Assembly (NCBI GenBank): GCA_032718475.1 | Contig: JAUCBJ010007962.1 | Location: 7,400 to 71,399, forward strand | Length of the DNA stretch: 64,000 nucleotides | Reading direction: 5' to 3' | Source of the DNA: Nemertoderma westbladi | Taxonomy: Eukaryota; Animalia; Xenacoelomorpha | Part shown: piece after piece, positions 1 to 64,000 of the stretch | Position numbering within the stretch: position 1 is the first letter of the stretch | How the letters are laid out: each line of letters starts with the position of its first letter | Position numbers and translations under genes: made by a program | Notes under the pieces: generated by a model | Database searches by the model: none | What the model was told of the DNA's origin: nothing | What the model saw: only the letters and a program-made list of their open reading frames with translations

Positions 1-1062
1 ACATGGTAAGGCAAAAAACCCGCAATGCACCAAATGCCTTTACACGGCTTGGCCTTGATGATTCAGATTGCGACATCTAGCAGCTGGTTGCTGGCATGGA
101 AACAGCCATTGGACGCATGGTTCTTTGTTTGGCTTGAGCCAATCAGAGCGATTTCTTCTGTCGACGTGTAGATATTCGGCCGATGATACTAGAAGTGTTC
201 AGTCTTACTGTTTTTGTGATACTGTTGTGTTCCTTCTATCTAGGCCAGGAACACCGGCTCTAGAGTCAATTCGTTTCAGACTTTAGAAGAAACATTAGTA
301 GGCTTAAGATTATAGAGCGTATAACTGTTATCAGTGCAACACGGCACATACATTGTCATATCATATCTTAACCTACCGTCTTAATGCTGTTTACTGTTGT
401 GTTTTGATTGAATATTATTTGGAGAACATTTATAAAGAACCCAAATTTCCCAATTTTCTTGATACACTACAGGTTAGAGAGACGGGTTATATATAGCGAT
501 TGCGACTTATATTATTGTGGTTTGTAGTGAATTTAATGCTATTTGATAAGCACTACATGAGTCCGTTGCTGTTCTCTTTATATATGATAAAATTCATTGA
601 CGGTCGGCAAATTAGTGAGCAGTATTGTGTTTTACCGGTAGTGTGCATGATTGTGACTGATAACTAAGCATTTTCTAAAGAATGCGCCTCATACGTGAAT
701 CATAAGCCTTACCGACTTGCCGTTGTGATTAGTATAAGTCATATCTCTGTTTACCTAGATAGAGCGCCACGTCCTAAAGGAACTGTTAATATTTCCCGAA
801 AGTGAATAATATTAGTCAGAAATTATTTATTAACGATCAATCGAATAATACAATAGGCTTACACTGCAATAATAATCTAAGCCCTCAGAATCCAGTCTCC
901 CGGGTATATCCAGCGGGTGAATGGACGCGCACTAGGCTGGCTTCTGCTATTGTTGTGTTTATTGGTATTAAATATTTGTCAACTTCTAAAGTCTATTTAT
1001 AAACCAAAAGACATATAAATTTTGGCAGGTTAAACTGCTAAAGGTCTTCAAAAGCGCGTACA
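1..1062 (+). repeat. 5' LTR of element 1 (first ~178 bp lie outside the window)
   Basis: Matches 11328-12389 with about 8 substitutions by eye; ends GCGCGTACA; CCAAT near 139 and Inr-like TCAGT near 199. Confidence 0.93.
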
Positions 1063-1104
1063 ATAACAGTTATTGTCTTTATTGCAGTAAGCAATAAAGT
1101 TGAA

Positions 1105-1260
1105 AGTACCGGTCGACCGGTAAACCTGAACCGGTACTTCTGTAGGTCAGTAGGCCCAACTGCCAGAACCGGTACTGCCGTAGGTCCGTAGGTCCAACTG
1201 CCAGAACCGGTACTTCTGTAGGTCCGTAGGCCCAACTGTCCTAACCGGTACTTCCAGTAT
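1105..1260 (+). repeat. Short tandem repeats (~30-40 bp, CCGGTACTTCTGTAGGTC.GTAGGCCCAACTG) in the element 1 leader
   Basis: About 4 imperfect units visible. Confidence 0.8.
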
Positions 1261-1483
1261 AAGTACATTAGTATTATTCGATTTTGATTATTGTATACCG
1301 GTAGGTCTTAGTATTTAATCAGGGACTGCAGCCCTGGTTCTTTATTGAGATTTTACCTATTTCTGTCGGTTTTATTTACATGTAAGTTAATATTGAGCTG
1401 AAGACGTGTAAGTCTGCTCAGATTGTTCAGATAATTGTAGGCCGGACTGTTGTTAGATTGTTGTTGGGTTTGGAGAGATTACG

Positions 1484-1931
1484 GCGTGTGTAGAGTTTGT
1501 CCGATAGAGTGCCAGTTAGTAAGTTGGGGCAGCCATAGCTGTAAGGTCAATCCCCTCTTAAAGAATAAGTCGTACTACCGTGTTAGAACGCATACTAACT
1601 AACCATTTTGGAATCTGCACATACTGTAGTTTATTTAGGCTTGACAGTATTCTGCCAACGTTTTGGCCTGTGTTTGTTTGTGTGGTCTGTTCAGGTACCG
1701 TAATAGTTATTACTCAGATATTTTGTAGGCTGGATTGTTGTCTAGCTATTATTAGGTCTGAAGAGATTGCTGCGTGTGTAGAGTTTGTCCGATAGAGTGC
1801 CAGTTAGTAAGTTGGGGCAGCCATAGCTGTAAGGTCAATCCCCTCTTAAAGAATAAGTCGTACTACCGTGTTAGAACGCATACTAACTAACCATTTTGGA
1901 ATCTACACATACTGTAGTTTATTTAGGCTTG
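1484..1931 (+). repeat. ~160-bp direct repeat (offset 289) in the 2.2-kb leader of element 1
   Basis: GCGTGTGTAGAGTTTGTCCG...TTTAGGCTTG occurs twice, nearly identical. Confidence 0.9.
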
Positions 1932-3299
1932 GTGGTAGTCTGCCAGCGTTTGGTTTGTATTTTGTTTGAGTATTCTGTACGGGTAGCGTAATATTTATTA
2001 TTCAGAGTTTATGCGATTATTCGCAACATTCATGTCCCCAAGTTTATTCCTACAGTAATTGTGTTTGTTACACATACCGTTATAGTTAAATTAACCCCGG
2101 TACTACACGAGCTGCTTGGCGTAGGAAAAGACTGGTGACTTTGTGCTTCGGTCACTCCAGCAGATGCCGTGGTTCTTTTAACTGTTCAAGTATATTTAAC
2201 TACTGATTATTTGTTGTACCAGTACTTGTACCTAATTTAGGGTTTAGTGTACAGTGCTTTCCGAGGTAATTAGTGTGTAGGCAGTATATTTGTGTTGTAA
2301 AGTGGTTAATAGGCACGCTGGATCTGGTAGTCCGCGGTAATTAACTTCTAGGTAGGAACACTCCGTGATACATAACGTAGTACCTATAGCGATACGGTTA
2401 TAGGTCGTCAGGCGGTGGTATTTTCCTATCTGGACAACGCAGTGTATTTACTACTACTTATTATTTTCAAATACCGTAGTACCCTGTCCGTTGTAATAAC
2501 CAGAATTCTAACCCTTTGTTAGGCTGGTTTGTAGACTTCCTGTAAAATTACCCTAAAATTTCGTACGTAATATTTTTGTTGTGTTTAATTAGAGATTTAA
2601 TCTCACCCGTATCGTAAGTAATTTGTAGTATTAAGTAACTTAGGTAAATTAGAATTATCTGTTTTAGTGTCCCATAGGTAGCACTTCACTGAGAGCGCAC
2701 AGCTTCTGTGTAGTGACTCCCCCAGAAATAATAACATTATTATTTCAAATATTGACAAAACCCCTTTTAAACGGGTATATATCTATTATAAATCAACTCA
2801 AACGATTTATAAATAGTAGGCCTGCCATACAACAACTAGGTCTCAAAATCAGTTGGACTACTGCTTAAATAACGGTAACAAAGTAAGTTAAAGTAACCAA
2901 GTAACCCTAAAATATTCAGAAATTCAATTATTCTAAATTAATTGACATACCGGTATTTACCATAGGCTTCTTATATTTATTTCTATAAATTTGAGCTGAA
3001 ATCATACCGGTACTCTGTAATTAATTCTAGTCCATAATTATACTTATATATACTATCAGTGTAAGCTGTATACCGGTATTCACGATAGGCCTATTATATA
3101 TTTATATATATTTGTGCTAAAATTAGATACCGGTACTCTGTGACAAACCTAGTTTACAATACTTATATATACTATAAGTGTATACCGGTATTCTAATATA
3201 CTGTAATAAATTAACGGTACTAGGCCAACGGTCATACTGAATTACTAGACTTGCTTTAACTGAAACTATAGCAGTAGACATTCAACTGTATAGCTAAAC

Positions 3300-6200
3300 A
3301 TGTCTGACACTCAGCAAAACCTGTCAGACAGTCTAATCGATACAACCATCTGTGACACAGATAGGAGTGTGGAGCGATTAAGAAAGGAGTTCAGCTCACC
3401 TCCTACTGAAAGAAAGGTCATCCCTCCAGTAGTAGTATCAGACCCTAAGCTAATCCAACACCGTAGGTCTATCATCGGCACTCGGGCCCAAGTCAAACGG
3501 AACCAGGAAGCAGCTGTCCCACAGCAGCAACAGCCTAGTCAAGAAACTTGTTCCCAGCGATCCGATAGCTCCAGTAGTTCGGATACTGTCGAGCTGACCC
3601 CCGAACGCGGATTGCAGATGGCGGCTACAGCCTACTCGGATCCCCTTCTCACCCTTCCTGCCGCAGTGCTAACTACTATATTGATTGCGGTGGAGGAACA
3701 TCAAGCTGATTGGGCGAGAAGTAAGCGAGCGACCCAAGATAATTATGCGGGATACGCCAGGGAAGAATTGATGTCTATTGTCGAGTCACAATGGAACTTT
3801 CCCGGACCCGGACTCCCGTTAGATTTGTCCGAGGCTACTTGGGAGGATATATACAGGATGGGAGTGACTAAAGATACAATGGACCCAGCTGTTTGGAAGA
3901 GGTCGGCAGCAGGATATGTGCAGGGATTCTTCGGCTCCTTGGAGCAATTGGAAGAACAACTGTTTCGACAACCCCTAGGACCTCAAGAGCAGGAAGAGCT
4001 GCTATATCAAGTACGCGAAAGAACCCTGCGCATTAGACTAATCCTATCAGCCTTTGAGGAAACTTCCAAAAGAAGACAGGACACGTCGCTGCAGGTTGCT
4101 GTCAAAACTTGGTTCCAGCGGGTAGGTCTCAAAGTACAAGAAACGGACCAGTGGAAATCCCAGCTGTCTGAGAGACTAACCTATGAAGAACCAACCGATG
4201 CCACCCTTTCTCAAGTGGAAGGCGAAGAGACCGCAGAGAGACCACGAACGAGAGACGCCATCGACATATATCTGTCCGACTATCAGCGATTCCTAGGAGA
4301 CGAAGAGTTGAGGAGACGGCTGTCTGGACTTTCCCCTAATAGTGAAGGAACCCAGCGTGTGTTAGACTCAATCGATGCTGAAATGTTAGCTGCTAACCAA
4401 GCTGAGTTTGATGAAAAACTCCGCCTCACTAGAGTCCAAGAAGAACTAGTAAAGAAAAAAAGGATAGAGGACCGAAAGGCAGCTGCAGTAACAGCGGCAA
4501 TGGCCGAAGTGGAAGCAGAAAGAAAGGCAGCGGCGGCAGAAGTAGAAGCAGAAAGAAAGGCAGCGGCGGCAGAAGTAGAAGCAGAAAGAAAGGCAGCGGC
4601 GGCAGAAGCAGAAGCAGAAAGAAAGGCAGCGGCGGCAGAAGCCGAAGCAGAAAGAAAAGCGACTGTGGCAGCAGCAAAGGCAGTGGCAGAAGCAGAACAG
4701 AGGGCGTCTGAAGAGACCACACAACTGGAGTTGGAAAATCTTCAAGAGACGCAAGATTGCATAAATAAACAGTTAACTGCTAGTCAAATGCAGATGAGGA
4801 GTCGATCTACTCCCAAACGCCAGGGATACACCTCATCAGAGGAAAGCGAAACCACCGATCCTGAAGGCGGAGGAAATAGATCTCGTCTAAGCAGGCGTAG
4901 AAAAACATCTCACCATCACAAATTGCCTGATTTGCCCCCAGCGGTTAGAAGACAACTAGCTAGCCCAGACTTAGGTAGTATAGAACCTACAGACCAAATT
5001 ATTAAGGTCAAAAGACTCCCTACAATAGTCGATGAGCCTGAAATAATTGGGCCTGTCGTTCCCAAAGCCACTACTGTGCTAGAGACCCCTGTACTTCCAG
5101 AGCTTAACTCTAAATTCCCTTTACACAGGACTACACTGCCTGTACCCGGTAGAACAGTCCATGAGAATATCCCTGTCCTGGAAGCTGAGAGAGAAATCAA
5201 AGATTTGTCTCCCGTCGTCCCGCGTCAGCCCGCTACAATGTTGGCGACTCCCGCTTCGGCGGTCGAGTGGGTAGAGGAGGGACGGCGGGGGATGAATCTC
5301 CTGCTCGGACAGATGCAGGAGACTGTCCACCAGCTTAAGGGAACAGTAAGGGAAGGTAGGGCAGAATTGCAAGAAGTGCAGCAAAGTATCGCACTGGAAC
5401 GCGACAAATTAGTCAATATACAAAAGGGCATACCAATACCCCCTGTAACATTGTGTCAACCTGTTAGGTCTGAAGTATTACATGCGCAAGGTGTGGAGCC
5501 TACATGCATCTATACTGCTAGTGAAGTGGAAACTCCTATAGCAAACCCTATTAAGGGTGATTATAGACCTGTTGTTAATGATATTCCCTATAGACCTGAT
5601 AATGATCCGAGAAATTTATATACCGATAATTCGATATTAAATAACACGATGGCCCAAGAAAGCTTTACGCGTCAGATGGCTAGAACAGAAGCCCGCCAAG
5701 CGGTCAAAGTGGGAGAGATCGTCAAATTCAATGGAGATGAGATGAAATGGTTACCTTTCAACGAATATTACAAAGACAGCATACAGAACTCTGTGCTATC
5801 TAACGGAGAGAAACTTAGGTTCCTCATCAAGTGCTTGGAAGGACCTCCCAAGTTAATGGCGTTAAAGTTTATTGGACATCCAGAAGGATTATGACAAGTT
5901 TGGGATACATTAAACATCAGGTATGGTAACAAGGATAACATAGCTAAGTATTTGTATGCAAAATTAGTAGCCCCCCGAAACTTCCTTAGTAGCGGTATTA
6001 TAGAGTTTTCCGATGAGATTCAGGAGATCTGTAGACAATTGGACTGGTTAGGTAAGTCTCATGAATATCAGAGTTCCATGGTTATTGGAGCAGTAGTCTC
6101 TACTTTACCAAAGGGTGGAGTATGTACACGTTGGGACAAGAAAGTGTTGTATATGAATGAGCAGCAACGACGAAGCCCTACCATGGCTGATCTCATGTCC

Positions 6201-7991
6201 TTCTTAGATAGTGAAGTAAAATTACAACTCATAAAGCAGTCCAGAGAGAAAACATCGGAAAATAAGGTAAGTGAGAAACCCGTTTCTAGGAGAAGGATAA
6301 TACCAGTGTGTTATACTGACGACGGCGAAAGCCAAGCTTCTCAAGAAGAGGACAGCGGGAAAGACACAGCAAAATCTTACTATGACAACAAGACCTATAA
6401 AGACGTAAGTAAATACAAGTCTCGAACCAGTGACAGGAGAGAACAGGTAACAACAACTCCTCCTACGTCTCCTAAGAGAATTTACGGAAGAAAGCCCGAA
6501 GAAAGAACGAGAGTGCATAACGTTACCCAAGGTAAGGTGAGTAACATCAAACCAAAATGTGCGCTGTGCGACGGGCCCCACCGTTTGAGTGCGTGTGCTG
6601 AATTTCTGAAGAAATCCCTTGTAGACAGACGTACAGTCCTGTGGAATAAGCGGTTATGCTATAATTGCCTCAGATCAGGACACCAACGGCGAACCTGTTA
6701 CTCCGACGTAAAGTGTGCAAAGTGTGGCGCGAAACATCACATCTTGTTACACAGTGAGTTCGAACGAAACAACCCGAGTCAGGTAAGTGAGCCCGAACTA
6801 CATGTCCAATTCAGTGATGTAAATGACACTGATCAAGAGTCTGAGATGGAAGGATTCTATACTGACGAATTCTCCGACGCCAACGAATCCTGTTACCTAA
6901 TAAATACCTCAGTGTATCGAGCACTTACTTATGAAAAGGACACCGACAATGAGTTCCCCCCAACTACTTTTGCCAGACAACCATCTTGGAAAGCTCCAAC
7001 TTCCAATGTAGGAATCAGAGAATTTCCTGTAGTGCAGGTAAGAGTTCATGGTCCTAACAAAAGTTACATAGTGAACGCCCTCCTTGACTCCGGCAGCACA
7101 GGAAAATTCATCGATCAAGAACTAGCCGAAGATATCTTTGCTGGACAACCCAAATTCCGGACTAAATTGAATATGTCAGGAATTATGCAGGTTTGGAAAT
7201 CTACCCTAACGGCAGACTACTATGTAGGTGTGTTGTCCACCCCCCAGGATAAATTAGGAGCACAAGGTATAAGGTCGGTAAAAATGGTGGCTATAAAGAA
7301 CTTCGCTACTACCCAAGCAGACCTTTATAATTGGGACGAGGATGAGAGCATCCAACATCTTAAGATACCTCGATTCCAGACAGATTATCCTGGAGTGCAA
7401 ATACTCATCGGCCAAAACGCGCATGAGGCGCTCGAGACATTGGAGAAACGGCCTACTCAACCGCAGCCACTACAAACCTATGCGGTAAGAACTAGAGTAG
7501 GTTGGTACTTCACTGGCCCTTCCCGTAGAACTCTCAAAGAGAGATTACCTCAACAACAGGTATACCAAGTAAAGGAATGGGAAGTGGAGAGCAGTGATGT
7601 GGACGATCCAACTGAGGGAACACCATACTCCTCAGATAATGACGATATTAACTCCAATGTAGATCAATGGAGACATTGTCTTGGGACGATTAATCCAGCC
7701 GACATCGCTTCCAGAGGAGCAACTCCTCAAGAACTGATAGATAATCCAGGCTGGTTAGGTGGATCCTACTTCTTAAGTAAAGAAGAAGGAGAATGGCCTC
7801 CTCATCTTACCCCGGTGAAGATTAGACAGGCCAAGGGAGCGGAGAAAGTAACACAACAACTAAATCGCCCAGCTAGTCGTTTATGTTTACTGGAAAGAGA
7901 CCGAAAACTGTCCGGAAACTATGGAAGGCAAGATACTCTTCCTACGACCACTTCCCTAATCCGACAAATATCTAGGGACTCCATAACGTAA
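3300..7991 (+). pseudogene. gag: Element 1 Gag-protease polyprotein fused in frame to an RNase H C-terminal remnant; one in-frame TGA at 5892
   Basis: ORFs 3300-5894 and 5952-7991 share a frame; DUF1759-like KFNGDEMKWLPF; BEL knuckles CALCDGPH..C, CYNCLRSGH..C, CAKCGAKHH; protease ALLDSGS; then directly QWRHCLGTINPADIASRG; 11-aa AEAERKAAA repeat at ~4500-4670. Confidence 0.9.
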
Positions 7992-9622
7992 TAACATATG
8001 GAGTGGGCGTGTGACTATATCATTTTATATTTGTTTTTATTTTATATTTATGTATGTATTATTATGTAATTTTATTATAATCGTTTCCTTTAATTTTATT
8101 TAGTAGAATGTTATTTTAGTGATTATTTAGTAAATTAGTGCAATATATTAGTGTTTATTACGTACGTAATTACTTATAATATATATTTAGTGCGACGGCG
8201 AGAAAATAATTATTTTTCTATTTCCTTACTGTCCGTATCATATTATAAATAGGTGACTACAGTAAGATGAAATGTCCGTACTTATTAAAGTACAATAAAG
8301 CCACTACTATATTCAAGTATTATTGGTAGGCAGAGTATTAGGAATGCAAAGTTCAGATCCTCGTGTCTCGGCTAAACCAAGCTCTAGGTAGACCTTGGAA
8401 ACGACTTGCCTCTTCACACTGACATTGCTTCGTGCGATATTGCTCTTCTACCTTATATTAAATAATACATATAGTAGCGTGATGTCCCTATAACAGTAGC
8501 GTAAAACGCAAATAAATCTGTTAAACTTTTTGACCATCTGTAATTCTAGTCGATTAAGATATCGTGGCACCCACCGATATACTTGAAAGACAAATTCTAG
8601 AATCAGTGGTTAACGTCCCCAGACAAGTTCTGGAATAAATCGGTGCCTATCTTAAATATTAATTTAATATTTATTAAAATCTGTAAAATTCAGATCCTTT
8701 AAAATTTCTAGTCAATTAAGATATCGCAGCACTTACCGATACTCTTAAAAGACAATTTTCATAGAATTAAGGATCCTATGTCCCCAGACCTGCTCTGGAA
8801 TCAAATTGTGTCAATTTTAACATCAAATAATAAAATTCACGGGAATAAATTTAAATTCATATTTTAAATGAATTTCATAAATTGTCATTTTGTGCAATTT
8901 ATAACATTCCCAAAATTCCATTAATTAATAGATCATGGGAGCGGAGATTCATCCTATTGAGTGTATTAGAGTGCGAGAATCTCCAACATATAGTCAATAG
9001 CCGATAAAATTAATAAAATCATGCATAAAGAGGATATTGACAATTAAAGAATTATTATTAAATAGCATCCCAGATCTGTATGCATGAGAATTACCCTAAT
9101 TCTACCGCTAGCATTCCATAATGTCACCATAGCAACACCCACGCTAGAATCAGAAGCAAGTTAAGAGAACAATAGAAAGCTTGTCCCATTGCATAGCATA
9201 GAGAATACATAGCACACTGTTAGTATCCAAGGATACACAGTAATAACGTGACATTCTGGAATGCACTGACTAACGGACAAATGGCCTGTATGTGTACAAT
9301 TGGTGACAGTTGTGTGGAATTTGTGCGTTTATAGGTGAATGTTACTGCTAAAGTATGTTTACAGTAGCTAGTCGCAATTGTGAAAGTAGCCCAACTCTCC
9401 TATAGAAAGAACCTCAAGTGGATTCAAGCCTTTGGGACGGACAGTGGAGTGACTTGTGCCGGTTATCGTTGTCGTGCTGTTGCTACATGTTGGCGTAAAT
9501 ACCGCGACGACAGTACATCGGCGCTGAGAATCCCACTGTCCGGGGGCAAAGAGAGGTAGGCAGCGACGCCCGCTCGCCTAAACATAAACTCATTACAATA
9601 TTAATAAACTCAGATAGCAGAT

Positions 9623-11071
9623 ATGACGGAGTTGATAGAAGATGATCTTGGTATCAGGGAGCGATATACTCTACCTTTACAAGCATTTGTGGATAGCTTG
9701 ATACGCGATGAAGCCGATCCAACCATTACGGAGGACGATGGTCGTTATATCGAACCGCCGATGTCCCAAGAGCAACTTACGCGTGAATTGGACTATCGAA
9801 AATTCACCGCTCGCTATACGCATCGTAATGGTACATATATGGACTTCCTAACTACCGGCCATCCTATCGATTTACATGATACGGACGATGTAGACACCGA
9901 AAGGGAAATGGTTCTATTTAAATATCATACCCAGCGGAGTCGTAACGATAAACCGAAAATAGATCACGAAAATTCTATTCGTAACAGACTGGGAAGACGA
10001 ACCAATATGCCTAGAATCTGAGGAGATTCAGCCTATCGCGCCCGGAACAGCGACAACGATTACATCCTAGAATGGTATCAAGGTCCACAGTGTCTCACTG
10101 CGTACGATTATCGCCATGCCAACTATGTTTCTCGGCAACGTTGTCGGTTATGCGCATCGAGAGACCATGTTACGCCCATGGACACAAACGTCCGCTGTTC
10201 CTATTTCCACGAACAACCGGCGATGGAAATTTATTGCGCGTATTGCAGACTCAATAACTTGCACATTTTTGCGGTTTGCCCTCAATTTATGACTCAATGG
10301 CACCATGGTCAACTAAAGGGACGCGCCAGTTTCGATTGCCCTTTTTAATCACGATTTGGAAAGCGTAGATGAAATGATCACACTACGTTACATCAGAGCT
10401 TGGGAAGCGAACGCTGATTTACATTGTGATTCGCGCCATCGTTATTATCCTGGACGCGCTTACGAAGGAGTTTATGCGTTCCATCCTTATCTATTCGCTT
10501 CTGTCGAACAGAAATCACGCATATCGAGTTACGAACTACTGAAGTGCGTCGGAGAATGTATTTCAACCAAGTTCGTACGCAAATTCTCAGGAGTGTTAAT
10601 CCCAGCGACCTTCATTCCTATAGCTTAATCAATTATATCCGTCAGGACCCGGACTATGGAGACTTATTTGTTAACTCACACCCCGAGTTACAGGAAGTAT
10701 ATCGACGGCCTTATGAATACCGAGCCTGCGAACGCGAGTTGGAAAGAACCATTAAACCCCGGAGGTTTCTAACTGCCTATGGTCCACCCACGGCTCTCGT
10801 TCAGACCACTCGTAAAGGACCCGTAAGAGCGGCTGTCTTGAAACGAGCTCTCAAAGCCGTTAGACCCCTCTCCCCCGACGTTGATGTCAATCAACCCGGT
10901 ACTTCGACTGGCGGATACACCGACCATAATCCTACACCCTCTGATGCAATCATATTGCACCCTTCACCCAGGAGTTATAGCCCTCCTTGTAAAGTGGCTC
11001 GCCCCAAAGAGAAAAGGACTCTGGCTAGCTTTAAAAAACTGCGTAAACGCCGTCCGCGCAAGAAAGACTAA
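9623..11071 (+). pseudogene. Element 1 accessory ORF2: degenerate triple CCHC zinc-knuckle protein with basic C-terminal tail
   Basis: Reading through TGA 10019 gives RCRLCASRDH..C, CAYC..LHIFAVC, WHHGQLKGRASFDC; after a frameshift WEANADLH; ends KKLRKRRPRKKD; aligns by eye with element 2 ORF2. Confidence 0.75.
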
Positions 11072-11149
11072 CTGTTTAGAGTATTTACGTATATTAGAAA
11101 CTGTGATTTTGTATATTTTATAGACTCAAATCCCATTTTCTGGGAGCGG

Positions 11150-12389
11150 TGTAAAAGCTTCTGTGGGATATAACTGGCCCCTTTGCTTCGCAATCCAGTT
11201 TCTCCCCAGGCGCTGGAATACTCTAAAAGGTTCTCTAACTGTATATATATTCCCCTCGCCCGCAAGGTACCATTACAGGTATTTTAACGGACATAAAAGT
11301 CATTCTTCTATATACGTGCTTTGGCGGACATGGTAAGGCAAAAAACCCGCAATGCACCAAATGCCTTTACACGGCTTGGCCTTGATGATTCAGATTGCGA
11401 CATCTAGCAGCTGGTTGCTGGCATGGAAACAGCCATTGGACGCATGGTTCTTTGTTTGGCTTGAGCCAATCAGAGCGATTTCTTCTGTCGACGTGTAGAT
11501 ATTCGGCCGATGATACTAGGAGTGTTCAGTCTTACTGTTTTTGTGATACTGTTGTGTTCCTTCTATCTAGGCCAGGAACACCGGCTCTAGAGTCAATTCG
11601 TTTCAGACTTTAGAAGAAACATTAGTAGGCTTAAGATTATAGAGCATATAACTGTTATCAGTGCAACACGGCACATACATTGTCATATCATATCTTAACC
11701 TACCGTCTTAATGCTGTTTACTGTTGTGTTTTGATTGAATATTATTTGGAGAACATTTATAAAGAACCCAAATTTCCCAATTTTCTTGATACACTACAGG
11801 TTAGAGAGATGGGTTATATATAGCGATTGCGACTTATATTATTGTGGTTTGTAGTGAATTTAATGCTATTTGATAAGCACTACATGAGTCCGTTGCTGTT
11901 CTCTTTATATATGATAAAATTCATTGACGGTCGGCAAATTAGTGAGCAGTATTATGTTTTACCGGTAGTGTGCATGATTGTGACTGATAACTAAGCATTT
12001 TCTAAAGAATGCGCCTCATACGTGAATCATAAGCCTTACCGACTTGCCGTTGTGATTAGTATAAGTCATATCTCTGTTTACCTAGATAGAGCGCCACGTC
12101 CTAAAGGAACTGTTAATATTTCCCGAAAGTGAATAATATTAGTCAGAAATTATTTATTAACGATCAATCGAATAATACAATAGGCTTACACTGCAATAAT
12201 AATCTAAGCCCTCAGAATCCAGTCTCCCGGGTATATCCAGCAGGTGAATGGACGCGCACTAGGCTGGCTTCTGCTAATGTTGTGTTTATTGGTATTAAAT
12301 ATTTGTCAACTTCTAAAGTCTATTTATAAACCAAAAGACATATAAATTTTGGCATGTTAAACTGCTAAAGGTCTTCAAAAGCGCATACA
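11150..12389 (+). repeat. 3' LTR of element 1 (1240 bp, TGTA...TACA)
   Basis: Preceded by purine-rich GGGAGCGG; matching inverted tetranucleotide ends; repeat of 1-1062. Confidence 0.92.
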
Positions 12390-15300
12390 CATGGTGATCA
12401 CGCCGAAGTTTTGAAAAGCGTAATAAGACGTTTAAACATGCGTTACCGACAGAAATGGCGCAAATTAGAGAATAAGTTGGAAGGTCAAGGTAAAGTATTG
12501 ACACTTCAACACATTCATGACATGATAGCCATAGACGCATTAGCAGAGATGAAGTCAAACTTCTCAGAGGAGAATATGAGGGAGTCTAAGCCTGTTACTG
12601 GTAAGTCAATGGTAAGTTTTGACGATGACAGGACCACTGTGACTTTTAACTCAGTAGACAGATATGATTCGAGTACCCCAGCCTTTAGATCAGACTCGCG
12701 AGTATGGTCAGGTGAGCGGTTAGATAGACCTAGGTTAAAGCAACAGGAGTTGCCGGATGGATTTGTAGGTTGCCAATTCTGCTTGCTAAAAGAGGTAAGA
12801 TCTGATGACAATAAGTTGGACAGTTGCAGACGGTTTCAAAGAATTAAATTCGGAACAGAGAAGAGTTCAAGTGCGGACGTTGGACACCTGTTGGGCATGT
12901 CTTGCGCCAGGCCATGTACGGCGGCAGTGCCCGAACAGCAAGGATGGATGCATGGAATGCGGCAGACTACATCACAAGTTGCTACATGCGGATTTCCATA
13001 CCCCAACGGACCGTTACTTACAGAGAAATCCTCAAAGGAAGGGGAGCAAAGAACCCGTATCGATAAGAAGAAATACGTATACTGGCATCCAGGACGATGG
13101 TTATCAACCAGGTTCGTCGGACGAGGATGGCGAGGCGAGCGCGAGAGAAGTGACCTGCCAAGGTTTCACCGCGGATAGTTCATCGACCAGCGCACGGACG
13201 TATTTATCATCGGCCACGTCGGAAATATTTAGCATGATTCCGGTGAAACTTACTGGGGATAAGGGATCGAAGAGAATATATGTGATGTTGGACACTGCGT
13301 CCACATTATCATATATCGACGAGGAAGTGGCGAGAGCCGTTTCTAGCTTCCAGGACGCCGAGGAAATCCAAATAGAGTTAAACTCCATGCACGGGGTAGG
13401 GGACCTCAAGGGACACAGAATTTCGGTAGAACTAGATTCCCTACTTCCGAGAGACCAACATACTCGACAAGAACGGAGAGCTTTGCCATTAGATGGATTC
13501 AAGTGTCTAGCTATGAAGGGGTTCGGCAGGCAGTTAGGTAAGGTGCCGCCGATGAGTCCCATAGCACAGGAGTATTTTGACAAGCTCAAAGTACCGAGAC
13601 ACCAGGTAGGTTATAGGAATGTTTCTATGTTGATTGGTGCAGAACAGCTGATCGCACACCAAATATGGGAAACGAGACCAGCTGAGCCGCATGTCAATGG
13701 ACCACATGCCTATAGGACTATATTAGGTTGGTATACAAGAGTACCCATGTCTTATGAGTTTACAGGTGGCGACAAGCCAATAGATAGATAGGACGGATTA
13801 CAGCCTATAACTGAACCACCGTTAGTAGAACCACCAGACATAGACGAGTTTAGGAGAACCTGTATTGACCATTATAGTGACGTTAGCGAGTCGGACGAGG
13901 AGTTGATTCCCGATAATGTTAGGTTGTCGGAACCACTTCATAACGACCGGACAGATAGTGAACCCGAGGACTACTGTTATCAGACCCGTGGGTCTGGTTC
14001 AGCGGCCCACGCTACCTATTTGAGTAACATTTTGACTTATACCGACATAGTGGAGGGTCAAGTGGCTAAATATCGAGACCTCGACATTTTCCAATACAGT
14101 GAGGAGGAATTGCAGAAGGAATTGATACGCCAGGACCTCGAGACAGGAGCTAGAACCGTCGAAAGGCTGGATAGGGACGCAATGGAACCCGGTGGGTATG
14201 ACCTAACCATGTCCACTGATGAGAAACGGTCGCTGGAGATGATGGAAGATACCATACGTCTGCTACCGACAGGACATTTTGAAGTTGGAATGTTGTGGCG
14301 TCGACAACCACCTAAGTTGGAGAACAACTACAGCTTAGCCTTGAAAAGATTGGACGGAGTAAGGGCTCGGTTGTTAAGGAATCCAGACATTAGGGAGAAG
14401 TGTTGCGCCCAGATCAACAACTATTTCGCCAAGGGATTTGCTGGGAAGGTAGAGGACCCTGACTTAGTGACAGACCAGACATATTACCTCCCACACCACT
14501 ATATGACTCACCCTGACAAACCTGATAAAGTCCGAGTGGTCAACGACTGCGCAGCAGTTTACAGAGGTATGTCCCTGAATTCAGAGTTGATGGATGGACC
14601 CAACCTGAATAACTATTTGATCGGAATACTGTTACGTTTTAGACAGCGGCGATTCGCGTTTACTTGCGACATCGAGGCGATGTTCCACCAGGTAAGAGCC
14701 TGTAAGGCAGACCAGGATAGCCTTCGATTTCTCTGGTTCGAGAATGAAGACTTATCCGGCCCGGTGGTTACATACCAGATGTACGTTAGGATATTTGGTG
14801 CCCGCGATAGTCCGAATGGCACGCTGTTTGTTCTAAAGAAAACGGCAACAGCCCAGATTGGTAAGTATCCAGTAGAGGTGATCGAGTCTATATTGAGAAA
14901 CTTCTATATGGACGACGGATTGGTGTCCAAGGACACGGCAGAACAAGCCATAGAAGTGGCTCACGGCCTACAGGAGTGCTTGGCTACAGGGGGTTTTCCT
15001 CTAACCAAGTTCACTACAAACTCGGAGGCTCTATTAGAGTCGTTCCCGGTGAAAGATCACGGGAGCGGAGACATAGAATTGGGGGTAGAACCCATCCCCA
15101 TGGCGCGAGTACTGGGACTCGCTTGGAACCCGAACACGGACAAGTTCCAGGTAAGAGTTAGATTTGAGCCCAGTAGTCCAGACAAAGTTTTGACAAAGAG
15201 AATTTGCTTATCGACATTAAGTAGACTATTTGACCCGATGAACTTTATCAGTCCGGTAATATTACAGGCACGAGCGTGCATGAGGAAAATTTGGTTGTCC

Positions 15301-17872
15301 GACTTAGAGTGGGACGAACCAATATCTCCTATACATGCAAAGCAGTGGAGAGAGTGGGAAGTCGAGTTGCATCTATTGAAAAATATAGATGTACCCTGTT
15401 CCTACTTTCCGAATCAGCTGGTATTCCCAGCTGATCTCGAACTCCATTTATTTAGTGACGCAAGTGACACCGGCTTTGGTATGGTAGCCTACCTTCGCCG
15501 AGAGGTAAGTCAGGATAAGTTTGAGACGGCTTTTGTGACTTCTACATCAAAGACAATGCCGGTCAAATACATGACTGTCCCTCATGCAGAGTTACAGGCG
15601 GCAGTAGTTTCAGTCGAGGTAAGTAAGCAGATAACAAAGGAGTTAGACACGACATTGACCTTATTCTATTGGACGGACGCATCCTTAGTGTTAGTATACA
15701 TTGCAGCTGACAATATTGCACTAAAGACATTTGTGGCCAACAGACGCGCTCAGATCGTCGACTTTTCGACGAAGGAACAATGGAGACATTGTCCGGGAGT
15801 GTTGAACCCGGCCGACATAACTTCGAGAGGTGCAATGCCAGCGGAATTCTGTCAGGAAGAGTCTCAGGAGTTTTGGTTGCATGGACCTGATTTTCTGATG
15901 AGGACACAGGAACATTGGCCAGAGTGACTGAAGATAGTGACCAATCCGATGCCCGAAGATGCAGAAGTCAAAGTGGAGAAAGTCTCTAAGTCAAAGTCTA
16001 AAGCCAAACTCAAGTCATTGGAGCAGCCTGAAGAGTCATTGGAGCAGCCTGAAGAGTCATTGGAGTGGCCCGGAGACCTGTCAGACCTACAGACTTACGT
16101 GACTACTAGGTCCGGAAGGGTAAGTTATGACATAAAACCACCCTTACAGACTAAACCAGAGTCACAGTTGGTAAGTGACGGACAGAAAATGACCGACACA
16201 ATGGAGCCTTTGGTTTCCAAACCTGCGGGTTTGGATTCGAAACTTCCATTAGTTAGCGGACAACCGTCGCTGGCATTAGAGTCATGCAGTGTTTATGACA
16301 AATTACTAAATTCGTCTGCCTCTTGGCTGACAATTTGTAAAAGAACTGCGTGGTTAAGCCGATACGTTTCGTACCTTTGTTTAAAACATTTGAAACATTT
16401 AGGAGAACAATTGAGCACTAATATTGAGCGAATTCGGAAATTGAAACAACCTCTGACAGAGGATGAGATTGATCAAGCGGAATTAAAGCATTTGAAGTAC
16501 TATAAAATGTGTGCCTTCCCAAAAGAATTCTATCTATTGTTGGCTCAACAACCAGTTCTCTCCTTAGAAAATGGAGTCCATTAATCCATAAGGGTTTGAT
16601 TTGTCATAGATCAAGAATCCAGACTGTCGACATAAACTCACAGTTTAGGTTCCCAGTGATAATCCCTAGTCACCCAATAGAATTGCAAAGAGCGATTCTA
16701 TGGGATATACACAAGAGGTTGCATCACGCGGGAAAGTTACACTGTTTGTCGACAGCGAGACAGCGATTCATTCTATTGCAGCCAAGCAGGGCAGTAGGCA
16801 CTATGTACGATGCCTGTCTGGTTTGCAAGAGGGTGAACGCCAGAGTATTGGAACAGGAGATGGCTGAACTCCCGGAAGCGAGAGTGCAGGCATATGACCC
16901 ACCTTTTACAAATACAGGGGTGGATTGTTTTGGTCCGATTGAGGCAAAGAGTGGATGGCTGACCCACAAGCGATGGGGCCTGCTACTGACATGCATGGCT
17001 AGTAGAGCCATACATATCGAGCGTGTGGCAGACATGTCGACCAAATCTCTGCTCCTGGCCTTAAAGAGATTTATGGCCAGGAGAGGACTAGTACAGGCGT
17101 TTTACTCTGACAAGGGTACAAACTTTGTCGGAGGGAATAGCGAGTTAAATGCGGCTCACAAAGCAGCGCAGAATAAAGAAATTTCTGCAGCACTTTTGCC
17201 GCAAAGAATAGAGTGGAGATTTAATACTCCAGAAAGTCCTTGGAGAGGAGGAAGTTGGGAGCGTTTGGTTCGCTCTGTAAAGCAGGCTATTGCCAAGACG
17301 TTGCCTGTGAACAAACAACTTACCAACGATGAACTGGTCATAGCTTTCATCGAAATCGAGCATACCCTAAACTCGAGGCCGATAGCTATGTTGCCAGACG
17401 GTGTTGCATTAACGCCGAATCATTTGCTAATGCAGAGTCCAGCATTTCTTCTGCCGGCATCAGAACCCATTAGTGCCGACCTATATAGTCGTAAGAGCTG
17501 GAAAGTAACACAATTTTAGCGTACACATTCTGGGAATATTGGCGGGAATATTATCTTCCCACCATATCCACCAGAACAAAGTGGTACAAAACGGTTCGGA
17601 GCCTCCAAAGAGGAGACTACGTATTGATAACCGAACCGATTATCAAGAGAAAATATTGGGAGACGGGAGTTATCTTGCACATACACCCAGGCGTGCAAAA
17701 CATAGTGCGCACAGTCACTGTGAAAATTAGGTGCAAGTGTCCGCACCCAAAGAAGTGTAAAACTAATGGTTTGCACACCTTGGACCGACCGGTCCAAGAT
17801 ATCGTGTTATTAGAGGAGACACGCATCGAGACGGGAGATTATAATTTGTCTCCTGCCTCAAAACAGAATTAG
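12390..17872 (+). pseudogene. pol: Element 2 gag-pol (zinc knuckles, protease, RT, RNase H, integrase, DUF5641-like C-terminus) with stops and frameshifts
   Basis: CWACLAPGH..C; VMLDTAS; YYLPHH, KVRVVND, CDIEAMFHQV, FYMDDG; LFSDAS, YWTDAS, NPADITSRG; HHCC, GVDCFGP, SDKGTNFVG, WERLVRSVK; in-frame stops at 13789 and 15925. Confidence 0.95.
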
Positions 17873-18546
17873 TGTTGGACGCAACTCACTTCGTATGCAT
17901 TCCTCGTATGCAAATACAAGGAAATGCATAGGAGCGGGTTTGTGGTGATTTGCGTTGAGTTTTGTCTGGTGGGTATCAAAAACAAAATTTTATTTTCAAA
18001 AGTTTTGGAAAATTAAAAAATTTTCAAAAATTAGAAATGAACCCAAGACAATTCCAGACGCTGTGTATAGACGCGTTTTGAATTCGTCTATAGATATACA
18101 GTAATTTGAAAAGTCGTGAAGCCTGGAAAATAGCATTTAGAAACCATGGTGACGGCTATATTACGTAGGAGTGTAAATTGAGTTTAGCAACTTCTACAGA
18201 TTGGTGCCAACAGTACAACTAGGGTGCTAAAGGTTAGTAGCATCAGAGGCGTACACGACCCCACTCAGTAGTTTGCAGTGAAGTGTGATGTTCGATATCA
18301 AACCTGTGGGTTTGGTATAGTCGAGCATTGAGACTATTGTCCTTTCTAACTACTGTAGTTTATTACGAGTAATGGGAGTAGTTTGGGCATCAAAAAAGTG
18401 AGTTGGTCACGGCCAGTTTATCTCCAAACTTTTGCGCTATGCATGGGAATAGGTTAGAGGATAGTTAGGAAGAGACGGGATCTAGAGAGTCGAACCTGAA
18501 CTGCTGGAAGGCGGGGGGGTTCGGGAGGTCTGTCCTTCGGCGGCAT

Positions 18547-18620
18547 CTAACTGATTTATCCGCAGTGTAATTAGTTACGTAACGGAACACTTATTGGGAT
18601 ATATATATGTGTATACGCAG
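18547..18620 (+). promoter_or_regulatory. Candidate splice acceptors for ORF2 (CTAAC branch plus CAG at 18565; CAG at 18620)
   Basis: CTAACTGATTTATCCGCAG and TACGCAG just upstream of ATG 18627. Confidence 0.4.
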
Positions 18621-18626
18621 ATTATA

Positions 18627-21600
18627 ATGGAGAAGGGAATTAGAGCCCAACCGCGGAGAGGATTTACCGCTAGAGAGGAGGCGGAGCTACCATTTGCCCA
18701 ACCGGGATGTAAAGATTCGAACGTTTACTACCACGGGAGGTCGGTAATGGAGCTAAATGGGAAGTATAAACCCTCATATGATAAGGAATTAAGGAGGGAA
18801 AGAATGAGAGCGTTGGGGGACCGTATGGAAGTTTTGCGGAAGGAGTATCGCACTCGGTATCCTTACGATTTTGCGTTAGACGTATGTGACATTAGTGCAG
18901 ACCCGGACGAGGAGATTGCGCGGCTGTACCATATGAACATGTATTTTCGACACGACGAACCTCTACCTGCAGTCCGAGATCAGTTCGACGGAATGCATCT
19001 TTACCGGAGGACTCGAGGCGAGGATCAAGAGACGCCGAAGATCTTCAGTATGTACAAGTTGTTCTATAAATTTGGTGAATGCATGAACAAACAAGACGTG
19101 GCGATTCCCGACCGACTGGACGAGCAACATCCTGAACCGATATTAACGCGATGTCAAGCTCACCAGTTCCTTAGATACAACGAGGGAGGTTACCCAATGA
19201 GCAACCCGATGATTAGTATCGACTTTAGCGGAAAGCAACCTCCAAGACCCATTACGCCGACCGTTACGACATTAGATCCATATACAGAGATTAAACCCTG
19301 TTCGACACCCAGTTTGATAGAGATGGCAGCGGCCATTTCGCTATACCGAGCCTACAAGGATGTAGAGGCGCGGCGCGAAGCGGCACGGGACTCGGGTACC
19401 AAACCCGCGGGTTTGGAGCTCTCGAGTCCCTGGACTACGTTTACTTCGCCTCACTGAGCGAGAAGCCTCACGCCTGAGCATCAGGACGACATAGACGCAT
19501 TGCGGCAGGAGGAGTGAGCGGCGAAGGCGAAACAGTTATTCGAAGAGCGGGTGGCGGAGTATAATAAGACCGCGGATAGACATCAGGAGGAGACTAGGAG
19601 AGTGACTGGATTTGTTCCACAGGCCGTATCTCAACCCCGACCGGTGTATTATTCCGACGGCAACGAACCTGCGATATTGGTAGATCACCCGGAGTCGCGA
19701 GAAGCGATTAGATTCTTGCCGATGGTAAGGATGTTGGATCATTGGAACGTCGACTGTCTACGGGAAGTTTTATGCGCGAAGTTCTTGCGTGTTCCCGATG
19801 CAGATCACAGATTACGACACAATGGATTAGATTGGAGCTCCGGGGAAGGAGAGTAAATTATTCGGATGGTTGGATAAGTACATCAAGGTATGGGTCGCGG
19901 TGGCTACATTCCCAGACGACGAGGAGGTAGACCAGACGTGGCTGAGGAGGAAGGGTTCTTACACCTGATATGATGACCACAAGGCTATCGAGCGCATGTG
20001 GACCCCATCAGACGAGATTCAGCATCAGTGGAGGAAAACGGAGGAATCACTGCAGGATTGGAGGGTGATGTTCTACGACAATGAAGGAGGGTCTCATCAA
20101 GAATGCTTGACTAGTAAGTGCATTCAAATTCGCGCGGCCGATGGTGTGACTCATGTGTTTATGCGCGTAAGGGCGGATCGAGAGAAACCGGAGCCCATAA
20201 TAACGACACAATATCGGAAAGGGAAGGATCCTAGGGAACAGATTTTGGAGGTATGCAGGCGAGGAGGTATGCACGGAGCGGAGCGTATCGACGCCAGGAT
20301 GCTACCCAAGAAGGTTAGAGAGGCTATTCTTAACCAAGATTACGTCAAGGTGGGATCGGGAGTCCAGAGTGATTTAGAGAGTGACTTCAACGCCATGACT
20401 GATTTGGAAGATAGATTGCCGATACCGTTTGTCGACACCAAGCTATTGTTGCTATGGGCACAGGATATTGGAATTTATAGGGAGTATCCCAACTCTGCCA
20501 AGACTGGTATGGGCTTCATAGCGCATTTGTTGTATAATTGGGACTTTAAGTTGAAGACGCAGAAGAAGTACGAGGAGGTGTATGGCGAATACAACATGCC
20601 ACCGGGAGCGGAGTTCAAATCCCACTTCAAGCGGCAAGCGTTAGTGTATTGGAACATTTGCGCGCGACCCCGTGCGTCACTACAATATTATTTGGTGCTT
20701 GAGTCGAACACGGTAACTTGTTTATTAGCGGATATCGTTGCGCGAGTTTTGAAGCGTCATCCATTGGTGTTTGGAGGAGATCAATACGTTCGCTCGAAAG
20801 GAGGAATCCAATCCGACGTGATGAAGCGTTTCTTAACCCCGTTCTTCAACCAATCGTTAGAGAATACGTCGATGGTTAGGAGAGGATTAGCGATATTCGA
20901 AGGAATATATCGACAGAACATCGGAGATTTGGGAGACCGACCGTCAATGGAATATCCGACGCCAGAGGCTTTGGAGAACTGGTTCGGGAATCAAACCCGC
21001 GGGTTTGGTACTCCCTTCCACTCGGAGGCTGATAGACCTATTAGAGAGGGTTGGCCGGAAACGTTAGTAGAGGTGTTTGGAGTGGATCTTCCGGTGGAGA
21101 AGACATATCCGAAACGAACGCGGGAGGAAATATTGGAGATAGAGGACAAGGGCGAGGATGTTTACGTTGTTCCGGATCGACAACCTTTGACCGGAGAGGA
21201 CGACATCGTATTAGACATTGGGAAAGAAGGAAGTGCGAAACCGATTGGAGACCTCATATATGAGAGGGCCTGGTTTCCGCAAGCGCGTAGGTGCAAGTTG
21301 TGCAGCAGCACAAGGCACAATCAAAAGTTATGTGACGCGGTAGTAGAGGCGGCGCATAAGGTCTGCCGTTGGTGCAATGAGACCGACCATTCGTTTCATA
21401 CGTGCACCGACTTCATTTCTCAATGTGGATATTGTGGAGTAAAGGGACATCGTAGCGCGAGATGCCAAATGCGAGATGATTCCTTTCAAAACCATAGCGC
21501 TAACCTACTTCGGGAGATGCTAGATAAGTGGGAAGGTGTGGCCGACTACCACATCCAAGCACAGATGCGTTGGTTACGATTTAAGAGGGGATATGGATTT

Positions 21601-22311
21601 TGGGCAGTAGACCCATCACACGTTGCGTATGAGCCGTATCTGCAGTCGTTACCACAATATCAAGAGCTCATCCTGACCGCTCAAGACCTTCCACAGAACA
21701 CTGGAGTCATCGTTGTTCGGGAATACTTCAGACAATTGAACATGGATAACAAATACACTTGGAACTTTGTTGCTATTTGCAACCGTATTACAAAGGGTGT
21801 ATTTTCGGAAACTAGAAAGGTGGTGCGCGCGAGAGGAGATTGGAGGATGGCGGCTATACAATACCGCAACGAGTTCCTATTGACTCACGTACCGGTGGGG
21901 TCATTGACCGCTAAGAGGATCGAGGAACAGAGAACCGCAGCGCCCACAGCGACGACTGTTGGAGCTCAAAGCTCACGGAAGGAACCAGGAGGAGAGGTCC
22001 AAGACAAGCGTCAAGTCAAGGACGACCACTACCATTCGATTATAGAAGCACAGGGAGCGTTGGAGAAGGCGCGGGTGCAACTGCAGAAGGAGGAGTTGGC
22101 GGAAGCGACCACAGGAGCACGATTGGGACGAGGCCGAGGGAGAAGTACGAGCCGGGAATCTGTCGGGGCTCAGGGAACATCGTCACCGGTTCCAGGGAGT
22201 GACGCCTCGCGGACAACATCAACAGAGTCGACTACTGGAGGAAGATTGGTGTATCTGGGAAGGGGGCGGAAGAGAGGAGCGAGCCCAAAGAACCCAGGAG
22301 CGGGTCGGTAA
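18627..22311 (+). pseudogene. Element 2 accessory ORF2 (~1200 codons originally): unknown N-terminal part, DEDDy-type 3'-5' exonuclease (~20060-20730), three CCHC knuckles (21292-21465), RG/basic tail; 19996-22311 still open
   Basis: VMFYDNE (ExoI), LPKKVREAILNQDYVKVGSGVQSD (ExoII), FVDTK, W..RP..LQYYLVLES (ExoIII-like); CKLC..H..C, CRWC..H..C, CGYCGVKGH..C; upstream parts joined by TGA read-through and frameshifts. Confidence 0.8.
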
Positions 22312-22833
22312 TGCATTCATATCATGGGGCGACAGACTCTAGATATATACATCATCGTCGCTCTGATGTATATTGTAGCATTTTCGTAAATATCCGACCG
22401 GACTCATATACTAGTCGTAACAATTTGAATTTATATTATGAGAGAGGCGAAGGAGGTGATTGGGGAGACAAACCTGCCCTAGCCTTTCACCTACCACCTT
22501 TCACCTTTCACCCACCCTAGCAAGTTTTATAAAAGAGAAGGTATTTTTGTAAATTTAATTTGTATGTAGTAATCATTATGTAGAACGAATGAGAAACGAT
22601 ATTTTGTAAATTTAATTTGTATGTAATAATTAAACAGTGAGAGAGATAATATTTTGTAAATTTGATTTATTTGAAAACCCATTATGCAATATCTATGCAA
22701 TATTTGTAAATAGTAGAATTATTATAGCATCAAGATATTTAGATTATTTGGAAGTGAATTTATTTTGTTTGTATACATCGCCTATACTCTTCTACAATTG
22801 GAGGGAAACATTGCATGATTTCCCTTGGAGCGG

Positions 22834-24576
22834 TGTTACGGTATATTATGGCGCTGTACTTACATTAGTCCGCATTATACAGTATAATAATATTAGTCCG
22901 TTATACAGTATAATATATTAGCCATTATGCAGTATAATATATTAGTCGTTATGCAATATAGTTATTTAGATAAGACATAATAATGCGCAATGACATTTAG
23001 ATAAGGAAAATGAAACGCCCATATATTTTGAATTCATCCATTTTGTATAGTATGTAGCCCTACCTATGTAATTTTGTATTAGGATATAAGTAGATAGTTC
23101 CAGGGTAGCAAGTTCCTGTTGGACCCTGGATGTGGGCTTGCTGTTATTAGCCTTGATGGGCTAGCTATTGGTTTTAATTTTCTCTATAATTGCGCTAAAT
23201 TAACTTTTGTGCATCGTATTAATAGTACCGCTAAATTAAGCACCGGCAAATTTACCTTATATGGTGACGATTTGAGGGTTTCGGGAGCAATAGGTTCACG
23301 ATCCGGCTTTCTTATTGGCCTAACTGCTTCCAGGTTGGTCTAATGCTAGCTCGGATTGGGGAGCCAATGAGAGAGCGATTGCATAATCCCTCATGAACCA
23401 CCTATAAATTGGCCGTGTTTCCGGTAAATGTAATCATCTTTGTTGTACACTATGTGCTTTGTAATTAATCTCAGTGCTTTCTTTATAATTCTGCATTTCT
23501 ACCTCTTTTCGATTTTTTCTTACGATGATTCGCTAATTTGACTATTTCTGCTTGTGTTTCTCAATCAACCTCAATGATTACTATAAATTACAATTGGAAC
23601 TATGATTTCTACCCTTTAGTAAATGGTTCTATGTGATTCTTTTCGACACAATAATCCTACGGGATTCCTTAGACTGTCAGACTGTTTGGTAATTTGAATG
23701 CGCCACTACGGTACCTATTCATTCTGATGGAGAGCTAAGTTACCGGTAAGCGCGGCGGGCGCATCGGGGGGTTAGCGACGAAGGGAGTGTGGAGGATTCA
23801 AGGGCGGGCAGTGCTGGCGAGAGCACTATTGCGGCTAGAAGTTCGCGGTATAGAGGAACCCAGGTTCGCCGGAACGGTAACTAGGGGGCTGATAATCCAG
23901 ATTTTGTCTCTATTTGTAGTATTAGGGGGGCAGGAATTGGGTTAGTTAGGAAGCTCCAGATGTATCCGGGAGAGACCTGCGTGCCTTACAATCGTGAGCT
24001 AAACTGTAAACTATTGTTTGTTGAATCGTGAGCTAAACTGTAAACTATTGTTTGTTGAAACGTGAGCTAAACTGTAAACTATTGTTTGTTGAATCGTGAG
24101 CTAAACTGTAAACTATTGCTTGTTACGCTGATTGGTGTGTTACTAAAGTGTGCCTAATAAATCACGAATGCTTAGATAGGTGCTCTTTTCCCTTTGATTG
24201 ATTTCTATTTCTTAGTTTATGACGAATAGTTACTGATTAGGTCGAAAAATAATACAGTATTTTAGGCTCTTACTGGTGCTACCAGTTGTGCGATAAATTA
24301 GAATTGCGCATTCTGGAATACTTAGTAATTAGTACGCTGTACATATTTGTGACTGTAATTAACTAGTAAAATTAAGAATTTTGTACGCAGCATAGCGGAG
24401 AGTAGTTAAGGTAGGATTTGGAGTACCGTAACTATTCATGCAGGGCGGTTATTTGAATTAGAGGACGATAAGTTACATTGTAGTATACAGTATTTAGCGC
24501 GCATTAGTAAATTGCTGGCCTAAAGCCAGCCGCAGGTAAGTCTAGTCCCACTACAGGTATTAGCCGTAATAAAACA
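22834..24576 (+). repeat. 3' LTR of element 2 (end uncertain, ~24576-24616)
   Basis: Starts TGTTACGG after GGAGCGG; CCAAT ~23364, TATAAA ~23403; internal 34-bp tandem x4 at 23990-24124 and ~27-bp tandem at 22860-22960; no partner LTR in window. Confidence 0.7.
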
Positions 24577-25959
24577 GTCCCGATTTTGATTACTTAAATA
24601 TTCTCACATTCACACATTCCGTTAGGGAATCCCAGTCTTTGCGATTAGATGCGATTAGATCAGATTAGATTAGAAAAGACATAATTGTTCACGTGTTTAG
24701 CAGTAAATTAGGCCATAGGAATACACTCAGAGTGCAAGTCTCTCGCACTCGTTTTAAGTAGCTTAGGGAACCGATTTCGGGTTTATTGTTTTGGTTATTC
24801 CCGCTTGGCTCATATATTCGAACAGTTAGCTCTCTATCGAGTAATTGGTAGAGAAAGGAACAAGAAATTAGCAGGAGCTGTATAAAATTAGTAAATATAT
24901 CAGCGGACGGCAGATTAGCGCCATCCAACGGTAAGTAGCAGCGGTTTTGGATTTAGCAACCCTACATTACAAATAATACGCTCCTGATTGCCCTGCTTAA
25001 TAAATAGAGCAATTTGTGTCTTTATTGGTTGGGTCGGGGTAGTTTGTTTAACACCAACCATTTCTAGTATTGATTCATACAGCATGTCTAATGTCCTAAG
25101 TCTAGAGAATGTAATGTAATGTAAGGTAAGTACAGTAGGCAGATGATACGGAAGCCCATAGTATCAAACAGTAGTGGAATAATCAACTACTGTATCATAT
25201 TTTCTGTCACAAAGTTCTCAATATATTACACAAAACTCACAACCAGTAGATTTTTGCGATATTTATGCGCCATGACGCTTGAAAGTCGCAAGTGAATCGC
25301 ATGTGAGTTTTATGCGACTGAACGCAAGTTGTTGCGATATCTATGCGACTTAACGCAAGTAGGTCGCTTGCGTAAAGGTCGGGCCATAACTCTTGGGAAT
25401 CACATAAGATACGCCTGCGTTGCACGCTTGCGATACGCTTGCGCACTTTCACTGGGTAGTATCCCCTCGTCTTCTCTTCCGGATGCCTCTCGGTGAAATC
25501 CACCAGTATCTCCTTTCCTCCTAACTCCGCCTTTCTCTTTCGGACAAGTTTCTCTGCCATTTCGAACTCTCCACAATCGCTCACCCGTTAGGTGGTGCCT
25601 TGCCACGGCGCGGTATGGATGAGTGATAAAGTAAAGATGGTTTATTCAGTTCGAAAATGGCCTATCTCTCGCAGAATTTCTGAGTTATTACCTAATTTTG
25701 CCACCTAATTCCTAAAACTGTCAAATTGTACCCTAAATTGAATAAATTAAAAATACGCTATTTTATTTTTAATTTAATCCTACTACTGTGCTACTACTTC
25801 TGCCAATGGATTATTCTACCTTATAATCCACATTCTGGCCTACTCTGTGGGCTTGTGCAGTACAACAGTATGCGTCGCGTGGCCTACACGATTTATCCAG
25901 CTGTACTCACGTGCCCCCCTCTCTCTACTCACTACTAACTAATATTTATATTATACATA

Positions 25960-26600
25960 CCCTTCTACCACTAACTCTTACTAACCAGTACTACGTACCC
26001 TTTCACTAACTTCTAACTAACTCTTACTAATCGGTACTACGTACCCTCTTACTAACCTCTAACTCCCACTAACTCCTACTAACCGGTACTACGTACCCTC
26101 TTACTAACCTCTAACTCCCACTAACTCCTACTAACCGGTACTACGTACCCTCTTACTAACCTCTAACTTCCACTAACTCCTACTAACCGGTACTACGTAC
26201 CCTCTTACTAACTTCTAACTCTCCCTACTAACGGTACTACGTACCCTCTTACTAACTTCTAACTCTCCCAACTGACGGTACTACGTAACCTCTTACTAAT
26301 TTCTAACTCTCCCAACTAACGGTACTACGCACCCTCTTACTAACTTCTAACTCTCCCAACTAACGGTACTACGTACCCTCTTACTAACTTCTAACTCTCC
26401 CAACTAACGGTACTACGTACCCTCTTACTAACTTCTAACTTAACTAACTAATGGTACTACGTACCCTCTTACTACTTAACTAACTAACTTCTAACTCTCC
26501 CAACTCACGGTACTATGTACCCTCTTATTAACTTCTAACGTAACTAACTAATGGTACTACGTACCCTCTTACAACTTAACTAACTAACTTCTATCTGCCT
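25960..26600. repeat. 44/52-bp minisatellite (GGTACTACGTACCCTCTTACTAAC...), copy 1
   Basis: About 12 units visible. Confidence 0.92.
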
Positions 26601-27934
26601 ACTTACTGCGTACCTATTATGTACTATTATTTTTTTTATTTTTATTTTTATGTGTGGGAAGGGCGTCTCGCCCTCAATCCCACCCCCCTCAGTCCAAAAC
26701 TTGGGCGACTAAACTCTACTCGACTAAGGTGCTCCCTCTAACAGGCAGCACTTCCCCACAGCCCTCCTGTAGGTCTTCCTATCTTTCGCCCCTATCTTGC
26801 CACCTATCCGCACTTCTACCGATCGGACTCTTCCGTCCTCATCGAGTAATTGGTAGAGAAAGGAACAAGAAATTAGCAGGAGCTGTATAAAATTAGTAAA
26901 TATATCAGCGGACGGCAGATTAGCGCCATCCAACGGTAAGTAGCAGCGGTTTTGGATTTAGCAACCCTACATTACAAATAATACGCTCCTGATTGCCCTG
27001 CTTAATAAATAGAGCAATTTGTGTCTTTATTGGTTGGGTCGGGGTAGTTTGTTTAACACCAACCATTTCTAGTATTGATTCATACAGCATGTCTAATGTC
27101 CTAAGTCTAGAGAATGTAATGTAATGTAAGGTAAGTACAGTAGGCAGATGATACGGAAGCCCATAGTATCAAACAGTAGTGGAATAATCAACTACTGTAT
27201 CATATTTTCTGTCACAAAGTTCTCAATATATTACACAAAACTCACAACCAGTAGATTTTTGCGATATTTATGTGCCATGACGCTTGAAAGTCGCAAGTGA
27301 ATCGCATGTGAGTTTTATGCGACTTAACGCAAGTAGGTCGCTTGCGTAAAGGTCGGGCCATAACTCTTGGGAATCACATAAGATACGCCTGCGTTGCACG
27401 CTTGCGATACGCTTGCGCACTTTCACTGGGTAGTATCCCCTCGTCTTCTCTTCCGGATGCCTCTCGGTGAAATCCACCAGTATCTCCTTTCCTCCTAACT
27501 CCGCCTTTCTCTTTCGGACAAGTTTCTCTGCCATTTCGAACTCTCCACAATCGCTCACCCGTTAGGTGGTGCCTTGCCAAGGCGCGGTATGGATGAGTGA
27601 TAAAGTAAAGATGGTTTATTCAGTTCGAAAATGGCCTATCTCTCGCAGAATTTCTGAGTTATTACCTAATTTTGCCACCTAATTCCTAAAACTGTCAAAT
27701 TGTACCCTAAATTGAATAAATTAAAAATACGCTATTTTATTTTTAATTTAATCCTACTACTGTGCTACTACTTCTGCCAATGGATTATTCTACCTTATAA
27801 TCCACATTCTGGCCTACTCTGTGGGCTTGTGCAGTACAACAGTATGCGTCGCGTGGCCTACACGATTTATCCAGCTGTACTCACGTGCCCCCCTCTCTCT
27901 ACTCACTACTAACTAATATTTATATTATACATAC

Positions 27935-28515
27935 CCTTCTACCACTAACTCTTACTAACCAGTACTACGTACCCTTTCACTAACTTCTAACTAACTCTTA
28001 CTAATCGGTACTACGTACCCTCTTACTAACCTCTAACTCCCACTAACTCCTACTAACCGGTACTACGTACCCTCTTACTAACCTCTAACTCCCACTAACT
28101 CCTACTAACCGGTACTACGTACCCTCTTACTAACCTCTAACTTCCACTAACTCCTACTAACCGGTACTACGTACCCTCTTACTAACTTCTAACTCTCCCT
28201 ACTAACGGTACTATGTACCCTCTTACTAACTTCTAACTCTCCCAACTGACGGTACTACGTAACCTCTTACTAATTTCTAACTCTCCCAACTAACAGTACT
28301 ACGCACCCTCTTACTAACTTCTAACTCTCCCAACTAATGGTACTACGTACCCTCTTACTAACTTCTAACTCTCTCAACTAACGGTACTACGTACCCTCTT
28401 ACTAACTTCTAACTCTCCCAACTAACGGTACTACGTACCCTCTTACTAACTTCTATCTTAACTAACTAATGGTACTACATACCCTCTTACTACTTAACTA
28501 ACTAACTTCTATCTG
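27935..28515. repeat. 44/52-bp minisatellite, copy 2
   Basis: About 11 units visible. Confidence 0.92.
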
Positions 28516-28641
28516 CCTACTTACTGCGTACCTATTATGTACTATTATTTTTTTTATTTTTATTTTTATGTGTGGGAAGGGCGTCTCGCCCTCAATCCCA
28601 CCCCCCTCAGTCCAAAACTTGGGCGACTAAACTCTACTCGA

Positions 28642-31600
28642 CTAAGGTGCTCCCTCTAACAGGCAGCACTTCCCTACAGCCCTCCTGTAGGTCTTCCTAT
28701 CTTTCGCCCCTATCTTGCCACCTATCCGCACTTCTACCGATCGGACTCTTCCGTCCTCATCGGAGTAAGTGCCCACAACTCTCGCCAACCGCCACTGGTT
28801 GTTGATGATGGTATCGTCCGTGACGATCACCAGATCACCCTCATTTAACTCCCTGTTTGTATTTCTCCACTTGCTTCTCCTATGAAGCGTGGGTAGATAT
28901 TCCTCGACCCACCTCCTCCAGTACTCCGCGCTTATCACCTTAGCGACTTTCCAACTCTGGCGGAGTGTATATTGTCTGGGTCTACACCCCGCATGTCGAT
29001 GGTCGCTGGCCTTTCCATTAGAAAGTGACTGGGCGTCAGCACATCTAACGACTCAGGGTCATTATTTTCTGGATATAGCGGTCTGCTATCAATGATACCC
29101 TCACACTTTGCTAGTACCGTCCTTAGTACGTCCTCTGTTACCATGTGGTTGTTCATCAACTTCGTCATCAGACGCTTGGAACTACCCATGAGTCTCTCGA
29201 TGCATCCTAGAGTATGCGGAGCATATGGCGTCCTCCTCTCCCACTTTACCTGTCGCCTTCTCATGGCTGCCCTGACTTCCTCCCCTTCCAGGATATCCAA
29301 GGCCTCTGCCATCTCTTCTCCGCCCCCACAAAGTTGGTCCCGTTGTCAGAACATATTACTGCGATCGTCCCACCTTTGCGGTCTCTGAACCTTTCTAGAG
29401 CATTAATGAATGCTGATACAGTTGCATCTTGGGCGAGTTCTATCCCTACCGCCCACGTATTGTTACACACGAAGATAATACCGTAGCGTTTCTCCGTGTG
29501 TCGCATCACCTTAATCTTTATTGGCCCAAACATATCCACACCGCAATGCGTAAATGGCGGGTCATGTTGTCTCACCCTACTGGCCGGCAGTGGCGCCATC
29601 TCCTGTATAGCTCGCTCCTTCTTCGTTCGTCGGCAGGTCTGGCACTGCCCCACTACCGCCTTTACCTTCTGCCTCAACTGTTTGACCCAAAAGGTCCTCC
29701 GTATCTCCGTGAGGGTCCAGTTGGTGCCCCCGTGCAATATCGACTTGTGGGAGTCCCATATAATCTGGTGGACTATCAGCGATCCATTAGGGATGATGAT
29801 GGGCTTTGGTGGGATGACACACCCTAGAGTTCATTACTAACATCCCGTCATCATTGAGTTGTGGTGACAGCGCAATCAGCTCACTGTCCCGTCAGAGATG
29901 CTGTTGTTTACTGACGCATTCCACCTCGTTGCCGTAGTTCTTTCTCTGCTCGCAGCGGATGATTGCCTTGGCCGCTCCCTCCAGATCGATGGTTGTTCGA
30001 ATTTTTATGTCTTTGCCGACTCCCTTGAGGAAATCCCCGAAGGCTCTCCAGTACGCCACTAACTTCTTGGTCTTGTACCAACTGGAGCTGTAGCTAAGGA
30101 GTTTGTCCATTGGGTTATCGCACAGTTTTTCCGATTTTGGTTGCACGTCCCTTATCTCCCTCACCATTTGTCTATATATCTCTTCACTCTCTGAATCACC
30201 TTCCTCTTCCTCTAATGCTACCTCTCCTGAGCCCGGGTCCACCTTTCTCATCGGCGGCCAGGCTGTCTTATCGCTCAGAAATTGCAGCCCATGCTGCCAT
30301 AATACTTCCTTCTTCAGGAAAGTGTGGCATGCCACGCCCCTCAATAACAAGTCCGCTGGGTTCTCGTCCATTGGGCAGTAGTGCCACCTTTCTAACTCTG
30401 TGGTCGCCCTTTTTTCGTCCATCCTGTTTGCGATGAATATAGGGTACCTTGTCCTTTCGTTATGTAGCCAACCAAGCACTACCATGGAATCCGTCCAGTA
30501 GTGTGTCTCCACTATGTTGGGAATAACGTCCATCAAGTAGGCTGTGGCCCTTACTCCTAACCTCGCTGCTGTTAACTCGAGTTTCGGAACCAATGCTGAA
30601 TTTGGTGGCGTCGACTTTGCCTTGCTGAATGCGAGTTTGGGCTTGTGAGCCCCCTCTCGTTGTACTAAGTAGAGTGCCGCTCCGTATGCCTCTAACGATG
30701 CATCGGAGAACATTTTTTATGTAGATCCAGATTCGTCATGTCCCCATCTGGGAAATACACTCGTGGCATGCTGTATGTTCCCATCTGCTCTAAACTCTCT
30801 GTCCACTTGTGCCACTGCTTGCTGATCTCTTCCGGGACCTCCGTGTCCCAATCCTCCTTCAATTTGTATACTCTCTTGAGTATCTGTTTCCCCGTGACTA
30901 GTAATGGGGATGCTAGGCCTAGGGATCATATATCCTTGCTATGTACGACACATAGCCCCTCTTTGTGTGGATGTCTGCGCCCTCCTGGCTCAACTGATAC
31001 TTCAGTTCATCTGTCTCTCAGTTCCACACGATTTCCAGTGCCTTCTGTTGAGACTCTATCCTCTTGTTCGCCATGTCCTGTCCATTGGCTGTCGTGGGGT
31101 TATCCATGGTCGATTCTGGCCTCCTATCCTCTATGGCCTTAATAAATTCCTCCGAACTGGATTGGAACTTGGTCAGGTTAAAGCCGGATCCTTTAAGGAT
31201 GTCGCGAACCTCGCGCCCTGTATCCAGTAGTTCCTTAACCGTGTTTCCAGACTCCATTCCGTCGTCTACATAGAAGCCGCGTCGAATCATATCGACGGCT
31301 TTGGCGCTGTACTTATCCTCCTTCCCCTCTACTGTGTCTCTTACGGCCCCAGTTGTCGTAAACAAAGACGACTTGGCTCCCATATTCTGTACTACCATCT
31401 TGTACATCAGTATTGTCGACGGTTCCTCGTCGCCGTTGTACCATATGAAGCGTTGGCTGTCGCTATCCCCTTCCGTTACACGGACTTGGTTGAACATGCC
31501 TTCTATGTCGCAGGTGAAGGCGTGTTTCCCATTCCTGAATCTGAGTAGGACCTCGATCCCTGAGTTGTAGATATTGGGACCCTCCAGCAGATAATCGTTT

Positions 31601-32651
31601 AGGCATTTGCCGTTGGTTTTAGCCGATGCGTCAACTACCATCCGCAGTTTACTTTTCTTCGGGTCTAGAGCCACGTGGAGTGGCAGGTAATAAGTCCTGT
31701 CCGTGTTTGGTTTGTCGACCGGTAGTTCTACGGCCCATCCTTTCTCGACGTACTTCTTAATTGTCTTGTCAATGTACTCATTCTTTTCAGGGCTCTGTTT
31801 TAGCATCTGCTTCAACTTACGAAGCCTCGTGAGTACCATTCCTCTATTGTTGGGTAGCAGTAGCTTCGGTAGCTTCCATACCATCCCTATGGTATACCGC
31901 CCCTCGTCGCATCTCATCGACTCCTTTACGCTCTGTAGAGCCTGTTTGTCTTCTCCGATGTTCCGACCCCAGTCTCCTTTAATCCCTCAAAATCCTGCCT
32001 GAGCAGTCTCCTGAGCTGCTCCTCCGCTCCCTCATCCTCAATCTCTCGCATAGTTCCCGCGAACATGCAGCCTGATGTCTCTGACATCCTAAATGGTATT
32101 TTACTCTTAATTGGGCCGCTCAGCGTCCACCCGAATGGTGTTAAAATCGCCACCGGGTCACACTGCCTGTCTTTGCCGAAGACCGTTTGCATTCTCTCGT
32201 GGGCCATCGGGCAGTCCATTCCTACTATAATGGATACCTTCCTAACGTCTACCTCTGGGATTGAGAAGTCGATACTGTCCAGGAATTTATATTGTTCGAC
32301 CTCGATGTTGGTTGGTTGCCTGGCATTGATATTTATCAACTCTATCACCTGGATGGGGTCGATGGTCGCCCCATAGTCGCATCCCAGTACTACCGCTGCT
32401 ATCGCGCACTGTCCGGTCCTCATCTCCAGGACCTTATCTTTGCTGGAGATGGTTGTTACTGCCATTCTACTTGGCCTCGTTCTCAACCCTATCTCTTCGG
32501 CCACCCAATTCTCAACTAAGGTGAAGGCTGCTCCAATGTCGACCAGCATCAATGTAGTCACTGATCGATTGCCTTCCCCAATCACTCGCACTGGTACTAC
32601 CCCAAGTAGTACCGTTCCTCTCTTCTTTGCTCCCCCTGTGCTCGTTGCCAT
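28642..32651 (-). pseudogene. pol: Element 3 pol (protease, RT, RNase H, integrase, DUF5641-like end), frameshifted
   Basis: MLVDIGA; YYLPLH, LRMVVDASAK, CDIEGMFNQV, FYVDDG; FSDAS, YWTDS, NPAD; MHGG..CQTC, GVDMFGP, SDNGTNFVGA; WRRWVEEYLPTL. Confidence 0.94.
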
Positions 32652-35600
32652 TGTCTGACCTTTACTTTGACCGAACTTAATTGGTGTTTCCTTGCATTGG
32701 TTAGCGAACAGATTTCATTTCTTCTCGCGTATTCTACCTGATCTTCCCTGGGTAGCGCTTGCCAGTACCTGCAGTTCATGGTCTGATGAAGTGCATTTGT
32801 ATGTAATTGGCATTTGCTCTTTGGGTTGTAGCCGTCCTTATACAGTTCGCTGCGTATCGCACCTACGTTTGTACCAAAGTCCCTACCATTCTTATTGTTT
32901 GGGTTCGGCCTACTGGGCGTGCTGGGGTTATGTTTATTTGTGTTGTTATTTTTCCCCTGTCCGTTCCATGATGTGGTCTTACCCCCGGCTACCTGTGGAC
33001 TAGTAGTCCCCTGCGTTGCCGTGTACGGCAGTGACTGTCTGAGCTTTGGCAATGCGTTTGACGCGTTGTGTTCTGGTTTCGGTCTCCAGGTGCCCGTATT
33101 CCCTGTCTAGTGCCCACCATGCTGTTGTGAAGCCGCCCTCGATGCCCTGGTATTGCCTCACGATATCATATGCTGGGCCTCCTGTATATACTTGCAGATA
33201 TTTTAGGCACTCCGCCTGCATCAAGTTCTTTGTTAGTATTTCATTACTATACATGCGCCAAAACTGCAGGTATTCTTCCGGCCTACTTCCATCAAATTTA
33301 AATGGTTCCACGGGTGGTAACTCGATCCTGGTTTTTAATGCATCGATCAATGTGGCCATTCCCATTGCTTGTGCTTCCAATGGGTTCGATGGATGTTGTA
33401 TAGGTTCTCCCGTCGGGTGCGGTCCATTCATCCTGTCTGCCGCTTTCCTTTGACTTGGATATATCATTGGGGGTAGCGGCCCCCTCCATATTTCGGTGTC
33501 ACACGATCTGTTCTCGTCCAAGGGGTTCGATGTTCTTACTCCTATTGGGGTATATTGTTGATATTGTGATGGGGGAATGTCACCCAGTCCCCCCCCCCCC
33601 CCCCACCGGTATGTTTGGTACTGGGGTTGATGTTAATATATTGGGGCCCATGTACCTATCCGCAATAATTCTCCCCTCCCCTGGATATATGTTATGTCCT
33701 TGCATGCTGTAGTCATACTGCTGTGCTGGTACCGGTATAGGCCTATCCACTTCTGGCCTACCTGCCGGTATGTACTCCGTGACTTCCAGGTTTAATCCCG
33801 TTGTCCGCGCTATCCTATCGCCTACATTATCTCTCCCAGTATGGCCTATGGTATGTGCAGTAAGGCCTACAGTATGTCCTGCAGTCTGTATGTGTTGCTC
33901 GGGATCGAAGTTTAATCTTCTCGAATAATCCTCCAAGCAGCTACCGTATTCTCGATCGGTAGGTAGATCCCGCCGGAAAGTTTCTCTTCGACCCCCTCTA
34001 TTGTTCTCGTCCTCGTACCGGTACATCGCGTACCCCTCTCTCGACGCGTAGTGCGCCTTGTCAGGTCGCGTTTCTCTGGGACGACGGCAATCTCCCGAAG
34101 TTCGACCCCACTGACTCTCTGTTTCCATCTCTACTACCGACGGCTCGCTATCCGTCCTCGCTCTCCGTCGCCCGCGACAACACTTTTTCTATTTTCTTCT
34201 CTTCTTCTCTCTCCAGTGCTGTATTCCCGCTCGTGAGATCTCTTGTCGACCTCCCGGTTAAACTCCACTGTTCTTCTTCCCTCTTCTGATCTGATTGTAA
34301 ATTCGAATTTAGATTTAAATTATTTGAATTATTTTGCATAATTATATTATTTGAGTTATTTTGTATGTTCAGGTTTAGACTATTATTTAAATTATTTCCT
34401 ACGTTTATATTAGAATCGTTCGGATTTAAATTACTACTGTCGGGCAAAATACTATTTCCTGCAATGAAAGTTTGGTTAGAGTTATCCACTACGGTACCAT
34501 TAATATTAACGTCCTCTACTGTATTATTATTATTACCCCCCTGCCCGTACGGTCACACCAGTCTCGGGTCTGTCGTGCGGTCCCTGTAAATGGGGTATTA
34601 ATAAATGTTTCCACAACCCTTGGCTCCTCGTAAATACTCGAGCCAGCCTCGCTCTCTGACAATCCCATCTGTGCCAGTTCCAGTCTGCGCTTCTGTTTGG
34701 CTTGATATTGCATAAGCCCCTTCAACCGGGCGTGCATATTATCCCGCACACGCTTCCCCGTTATCTCTCTCTCCAAGTCCTCCCGCGTACTCTGATCGAC
34801 TAACTCGGCCTCTCTCGCAATTCTCTCAAGTCGTCTCACCTCACATTCTCTTCGCTCATTCTCCGCCCTCACCTCGTGCTCCTTACGTTCACTCTCCGCC
34901 TCTTTCCTTTCCCTCATTCCCAATTCTTCACACTCCTTAAACTCTCTCGCGATCCTCTCAGCCCTCTCTCTGTTCTCTCTAACCAGTTCTTTCTCCTTCT
35001 CTAGTAACGCACTCCCTTCCTCTAACTGTCTCTCTAATTCTCTCTGGTCTAGCGCCGCCAGATCGAGTTGGCACACCAGATCTCTTTCTAGCACCCGTCT
35101 TTCTTTTGCGGAGGATGTAGCAGACTTATCAGTTACGACGGACTCCCTCCGCCTTCCCGTCCTACTAACTTTCCCCCGCCTCCCGGAACTTTCTCCGACC
35201 GACGAGACCGAATCCTCGGGGTTAACCTCGGATTCGCCCTCCTGCGGTCTCCTCCAACCCACTAATTTTATTCCCCGGGCATCGACTAAGTATGGCCCTA
35301 TGTACACTACACCAGGCTCCATACCCCATACATTCCCATAGTTCAAACAGTTCGCTGGCAACCCCTCTCGCTCTCTCATCGGCTAGTTCTCCCTGCCCAA
35401 AATGCACTAAGTAAGCAAAGTGTTTATTCGACTCATCTAGCCGCTTCTCTAACTTCACCTGGTCTATCTTGGCCCCTCCTTTGGCTTCTCTTAATTGCTT
35501 CCGGGTCGCGTTGTAGGCCCGTCGGAGCCAGTCGCTAACCCCGACGTCCTCGTTGCCGATGTCTCCTCTATCCCTCCGTGTCCGGCGCCATACCGGCAGC

Positions 35601-35872
35601 CCCACCGTCGCCGTTCCGGTGGGCCGTCCATCGCCCTCGGCCTGTGGCTGGCCGGCGACATCGGCACGTCGACCGCCGTCGTGTGTCGACTCATCTCTCT
35701 CCCCTCTCGACTCGTTCGCTCGTTGTAGACGGCCCTCCTCCTATTGGATTGCCGAATCGCCTATGGTCGACAGATTCGGCGTCGTGGGTCGGTACCGTCG
35801 CGTCGCGGCCTTGCGGATCGTTAGATCGCCACCCGGGGTCCGAAGCGGTGACGTTTCTCCTTCTCGACTCAT
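32652..35872 (-). pseudogene. gag: Element 3 gag, disrupted (coiled-coil, Asn-rich segment, DUF1759-like domain)
   Basis: KFDGSRPEEYLQFW; N-terminus homologous to 61669-62610; ATG at 35872. Confidence 0.85.
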
Positions 35873-35955
35873 CTTTAGTCTCTATTTCTGGTCGGTGGCA
35901 GTCAGTTAGAGTTTGGGTATTTTATCGCTTAGGGCAACTACTCGGATCTTAACAC

Positions 35956-36512
35956 TGTGACGGGATCCACCGAGGATCCCGGTTTATCCGGCTATCTTGA
36001 CTACGCGTCCCCGCCGTGTGTATGTGAAAGAAGTTCTGATTGAGCGTCTTATTGTCCTTGGTATGTATAATGATGGTAATAAAGTATAAGCACAGATTGA
36101 ATGAGTACCGGTAAGATAGTGACTAACTGAATGATGATGGTGGCAGTGGTCGAGGACGGTGTTAAGAGTTCCCGTTCTGCCCTAACTAACTGACTAACTA
36201 AAGTGAATGAAATGACACAGCAACTGGTAATATATTGCACTGGTTGGCCGTATTACATTACTCAGCGGATGCCTGCCCCCCATTGGCTAATAACTCACTT
36301 CTCGCCTCCCATCTCTCTGTGAGTGTTTTCTCCCCCACTACTGTTATTCTCTCTTGGAGGTATAACCCCTGACCCCCATTGTGTGTGTCCTTTGGGGTTT
36401 CTCATCCCCATTTATTGGGGTGATACGAGGTTGATTGGCAATCAACCTCGTGTTCCCAATATTGCTTAAAGCTAACTTTGTGGGGTGATTAGTGGAATTG
36501 AATTCGCTAACA
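35956..36512 (-). repeat. 5' LTR of element 3 (557 bp, TGTTAGCG...CCCGTCACA)
   Basis: Both ends homologous to LTR 60983-61604 (TGTAAGCG...CCCGTCACA). Confidence 0.85.
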
Positions 36513-37700
36513 TGGAGTAGGCCTATTGCATGTACTGGCAGACTGGAATACCGCATGCCGGAGTTGGTCATAGGTAGCAGTTAGCCTAGCAGCCTAGGCA
36601 ACTATTGAACTAGGTCAGTCTAATGATAATTCGACCAATCGGTGTGGCAAGGGTCGGAAATTTTTGATGAAATTTTAACCACTTATCAATTCTAGTGAAA
36701 AAACGATGTGGTGAAAATTTCAGCCGATTTGATTTTGCCGTTCTCGAAATATTGATGTTTTAAATTTGGCGAAATTCCAAAAACCAGTGAAGTACATTAT
36801 TTGAAGTGGTGTCTGTAGTTGATCTGATTATCAGTTTAATGTTAATTGTATGTGATTCTAAATAAACGATACCTGAACTTCAATATTTGTATTACTAAAT
36901 GAATAAACTATTAATCAGAAAGTTGTCAGACGATTTCAAAGTTGCCTCAAAAATGCGAATTTTTTAAAAATGTCCACATTTGAGACCTCAGTACATTAGT
37001 CTGACAACTAGTTTATCTGTTATTTTAGTTTTCCCGGTTAGAGTAACTCATAATGATTCGAATCATATAACTTTAGTAGGTAAACTGATAATCAGATAGT
37101 CTGTATGACTGAATATCTGGGTGAAGAATCTGAAAACTGTCAAAAAATGCAATATTGGAGGCTCTTCTGATATATCATACTTCTGATATCAATATTACCT
37201 CCTCTGACGTGGGCATGTTCAGGCAATAGGGCATGCTTCCAAATGGGCGTGGGCGAAGATAGTGTGGTCACCTTTATGCGCCATGGACATCCCTTCCCCT
37301 TGCATTGCTGAGGCCTAAAGGTTTAGGCAGCCATTCCCCGAAGCGTTTGGCTGTTTAAGGTAGATACACTAAAAGCTACATGTTCTGAGTTTGCAGTATA
37401 TTTTAACGTAAATGACCAAAGATTTATCGAATTAGACTAAACTTTCACAAATTAACTAATGACAAAGTTATAAAGACACAAGACAAGACAAGTCCAGTGA
37501 TAAGAGTGTTGAGTGATAACCAAAGAGCAAACGGCGCCTTATATAGGAAATCCTAAGCGTGGAATCCACTAGAACATTCTACCACATTCTATGAGCGCAC
37601 ATTGGACCAATAAATTATCAAACGTCCTACGATTGGCCCAACTAATCTGTCCATGTGTTGTACGCACTCCATTGGCTTATCTAATTTAATACAAATTTTA

Positions 37701-37770
37701 CTGACCCAGATTCGAACTCTTGACCTACCTAGGATGTGACCTGCGCCTTAACCTACTGGGCTACTGCACC
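37701..37770 (-). mobile_element. tRNA-derived segment (SINE head or tRNA-like part of a repeat)
   Basis: Minus strand has A box TAGCCCAGTAGG and B box GTTCGAATC; no complete cloverleaf seen. Confidence 0.55.
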
Positions 37771-38029
37771 AAGAGAAACCTATGCCAAATTATAACTAGA
37801 GTAGGTGAAATGCAAAATATAACAAACTATAAATCAAGGCAATTGCATTGGAATTTTGAAAGTTTTTACGTAGTACTAATTACAAATATCTACCTAATAG
37901 TGAAATAATCCCACAATAATGGTGGACAAAATAATTTAAATTATAATATAAATAATCACGGTGATGCTAGTGGCGGTATATTAATATAAACATTAGCGAA
38001 GCAAACAATTCGCCTAGCGGATGCCTACA

Positions 38030-39680
38030 AGGCCATGTGGAGATGCAGCAGGAGATGCAGGCGAATGGGCCCAGGGGAGATAGGAGCAACGTGTCAAATG
38101 GAGGGGGGTGTGAAGGAAGGGGTGATAGGATGAGACGAGAGGTCACGGGTTGGGGGGGGGGGGGGGGGGGGTACGTCGGTACGGGCACCCCATCGCAACT
38201 AGTTAGTGACGGGTGGGGCTACAGGCAACCGTGTGACGAGAGGGGGGGGGGGGGGGGTGGGGAAATAAATGCCCCACAGATGTTGTTGGTGGGAAATATG
38301 CGTGGTGATTCAAGTGAACCGGGGCTCCCAACGACGGAGGAGAATAGAGGGGGGGGGGGGGGGGGGCAACAAACGCCCCACAGATGTCTGTGGGAAATGC
38401 GCGCATTGAGTCAAGTGAACCATGGCACCCGACGATGGAGGAGAGTAGAAGGGCAGAGAATATCTACGAGGCTGTACAACTGGGTAAGAGGAAAAGCATT
38501 CACGCCGAAAGTGGCCAAACGAAGGAGCACCGAACCCATTCGGGAGACGGAAGGAGAACGGTAGAGTTCATCCGGGAGGTCGATATGAGATCTCATGAAC
38601 GGAGATATAATGCTGGGAGTAGAGGACGCGAGGAGGGTGAAAGAGACGAGCGAAGAAATATTGCTACGGGCAACCAGAGATTTCGGGATAGGACGGATAG
38701 TGAACCGACTACTACTAGGATCGGCATGCTGCATTGCAGCTGCATTTTTAAGAATGCTGTGCCGGCTTGTCAACAAAATTGCACCGCCACAACTCCCTAT
38801 CACCCATGACATTTGCTAGATCATCCGCATCTTTAAGGCCAGTGTCCTTTAAGATGCGTCTCAAGAAAGTCATGGGCTGTCCACCATGCTTATTCACTCC
38901 ATGAGGCTGCCAAAGTACAAGATTATGCACTGGCTGGTCCTCACGGCGAAAGCAATGTCCTGCAAAGCGGAGGCGATTTTGTTCTAGTGTCAAGCTTGGG
39001 GGAACCAATGAGACACCTCCAATGTTATATAGTGTCTGGTTGGAGATGTGTGCATTGTACTTGACACAATGAACCCGGCGTAGCATTCTTGTGAATGTGC
39101 CATCCAGAGATTTGGTGTCCTCAGCAGTTAGAGCCCAGCATGGACTCCCGTAGAGGAGTACTGGAACTACTGCTGCTCTAAATAATCGGACCTTAAGTTT
39201 CCGATTAATTCTAGGTGACTTCCAAATCCTGGAAAGCCTATTCAAGGCTGCCCATGCCTTTCCCTTACGTATTCGACGGTTAGTCGATAGTTGAGGTAGA
39301 GAAGTAGGGCCAGTGGGGTTGTACTTCGGGAGATTGCCGTTGCCCCGGAGAAACACAACCTGGCGAAATATATCACACACCAGGAGAGGGTTACAGAGTG
39401 TACCGGGACAAGGAGGATGAGAGAAGAAGAGATCGAAGGGAAACTTCCCATCGGAACGTTGCTGCCGATCTACGATATGGTAGTCGCGGGGAGGAGTTCT
39501 CGGAATATTCGATAAGTTTAAACTTTGATCTCGAGGAGCACATTCAGACTGCAGGACATACTGTAGGTCTTACAGAACATACTATAGGCCATTCTCGGAG
39601 AGATTGTGTAGGTGATAGGGTAGCGCGAATACTGGGATTAAATCTGGAGGTCGCATCTTACATACCGGTGATTAGGCAGG
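38030..39680 (+). mobile_element. Decayed gag fragment of the element 3/4 BEL family, split by an RTE insertion
   Basis: 38550-38707 resembles 63690-63826; 39290-39670 resembles 63830-64000 and the reverse complement of 33770-34130. Confidence 0.75.
38708..39270 (-). mobile_element. 5'-truncated RTE-clade LINE with (TAG)n tail
   Basis: LKVRLFRAAVVPVLLYGS..W, RLRFAGHCFR, DRELWR; 3' UTR nearly identical to 47855-47912. Confidence 0.88.
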
Positions 39681-40089
39681 AACCAGTGATTAGAACATTT
39701 TTTCACTAACTTTTTTCGCTATCGTTTTGAGAGCAGGACTGTACGCTTACCATACCATCTTATAAATTTCAGATATGCAACACATAATTATTGTCACCTA
39801 TGTGGAGGTTCCGCGGAGGAGGCTCCGTGTAGCCTCCGCATATGCATTAATGCAAGACTCTACTTACAACTTATATATCAGAACAATAATAATAATACTG
39901 TTAGACTGTACGTTTTAAAAATGTTAATACTGTACCGGTACCGTTATATTACTTTACTACTGTCATTTGGAGTCTAATTTCTACTAACTACGGCAGATTT
40001 ACTTCATATTACAGTATTATACCAGTATACATACATACACGCCACTCTGATGACAAAAGCTGTAATTAAACTTATTGCTAACACTGAAA

Positions 40090-40355
40090 CAGTAAACAAT
40101 CAAAAATAGACAATTTTGGTATACTGGGAGCGAAACTTGTTTTCTTATAACGGTGATATATGGTTCCAAATATAATACCCATGTGTGAAATATTTTTATT
40201 TTTCAATATTTTAATCTCATTCCACTGTGCTTCAAAATTATGACTTTAACAAATATTTAGGTCAATAAAAAACAGTCATGATGACATGACTACAAATACA
40301 TTAAGATGACAAGTGATGGCATTGTACAATAGACAACACTCCTTCACAAGGTTAC
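40090..40355 (-). repeat. Distal 3' part of the minus-strand copy of the HEEAD/CXC element
   Basis: Reverse complement of ~48500-48745. Confidence 0.8.
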
Positions 40356-40865
40356 AGAAGGTTACGAAGCTATATAGCTCATCCGTCAATGAAAGTTATA
40401 TCAATCGACACAGCGCAACCCCAGGATGTGGAAAAAAGTTTAGAAAAAATTTATTAAAGTTTCTTTTATTTATTTGGAAAAATAGCCCCATTGACGAAAA
40501 TTGCCATAGACTCAACAATAGAAACACCAGCTGCTCGGTACTCATGAGGGCCTAGTAAGCTACTACTATTGATTGAATGGATAGGCCCAAACTGCAGAGA
40601 AGTATATTACTTGCCAAGTTTGTGTGCCATTATATTATTGTAATATAGTAGGCCTATACATGTTATTGTAGTAGTTTGTAATATATTATCCCACCAGCTG
40701 AATAGCTCTTCCCAGTTTGCCAACTAATTTATTTTAGTATAGTAGTAGGCCTATACATGATATTGTAGCTCTAGCCAATCAGAGAGCTAAATGCCGCACT
40801 TTTTATCCAAAAATCTGTCGGAAAAATTGAGAGACTGGAAAGAAGCTAAGAGCTAAGCTCAATAA

Positions 40866-41773
40866 CGGGTAAAAATATCTAGAGTAAAAATAACGAGTGT
40901 TGAAAATTAATGTGTTTAAAAAATATCGAGAGTAAAAATAACGCGAAATGAAAAATATCGAAAATAACGAGTGTTGAAAAATATCGAGTTTTGACAAATA
41001 TCGAGATTAAAAATCGAGTGTTGAAAAATATCGAGAGTAAAAATATTGCATTTTGCTTGAGCTTTTTATTTAGAATTATGGAACAATATTTCAGTGCATG
41101 GATTACAACAGTGCAAGTGCAAGTAAATTGCATTAATACACATTAGGTACCCATTCACCAGATTTATTATACTAGCTAGTTTTTGTTATTTTTATAATAA
41201 ATATTATAGAATAAGTGCTAGCTATCAATTTTGATAAATATTTTTATTTTTATTTATAAATGTTATAGAACAGTGTAATCTACCAATGTTGATAAATATT
41301 TTTTGTTCTAGAACACATTTTTTATTTCTAGAACATTTTTAGGAAAATAATTAGCCCTTATTTAACAACCCTTATTTAAAAAAATTGTTACTATCGATAT
41401 TTTTACTCTCGATATTTAACACTCTATATTTTTTTCAACACTCGATATTTTTACTCTCTATATTTTTCAACACTCGATATTTTTACTCTCGATATTTTTC
41501 AACACTCGATATTTTTACTCTCGATATTTTTACTCTCGATATTTTTCAACACTCGGTATTTTTACTCTCGATATTTTTACCCTCGATATTTTTACTCTGG
41601 ATATTTTTTGAACTCTCGATATTTTTACTCTCGATATTTTTACTCTCGATATTTTTACTCTCGATATTTTTTGAACTCTCGACATTATCGTTATTTTTCA
41701 ACACTCGATATTTTTACTCACGTTATTTTTACTCTCGATATTTTTCATGTCAATACATTTTTCAATATAACCG
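40866..41773. mobile_element. Foldback-type MITE with arms built of 14-16-bp tandem units (AAAATATCGAGAGT / ACTCTCGATATTTT)
   Basis: Array 40870-41045 is inverted relative to array 41390-41745; AT-rich spacer; no TSD found. Confidence 0.7.
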
Positions 41774-41809
41774 CAGAATGTCGCTGCTGAGAGAGCATTC
41801 TGTAAACAT

Positions 41810-43990
41810 ATGCTGATGACAGGGAACGTATCGGCAGCAGTAGAATCACTCGATGAGATGGCAAAAGATCGGGTGTTAAACCTCAAAGAGGTAATCACAG
41901 ACAAAAACGGAACAAAGAAATCAGTCCGCGAGTTCCTTCTAGACAAACACCCGCAACCAACTCCAGCTGGTAAATCGATTTTGCTGGATGTTTTCAACCA
42001 GCCCAGAATACCATAATGTAATCTTCGAGAAAATTGACGCCCAACTTATTCAGGTGATGTACCTTTGATTTCGGGGTACTGCAGATGGACGCTCAGGGCT
42101 AGACATCCAAGGGTGGAAACATGTCACCCAGTTCCACAACCCATCCATTGATCTTTGTGCCAGTATCGCCAATGCAGCCAAGAAGATCGCTCAGATGGAG
42201 TTAAACCCATTCGAGTTATTGTCTGTCTTGTCAGGCCGATTGATCGTGATCAACAAATGCCCTGGCATCCACCCAATTGGGATTGGCAAGGCGCTACGGA
42301 GGGTTATCAGAAAATCAATTATCAACTGTATCTCTGATGACCTCCAGACTGTCGACGGCACAACCCAGCTCTGTTGTGGTCAGAAGGCAGGCATCGAGCA
42401 CGCCATCCACAGCCTAAACGAGACACATTTAAGACTGACAACTGCGAGGCTGTGCTCCAGGTTGATGTGAATAACGCATTCAACTCACTGCACCACTCAG
42501 CAGCAATTCAGAACATCCGCTATGTCTGTCCTTCCCTCCACGTCGAACTGTTACTCTCTGCCAACAAAACTTTACATCAGTGGAGAGTATATCCTATTAG
42601 TGGAAGGATCAACCGAAGCTGACCCCATCTCGATCCCAATGTTAGCTATGGGGATGCTCACCATTAATCGGAGAGTTGAACAACGCATCTGAGACCCATC
42701 AGAAGTGGTACGCTGATGACGCAAATGCAGTGAGCTCATTGGTGAAACTCATAAAGTTTCCCAGTCCCATGTCTAGCATTACAGGGACCACTAAATGGCT
42801 ACCATCCCACCAAGTACCATCTGTCAGTAAAGCCCGGGAGGTTGGAGGAGGCACGGCAGGTGTTTCCAAGGACTGCTTCACCATTGGAACCAATGGGAAC
42901 GGATTCAATTTGAAAGAATTCATTGGTCATCTGCAGCGGCTCAGTGCGGTCGCTACAGTTGACCCGCACTGTGCATACGTCGGACTTGCCATAGGATTGG
43001 TCGCTAGTTCGAGGTACATCACCTGAGTTGTCCCTGGACCGATACACTTCTTTGGCAAACTCGAGGAATCTGTATGTATGTTTCTTCAGGGTCTCACTAA
43101 ACAACCTTGTTTAACCAAATAAAAGCATGAACTATTCTCACTGCTGTTTCATCATGGGGCTTAGCCATCCCAACACCAACGGATCTGGAAGTACAAAATT
43201 CAAATTATAGATTAATCTGCGAACCCTATACCGAACTGGAAAACCCAGCCACCATAAGAGAGGCCTATCAACAAATCTCGACTGGTATAAAGGCCAGTGT
43301 GGTTGCTTTACTAAAGAAGAAATAGATACGGTGGGCAGCAACTTAACTGAGCAGAAACATAAGTTGAGGGAGTTGATCGCTGAACCCGGAGCCTCGGCTA
43401 GGCTGTAACCCGCCATGATATCCATCTCACTATGGAGGAGTTTCGCGATGCATTGTGTTTGCGTTATGGGTGGCAACTAGAGTCACTTCCAGCCCATTGT
43501 GCCTGTGGCGCATGATTTTCCATTAACCATATCTTGCCTTGTCCCACTGGCAGGTTATCCATCTATAAGGCGCAATGATCTTTGGGATTTTGTCACCACC
43601 ACCCTAACAGAAGTCACTCATAATGTAACCATCGAACCTCACTTGCAACTGATCTCCAGCATGCATTTCATCCATGCGTCCACCTCTGTGGAACAACAAG
43701 CCTGGTTGGATGTTTCGGTCTCTGGTTTCTGGGGGCCGGAAGATGCCAGAAGATGTTTATAGACGTCTCCATCTTCAACCCCCTCACTCTGACGAATGCA
43801 GCCATGGTTATTGATGCCACCCACGTGTTCCATGAGAACTGGAAGCGCACCAAGTATCTGGAGTGGATTCGCGAGGTCAAGCATGCGACATTTATGCCGC
43901 TAATCTTCTCTGCATTTGGGGGTATCTCACCCTGCTCCATGTTCCAACTCCCTGGCGAACAAATCATATACGAACATGTCAGGCTGAGGA
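41810..43990 (+). mobile_element. Decayed CRE-clade-like non-LTR retrotransposon (RT plus restriction-like endonuclease)
   Basis: KCPGIHPIGIGKALRR, QLCCGQKAGIEHAIH, VDVNNAFNSL, WYADDA, IRRNDLWD, EPHLQ..LDV..GFW, FIDVSIFNP, FMPLIFSAFGG. Confidence 0.8.
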
Positions 43991-44094
43991 CCAGGGCAGC
44001 AGAAAAAAGTAAAGTAAATTTTCTTTGGCCGCTTGGCCAGGGATTACGCAGAAAGTCTGACGACTTATTTCCAGTGCGGTCCCCCCACAACTTT

Positions 44095-44275
44095 AATCCC
44101 CAGAGGAAACTCTAGTACTCATTTAGCTACCACTTAAGGATGCAAGGCAGAGATGTGCCCTGGCTGGTCCCTTTCAAGCATTCGTGCCAAAACGAAAACT
44201 GCCCTGGCCCATGTGAGGATCAAACCCACGACCTACAGGAGATGTGAATTTAATGCAACCACTACACCAAGGTGC
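44095..44275 (-). mobile_element. tRNA-derived SINE fragment
   Basis: Minus strand TGGTGTAGTGG (A box) ... GGTTTGATCC (B box), then body with GTAGCTAAATGAGTAC. Confidence 0.6.
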
Positions 44276-44509
44276 AACCTCAAGGTGGAACGTCTAGGAC
44301 TGTAGGAAAGTAAAAAATCATTTTAAATTTCCCCTCTTTTTGATATTATTCTTATATGTAAAACTCAAAGTTAACCTCGGTGGTGGGCTTTTCATTTTGT
44401 ATGCAGTGTATTTTTATATTATCTGTGATAGAATAATTAAGTTGTGATTTTTAAGCGAGTTGCGCTATATGGAACTCTATCCATTATAAAAAAAAATTCT
44501 TTATTTAAA

Positions 44510-44880
44510 AAATTCACAATTAGGTACTGTATGTGCGTATTCTTTGCTAGTATGATGTCAAACGAGGACATAAGAGTATTATTAATCGAGTAGGTAATGT
44601 ATGTGATATAATTATTGCTGTATTAGGAATCGCATCTTCTTCATATGAGGGGTAAAGTGCTTCAGTTCATTCCAAATCTGCCTCCTTCCAGTTGGTGAAT
44701 GACTTGAATTTTCACAACTCAGTGCAATGAAGTTTGATTTGTAGGCAGATACGTGTTGGTGTTTTACATGACTTAGTACAATTGATGATGGAGCTTGTAG
44801 AACATGTATCCAGTCAGGTATTACCAGATCGTCCTCTTCCTCTCTGGATACATAGTGGGTGTGGTAATACTTGAACGAGT
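44510..44880 (-). repeat. CXC-coding end of the minus-strand copy of the HEEAD/CXC element
   Basis: Reverse complement of ~47980-48300; translates EDDLVIPDWIHVLQAPSSI..CTKSCK..LHCTE. Confidence 0.78.
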
Positions 44881-45633
44881 TACTTGTACTACTGATGTCG
44901 GCAGTTTTCCTAACTAGGATCTTTGAGGAAAACTAACTGAGTTCATCTTGACTCTCACATATATTCAAACATTGATATAAATGTAAGTAGCAGACAGATA
45001 ACCAGTTAATGCCTCAAAGTCCAGGCTCAAGTGAACCGTTTATCACAAATAAGTCAGTAGTTAATATTTGTTTGTCTTATTGCTCTACACTGTATACAAC
45101 TACGGGCTCGTTATCTTAATTAAGATACAAGCAACACTGAATGATATTATGGTATACCATACATGAACTATTACCATTAGGAAGAATAGACAAAGCAGCT
45201 GGTCTAGCCTGAATGGTATGTAATTAGCTGCCACTAATAAAGTTAGAAAGCGGCAGATTGGGTGTTGAAATTTGTTTGTAAGCCACTGAATATTATCTTC
45301 TTCCTGTAGGTAATGATAGAATAATTGGGATAACATAGGGCTTCCCCATTGGTTCTATGTACACTAATACAATGCAGAAATTGGGGATGGCATAGGGACG
45401 TCCCTACTGATGTCCTATGTACACTGGTCAAGCAACCAGCATTGTAACCAATAGCAAAAACAAAAACTAGATCATGTATGTGTAATATTAAATGTATTAT
45501 ATTATCTATTCTGTCTGTTTCGTGTCACTTTAAACTGTATATTTTTTGCTGGACTTAATGGCTTTCCTGTGGCGTACTTTCAATATTATTATTTACCCCA
45601 TTTAGTCAATAAATAAATAAAATAAATAAATAT

Positions 45634-48600
45634 GTGGCATTCATATATGATAATGAGGGTGTTGGCAATAAGGATACAAATCTAGGCCATCATGACCTTC
45701 AACAAACTCGAATTATAAGGGACCAAAACGATATAAAAGTCTTACAGACTATACTAACTGATGCATGGATTATACCATGGACTGTAGAAGATCCCAAATT
45801 GATCTATCTACTGGGTTGGTTTCTCCAATCGACGTTACTAAAGATCTTCTTCAAGCTAGAAGTGTTGGGGCTAAAAGTGTTATTTATAACATCCAAAGAA
45901 AGTTGTTTCCAACTTACAGAACACCATTTACATCCTGTTGAATAATAACAATGCAACCATGAGGAGGCTGGCACTCTTGTAATTCTCCATGCTCTTCATG
46001 CAGCACAAAATGGATCAAAGGTTGCATTCTGTGATGCCCCAAAATGCCAGGTTTATCATAAATGTGGATCTCTAAATATAATAACATATTGTAACATAAA
46101 CAATATATTATCTGACTTATCATTTTACATGGTAGAGGCAAACTTGTTGCTTTTAATTTAGCAAAGAACAATATTGATAAATATCTAGAGGTGCTAAGTG
46201 TTCTTGGCGAACTTTAGCAACTATCAGAATCCATATCTAGAGATTTAGAATGTTTTATATGCCAATTATATCTCAGGTGGTCAGATATTAATAACATTAA
46301 CGAGTTTTTTAGTATTTTCTTTTCATATCAAAAGTGGAGAAATTGAGTCAACCTTGCTGCCTGCCACGTTGTAAGGATTATTTATATTTACACCAATCCA
46401 GAGCCAGTCCAGAGCCAATCCAGAGCCAACTACCAAGCTTATATTTGTTATATTATAAGTTATTACGACAGCAGGCAATCATCCCAGGCATGGAAATCGA
46501 TCAACTTGCTTACTGAGAGGAAAAGCCAACCAACCACCAAGGTTAAGGCTGAATCACCAGCCGATCGACTCAATGGTTGGAAGGCCCACTTTGAAAAGCT
46601 CCTCAATAATGACAGGGTATTGCCTGATAACTTTATAGAAGTAAAAGTGTCTGAGTCTGTACTCCCAGACATTCCCATTGGCGATATCTCCTTTGCAGAA
46701 GTGAAGGCTGCTGCAAAGAGCATTAAGACCAATCGTTCCAGTGGAGTAGATGGTGTTCCCCCTGAGGTCTTTAAAATACCTGAGCGTTTAAAGCTCATCT
46801 ATCCCATCATAGTAGACATATACCAAACAACAAGAGTCCCACAAGAAATGAAAACGAAGAAGTTGGTGCCAATACCAAACAACAAGAGTCCCACAAGAAA
46901 TGAAAACGAAGAAGTTGGTGCCAGTTCCCAAGAAAGGCAACCTAACACTCTATGGTTCTTTTCGGGGAATCACATTGATCTCGATTGCTGCAAAGCTATA
47001 CAATATAATTATATTAAATCGCATCAGGGATCCCATTGAGAGACTGCTCCGTGGAAATCAGAATGGGTTCCGTAAAGGTCGTGGGACCATGGAGCATATT
47101 TTGGCACTTAGAAGGATAATTGAAGAGTTATCAAAAAAGAAAGACAGGCATCTGGCTGTTATCTTTGTTGACTTCTTTAAGGCCTTTGATTCAGTCTCCC
47201 GCTCACGTATGTTCAGCATACTTTCATTATATGGGATTCCTGATGAAATTATTGCAGCAATCAGATCAGTATACGATGATGGTTCGACAACATTTGTGTC
47301 TACTGTTGATGGTGACACAGAACCATTTGAAGTGTTATGGGGCGTCCTCCAGGGAGACACACTTGCACCATTCTTGTTCATAATTGTGGTTGACTATGTT
47401 CTACGCATGTTCTACGCATGATGATGGGGAATTAAGAATCGAGAATTAATCGGAAACTTAAGGTCTGATCATTTATAGCAGCAGTAGTTCCAGTACTCCT
47501 CTATGGGAGTCCATGCTGGGCTCTAACTGCTGAGGACACCAAATCTCTGGATGGCACATTCAAAAGAATGCTACGCCGGGTTCATTGTGTCAATTACAAT
47601 GCACACATCTCCAACCGGTCACTATATAACATTGGAGGTGTCTCATTGGTTCCCTCAAGCTTGACACTAGCTTCGCCGTGAGGACCAGCCAGTGCGTAAT
47701 CTTGTACTTTGGCAGCCTCATTGACTGTATAAGCATGGTGGACAGCCCATGACTTTCTTGAGACGCATCTTAAAGGACTTGAAGATGCGGATGATCTAGC
47801 AAATGTCATGGGTGATAGGGAGTTGTGGCGGCGCAATTTTCTCGACAAGCTGGCACAGCATTCTTAAAAATGCAGCTGCAATGCAGCATGCCGATCATAG
47901 TAGTAGTAGTAGTGGAAAAAGTGTAGTACCCATCGTCAATGTTCCTTCTCGCATAGGTCTGGGATGGCTGTTTTGGAAAAGGAGGATATGGTAATACCTG
48001 ACTGCATGCATGTTCTACCAGCTCCATCATCAATTCTCTCTCTATATATCTATGCTGTATTGCAATTGTACTGTACTATTGCAAATAACAAACTTCATTG
48101 CACGGAGTTCTGCAAATTCAAGTATTCACCAACTGGAAGGAGGCAGATTTGGAATGAACTGAAGCACTTGACCCCTCATATGAAGAAGATGCTATTCCTA
48201 ATACAGCTATAATTGTATCACATACATTACCTACTCGATTAAGTATACTCTATTTCCTCGTATGACATCATACCAGCTATGAATACATACATACCTTATT
48301 ATGTATTATTTTATTATTATTAAATGAAGAGGATTTAATATTCAAAAATGTAATTATTGAGGGAATCATCTTTGCAGAAATTATCTAGGAATAATCATGA
48401 TAAACAGATACATTAAAGTTAATACTAAACGAGTGTCAAGTTATATATTTGACATTATGTATCTGAGTCATCTTCAATTGCATCTGTAGTGGTGTTCATG
48501 GTAACCTGTGGAGGAGTGTTGTCTGAAATGCCAATTAGATTTCACTTGTCATCTTAAAGTAATTGTAGTTACATCACGATTGTTTTTTATTGACATAAAT

Positions 48601-48745
48601 ATTTGTTAAAGTCATTATTTTGAAACAGAGTGGAATGAGATTAAAATGATGAAAAATAAAAATATTTCACACATGGGTATTATGTTTGGAACCATATATC
48701 ACCGTTATAACAAAACAGGTTTCGCTCTCAGTATACCAAAATTTT
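45634..48745 (+). mobile_element. Decayed element encoding a FEN1/XPG-like 'HEEAD' protein with C-terminal Cys cluster, interrupted by an RTE LINE
   Basis: HEEAGTLVILHA (~45960), LPRCKDYLYLH..RANYQAYI, then after the LINE KSVVP..PS..GLGW, PAPSSIL, KLHCTEFCK. Confidence 0.6.
46460..47912 (+). mobile_element. RTE-clade LINE, 5'-truncated, with internal deletion removing the YADD region and a 52-bp duplication at ~46823-46926
   Basis: SSGVDGVPPE, PKKGNL..FRGITL, NQNGFRKGR, FVDFFKAFDSV, GVLQGDTLAPFLF; (TAG)5 tail. Confidence 0.9.
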
Positions 48746-49483
48746 CCAAAACGAATATTCAACAAAATGTTAGCAATGTCTAGAATGTTAGCTATTTTTC
48801 TAAAACATGCCAGTTTTCATATAGCAGCGCTCCCATGGCAACACTAATTATATTCTAGAATTTTATGACACATTTAGAATTGTAAGACCAGTAGCTATCT
48901 TTTTCAAAAGACGCAAAGAATATATATAGAATTCTTAGAATATTACAACCTGTTTGTTATTTTGCCATTTCCATGACAACCGATGATAACACCTGACACC
49001 TGATAATACCAGCTACCGATTCAGATTTGTTATCCTATCAAAAGGAATGGCCAAAAGTTAGGTCTTCCCAAAAATATAAGTTCCATGTGGTTACCAAAAA
49101 GTATCCCCTATGCTGTCTGTCCCATGGACTAAATAATATTTTCGAAGTATTTCGTGACCTTTCGAGTGTTTACAACACTAGGCCCTTAAGGGCCCTGAAA
49201 TCCATTTTAGGTGTTGATACGTATTTTTACACGGTTTATGTAAGTGTTGGTACATGGCCTACTTAAATAGGCCATATATTTAAGTAGGCCATGGTTGGTA
49301 CTTTCGAAGTATTTACCATAAAACTTAATTTCTGTTCTTTAAAATGTGTATATATATAACAATATCAAATATATTTAATTTTATTTTACATTTTTTCTAG
49401 GTTAGTCCTAAAGCTTACTTCCACCAGTGTATATAATTAGTGCAGCTTGAAATGTTTAATTTAACAATATTTTATTATTGCAG

Positions 49484-49590
49484 TTGTCAAAATGTTGGGA
49501 CAGCATGTTCTGCAGCTGATTTCATCGTTACTGATTCTTTAGAAAATGGTCTCTGCTATACGTATCCTGGCAGAAATATTACAACTGCAG
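49484..49590 (+). CDS. Probable single exon of a DEG/ENaC (ASIC-like) ion channel gene
   Basis: T-rich acceptor ...TTATTGCAG, GT donor at 49591; peptide CQNVGTACSAADF..ENGLCYTYP..TAG resembles the family motif C.f.g..C...dF....G.CYTFN...G. Confidence 0.55.
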
Positions 49591-49932
49591 GTTATATAAT
49601 ATTTTATCATATTGTAATGTTGATAAATTTTATTCCAAACATAAACAAAACATAGCCTGTTTGTTCTACAATGGCTTGAAATGTAGAATAATCGCATATA
49701 TTCAATAAATAAATGAAACATGATTGGCGCAAGTGTGTGGTTCAGCTTCAAAGTGGATAGTTATGTAGTTATAGTTGTGTCTATTCCTCATCCTCATACC
49801 ATGACACCACATAGCACTTAGCTTCCTGATGAAGCCGGATAATCAGCTGACCATTGATGCAATGTTATTGTCATATACCTACCAGGAAGTTTTTTCTTCT
49901 TGCTTGACTAATAAATAAATAAATTATAACTA

Positions 49933-52900
49933 CTAGAAAGGCATTTCCTAAAGGAAATGCAACCACGAAGCTAAGGAAAATTAAACACACTTTGACTCAT
50001 CAGTTCATTGGTACTAGTTAAAAGTCATATGTCTTAATACAACTCCCATCACCATGGCAACTGGAGTTTTCTAGAACTGCTCGGTTTTACATGAGGATCC
50101 AGTTTGTAGTTCCGTGACACAAATTGACTTCAAGGAAGTTTCATTGAGTAGTTGATGTCCAAAATTAAGGATGTATTTGTTAAAACATCAGTTTGCAGTG
50201 GTTGTCTTGGAAACTGATAAATATTAAAACGTTAATTGGATGCAGAATAAGTGATATAGTGGGGGTAGCGGTTGGTCCCAAGTCGTAATATCTTAATGTT
50301 ATGGCTTAAGTAATTATTTTATAAAGTTGAACATCTGTTTAACCTGGTTGCCTGTTAACTGAATTTTTTAATTGACCTCAATAAGCGCAACTATTGTCCT
50401 TATAATTGAGTTGAAAAACTTCAAGTTTCGATCTATTATTATTAATTGAGTTGAAAAACTTCAAGTTTCGATCTATTATGGTTGTTGTACAAATAGAGTT
50501 AAAAATATAGACTTTAATGTAATAGAAATGATTTTAATAAACTCCAGTTACCAGGGTAACTAGATATTTCTAGAAGTTTTGAGTTTTTCAAAAAGTTCCA
50601 AATAGGAGTCCAGATAACACATACCCAGTTTCAGAGAATGTTATCGTTTAGTCTATCTACAAAATTAACAATTTTTGTGTCAAAACATATGTTTTCAGCG
50701 GTTGCCATGGAAACTGAAAAATAGAACAACGTAATTCGGATGCAGAATAAGTTATATAGAGGGGGTAGGGATTGGTCCCATGTCATAATACCTTTAACTT
50801 TTGCTAAAAATTATCATTTTATAAATTTGAACATCTGTTTAGCCTGGTTGCCATGGTATAGTTTATATCTAAGTTTATATCTATTACGGTTTTTCTACAA
50901 ATGGAGTTATGAATATAGACTTGAATGATATAATCTGTAATAAACTCCAGTTACCACGGTAACTAGATATTTCAGGAATGTTTTGAGTTCCACTAAAAGT
51001 TCCAACTAGTTGTCCAGATAACACATACCCAGTTTTGTAAAATTTTATCGCGAAGTCTATGTCCAAATGAGTTATTTTTGTATAGAAACATCTGTTTTCA
51101 GCGGTTGTCATGGTAACTGCAAAACAGAACAATGAAATTTGGACGCAGAATAAGTTATATTGTAGGGGTAGGGATTGGTTCCAAGTCATAACACCTTCTC
51201 CTTAGGCTGCAAATTAACATTTTATAAATTTTAACATCTGTTTATCCCGGTTGCCAAGGTAACTGGATTTTCAATTTAAACTCAATCGGCTCTGCTATGG
51301 ACCTTATAATTGAGTTGAGAAACCCCAAGTTTATATCTATTGTAGTTTTCTTACAAATAGAGTTATAAATATTGATTGATTTTTCCTGGATATGAGACCC
51401 AGCACAAAAGATGCTCCTCGACGAGTAGTATATACATGCAAAATTTCAGGGTGCTTTTAAAGGCTAGTTTTATCCCCGGTCAAAAAAAACTAATCTGCCC
51501 CATACAAGTAAAAGGGCCCACTATGAATAGACCATCTCAGCTAAGGAAAATATTTCTTAGCGGAAGTAGTTCATTTTCCTTAGCTTCGTGGATTTTTACG
51601 AGAAAGGCATTTCCTAAAGGAAATGCAACCACGAAGCTAAGGAAAATTAAACAAACGGCCACACTTTGGTTCGTTGCTTAGCCTCGTTTAGTAGCATTTG
51701 TCAATAAATTAACTTCTATTCCCATGGAAACTAGAGTTCTCTGGAACTGTTGCTTTAACCTTTGAAAAAAAAATCAGTACAGATTGTGGTTCAGATAACA
51801 CATATACTGAGTTTCAGAAAATATTGTAGTTTATGTCCAAATTACCGATTTTCTATCAAAATGCATCTGTTTGCAGTGGTTGTCATGGAAACTGAAAAAT
51901 AGAACAAGGTAATTCGGATGCAGAATAAGTCATATAGTGGGGGTAGGGGTTAGTCCCAAGTCATAATACTATTAACTTGTACTTCAAATTATCATTTTAT
52001 AAATTTTAACATCTGTTCAGACTTGTTGCTATGGTAACTGTATTTTCTAATTAGCCTCAAACGGCTTGGATATGGATCTTATAGATGAGTTGCAAAACCC
52101 CAAGTTTATATATATTACAGTTTTGCTACAAATAGAGTTATCAATATAGACTTGAGAATGATATAGAGTTTAATAAACTACAGTTACCATGGTAACTAAA
52201 TTTCTGGAATAATTTAAGTTTCACTAAAAGTTCCAACTAGTGGTCCAGATAACACATACCCAGTTTTGTAAAATTTTATCGCGAAGTCTATGTCCAAATG
52301 AATAATTTTTGTATAAAAACATCTGTTTTCTGCGGTTGTCATGGTAACTGAAAAATAGAACAATGTAATTCGGATGCAGAATAAGTTATATAGTGGGGGT
52401 AAGGGTTGGTCCCAAGTCATAACACCTTGCCCTTAGGCCTCAAATTTACATTTTATAAATTTTAACATCTGTTTATCCCGGTTGCCAAGGTAACTGGATT
52501 TTCTATTTAGCCTCAATCGGATCTGCTATGGACCTTATAGTTGTGTTGCGAATCCCCAAGTTTATATCTATTATAGTTTTCCTACAAATAGAGTTATAAA
52601 TATTGACTTGAAATACATAGACTTTTTTTGAAGTCCGTTGCCATGGAAACCAGATTTTTCCTGGATATGAGACCCGGCCCAAAAGATGCGCCTCGCCGAG
52701 TAGTATATACATGAAAAATTTCAGGGTACTTTTAAAGGCTAGTTTTTTCCCCGGTCAAAAAAAACCAAATCTGCTCCATACAATTAAAATAGCCCACTAT
52801 GAATAGACCATCTCAGCTAAGGAAAATCGTTCTTAGCGAAAGTAGTTGATTTTCCTTAGCTTCGTGGATTAATGTGAGAAAAGAATCACTTTGCAGGATT

Positions 52901-55900
52901 ACTAGAAAGGCATTTCCTGAAGGAAATGCAACCACGAAGCTAAGGAAAATTAAACACACTTTGACTCATCAGTTCATTGGTTCTAGTTAAAAGTCATATG
53001 TCTTAATACAACTCCCATCACCATGGCAACTTGAGTTTTCTAGAACTGCTCGGTTATACATTAAGATCCAGTTTGTAGTTCCGTGACACAAATTTACTTC
53101 AAGGAAGTTTCATTGAGTAGTTGATGTTCAAAATTAAGGATGTACTAGAAAGGCATTTCCTAAAGGAAATGCAACCACGAAGCTAAGGAAAATTAAACAA
53201 AGGGCCACAATTTGGTTTGTTGCTTAGCCTAGTTTAGTAGCATTTGCCAATAAATAACTTATATTCCCATGGAAACTAGAGTTCTCTGGAACTGTTGGTT
53301 TTACCTTTGAAAAAAGATTCAGTAAAGATTGTGGTTCAGATAACACTTTCCGAGTTTCAGAAAATATTGTAGTTTATGTCCAAATTACCGATTTTCTATT
53401 AAAATGCAACTGTTTGCAGTGGTTGTCATGGAAACTGAAAAATAGAACAATGTAATTCGGATGCAGAATAAGTCATATAATGGGGGTAGGTCTTGGTCCC
53501 AAGTCATAATACTATTAACTTGTGCTTCAAATTATCATTTTATAAATTTTAACATCTGTTTAGTCTTGTTGCTATGGTGACTGGATTGTGTAATTAATCT
53601 CGAATGGATTGTATTATGTATATGGACCTTATAGATGAGATGCAAAATACCAAATTTATATATATTACATTATTTTGCTACAAATAGAGTATTGAATTTA
53701 GACTTGAATGATATAGACTTTAATAAACTCCAGTCACCATGGTAACTAGTTATTTCTGGAATGTTTTCAGTTTCACCAAAAGTCCCAACTAGTGGTCCAG
53801 ATAACACATACCCAGTTTCATAAAATTTTATCATGAAGTCTATGTCCAAATGAGTAATTTTTGCATAAAAACATCTGTTTTCAGCGGTTGTCATGGTAAC
53901 TGCAAAATAAAACAATGAAATTCGGACGCAGAATAATTTATATAGTGGGGGTAGGGGTTGGTCCCAAGTCATAACACCTTAACCTTAGGCTTCAAATTAA
54001 CATTTTATAAATTTTAACATCTGTTTAGCCCGGTTGCCAAGGCAACTGGATTTTCTATTGAACCTCAATCGGCTCTGCTATGGACCTTATAGTTGAGTTG
54101 AGAAACCCCAAGTTTATATCTATTATAGTTTTCCTACAAACAGAGTTATAAATATTGACTTGAAATACATAGACTTTTTTTGAAGTCCGTTGCCATGGAA
54201 ACCAGATTTTTCCTGGATATGAGACCCAGTCTAAAAGATGCGCCTCGACGAGTAGTATATACATGCAAATTTTCAGGGTACTTTTAAAGGCTAGATTTGC
54301 CGGGGGTCAAAAAAAACCAAATCTGCCTCACACAAGTAAAATAGCCCACTATGAATAGACCATCTCAGCTAAGGAAAATCTTTCTTAGCGAAAGTAGTTG
54401 ATTTTCCTTAGCTTCGTGGATCCCTTAAAATCGTCGCGAATGATATCTGAAATGTCTATAATAGCTGATTTACGAGAAAGGCATTTCCTAAAGGAAACGC
54501 AACCACGAAGCTAAGGAAAATTAAACAATTTGTTTGGTTCGCTTAGCCTTAGCCTCGTTTAGTAGCAATTGTCAATAATTAACTTATACTAGAAAGGCAT
54601 TTCCTAAAGGAAATGCAACCACGAAGCTAAGGAAAATTAAACAAACCGCCACACTTTGGTTCGTTGCTTAGCCTAGTTTAGTAGCATTTGCCACTAATTA
54701 ACTTATATTCCCATGGAAACTAGAGTACTCTGGAACTGTTGGTGTTACCTTTGAAAAAAGATTCAGTCCAGATTGTGGTTCAGATAACACATACCAAGTT
54801 TCAGAAAATATTGTAGTTTATGTCCAAATTACCGATTTTCCTTCAAAATGCATCTGTTTGCGGTGGTTGTCATGAAAACTGAAAAACAGAACAATGTAAT
54901 TTGGATGCAGAATAAGTTATATAATGGGGGTAGGTCTTGGTCCCAAGTCATAATACTATTAACTTGTGTTTCAAATTATCATTTTATAAATTTTAACTTC
55001 TGTTTAGTCTGGTTGCTATGGTAACTGGATTGTGTAATTAACCTCGAACGGCTTGTATATGGACCTTATAGATGTGTTGCAAAACCCCAAATTTATATAT
55101 ATTACATTATTTTGCTACAAATAGAGTATTGAATTTAGATTTGAATGATATAGACTTTGATAAACTACAGTTACCATGGTAACAAGATATTTCTGGAATG
55201 TTTTCAGTTTCACTAAAAGTTCCAACTAGTGGTCCAGATAACACATACCCAGTTTCGTAAAATTTTATCGCGAAGTCTATGTCCAAATGAGTAATTTTTG
55301 CATAAAAACATCTGTTTTCAGCGGTTGTCATGGTAACTGCAAAATAAAACAATGAAATTCGGACGCAGAATAAATTATATAGTGGGGGTAGGGGTTGGTC
55401 CCAAGTCATAACACCTTGTCCTTAGGCTTCAAATTATCATTTTATAAATTTTAACATCTGTTTAGCCTGGTTGCCAAGGCAACTGGATTTTCTATTGAAC
55501 CTCAATCGGCTCTGCTATGGACCTTATAGTTGTGTTGCGAAACCCCAAGTTTATATCTATTATAGTTTCCCTACAAATAGAGTTTTAAATATTGACTTGA
55601 AATACAGAGACTTTTTTATAAGTCCGTTTCCATGGAAACCAGATTTTTCCTGGATATGAGACCCGGCCCAAAAGATGCGCCTCGACGAGTAGTATATACA
55701 TGCAAAATTTCAGGGTACTTTTAAAGGCTAGTTTTTTCACCGGTCAAAAAACCCCAAATCTGCCTCACACAAGTAAAATAGCCCACTATGAATAGACCAT
55801 CTCAGCTAAGGAAAATCTTTCTTAGCGAAAGTAGTTGATTTTCCTTAGCTTCGTGGATTCCCATGGAAACTAGAGTTCTCTGGAACTGTTGCTTTAACCT

Positions 55901-58900
55901 TTGAAAAAAAATTCAGTACAGATTGTGGTTCAGATAACACATATACTGAGTTTCAGAAAATATTGTAGTTTATGTCCAAATTACCGATTTTCTATCAAAA
56001 TGCATCTGTTTGCAGTGGTTGTCATGGAAACTAAAAAATAGAACAATGTAATTCGGATGCAGAATAAGTCATATAGTGGGGGTAGGGGTTAGTCCCAAGT
56101 CATAATACTATTAACTTGTGCTTCAAATTATCATGTTATAAATTTTAACATCTGTTTAGACTTGTTGCTATGGTAACTGTATTTTCTAATTAACCTCAAA
56201 CGGCTTGGATATGGATCTTATAGATGAGTTGCAAAACCCCAAGTTTATATATATTACAGTTTTGCTACAAATAGAGTTATCAATATAGATTTGAATGATA
56301 TAGAGTTTAATAAACTACAGTTACCATGGTAACTAAATTTCTGGAATAATTTAAGTTTCACTAAAAGTTCCAACTAGTGGTCCAGATAACACATACCCAG
56401 TTTTGTAAAATTTTATCGTGAAGTCTATGTCCAAATGAATAAGTTTTGAATAAAAACATCTGTTTTCAGCGGTTGTCATGGTAACTGAAAAATAGAACAA
56501 TGTAATTCGGATGCAGAATAAGTTATATAGTGGGGGTAGGGGTTGGTCCCAAGTCATAACACCTTGCCCTTAGGCCTCAAATTAACATTTTATAAATTTT
56601 AACATCTGTTTATCCCGGTTGCCAAGGTAACTGGATTTTCTATTTAGCCTCAATCGGATCTGCTATGGACCTTATAGTTGAGTTGCGAAACCCCAAGTTT
56701 ATATCTATTATAGTTTTCCTACAAATAGAGTTATAAATATTGACTTGAAATACACAGACTTTTTTTGAAGTCCGTTGCCATGGAAACCAGATTTTTCCTG
56801 GATATGAGACCCGGCCCAAAAGATGCGCCTCGCCGAGTACTATATGCATGCAAAATTTCAGGGTACTTTTAAAGGCTAGTTTTTTCACCTATCAAAAAAC
56901 CCCAAATCTGCCCCATACAAGTAAAATAGCCCACTATGAATAGACCATCTCAGCTAAGGAAAATCTTTCTTAGCGAAAGTAGTTGATTTTCCTTAGCTTC
57001 GTGGATTTGTTAAAACATCAGTTTGCAGTGGTTGTCTTGGAAACTGATAAATACTAGAAAGGCATTTCCTAAAGGAAATGCAACCACGAAGCTAAGGAAA
57101 ATTAAACACTTTTTGACTCATCACTACATTGCTTTACAGAGTTAAGAGGCATATGCCTTTAAAACCTTTTCTAGAACTGCTGAGGTTTACATTAAGATCC
57201 GGTTTGTGGTTCCAGGTGACACATACTTCAATTCAGTTTCATTGAGTAGTTAATGTGCAAAACTAAGGATTTAATTGTTAAAACGTCTGTTTGTAGGGGT
57301 TGTCATGGAAACTGAAAAATGGAACAATATAAATTGGATGCGGAATTAGTGATATAGTGGGGGTAGGGATTGGTCCCAAGTCGTAATACCTTAAAGTTAT
57401 GCTTCAAATAACCATTTTATAAATTTGAACATCTGTTTAGCATGGTTGCCCTGGTAACTAGATTTTTTAATCAACCTCAATAAGCTCGACTATTGTCCCT
57501 ATCATTGAGTTGAGAAACCCCAAGTTTATATCTATTGTGGTTATTCTATAAATAGAGTTATGAATATAGACTTGAATGATATAATCTGTAATAAACTCCA
57601 GTTACCATGGTAACTAGATATTTCTGGAATGTTTTGAGTTTTACTAAAAGTTCCAACTAGTGGTCCAGATAACACATAACCAGTTTCGTAAAATTTTATC
57701 GCGAAGTCTATGTCCAAATGAGTAATTTTTGTATAAAAACATCTGTTTTCAGCGGTTGTCATGGTAACTGAAAAATAGAACAATGTAATTCGGATGCAGA
57801 ATAAGTTATATAGTGGGGGTAGGGGTTGGTCCCAAGTCATCACACCTTAACCTTAGGCTTCAAATTAACATTTTATAAATTTTAACATCTGTCTAGCCCG
57901 GTTGCCAAGGCAACTGGATTTTCTATTGAACCTCAATCGGCTCTGCTATGGACCTTATAGTTGTGTTGCGAAACCCCAAGTTTATATCTATTATAGTTTT
58001 CCTACAAATAGAGTTATAAATATTGACTTGAAATACATAGACTTTTTTCTAAGTCCGTTGCCATGGAAACCAGATTTTTCCTGGATATGAGACCCGGCCT
58101 AAAAGATGCGCCTCGTCGAGTAGTATATACATGCAAAATTTCAGGGTACTTTTAAAGGCTAGTTTTTTCACCTATCAAAAAACCCCAAATCTGCTCCATA
58201 CAAGTAAAATAGCCCACTATGAATAGACCATCTCAGCTAAGGAAAATCTTTCTTAGCGAAAGTAGTTGATTTTCCTTAGCTTCGTGGACTGGATTGTGTA
58301 ATTAACGTGGAACGGCTTGTATATGGATGGACCTTATAGATGTGTTGCAAAACCCCAAATTTATATATATTACATTATTTTGCTACAAATAGAGTATTGA
58401 ATTTAGACTTGAATGATATAGACTTTAATAAACTCCAGTCACCATGGTAACTAGATATTTCTGGAATGTTTTCAGTTTCACCAAAAGTCCCAACTAGTGG
58501 TCCAGATAACACATACCCAGTTTCATAAAATTTTATCATGAAGTCTATGTCCAAATGAGTAATTTTTGCATAAAAACATCTGTTTTCAGCGGTTGTCATG
58601 GTAACTGCAAAATAGAACAATCAAATTCGGACGCAGAATAATTTATATAGTGGGGGTAGGGGTTGGTCCCAAGTAATAACACCTTAACCTTAGGCTTCAA
58701 ATTAACATTTTATAAATTTTAACATCTGTTTAGCCTGGTTGCCAAGGTAACTGGATTTTCTATTTAACTTCAATCGGCTCTGCTATGGACCTTATAGTTG
58801 AGTTGAGAAACCCCAAGTTTATATCTATTATAGTTTTCCTACAAATAGAGTTATAAATATTGACTTGAAATACATAGACTTTTTTTGAAGTCCGTTGCCA

Positions 58901-60543
58901 TGGAAACCAGATTTTTCCTGGATATGAGACCCGGCCCAAAAGATGCGCCTCGTCGAGTAGTATATACATGCAAAATTTCAGGGTACTTTTAAAGGCTAGT
59001 TTTTTCACCTATCAAAAAAAACCAAATCTGCCTCACACAAGTAAAATAGCCCACTATGAATAGACCATCTCAGCTAAGGAAAATCTTTCTTAGCGAAAGT
59101 AGTTGATTTTCCTTAGCTTCGTGGATTAAAACTTTAATTGGATGCAGAATAAGGGATACTAGAAAGGCATTTCCTAAAGGAAATGCAACCACGAAGCTAA
59201 GGAAATTTAAACACACTTTGACTCATCAGTTCATTGCTTCTAGTTAAAAGTCATATATCTTAATTCAACTCCCATCACCATGGAAACTGGAGTTTGCTAG
59301 AACTGCTAAGTTTTACATTAAGATAAAGTTTGTGGTTCCAGGTGACACAAATCGACTTCAAGGAAGTTTCATTGAGTAGTTGATGTCCAAAATTAAGGAT
59401 GTATTTGTTAAAACATCAGTTTGCAGTGGTTGTCTTGGAAACTGATAAATATAAAAACGTTAATTGGATGCAGAATAAGTGATATAGTGGGGGTAGGGGT
59501 TGGGCCCAAATCGTAATATCTTAATGATATGGCTTAAGTAATTATTTTATAAATTTGAACATCTGTTTAGCCTGGTTGCCTGGTAAATGAATTTTCTAAT
59601 TGACCTCAATAAGCACAACTATTGTCCTTGTAATTGAGTTGAAAAACTTCAAGTTTCGATCTATTATGGTTGTTGTACAAATAGAGTTAATAATATAGAC
59701 TTTAATGTAATATATTTTGATAAACTCCAGTTACCATGGTAACTAGATATTTCTAGAAGTTTTGAGATTTTCAAAAAGTTCCAAATAGGAGTCCAGATAC
59801 CACATACACAGTTTCAGAGAATGTTATCGTTTAGTCTATCTAAATGAACAATTTTTGTGTCAAAACATCTGTTTTCAGTGGTTGCCATGGAAACTGAAAA
59901 ATAGAACAACGTAATTCGGATGCAGAATAAGTTATATAGAGGGGGTAGGTATTGGTCCCATGTCATAATACCTTTAACTTTTGCTTAAAATTGTCATTTT
60001 ATAAATATGAACATCTGTTTAGCCTGGTTGCCAGGTAACATGATTTTTTAATTTACCTCAATCTGCTCACCTATGGCCCTTACAGTTGAGTTGAGAAACC
60101 CCAAGTTTATATCTATTGCGGTTTTTCTACAAATAGAGTTATGAATATAGACTTGAATGATATAATCTGTAATAAACTCCAGTTACCACGGTAACTAGAT
60201 ATTTCTGGAATGTTTTGAGTTTACTAAAAGTTCCAACTAGTGGTCCGGATAACACATACCCAGTTTCGTAAAATTTTATCGCGAAGTCTATGTCCAAATG
60301 AGTATTTTTTGTATAAAAACATAAGTTTTCAGCGGTTGCCATGGTAACTGCAAATTAGAACAATGAAATTTGGACGCAGAATAAGTTATATAGTGGGGGT
60401 AGTGGTTGGTCCCAAGTCATAACGCCTTGTCCTTATTCTTCAAATTAACATTTTATAAATTTTAACATCTGTTTATCCCGGTTGCCAAGGTAACAGGATT
60501 TTCTATTCAACCTCAATCGGCTCTGTTATGGACCTTATAGTTG
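49933..60543 (-). mobile_element. Nest of about 9 non-autonomous Helitron copies (full copies 1.2-1.7 kb, with ~450-bp internal subrepeats)
   Basis: On the minus strand copies start TCCACGAAGCTAAGGAAAAT and end with hairpin GCATTTCC-TTTA-GGAAATGC plus CTAG; inserted between A and T without TSD; copies 49933-51592, 51599-52868, 52902 (split), 53145-54420, 54473-57005, 54589-55857, 57054-58288, 58289-59125 (partial), 59159-60543. Confidence 0.85.
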
Positions 60544-60982
60544 TGTAAGCGGATTCAATTCCACTTCATTACCCACCAGAAAATGGGACCAGTGGCATTT
60601 AGCAATACGTTGGGGATATGGTTATTCCCACGTGGCTCATAGATTCGAACAGTTAGCTCTCTATCGAGCGATCGGTAGAGAAAGGAACAAGCGATTTGCA
60701 GGAGCCATATAAATTAGTAAAATATATTAGCGGACGGCAGGTTAGCGCCATCCAACGGTAAGTAGCGGTTTTGTGTTTAGCAGTTGCGCAGTATAATAAT
60801 AGCGCGCTCCTGATCGCCCCTGTTTAACAGGTAGCAATAACATACCCAGGAGGGGCGGCCTGGAAAGCCAACCCCGAGAAAAGAACTCCACCCCACCCCG
60901 ATAGTAGATTGGGTTCCAGCGGAATTGAAGCGCACTTGAGGTTGATGCTATCTTCTCACTGGGAAGATAGCATGGGGGGGAG

Positions 60983-61604
60983 TGTAAGCGGATTCAATTC
61001 CACTTCATTACCCACCAGAAAATGGGACCAGTGGCATTTAGCAATATGTTGGGGATACGAAATTACCAATATTAATCTCGTCTCATAACCAACATTGGGG
61101 GGGGGGGGGGGGGCGACACAAGCCCCAAAGCCACAGAGAGAGGTGAGAGGTCAAACCACCTCGGAGGGAACACAGCTAGTAGAGGCTAGCAGCGGAGGGA
61201 AACACTCATAGGGACTGCCAAAGTGACAATTAGTATATTAGCCAGTAGTTGGGAGGGAAGCGCGTGATAGGGAACAGGAAAGCATCCATTGGGTAGAGGG
61301 CCAAAGTACATTAGGAGGTGAAACCAATATTTAATGTGTGGCTAATCATATATTATCTTACATTACTGGTTTACCGGTCAGTTGAGTTATTCAGTCAGTG
61401 CAGACCGGTCATAGTTAATGACCGCCACCGCCATACTGGTAACAATTAATCTGTATTTTCTGCTTATTATCTACCGATATCAAGAGACAACAGAAACTCT
61501 TATTGTTTTCCCCAACGGCCTCGGCCAAAGCTACTAGCACGATCCCCCAGCAGAACAGTGACGCGTACATTTCTAACCCGGTCGGGATCTCTGATCCCGT
61601 CACA
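60983..61604 (+). repeat. LTR of element 4 (622 bp)
   Basis: GGGGGGGAG then TGTAAGCG...CCCGTCACA; homologous ends to 35956-36512. Confidence 0.85.
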
Positions 61605-61668
61605 GTCATTAACTGCCACCTGCCAACTAAATAAACTGTGACAGCAGACGAAGACAGCGAGAAAGAAA

Positions 61669-64000
61669 ATGAGCGATCAGGAGACCCGAGATCCACAGGG
61701 AGAAAGGACGCCGCCGCGGACCCCGGACGACACCAACCAAACGATCCGTGAGGCCTCGACGCGACGGTATCAGCCTGCCACGCCAGATTCACCAACGAGA
61801 GACGATCTGGCTGCCCAAGCAGAGGGCGGCCGTCAACCACGAGGGAGAGACGAGTCGACGCACGACGGCGGTCGGAGTACCAAAGTCGCCGGCCAGCCAC
61901 AGGCTGAGGGCAACGGACGGCCCACAAGAATGGCGACGGTGGGGCTGCCGGTACGACGCCGGACGAGGAGAGGAGGCGGAGTCGGTGAAGAGGACGTCGG
62001 GACGAGTGATCGGCTACGATGGGCCTACAATGCCACCAAGAAACTGCTTAAGGAGGCCAAGGAAGGGAGAAAGGTAGACCAGCCTAAACTACATCAGAGG
62101 CTAGGTGAGTCAAATAAACATTTTCAATATTTAGTCCATTTTGGACAGGGTGAACTGGCGAGTGAGAGAGTGAGGGGGGTCGCCACGGAACTGTTTGAAT
62201 TGTGGCGGCCTGGAGTAAAGGAGCCTGAGGTAGTGTACGTAGGGCCTTACTTAGTGGATGCTAGAGGAATTAAGTTAGTGGGTTGGGCGGACCCGCACGA
62301 CGGCGAACCCGAGGTTAACCCCAAGGATTCGGTGTCGTTGGTTAGCAAAAACCCCAGAAAGCAGGGGAAAGTTAGTAGGACAGAGAGGCGACGGGAGTCC
62401 GTCACGACCGATAAGTCCGCTACAGCAAGAAGGGTGTTAGAGATAGATCTGGCGTATCAACTAGACCTTGTAGTGCTGGATCAGCAAGAGCTAGAGAGGC
62501 AACTGGACGAGGGAACCGCATTATTAGAGAAAGAGAGAGAGTTAGCGAGAGAGTGTAGAGAGAGGGCCGAGAGGGTGGCGAGAAACTGTAGGGAGCGGGA
62601 AGAGAGATAGATAAACGAGCGCGAGGAGCGGGAAGTGAGAATAGAGAACGAGCGCAAAGAGCGGGAGGCGAGAATGGAGAATGAGCACAACGAGCGAGAG
62701 GCAAGAGAAGTGAACGAGCATAGAGAGCGAGAAGCGAGAGAGGCAGCGAGGGTAGAGAGAGAAACGAATGAGTGTAGAGAGCGGGAGCCGAGAGAGGCAG
62801 AATTAGCCAACCAGAGTTTGAGAGAGGACAGAGAGAGAGAGAGAGAGAGAGAGAGCAGGAAAGCATATGCGGGATGATATGCATAACCAGCTGATGGGGC
62901 TTTTGCAATACCGGGCAAAGTAAAAGCGCCGGTTAGAACTAGCAAAGTTGGGATTATCGGAGAGTGAGGCTGGTTCGGGTAGTGTTTACGAGGAGCCAGA
63001 AGTAATGGAAACGTTTGTTAATACCCCACTTACAGGCACCGGATGACAGACCCAAGACTGGTGTAACCATACGGGCGGGGGGAGGGGGGGGGGGGGGTAT
63101 TAATAATACATTAGAAGGAATTAATATTAATAGTACCGTAGTAGACAACCCTAATCAAACCTTTGTTGCAGGAAATTATATTTTACCTGGTAATAACAAT
63201 TTTGACTTAAATGTGCAAAATAATCCAAATAATAATATTAATTTAAATGTACAAAATATTCCAAATAATAATACTAATTTAAACGTACAAAATAATCCAA
63301 ATAATATTACTACTTTGAATGTACAAAATAATTCAAATAATAATTTCAATTTAAACACACAAAATAATTCAAATAATAATTCTAATTTAAAATTGCAAAG
63401 TAATCCAAATAATAACCCTAATTCCGAACAAGATAATTTAAATAATTTAGATAATAATATTATTGATAACGGTGCTATTAATACGAACGTAGGGGATACA
63501 GGTGGTCCGACCAGAGGGAGCCTGCAAGGCCACGTAGTTACGCAGGGAGTAGCGGGGGTGAGTCAACCCGACGGGAGCCTGCAAGGCCACGTAGTTAGGT
63601 AGGGAGTAGCGGGGGTAAGTCAACCCGACGGGAAGCCTGCACCGTGAGCGGGCGAGCGACAAGATGTCGAGCCCAGTCGGAAGACGGAAGAAGAACAGTG
63701 GAGTTTATCCGGGAGGTCAAAGAGAGATCTCACAAAGGGGATTGCTACACTGAAGAGAGAAGAAGTGAAGAGAATAGAAGAAGCATTGCTACGAGCAACC
63801 GGAGAGCAAGGATGGACAGTGAACCGTCGGTAGTAGAGATGGAGTTAGAGAGTCAGTGGGGTCGAACTCCGGGAGATTGCCGTCACCCCGGAGAGACGCA
63901 GCCTGGTGAGATATACCACACACCAGGAGAAGGGTACAGAATGTACCGGTACCAGAACGAGAACAGGAGAGGGGATCGAAGAGAAACTTCCCGACAGGAT
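61669..64000 (+). pseudogene. gag: Element 4 gag N-terminal region, disrupted; ER-rich coiled coil and Asn-rich repeat
   Basis: Homologous to element 3 gag (ESNKHF.YLVHFGQGELA, YVGPYLVDARGIKLVGW). Confidence 0.85.

Follow-up and report, generated by a model that had tools for sequence, protein, structure and literature searches.

A probable DEDDy exonuclease gene with three fused zinc knuckles in a BEL/Pao retrotransposon of Nemertoderma westbladi

Introduction

The closest described systems are found in mobile elements of bdelloid rotifers. DEDDy ORF3s have been described in Juno1/2 and Vesta2/5, and also in Terminons, with a DEED motif and a function given as putative in the accessible text of the sources (PMC5408684; PMC6431247), and the accessible text of several reviews repeats these rotifer exonuclease ORFs (PMC6431247, PMC5718144, PMC6338049). 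A cellular point of comparison is TbRND, whose CCHC fingers, according to the available part of the work, bind single-stranded RNA and stimulate cleavage by the DEDD nuclease (PMC7797062; PDB 7C42). The rotifer precedent had been named correctly in a preliminary description of the DNA analysed here; a nematode precedent named beside it was not found in the literature searched, which left most subscription papers outside its scope. The same literature, Repbase also lying outside it, yielded no DEDDy gene in a BEL/Pao element and no LTR element whose nuclease is fused to knuckles. To our knowledge, animal-retrotransposon suppressors of piRNA or siRNA silencing have often been supposed and rarely caught.

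Here we analyze a stretch of 64,000 nt from Nemertoderma westbladi (assembly GCA_032718475.1, contig JAUCBJ010007962.1, positions 7,400-71,399, forward strand), referred to as the window. One of its BEL elements, element B, carries a third gene, ORF3, that codes for a probable DEDDy exonuclease domain followed by three zinc knuckles. DEDDy third genes are already known from the rotifer elements, which are of another type; what appears new relative to these, as judged from the sequence, is the BEL/Pao host and the fusion of the predicted nuclease to knuckles.

Results

Element B and its neighbours

The pol of element B was identified, upstream of ORF3 and on the same strand, by matches to PF05380 (E 1.3e-36) and the integrase zinc domain PF17921 (E 7.6e-6), and its domains follow the PR-RT-RNase H-IN order of BEL/Pao elements, including the Pao domain PF05380 (Table 1). 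ORF3 lies 3' of the integrase and 5' of the likely 3' LTR of the element. The PPT and LTR start of B are placed at 22827, where the motif GGAGCGG-TG would mark them, as an identical motif precedes the 3' LTR of element A. Since the younger element A interrupts the gag of B at 12389, the 5' LTR and the primer site of B lie beyond the window. No tRNA was found in the window.

Element A encodes a Gag-protease and has neither RT nor IN. It is a young, non-autonomous element with a 2.2 kb leader, a short remnant at 7662-7722 that resembles the RNase H end of B (77% to 15775-15835), and a 33-base Ala/Glu-rich coding repeat in its gag (4448-4697). Other repeats in the window include a 34-base tandem repeat in the presumed LTR of B (23990-24158), a tandem duplication of ~2 kb (94.5%) at 24836-28771, which contains 44- and 52-base repeats and whose start resembles 60619-60827, and an array of ~10 kb with related units every 400-1100 bases (50066-60499). 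A piece of another reverse transcriptase is found at 46852-47421 on the plus strand (PF00078, E 7.6e-20).

Table 1. Features of the window discussed in the text, in window coordinates
Feature	Position	Strand	Remark
Nested BEL-type element A	1..12389	+	LTRs 99.2% identical over 1062 bases; inserted in gag of B at 12389
Candidate self-priming site of A	1063..1073	+	11 nt directly after 5' LTR
Broken extra gene of A	9623..11071	+	Knuckle cluster matching the B/P0002 knuckle profile (E 1.1e-4); without exonuclease
BEL element B, remaining gag and pol (PR, RT, RNase H, IN)	12390..17872	+	Broken by stops and frameshifts
Hairpin copy 1	13980..13997	+	One compensatory pair change in stem
Hairpin copy 2	16217..16234	+	
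Hairpin copy 3	18298..18315	+	Between pol and ORF3
Probable 5' part of ORF3 gene	18627..19995	+	Stops and frame change in this copy
Hairpin copy 4	19399..19416	+	
ORF3 of element B, open 771-codon part of third gene	19996..22311	+	
Likely DEDDy (DnaQ-like) exonuclease domain, ~aa 20-250	20053..20745	+	ExoI D28/E30, ExoII D126, ExoIII Y232/E236
Hairpin copy 5	20991..21008	+	In ORF3, between nuclease and knuckles
Three CX2CX4HX4C zinc knuckles	21292..21465	+	
Post-knuckle segment	21478..21795	+	Weakly common to extra gene of A
Low-complexity tail	21913..22308	+	Short amphipathic helix-like stretch, RG/basic end
Putative PPT end and start of 3' LTR of B	22827..22834	+	Purine-rich GGAGCGG, then TG
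BEL element C (gag, PR, RT, Pao domain, IN), broken	28772-33632	-	Without long extra frame after integrase

Layout of ORF3

The 771-codon open frame announced in the preliminary description is present, and so are the motifs named there, YDNE at aa 27, KVGSGVQSD at aa 118, FVDT at aa 145 and YYLVLE at aa 231. Of its longer motif, W..RP..QYY..E, the R at aa 224 occurs in this copy alone (share 1.0), so that 'W..RP' is no family motif. The three CCHC knuckles were located at aa 433, 457 and 477, and the RG/basic tail contains four RG pairs in aa 700-771. In the segment after the knuckles, the likeness to the extra gene of A was equalled by 1 of 1000 shuffles, and that to P0002, the homolog described below, was not significant (143 of 1000). 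The maximum 19-residue hydropathy is 1.34 in ORF3 and 0.88 in the pieces upstream; neither therefore has a membrane segment, and ORF3, as had been proposed, is not an Env. A nested LINE-type ORF1 was considered as the source of the knuckles and rejected, as no RT is found downstream and the region has a hairpin in common with pol.

The core of this hairpin is a palindrome of 18 nt whose loop has 4 nt. It occurs in five copies, all of them in element B; when up to 3 mismatches were allowed, the remainder of the window had none (0 copies expected by chance at 2 mismatches). Copies are found in pol and in ORF3, which indicates that both belong to one element. The coding copies give two different peptides and one copy is non-coding, so the signal would reside in the nucleic acid. 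When folding was compared with 200 shuffles, four copies were equalled by 0, 1, 0 and 3 shuffles and copy 1 by 38, in a comparison where palindromes favour such folding anyway. The hairpin had no Rfam match, and an Rfam scan of window positions 1-30000 gave nothing relevant. It could serve Gag as a packaging or dimerisation signal, be bound as DNA, or be recognised by the knuckles of ORF3.

A probable DEDDy nuclease domain

The preliminary description had assigned ORF3 a DnaQ/DEDDy domain with E in place of the ExoIII D. This assignment is likely, judging by residue columns, the homolog P0002 and the Atlas. Our reference set was made of 40 bacterial PF01612 domains taken from the matches listed, and in joint alignments D28, E30, K118, D126 and Y232 fall on columns that are invariant in all 40. 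The ExoI pair D28/E30 is aligned with D and E in the 40 bacterial domains and in P0002, and the ExoII residue D126, together with K118, is invariant in 42 of 42 alignment rows. At ExoIII the tyrosine is kept (Y232), and E236 stands where 40 of 40 domains have D, so that the ORF3 domain is DEDDy-like and no canonical member. The DEED motif of the bdelloid lineage is not found, as the third acidic residue of ORF3 is D126. Pattern and spacing agree with the catalytic residues given for EXD2 in the accessible text (D108, E110, D171, Y242, D246; PMC6648332).

Direct comparisons of the ORF3 protein were weak. Searches of Pfam, NCBIfam, PHROGs and PDB gave no nuclease match for it; against DEDDy profiles its score was matched by 8, 143 and 240 of 500 shuffles, with hhalign values of 0.2-0.6%. 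A profile of the ORF3 and P0002 pair was unconvincing (score 24.8 with a best shuffle of 23.9, and score 21.0 with a best shuffle of 32.7). In the Atlas, 24 of the 30 hits of the ORF3 protein carried the PF01612 set (score 0.91), the top three being without names, with a recognition value of 2292, just under the mark, and 157 shared features, below the mark. AlphaFold without an alignment gave a pLDDT of 34, and Foldseek found nothing with that model. Guided by the DEDDy alignment, the model reached a moderate pLDDT of 61, which is circular as a test of fold; Foldseek on this circular model placed EXD2, RNase T, NrnC, Rrp6, TbRND and Nibbler high, with a best E of 0.038 and all E above 0.001. 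Two other candidates, ribosomal protein S2 (E 0.005 with a two-sequence profile) and rotavirus VP4, were discarded as chance hits with no shared motifs. The exonuclease profile had no second match among the 1114 frames of the window. The order of the motifs, together with several matches that are weak but agree, makes a DEDDy fold for aa ~20-250 of ORF3 very probable.

A search of 1.84 billion proteins found a single homolog, P0002 (648 aa, 27% identical, E 6.7e-5), a single-member cluster from a 9,449-base contig; the other homolog searches found none, and the rotifer Juno, Vesta and Athena ORFs were absent from the hits of all of them. Its layout is like that of ORF3, with a nuclease-like domain and then three knuckles. 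P0002 matches PF01612 weakly (E 0.052), and against a pooled DEDDy profile none of 500 shuffles reached its score (hhalign 48%, E 1.8e-4). Its nearest neighbour in the Atlas, to be taken as a lead, is a euglenozoan cluster with PF01612 and CCHC (0.86), and the second is an EXD1-like cluster (0.77). A two-sequence MAFFT alignment placing the DVE of P0002 at aa 53-57 was dropped, as the 42-sequence alignments put it at YDNE; the ExoIII residue of P0002, E as in ORF3, was read from other alignments, since its C-terminal half had slipped in alignment A3. Scans of metagenome, viral and prokaryote contigs with the ORF3 protein and alignment found no loci, and tblastn on phages gave E above 1.

Copy number and purifying selection

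When contigs of three DNA runs (X1-X3, two samples) were aligned to positions 12300-25000, thousands of contigs per run were obtained, which shows the family of element B to be high-copy, and 30 of 30 bins were covered in X1-X3. Variants were taken from region 19840-20780 in run X2, as places differing in at least 10% of depth. There were 43 such places, 40 of them listed, and 3 of these precede the ATG and were dropped, so that 37 were counted (aa 1-261, the nuclease part). Synonymous changes make up 31 of these 37 against the 31.5% that a transition-weighted model predicts (p 7e-11, crude dN/dS 0.09), and would make up 31 of 40 in the worst case, with the three unlisted places all non-synonymous. 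All six non-synonymous listed variants have a share of at least 0.988 and are therefore private to this dead copy; as the 0.985 share cut-off was picked after the shares were known, the uncut count of 31/37 is the figure to trust. The 40 listed places all lie outside the codons of D28, E30, D126, Y232 and E236, and no indel reached 10% of depth in this region and run. These selection data come from the contig depths of one run (X2) and refer to the nuclease part. With thousands of contigs and this excess of synonymous variants, ORF3 is multi-copy and selected, and not the single neutral copy that it might have been: it is, practically with certainty, a real gene of element B under selection.

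The motif order and spacing, the hairpins common to pol and ORF3, the complete coverage of the bins, the lack of flanking repeats of its own and the related gene at the same place in element A make it very unlikely that the domain is something other than a DEDDy nuclease, or that the gene is a separate passenger in the element, a reading to which one might be led by the missing significant direct match of the ORF3 protein and by the summed contig depth of ORF3 relative to pol (0.35 in X1 and 0.39 in X3; 1.02 in X2).

Extent of the gene

Translation probably does not begin at the ATG at 19996. At both in-frame stops just upstream, 19828 and 19966, the contigs of X1-X3 depart from the sequence of this copy over their whole depth. 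Coding-type base periodicity (low G, second codon position) extends from ~18630, with a change near 19800 into the frame of ORF3, and in run X4 one contig has indels relative to the window inside 19141-19879. The absence of the stops from other copies, the periodicity and these indels suggest one gene of ~1,230 codons from the ATG at 18627, which in this copy is interrupted in its 5' part; ORF3 probably makes up the remaining two thirds. For that 5' part, no match fell below E 0.6 in Pfam or below E 0.2 in PDB.

Contig joints reveal internal deletions of the third gene in some copies. For the deletion 18773-19102, each of the three DNA runs gives good support; 19433-21835 and 19945-21436 remove the nuclease and have low depth.

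A candidate self-priming site in element A

The 11 nt that follow the 5' LTR of element A are perfectly complementary to LTR positions 499-509 (window positions 321-331; 11648-11658 in the 3' LTR), against a background of 5 in 2217 positions. Such a complement between a site after the LTR and the LTR itself resembles self-priming of the Tf1 type as given in the accessible text (PMC4600332). One role proposed earlier for the ORF3 enzyme is to trim a self-primer at its 3' end, a role that this Tf1-like site in a related element would suit if A could borrow the enzyme in trans. We consider this highly improbable: the site is the sole self-complementary primer site in the window and belongs to A, whose extra gene has no exonuclease, so that candidate primer and nuclease are on different elements, and the primer site of B lies outside. 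Furthermore, the complement in A has no mismatch and directly adjoins the LTR, and the Tf1 primer is reportedly excised by RNase H (Levin 1996, cited in PMC4600332).

Discussion

Like the ORF3 of Juno and Vesta in the accessible descriptions, ORF3 of element B is an RNase D-like gene after pol, in the env position, with no membrane segment and with an altered acidic motif. Compared by description, it differs in its BEL/Pao host, in a DEDE motif, changed at the last acidic residue, where the rotifer motif is DEED, and in three fused CCHC knuckles, of which the available text describes none for the rotifer ORFs; the gene probably has ~1,230 codons. Purifying selection is found for ORF3, whereas the accessible text of the rotifer paper gives selection tests only for env and GDSL ORFs, with near-neutral variation (PMC5408684). 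With TbRND it has in common a DEDD domain followed by tandem CCHC fingers, with a weak knuckle hit to 7C42 (E 0.33). However, TbRND is, in the available text, a cellular mitochondrial protein with four fingers near the nuclease and a canonical last Asp, whereas ORF3 has three fingers after a linker of ~180 aa and is on a mobile element; the resemblance is probably convergent. Proteins of the EXD2/WRN and EXD1 types have a similar KVG-type ExoII stretch, and EXD2 gave the best, weak Foldseek rows, but ORF3 differs from them by an insert of ~40 aa before ExoII and another of ~25 aa before ExoIII, by E at ExoIII and by the lack of a significant sequence match.

The explanation that we tentatively prefer, by analogy, is that ORF3 would encode a metal-dependent RNA 3'-5' exonuclease with RNA-holding knuckles, which would trim or destroy the small silencing RNAs of the host. 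The predicted zinc knuckles would hold single-stranded RNA and feed it to the active site, as in trypanosome RNase D. Element C, a BEL element of the same window, has no such gene, which points to ORF3 being accessory, as host-conflict genes are, and for an accessory gene an attack on small silencing RNAs would be the likeliest job. A diffusible suppressor, however, agrees no better with the strong purifying selection between copies than does a protein that acts on the RNA of its own element. Catalytic activity is fairly likely despite the E at ExoIII, and, if the enzyme is active, silencing RNA would be a slightly better guess for its target than the intermediates of the element itself. The caveat for catalysis is the change of the last Asp to Glu; in TbRND a mutant of the last Asp, D230A, keeps trace activity only, according to the accessible text (PMC7797062).

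The presence of this E in both ORF3 and P0002 gives some room to a pseudo-nuclease, whose fold and knuckles would bind the RNA of the element, perhaps at the hairpins, and protect, package or carry it with no cutting. The five hairpin copies confined to element B, where none would be expected, speak for such a protein, and between-copy selection suits action in cis. Egalitarian carries hairpin-bearing RNAs, and it is among the Foldseek rows of the guided model, though weakly (E 0.59). This reading is doubtful, because four of the five catalytic positions hold the canonical residue and the fifth has kept an acidic one, in two proteins with no more than 27% identity, and dead nucleases usually lose more catalytic residues; the link between protein and hairpin, moreover, is conjectural. 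Precedents in its favour are EXD1 and Maelstrom, inactive DEDD derivatives that bind RNA according to the available text (PMC5408684). A further and quite unlikely reading is self-recognition, in which the five hairpins would mark the RNA of the element and the ORF3 protein would dock at them and shield or carry this RNA; it may do so through the destruction of small RNAs that arrive there, or as an Egalitarian-like adaptor of its own that replaces Env.

It is unlikely that an active ORF3 nuclease works in the particle on the replication intermediates of the element, where it would trim 3' ends of RNA or what RNase H leaves behind, or proofread or polish cDNA ends for the RT. Intact acidic residues, strong purifying selection and knuckles that resemble nucleocapsid fingers are all compatible with such work, and 3'-end processing of element RNA has been proposed for the rotifer ORFs in the accessible text (PMC5408684). 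However, the gene is separate, starting ~750 bp after the integrase with no fusion to RT, and its absence from element C indicates that replication does not generally need it. Proofreading for the RT, one of the functions suggested in the preliminary description, found no positive evidence.

The preferred reading, destruction of small silencing RNAs, would bring forward a candidate enzyme in a high-copy family, with a clear signal of selection, unlike the rotifer precedent, and with a built-in candidate RNA target. The putative nuclease of element B extends exonuclease capture to BEL/Pao elements, and its layout suggests that nuclease and CCHC fingers have been assembled more than once. If self-recognition were true, an animal LTR retrotransposon would encode a sequence-specific module for counter-silencing or transport at the RNA level.

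Follow-up and report, generated by a model that had tools for sequence, protein, structure and literature searches.

The window analysed here comprises 64,000 nt of Nemertoderma westbladi DNA (assembly GCA_032718475.1, contig JAUCBJ010007962.1, positions 7,400–71,399, forward strand) and holds three junctions between a 5′ LTR and its leader that can be tested. They belong to copy A, a minus-strand BEL/Pao element listed as element 3 in the initial annotation; to copy B, its diverged plus-strand relative at ~61.6 kb; and to element 1, a separate plus-strand BEL-type element with paired LTRs at window positions 1–12389. The 5′ LTR of a further element, element 2, lies outside the window. Copy A comprises the following features:

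28641–35872, minus strand: decayed gag-pol with stops and frameshifts, covering Gag (DUF1759), protease, reverse transcriptase (RT), RNase H (Peptidase_A17) and integrase (H2C2, DUF5641)
35936–35929, 35909–35900 and 35879–35873, minus strand: leader segments that pair with upstream LTR segments
35947–35955, minus strand: PBS position, the 9 nt right after the LTR, without TGG; exact complement of 36167–36159
35956–36512, minus strand: 5′ LTR, 557 bp, TGT...ACA, with a depth drop at both ends and contigs coming loose at 35956
35961–35981, minus strand: U5 hairpin adjoining the LTR end, perfect, 8 bp with a 5-nt loop, −15.6 kcal/mol
36159–36167, minus strand: anti-PBS, the LTR segment complementary to the PBS position and predicted 3′ end of a self-primer
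36178–36185, 36186–36195 and 36197–36203, minus strand: further LTR segments with colinear pairing to the leader, in copy A only
36200–36206, minus strand: Inr-like site 30 nt past the TATA-like box, predicted start at 36204; three other Inr-like sites lie within 13 nt
36227–36234, minus strand: TATA-like box of the predicted promoter, from a consensus scan; placed relative to the Inr and the anti-PBS end as in copy B

Judged from its proteins, copy A is a decayed BEL/Pao retrotransposon of an animal genome. Its domain matches include DUF1759 (5.5e-6), Asp_protease_2 (5e-5), Peptidase_A17 (6e-14), Integrase_H2C2 (2e-11) and DUF5641 (7e-15), together with a weak match to RVT_1 (0.023), and its RT carries FYVDD. 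This RT has 22 database matches at 29–37% identity, 20 of which also contain Peptidase_A17 or DUF1759. The elements share with canonical Belpaoviridae a DUF1759 Gag, the order PR-RT-RH-IN, Peptidase_A17, DUF5641, TG...CA LTRs and a purine tract. With lengths of 557, 622 and 1240 bp and purine tracts before 60983 and 11150, their LTRs agree with the BEL/Pao description (0.2–1.2 kb, TG...CA, purine tract). The ICTV profile of BEL/Pao, which calls replication in the family poorly understood, describes an 18-nt PBS for the 3′ end of a host tRNA (PMC8742986). In contrast, such a PBS is absent here, so that the elements, BEL/Pao by their proteins, depart in this feature from the family description.

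Because the window contains no 3′ LTR of copy A, the end of its 5′ LTR was checked against copy B and against public contigs of the same species overlaid on copy A (sets X1, X2, X3 and X5; X1 and X3 represent one sample). The LTRs of copies A and B are 91% alike over their first 22 nt and identical over their last 12 nt. Summed contig depth, which is not a copy number, drops at 36512 and again just beyond 35956. At least five contigs from X5 come loose exactly before 35956, and more do so before 35954 (at least eight from X1, at least eight from X2 and at least three from X5), the 19 listed leaving the reference after the first two letters of the PBS position. The boundary at 35956 is clear, and the LTR end given in the initial annotation is upheld by both the contigs and copy B. 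We rejected an LTR end at the TGG in the loop of the U5 hairpin, since copy B has no such TGG and 35956 is where the contigs break. The hairpin itself is as perfect as first described, and its listed family variants (indels and one substitution at 35969–35973, among the best-supported) all fall in the loop. An Rfam search of 35700–36600 returned one weak match only (mir-3145, E 0.22), which indicates that LTR A does not encode a tRNA-like primer. Near the 5′ end of the same LTR, an inverted repeat at 36413–36461 shows the highest contig depth of the entire LTR.

No TGG follows the LTR of copy A, either in the first 30 nt or anywhere up to the gag ATG. Instead, the PBS position forms an exact 9-bp duplex with the anti-PBS (35955–35947/36167–36159) with zero spacer, and two further exact duplexes extend it colinearly, one of 8 bp (35936–35929/36185–36178) and one of 10 bp (35909–35900/36195–36186). 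The lack of a TGG site and the three duplexes had been proposed from first inspection; we additionally identified a fourth colinear piece of 7 bp (35879–35873/36203–36197), located just before the gag ATG. The 9-bp core is short; of 5000 dinucleotide-shuffled LTR sequences, 26 gave a 9-nt match at zero offset, and chance was measured in this way for each LTR. The 46-nt LTR segment as a whole pairs with the leader at −42.9 kcal/mol, compared with −21.0 ± 3.4 kcal/mol for shuffled sequences, and its value was reached by none of 1000 shuffles. Among 970 start points in the downstream sequence, only 3 in copy A and 1 in copy B match as well as offset zero, and the other two in copy A belong to its extended duplex.

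Copy B carries the same arrangement in different letters:

60983–61604, plus strand: LTR, 622 bp, preceded by a purine tract and ending in the same 12 bases as that of copy A
61413–61422, plus strand: anti-PBS, 10 nt, inside a local 7-bp hairpin
61605–61614, plus strand: PBS position, exact complement of 61413–61422, with at least four changes from that of copy A

The gag downstream of this LTR is 72% identical to that of copy A over 941 nt. In a letter-by-letter comparison, which concerns these two related copies, the PBS positions have the first two letters in common; beyond these, one indel and three substitutions separate them, or five substitutions in an ungapped alignment. The 10-nt match of copy B was reached in 4 of 5000 shuffles. 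From the TATA-like box to the end of the anti-PBS the distance is 75 nt in copy A and 73 nt in copy B, from there to the LTR end it is 203 and 182 nt, respectively, and a U5 hairpin lies beside the site in both. Between their two ends the LTRs align weakly, and MAFFT does not place the two anti-PBS segments in the same columns; it is therefore spacing, together with a global pairwise alignment, that supports their equivalence. On this basis, copies A and B keep the self-match through different letters at an equivalent place in the LTR. When LTR A and LTR B are each compared with the other two elements' leaders, only 3–5 nt match. Upstream of copy B, the 75-nt head of its LTR recurs 439 nt before the full LTR (60544–60982, plus strand) and is cut off by a repeat found also at 24792–25000 and 26841–27005; together with the purine tract before the full LTR, this head suggests a tandem arrangement.

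Element 1 provides a third junction, defined by two LTRs:

1–1062, plus strand: 5′ LTR, cut by the window start, its end set by divergence from the 99.2% identical 3′ LTR
321–331, plus strand: anti-PBS, 11 nt, present again at 11648–11658 in the 3′ LTR
1063–1073, plus strand: PBS position, exact complement of 321–331, nearly palindromic
11150–12389, plus strand: 3′ LTR, 1240 bp, after a purine tract

The identity between these LTRs extends over 1062 nt and ends exactly after 1062 and 12389. Shuffling the 5′ LTR part reached the 11-nt match 5 times in 5000, shuffling the 3′ LTR 7 times in 5000, and the sequence following the 3′ LTR, used as a negative control, gives a self-match of only 4 nt. 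The LTR shows no similarity to that of copy A, and the Gag is of the BEL type by a DUF1759 match below the curated cut-off. Since the site is nearly palindromic, the match is also a near direct repeat, which weakens the case made by this element. We found no TATA box in it, and its PBS position lies in a weak local hairpin. Most of pol has been lost, and extra coding-like sequence is present at ~9600–11070. The gag of element 2 seems to have received element 1 as an insertion. Element 2 is a BEL/Pao element in which two long extra ORFs of 300 and 780 aa (18555–19454 and 19969–22308, plus strand) follow the integrase and precede a probable 3′ LTR that begins near 22834. Of these ORFs, the 780-aa one contains CCHC-like knuckles and gave no significant match in Pfam or PDB sequence searches; its N-terminal part looks like a DEDDy 3′–5′ exonuclease.

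A zero-spacer self-match is thus found at all three testable junctions, over 9 nt in copy A, 10 nt in copy B and 11 nt in element 1. Pairing ends precisely at the LTR boundary in each of the three elements, and none of their leaders has a TGG in its first 30 nt. As a control, we examined a complete BEL element with 206-bp LTRs and a 5-bp target duplication, one of two loci (L007 and the 2.8-kb L008) retained from 17 candidate stretches in a scan of genome contigs. In the L007 element a TGG is located 5 nt after the LTR and the self-match covers only 5 nt, so the test separates this ordinary element from copies A and B and element 1. The control element (L007 7456–13650) lies in AT-rich DNA of a 2.57-Mb contig assigned to a bacterial MAG. 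Given that this DNA carries an intact BEL/Pao element whose TGG site is ordinary, the contig probably derives from an animal. No relative emerged from protein scans of viral contigs; scans for the LTR-end pattern gave one match in viral and five in metagenome contigs, all in prokaryote-type DNA and all judged to be chance. ARAGORN found no tRNA genes within the 64-kb window.

Across the family, the LTR end is common and the PBS position is not. The X1 depth is 33242 at 35952–35961 vs 1139 at 35942–35951, a fall due in part to solo and 3′ LTRs, and family contigs give 9800–17400 in the bins at the start of gag. A PBS set by a tRNA would be the most conserved part of an element. At least two X2 contigs match copy A precisely to where the 9-nt site ends, then depart from it until close to the start of gag. 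The fourth PBS letter is T in copy A and A in copy B as well as in all four groups of loose ends at 35953–35954, and the partner position 36162 carries the matching letter in 62% (X1), 82% (X2) and 72% (X3) of the depth. This concordance is unlinked, coming from different contigs, and agreement within three of the four loose-end groups is only 0.48–0.57. For the third letter, at which three of the four groups depart from copy A, the best-supported 40 of 54 variants include no partner change. The contigs are short, and among those listed none covers both the PBS and the anti-PBS.

The long colinear extension, which the initial annotation had treated as part of the primer fold, proved significant in copy A and at chance level elsewhere: shuffles extended the core duplex as well in 0 of 2000 cases for copy A, 1062 of 2000 for copy B and 1229 of 2000 for element 1. 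Likewise, the segment after the anti-PBS pairs well with U5 in copy A (8 + 2 bp) and poorly in copy B. In equilibrium folding from the predicted start, the core duplex of copy A reaches a pair probability of 0.95–1.0, falling to 0.13–0.16 for an RNA beginning at the anti-PBS. In copy B and element 1, where local hairpins compete, it is 0 with the predicted start and only 0.11–0.21 for an RNA beginning at the anti-PBS. The anti-PBS of both copies also lies within a CGG...CCG stem (61404–61426, plus strand, and 36155–36175, minus strand), strong in B and weak in A, which could present or hide it.

These properties point to self-priming, in which the RNA of the BEL/Pao elements A, B and 1 would itself serve as the primer of reverse transcription, much as in Tf1. 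We assign this reading a probability of about 0.7: the feature is real, and self-priming is its likely function, as far as can be judged from sequence. Transcription would start ~30 nt after the TATA-like box, at 36204 in copy A and 61380 in copy B, so that the anti-PBS would end the first 44–46 nt of the RNA. The 5′ part of the RNA would then fold onto the PBS position, probably aided by a nucleocapsid chaperone activity of Gag. A cut immediately behind the paired segment would follow, made, if Tf1 is a guide, by the element's own RNase H. The freed 3′ end could prime minus-strand DNA through U5. Self-priming as first proposed for copy A is the best-supported reading in view of the three junctions and the different letters in A and B, with one correction: the primer, put at ~37 nt, is nearer 44–46 nt if the TATA/Inr spacing common to A and B marks the start.

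Comparison with known systems places the elements close to Tf1 in function and apart from it in ancestry. In Tf1, the RNA's first 11 bases pair with the PBS and are cut off by RNase H as a self-primer, according to excerpts of PMC7175516, so that its duplex of 11 bp compares with 9–11 bp here. Tf1/sushi elements have been described as self-priming, and the same has been predicted of Tcn1 and of the copia elements of the TAR lineage (excerpts of PMC6317226, PMC4600332 and bioRxiv 2022.12.06.519325); the comparison also drew on parts of PMC3601003, PMC13524379, PMC5443660, PMC3286476 and PMC8220671. As in Tf1 and Tf2 of Schizosaccharomyces pombe, Tj1 and the Tf1/sushi chromoviruses of Ty3/gypsy, the PBS is complementary to the element's own LTR or RNA 5′ part rather than to a tRNA, and a stem in U5 adjoins the site (title of Lin and Levin 1998; excerpts of PMC4600332). 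Unlike those elements, A, B and 1 have BEL/Pao and not Ty3/gypsy chromovirus proteins, and would thus work alike without being members. Furthermore, whereas the excerpted description makes the Tf1 primer the first 11 nt of the RNA, the paired segment in A and B is predicted ~35 nt inside the transcript, with a primer of ~45 nt. The three-duplex 'pretzel' of Tf1, as outlined in part of bioRxiv 2022.12.06.519325, has no clear counterpart here: in copy A it is upstream sequence that pairs with the leader, and of the flanking pairings the U5 hairpin occurs in A and B, the others being strong in A only. For the TAR lineage (Houba and Osr-1, plant Ty1/copia) and the Tcn1 clade, which belong to other superfamilies and hosts, self-priming is likewise predicted from sequence alone in the excerpts of PMC6317226. 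The rule quoted there calls for a match of at least 10 nt starting 0–5 nt after the 5′ LTR; copy B and element 1 have 10 and 11 nt, and copy A, with 9 nt, is one short.

An alternative that we consider unlikely is priming by a host small RNA, for example a tRNA half cut in the anticodon arm, with the LTR match having a structural or regulatory role and masking the site up to the arrival of the primer. The anti-PBS segments of A and B may loosely resemble, with mismatches, anticodon loops of valine and isoleucine tRNAs, and the self-duplex is not the favoured fold in copy B or element 1. Half-tRNA priming exists in Ty1/copia lineages (excerpts of PMC6317226 and PMC10886601), but among plant elements the excerpted part of PMC6317226 places such sites in Ty1/copia only. 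The site differs among A, B and many family contigs after its first two letters, so that several tRNAs would be needed, each matched anew by the LTR.

Complementarity between the LTR and the PBS position, present in both LTRs of element 1, would equally be needed if the 3′ end of the transcript acted as the primer. R would then span only ~45 nt and the RNA would end at the anti-PBS in the 3′ LTR, with neither poly(A) nor a cut. However, the ICTV profile describes the RNA as polyadenylated (PMC8742986), and there is no AATAAA or ATTAAA near the anti-PBS of A, B or element 1, the only such signals lying at 36416 in A and 95 nt before the LTR end in element 1, with none in B; we regard 3′-end priming as improbable. 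A structure for dimerisation, packaging or translation control, unrelated to priming, would suit the copy A duplex, which reaches the gag start codon, and the nearly palindromic site of element 1. It is nevertheless very unlikely, leaving unexplained why three of three duplexes start at the first base past the LTR and stop at the LTR end, and what primes these elements without a TGG. Despite the shortness of the matches, the decay of the copies and the choice of copy A for looking good, chance is scarcely credible given matches at all three junctions (each p ~0.001–0.005), equivalent positions in A and B, and controls of 3–5 nt. A primer assembled across a splice junction was considered separately and rejected: the three matches are contiguous, so it is not needed, and a narrow scan of short segments around the anti-PBS found no GT(A/G)AG donor.

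Self-priming, if true of these elements, would extend the mechanism to a third LTR superfamily after Ty3/gypsy and Ty1/copia. It would also account for LTR elements of animals that carry the annotation 'no PBS', and hosts that direct tRNA fragments against a fixed PBS would lose this target; an exact primer end is predicted for each family. A broader proposal, to which we give even odds, is that whole lineages of BEL/Pao (here two, with LTRs lacking similarity) have abandoned tRNA priming and use instead a capped stretch of their own RNA, ~45 nt long and cut at an internal site, leaving the PBS free to drift between subfamilies. This would have arisen independently of Tf1/sushi and TAR, with an architecture unlike that of Tf1. 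The literature searched, which left most subscription papers, GyDB and Repbase outside its scope, yielded no report of self-priming in BEL/Pao. The C. elegans element Cer7 is said to have been proposed to encode its own tRNA-like primer, a proposal that the literature search did not find. None of the primer terms looked for occurs in PMC3118150 or PMC554778.

Downstream of the integrase of copy A lie tandem repeats, a 2-kb duplication and further insertions. The duplication, at 24836–28771, is a 94.5% tandem copy of the integrase end and 3′ region, and it contains arrays of a 44-nt repeat together with the start of another ORF. Non-LTR retrotransposon RT fragments are located at 38751–39569 (minus strand) and 46347–47418 (plus strand), the former interrupting a third gag fragment of the family of copy A at ~38000–39700. 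Finally, a satellite-like array with units of ~380–500 nt and a minisatellite of 15–17 nt occupy 50066–60500 and 41400–41760.

Follow-up and report, generated by a model that had tools for sequence, protein, structure and literature searches.

We found that, in a BEL/Pao element of the analysed DNA (element 4), the PBS position directly after the LTR is complementary to a segment inside the same LTR, and judging from sequence we consider it probable that the family of this element started reverse transcription from its own RNA and not from a tRNA, through a Tf1-like self-priming. The feature is real and represents a good case of likely BEL/Pao self-priming, a mechanism that is known in another superfamily. 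The window (the whole stretch of DNA that was analysed, 64 kb) contains the following features of element 4:

60945..60982, + strand: hairpin and polypurine tract directly 5' of the LTR
60983..61604, + strand: LTR (TG...CA, 622 nt), homologous to the LTR of element 3
61413..61422, + strand: LTR-internal partner, predicted 3' segment of the self-primer, ending in AC (AGTTAATGAC)
61583..61599, + strand: U5 terminal hairpin of 7 bp, 5 nt short of the LTR end
61605..61614, + strand: PBS position, beginning with GT and without TGG, exact complement of 61413-61422 (GTCATTAACT)
61669..62610, + strand: start of a gag-like frame, terminated by a stop (at 62608)

The two 10-nt segments are exact reverse complements, and the match begins at base 1 past the LTR end and stops at 10 nt. 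An earlier note on this DNA had described this complementarity directly after the LTR end at 61604, and we confirmed it: the complement of the PBS 10-mer was found in 15 out of 20,000 dinucleotide shuffles of the element 4 LTR (50 when offsets 0-3 were allowed), and just one out of 1,961 other internal 10-mers had a complement in this LTR. No Rfam matches were found at 60900-61800 and no tRNA genes in the 64-kb window.

The purine tract at 60974-60982 adjoins the TG...CA LTR, an arrangement of LTR and polypurine tract that agrees with BEL/Pao. The hairpin and polypurine tract upstream suggest that the element 4 LTR was at the same time the 3' LTR of a copy lying upstream; a second full LTR of element 4 was not present within the window. 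In the region 60542-60982, the start of the LTR is present as a 76-nt copy (98.7% identical), next comes a 209-nt piece that also occurs at 24792-25000, and the hairpin with the polypurine tract comes last; this region likely represents an upstream copy that collapsed and shares the element 4 LTR in tandem. Directly upstream of element 4, a satellite-like array of related units of about 450 nt, organised in higher-order repeats, occupies 49900-60550. Sequencing contigs from four runs over 61250-61850 comprised many related copies, and their summed depth was high at the partner, the LTR end and the gag start and dropped to very low values across the leader (61628-61669, 41-46 in X1). In those contigs, 7 out of the 15 listed joints departed at 61604-61614 and rejoined within the gag start, and there were no variants inside 61413-61422 among the 40 rows listed (165 further rows exist). 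We did not count the depth and variant tables as evidence of covariation, since partner and PBS are unphased and depth does not equal copy number.

The assignment to BEL/Pao was based on protein genes and not on the type of PBS, and for element 4 it goes through a sister subfamily, element 3, which was found on the other strand of the window:

35956..36512, - strand: LTR of element 3, followed by gag, protease, RT, RNase H and integrase remnants to about 28.6 kb
36159..36167, - strand: partner of 9 nt; in the predicted fold, pairing extends further 5' of it (TCTTAACAC)
35947..35955, - strand: PBS of 9 nt (GTGTTAAGA)

We identified DUF1759, aspartic protease, RT, Peptidase_A17 and integrase remnants in element 3, in gag-PR-RT-RH-IN order and with RT hits that carry PF05380, and on this basis element 3 belongs to BEL/Pao. 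Those domains are not the Ty3/gypsy-type RT and integrase of Tf1/sushi. In a quick RT tree without named reference elements, element 3 formed a long branch (2.59) of unsure placement within a 24-row group that included five of the tested families. Over aligned internal gag-side blocks, element 4 is 72-80% identical to element 3 in DNA sequence and is assigned to BEL/Pao on this ground, its own pol lying beyond the window; its N-terminal frame had no Pfam hit and the homologue search was empty. Element 4 is a broken, degenerate and probably intron-less BEL/Pao copy. As for other repeats, a 2-kb tandem duplication (24836-28771; 94.5%) spans the integrase end of element 3 and an array of 44-nt repeats, and no copy of the 5' LTR of element 3 was found after its purine tract. 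A separate RT fragment (RVT_1) is located at 46852-47421, and a related piece at 38708-39212 is inserted in an element-3-like fragment.

Three substitutions and one indel separate the PBS sequences of elements 3 and 4, and all four changes are mirrored in the partners. The swapped partner and PBS regions reached -11.3 and -10.8 kcal/mol compared with -19.9 and -27.5 kcal/mol for the cognate pairs, so that swapping costs about 9-17 kcal/mol of pairing energy. The claim that both segments differ from those of element 3 while pairing is retained was thus borne out. Within the window, the common frame GCAGA.CGG...CG was found at exactly two sites, one in each element, against an expectation of 0.15. 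Pairing is retained across differing sequences, as the note had argued in proposing that pairing and not sequence is under selection, but selection as the cause did not follow: the primer is copied into the PBS during plus-strand synthesis, compensation would probably arise mechanically in a self-primed element, and the mirrored changes need not prove selection. They support self-priming and alone do not show selection; a covariation test would require more copies of the family than elements 3 and 4. The U5 hairpin was likewise present in both elements as claimed (61583-61599 in element 4 and 35981-35961 in element 3; z-scores of -2.65 and -2.77), but the 7-bp stem that they share has the same letters in both and does not count as covariation. 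We rejected this hairpin as a clade-wide feature, given that none of the 14 related families described below had a comparably stable terminal hairpin (z-scores from -1.54 to +1.54). A requirement for a U5 stem-loop in Tf1 was reportedly described by Lin and Levin.

A separate BEL/Pao family of the window is represented by element 1, with LTRs at 1-1062 (cut) and 11150-12389:

321..331, + strand: partner of 11 nt, near-palindromic, 731 nt from the LTR end
1063..1073, + strand: PBS, exact complement of 321-331

An exact match at offset 0 was therefore present in all three window elements that have an LTR and a leader, and it was reproduced in 15, 81 and 20 out of 20,000 shuffles for elements 4, 3 and 1, respectively. 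Element 1 (1-12389) is likely a young non-autonomous copy: its LTRs are 99.2% identical over 1,062 nt, and its pol frame, reaching from a protease-like part to the end of RNase H, gave no RT hit. The LTR end and PBS of element 1 (1055-1077) also form a local inverted repeat, which could compete with the distant partner.

We examined related loci that were searched by RT alignment, keeping the best 80 of the metagenome contigs (498 confirmed out of 593 matches) and 7 genome contigs. Those 87 loci correspond to about 55 groups at 90% RT identity; many of them share accession series and their hosts may be few. No relatives were found among viral contigs, where one pattern match (L001) was without RT. 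Seven loci (L082-L088) carry BEL/Pao RT on contigs of bacterial metagenome-assembled genomes, likely as host contamination of the bacterial bins. In 29 out of the 87 loci, representing 14 families, the 3' end of the LTR could be set independently of pairing, at the point where the 5' and 3' copies diverge after CA. Among 20 loci that were inspected, L044, L047, L058 and L077 were dropped, as the repeat was not a CA-ended LTR end or the contig was cut, and L088 was used solely as a family member. The other 58 loci had no independent LTR end and were left out; a blind scan flagged 11 of them, which we did not count because many CA sites had been tried.

Pairing was scored at offsets 0-5, either as a contiguous match or as a match across a GT-AG gap. 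Thirteen of the 14 families paired 11-16 nt with their own LTR, a length reached by 8 out of 272 cross-family pairs, and the flanks of the 3' LTRs reached 4-9 nt. The fourteenth family (L083) paired at 10 out of 11 positions across a junction, with one uncompensated mismatch, and L021 had one uncompensated position at the duplex end. Mirrored single changes were also observed between neighbouring families (e.g. L010 and L059). With splicing allowed, 47 and 16 out of the 272 cross-family pairs reached 9 and 10 nt (12 and 1 when matches had to be contiguous), so elements 3 and 4, with 9 and 10 nt, exceed this control only modestly by themselves. The evidence from the relatives is stronger than that from the element 4 locus.

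The 14 families and the three window elements together provide 17 PBSs, all of which start with different 9-mers and pair far better with their own LTR than with other LTRs. No tRNA-type PBS was found among them, with TGG absent from the first 8 nt past the LTR end in 17 out of 17, and the statement that a fixed tRNA cannot explain the pattern withstood this comparison. The paired PBS begins with GT in 16 out of 17 cases, after a spacer of 0-4 nt, and the partner ends with AC in 16 out of 17; element 1 departs from this rule. The 3' end of the partner meets the LTR-proximal base of the PBS, and pairing ends there in 15 of 16 listed cases, running one base further in the other. Apart from element 1, the partner is located 74-278 nt from the LTR end in 15 listed cases. 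Those elements hence have the traits of the self-primed class, i.e. an LTR-adjacent PBS that is complementary to an LTR segment and has no tRNA match.

In 12 out of 14 families, the partner spans the junction of a predicted GT-AG intron inside the LTR. The donors, chosen by complementarity alone, were GTAAGT in 9 out of 12 families compared with 10 out of 926 GT sites, and the acceptors had 8-11 pyrimidines per 13 nt in all 12. In most relatives, the primer segment would thus exist only after splicing of the predicted LTR intron. In L087 the partner is contiguous, and LTR versions with and precisely without the predicted intron both occur in L013 and in L067/L068. The LTRs with and without the intron were located at 1-214 and 6935-7265 of L013, and at 6924-7103 of L067 and 1-854 of L068; short-read assembly may merge subfamilies. 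A splice model was also considered for element 4, the partner of which begins with AG, and was rejected since the best donor adds 2 pairs. No donor in elements 3 and 4 yielded at least 3 extra pairs; they are accordingly of the contiguous type, and likely represent the intron-less form as far as their sequences indicate.

Distant relatives keep the match to their own LTR with different letters, mostly across a predicted splice joint, and for this reason this group of BEL/Pao families likely self-primes. The position of the primer was modelled from the predicted start of transcription in element 4:

61349..61355, + strand: TATA-like TATATTA, common to elements 3 and 4, putative promoter element
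61378..61384, + strand: putative initiator-like motif, 31 nt past the TATA-like box

The starts of elements 3 and 4 were predicted from TATATTA and an initiator-like motif about 30 nt later, by comparison with consensus motifs. The TATA-like motif is weak, and the motif spacing puts the predicted start about 33-37 nt 5' of the partner. The predicted starts are 61380 in element 4 and near 36204 in element 3, i.e. 43 and 46 nt from the 3' end of the partner, so that the primer would probably be internal to the transcript, about 43-46 nt from the predicted start. In the proposed mechanism, transcription would begin near 61380, and 61413-61422 would anneal with 61605-61614, which would leave about 180 nt of R-U5 in a loop. 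A cut after 61422, analogous to the RNase H cut of Tf1, would leave a 3' end in AC, and RT would then copy the last base of the LTR first, since the 3' end of the partner meets the LTR-proximal PBS base. In the relatives with a predicted LTR intron, the primer segment would be assembled by splicing; in elements 3 and 4 it would be contiguous. Plus-strand synthesis would finally copy the primer back into the PBS, and primer and PBS would change together, in part by templating and in part by selection. The available parts of two sources describe such copying of the primer into the PBS by the plus strand in LTR elements (PMC7175516, PMC11042837). As plus-strand synthesis ends in a PBS copied from the primer, a self-primer would likely overwrite its own PBS. 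We are somewhat inclined to think that a broad animal branch of BEL/Pao left tRNA priming, with host splicing of an LTR intron building an internal AC-ended primer, and with elements 3 and 4 among the intron-less offshoots that have it contiguous. Under this proposal the PBS would be rewritten from the primer in every replication cycle, and the primer sequence could hence drift freely between families.

The predicted folding differed between the two elements, and two further segments of element 4 matter in this respect:

61406..61424, + strand: local 7-bp hairpin over the partner, a rival of the long-range duplex (element 3 allows only 3 bp)
61635..61642, + strand: leader 8-mer complementary to 61599-61606 (the LTR end and PBS bases 1-2), a competing fold

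The duplex of element 3 folds better with a leader from the predicted start, and from that start its probability was 0.997 in 4 out of 4 lengths. The duplex of element 4 reached 0.70, 0.34, 0.64, 0.002, 0 and 0 in six lengths from the predicted start; over starts 5' of the partner it ranged from 0.00 to 0.78, and it was at most 0.05 once the RNA reached 61660 or further. These low values are due to the competing folds of the local hairpin and the leader segment, which are up to about 6 kcal/mol lower. The modelled folding thus counts against a stable cis duplex in the degenerate element 4 copy. The z-scores of whole-region folding were modest (-2.14 and -1.44).

The alternative folds over partner and PBS in element 4 would also be compatible with a structural or regulatory duplex (packaging, dimerisation, translation switch or splicing check), with priming by another RNA or a protein, as would the palindrome TTAA that the 9-10 nt cores of the duplexes of elements 3 and 4 include and the further 5' pairing of element 3. 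This explanation gives no reason for the helix to end at the LTR boundary or spacer, nor in AC (16 out of 17), and no alternative primer site was seen; we regard it as unlikely. Self-priming could also act in trans, with a separate short LTR transcript or a second packaged genome giving the primer and no fold-back in cis. The poor prediction of the element 4 cis duplex in longer RNAs and the distance of 731 nt in element 1 point in this direction, against which stand the 74-278 nt of the other 15 listed cases and the cis fold probability of element 3, making it very unlikely. It is highly improbable that a host tRNA half or another small RNA primes, with the LTR segment as its captured copy or decoy: the ICTV gives tRNA-Arg/Gly priming for the family (PMC8742986), and half-tRNA priming is described for some copia lineages in the accessible text of PMC6317226, but the 17 PBS 9-mers all differ and lack TGG, and the predicted intron splits the complement in 12 families. 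Finally, chance complementarity or functionless inverted-repeat template switching is a negligible option, already largely refuted by the comparison of own-LTR and cross-family pairing: the window matches, only 9-11 nt long and AT-rich, would be compatible with it, but the three window elements and 13 out of 14 families exceed the shuffles, the 3' flanks (4-9 nt) and the cross-family controls.

If the self-priming of BEL/Pao proposed here is true, self-priming would have arisen independently once more, through an internal primer that the element makes itself and that is often assembled by splicing, and reverse transcription would be linked with the processing of host RNA. The failure of annotation to recognise a PBS in such elements would then be accounted for, and silencing by tRNA fragments directed at the PBS would not reach them. 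Exact positions of RNA ends follow as predictions of the model. According to the ICTV profile, BEL/Pao replication is poorly understood and tRNA priming is assumed (PMC8742986). Among the titles and opening abstract lines surveyed, no publication described self-priming for BEL/Pao elements, and subscription journals, Repbase, GyDB and supplements may mention them. The terms PBS, tRNA and priming are absent from two BEL/Pao papers (PMC554778, PMC3118150), and the part of PMC8220671 that was available mentions the PBS only in general.

The elements resemble Belpaoviridae (BEL/Pao, Semotivirus) in their LTRs, polypurine tract and the order of gag with DUF1759, protease, RT, Peptidase_A17/RNase H and integrase. 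Unlike the ICTV description of Belpaoviridae, with an 18-nt PBS for tRNA-Arg or tRNA-Gly and tRNA-primed replication (PMC8742986), none of the 17 PBSs fits such a site. Fungal GalEa copia elements with their Conserved Hairpin Site and bivalve TRIMs are likewise without a canonical PBS, and short inverted repeats have been proposed for their priming; according to the sections available of that source, both arms are internal and 12-41 nt apart (PMC6934838), whereas here one arm is located in the LTR. For plant Tcn1 chromoviruses and TAR/Houba/Osr-1 copia elements, self-priming was predicted from a complementarity of at least 10 nt located 0-5 nt past the 5' LTR. This length is reached by elements 4 and 1 and by all 14 families (L083 with one internal mismatch, and most only across the predicted junction), and element 3 has 9 nt. 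Those plant elements belong to other superfamilies, and a splice-built primer is not mentioned in the accessible portion of the source (PMC6317226). The closest parallel in kind is Tf1/sushi of Ty3/gypsy, including Tf1/Tf2 of Schizosaccharomyces pombe and Tj1, which in the available text of the sources likewise have no tRNA PBS and have about 11 nt past the LTR that are complementary to an LTR segment (PMC7175516, PMC4600332, PMC5341516). For Tf1, the accessible part of PMC7175516 describes how the initial 11 bases anneal to the PBS and how an RNase H cut behind base 11 then yields the primer. In contrast to Tf1/sushi, the elements described here are BEL/Pao, their predicted primer is internal, cleavage is proposed by analogy, and their relatives appear to build the primer across an intron.
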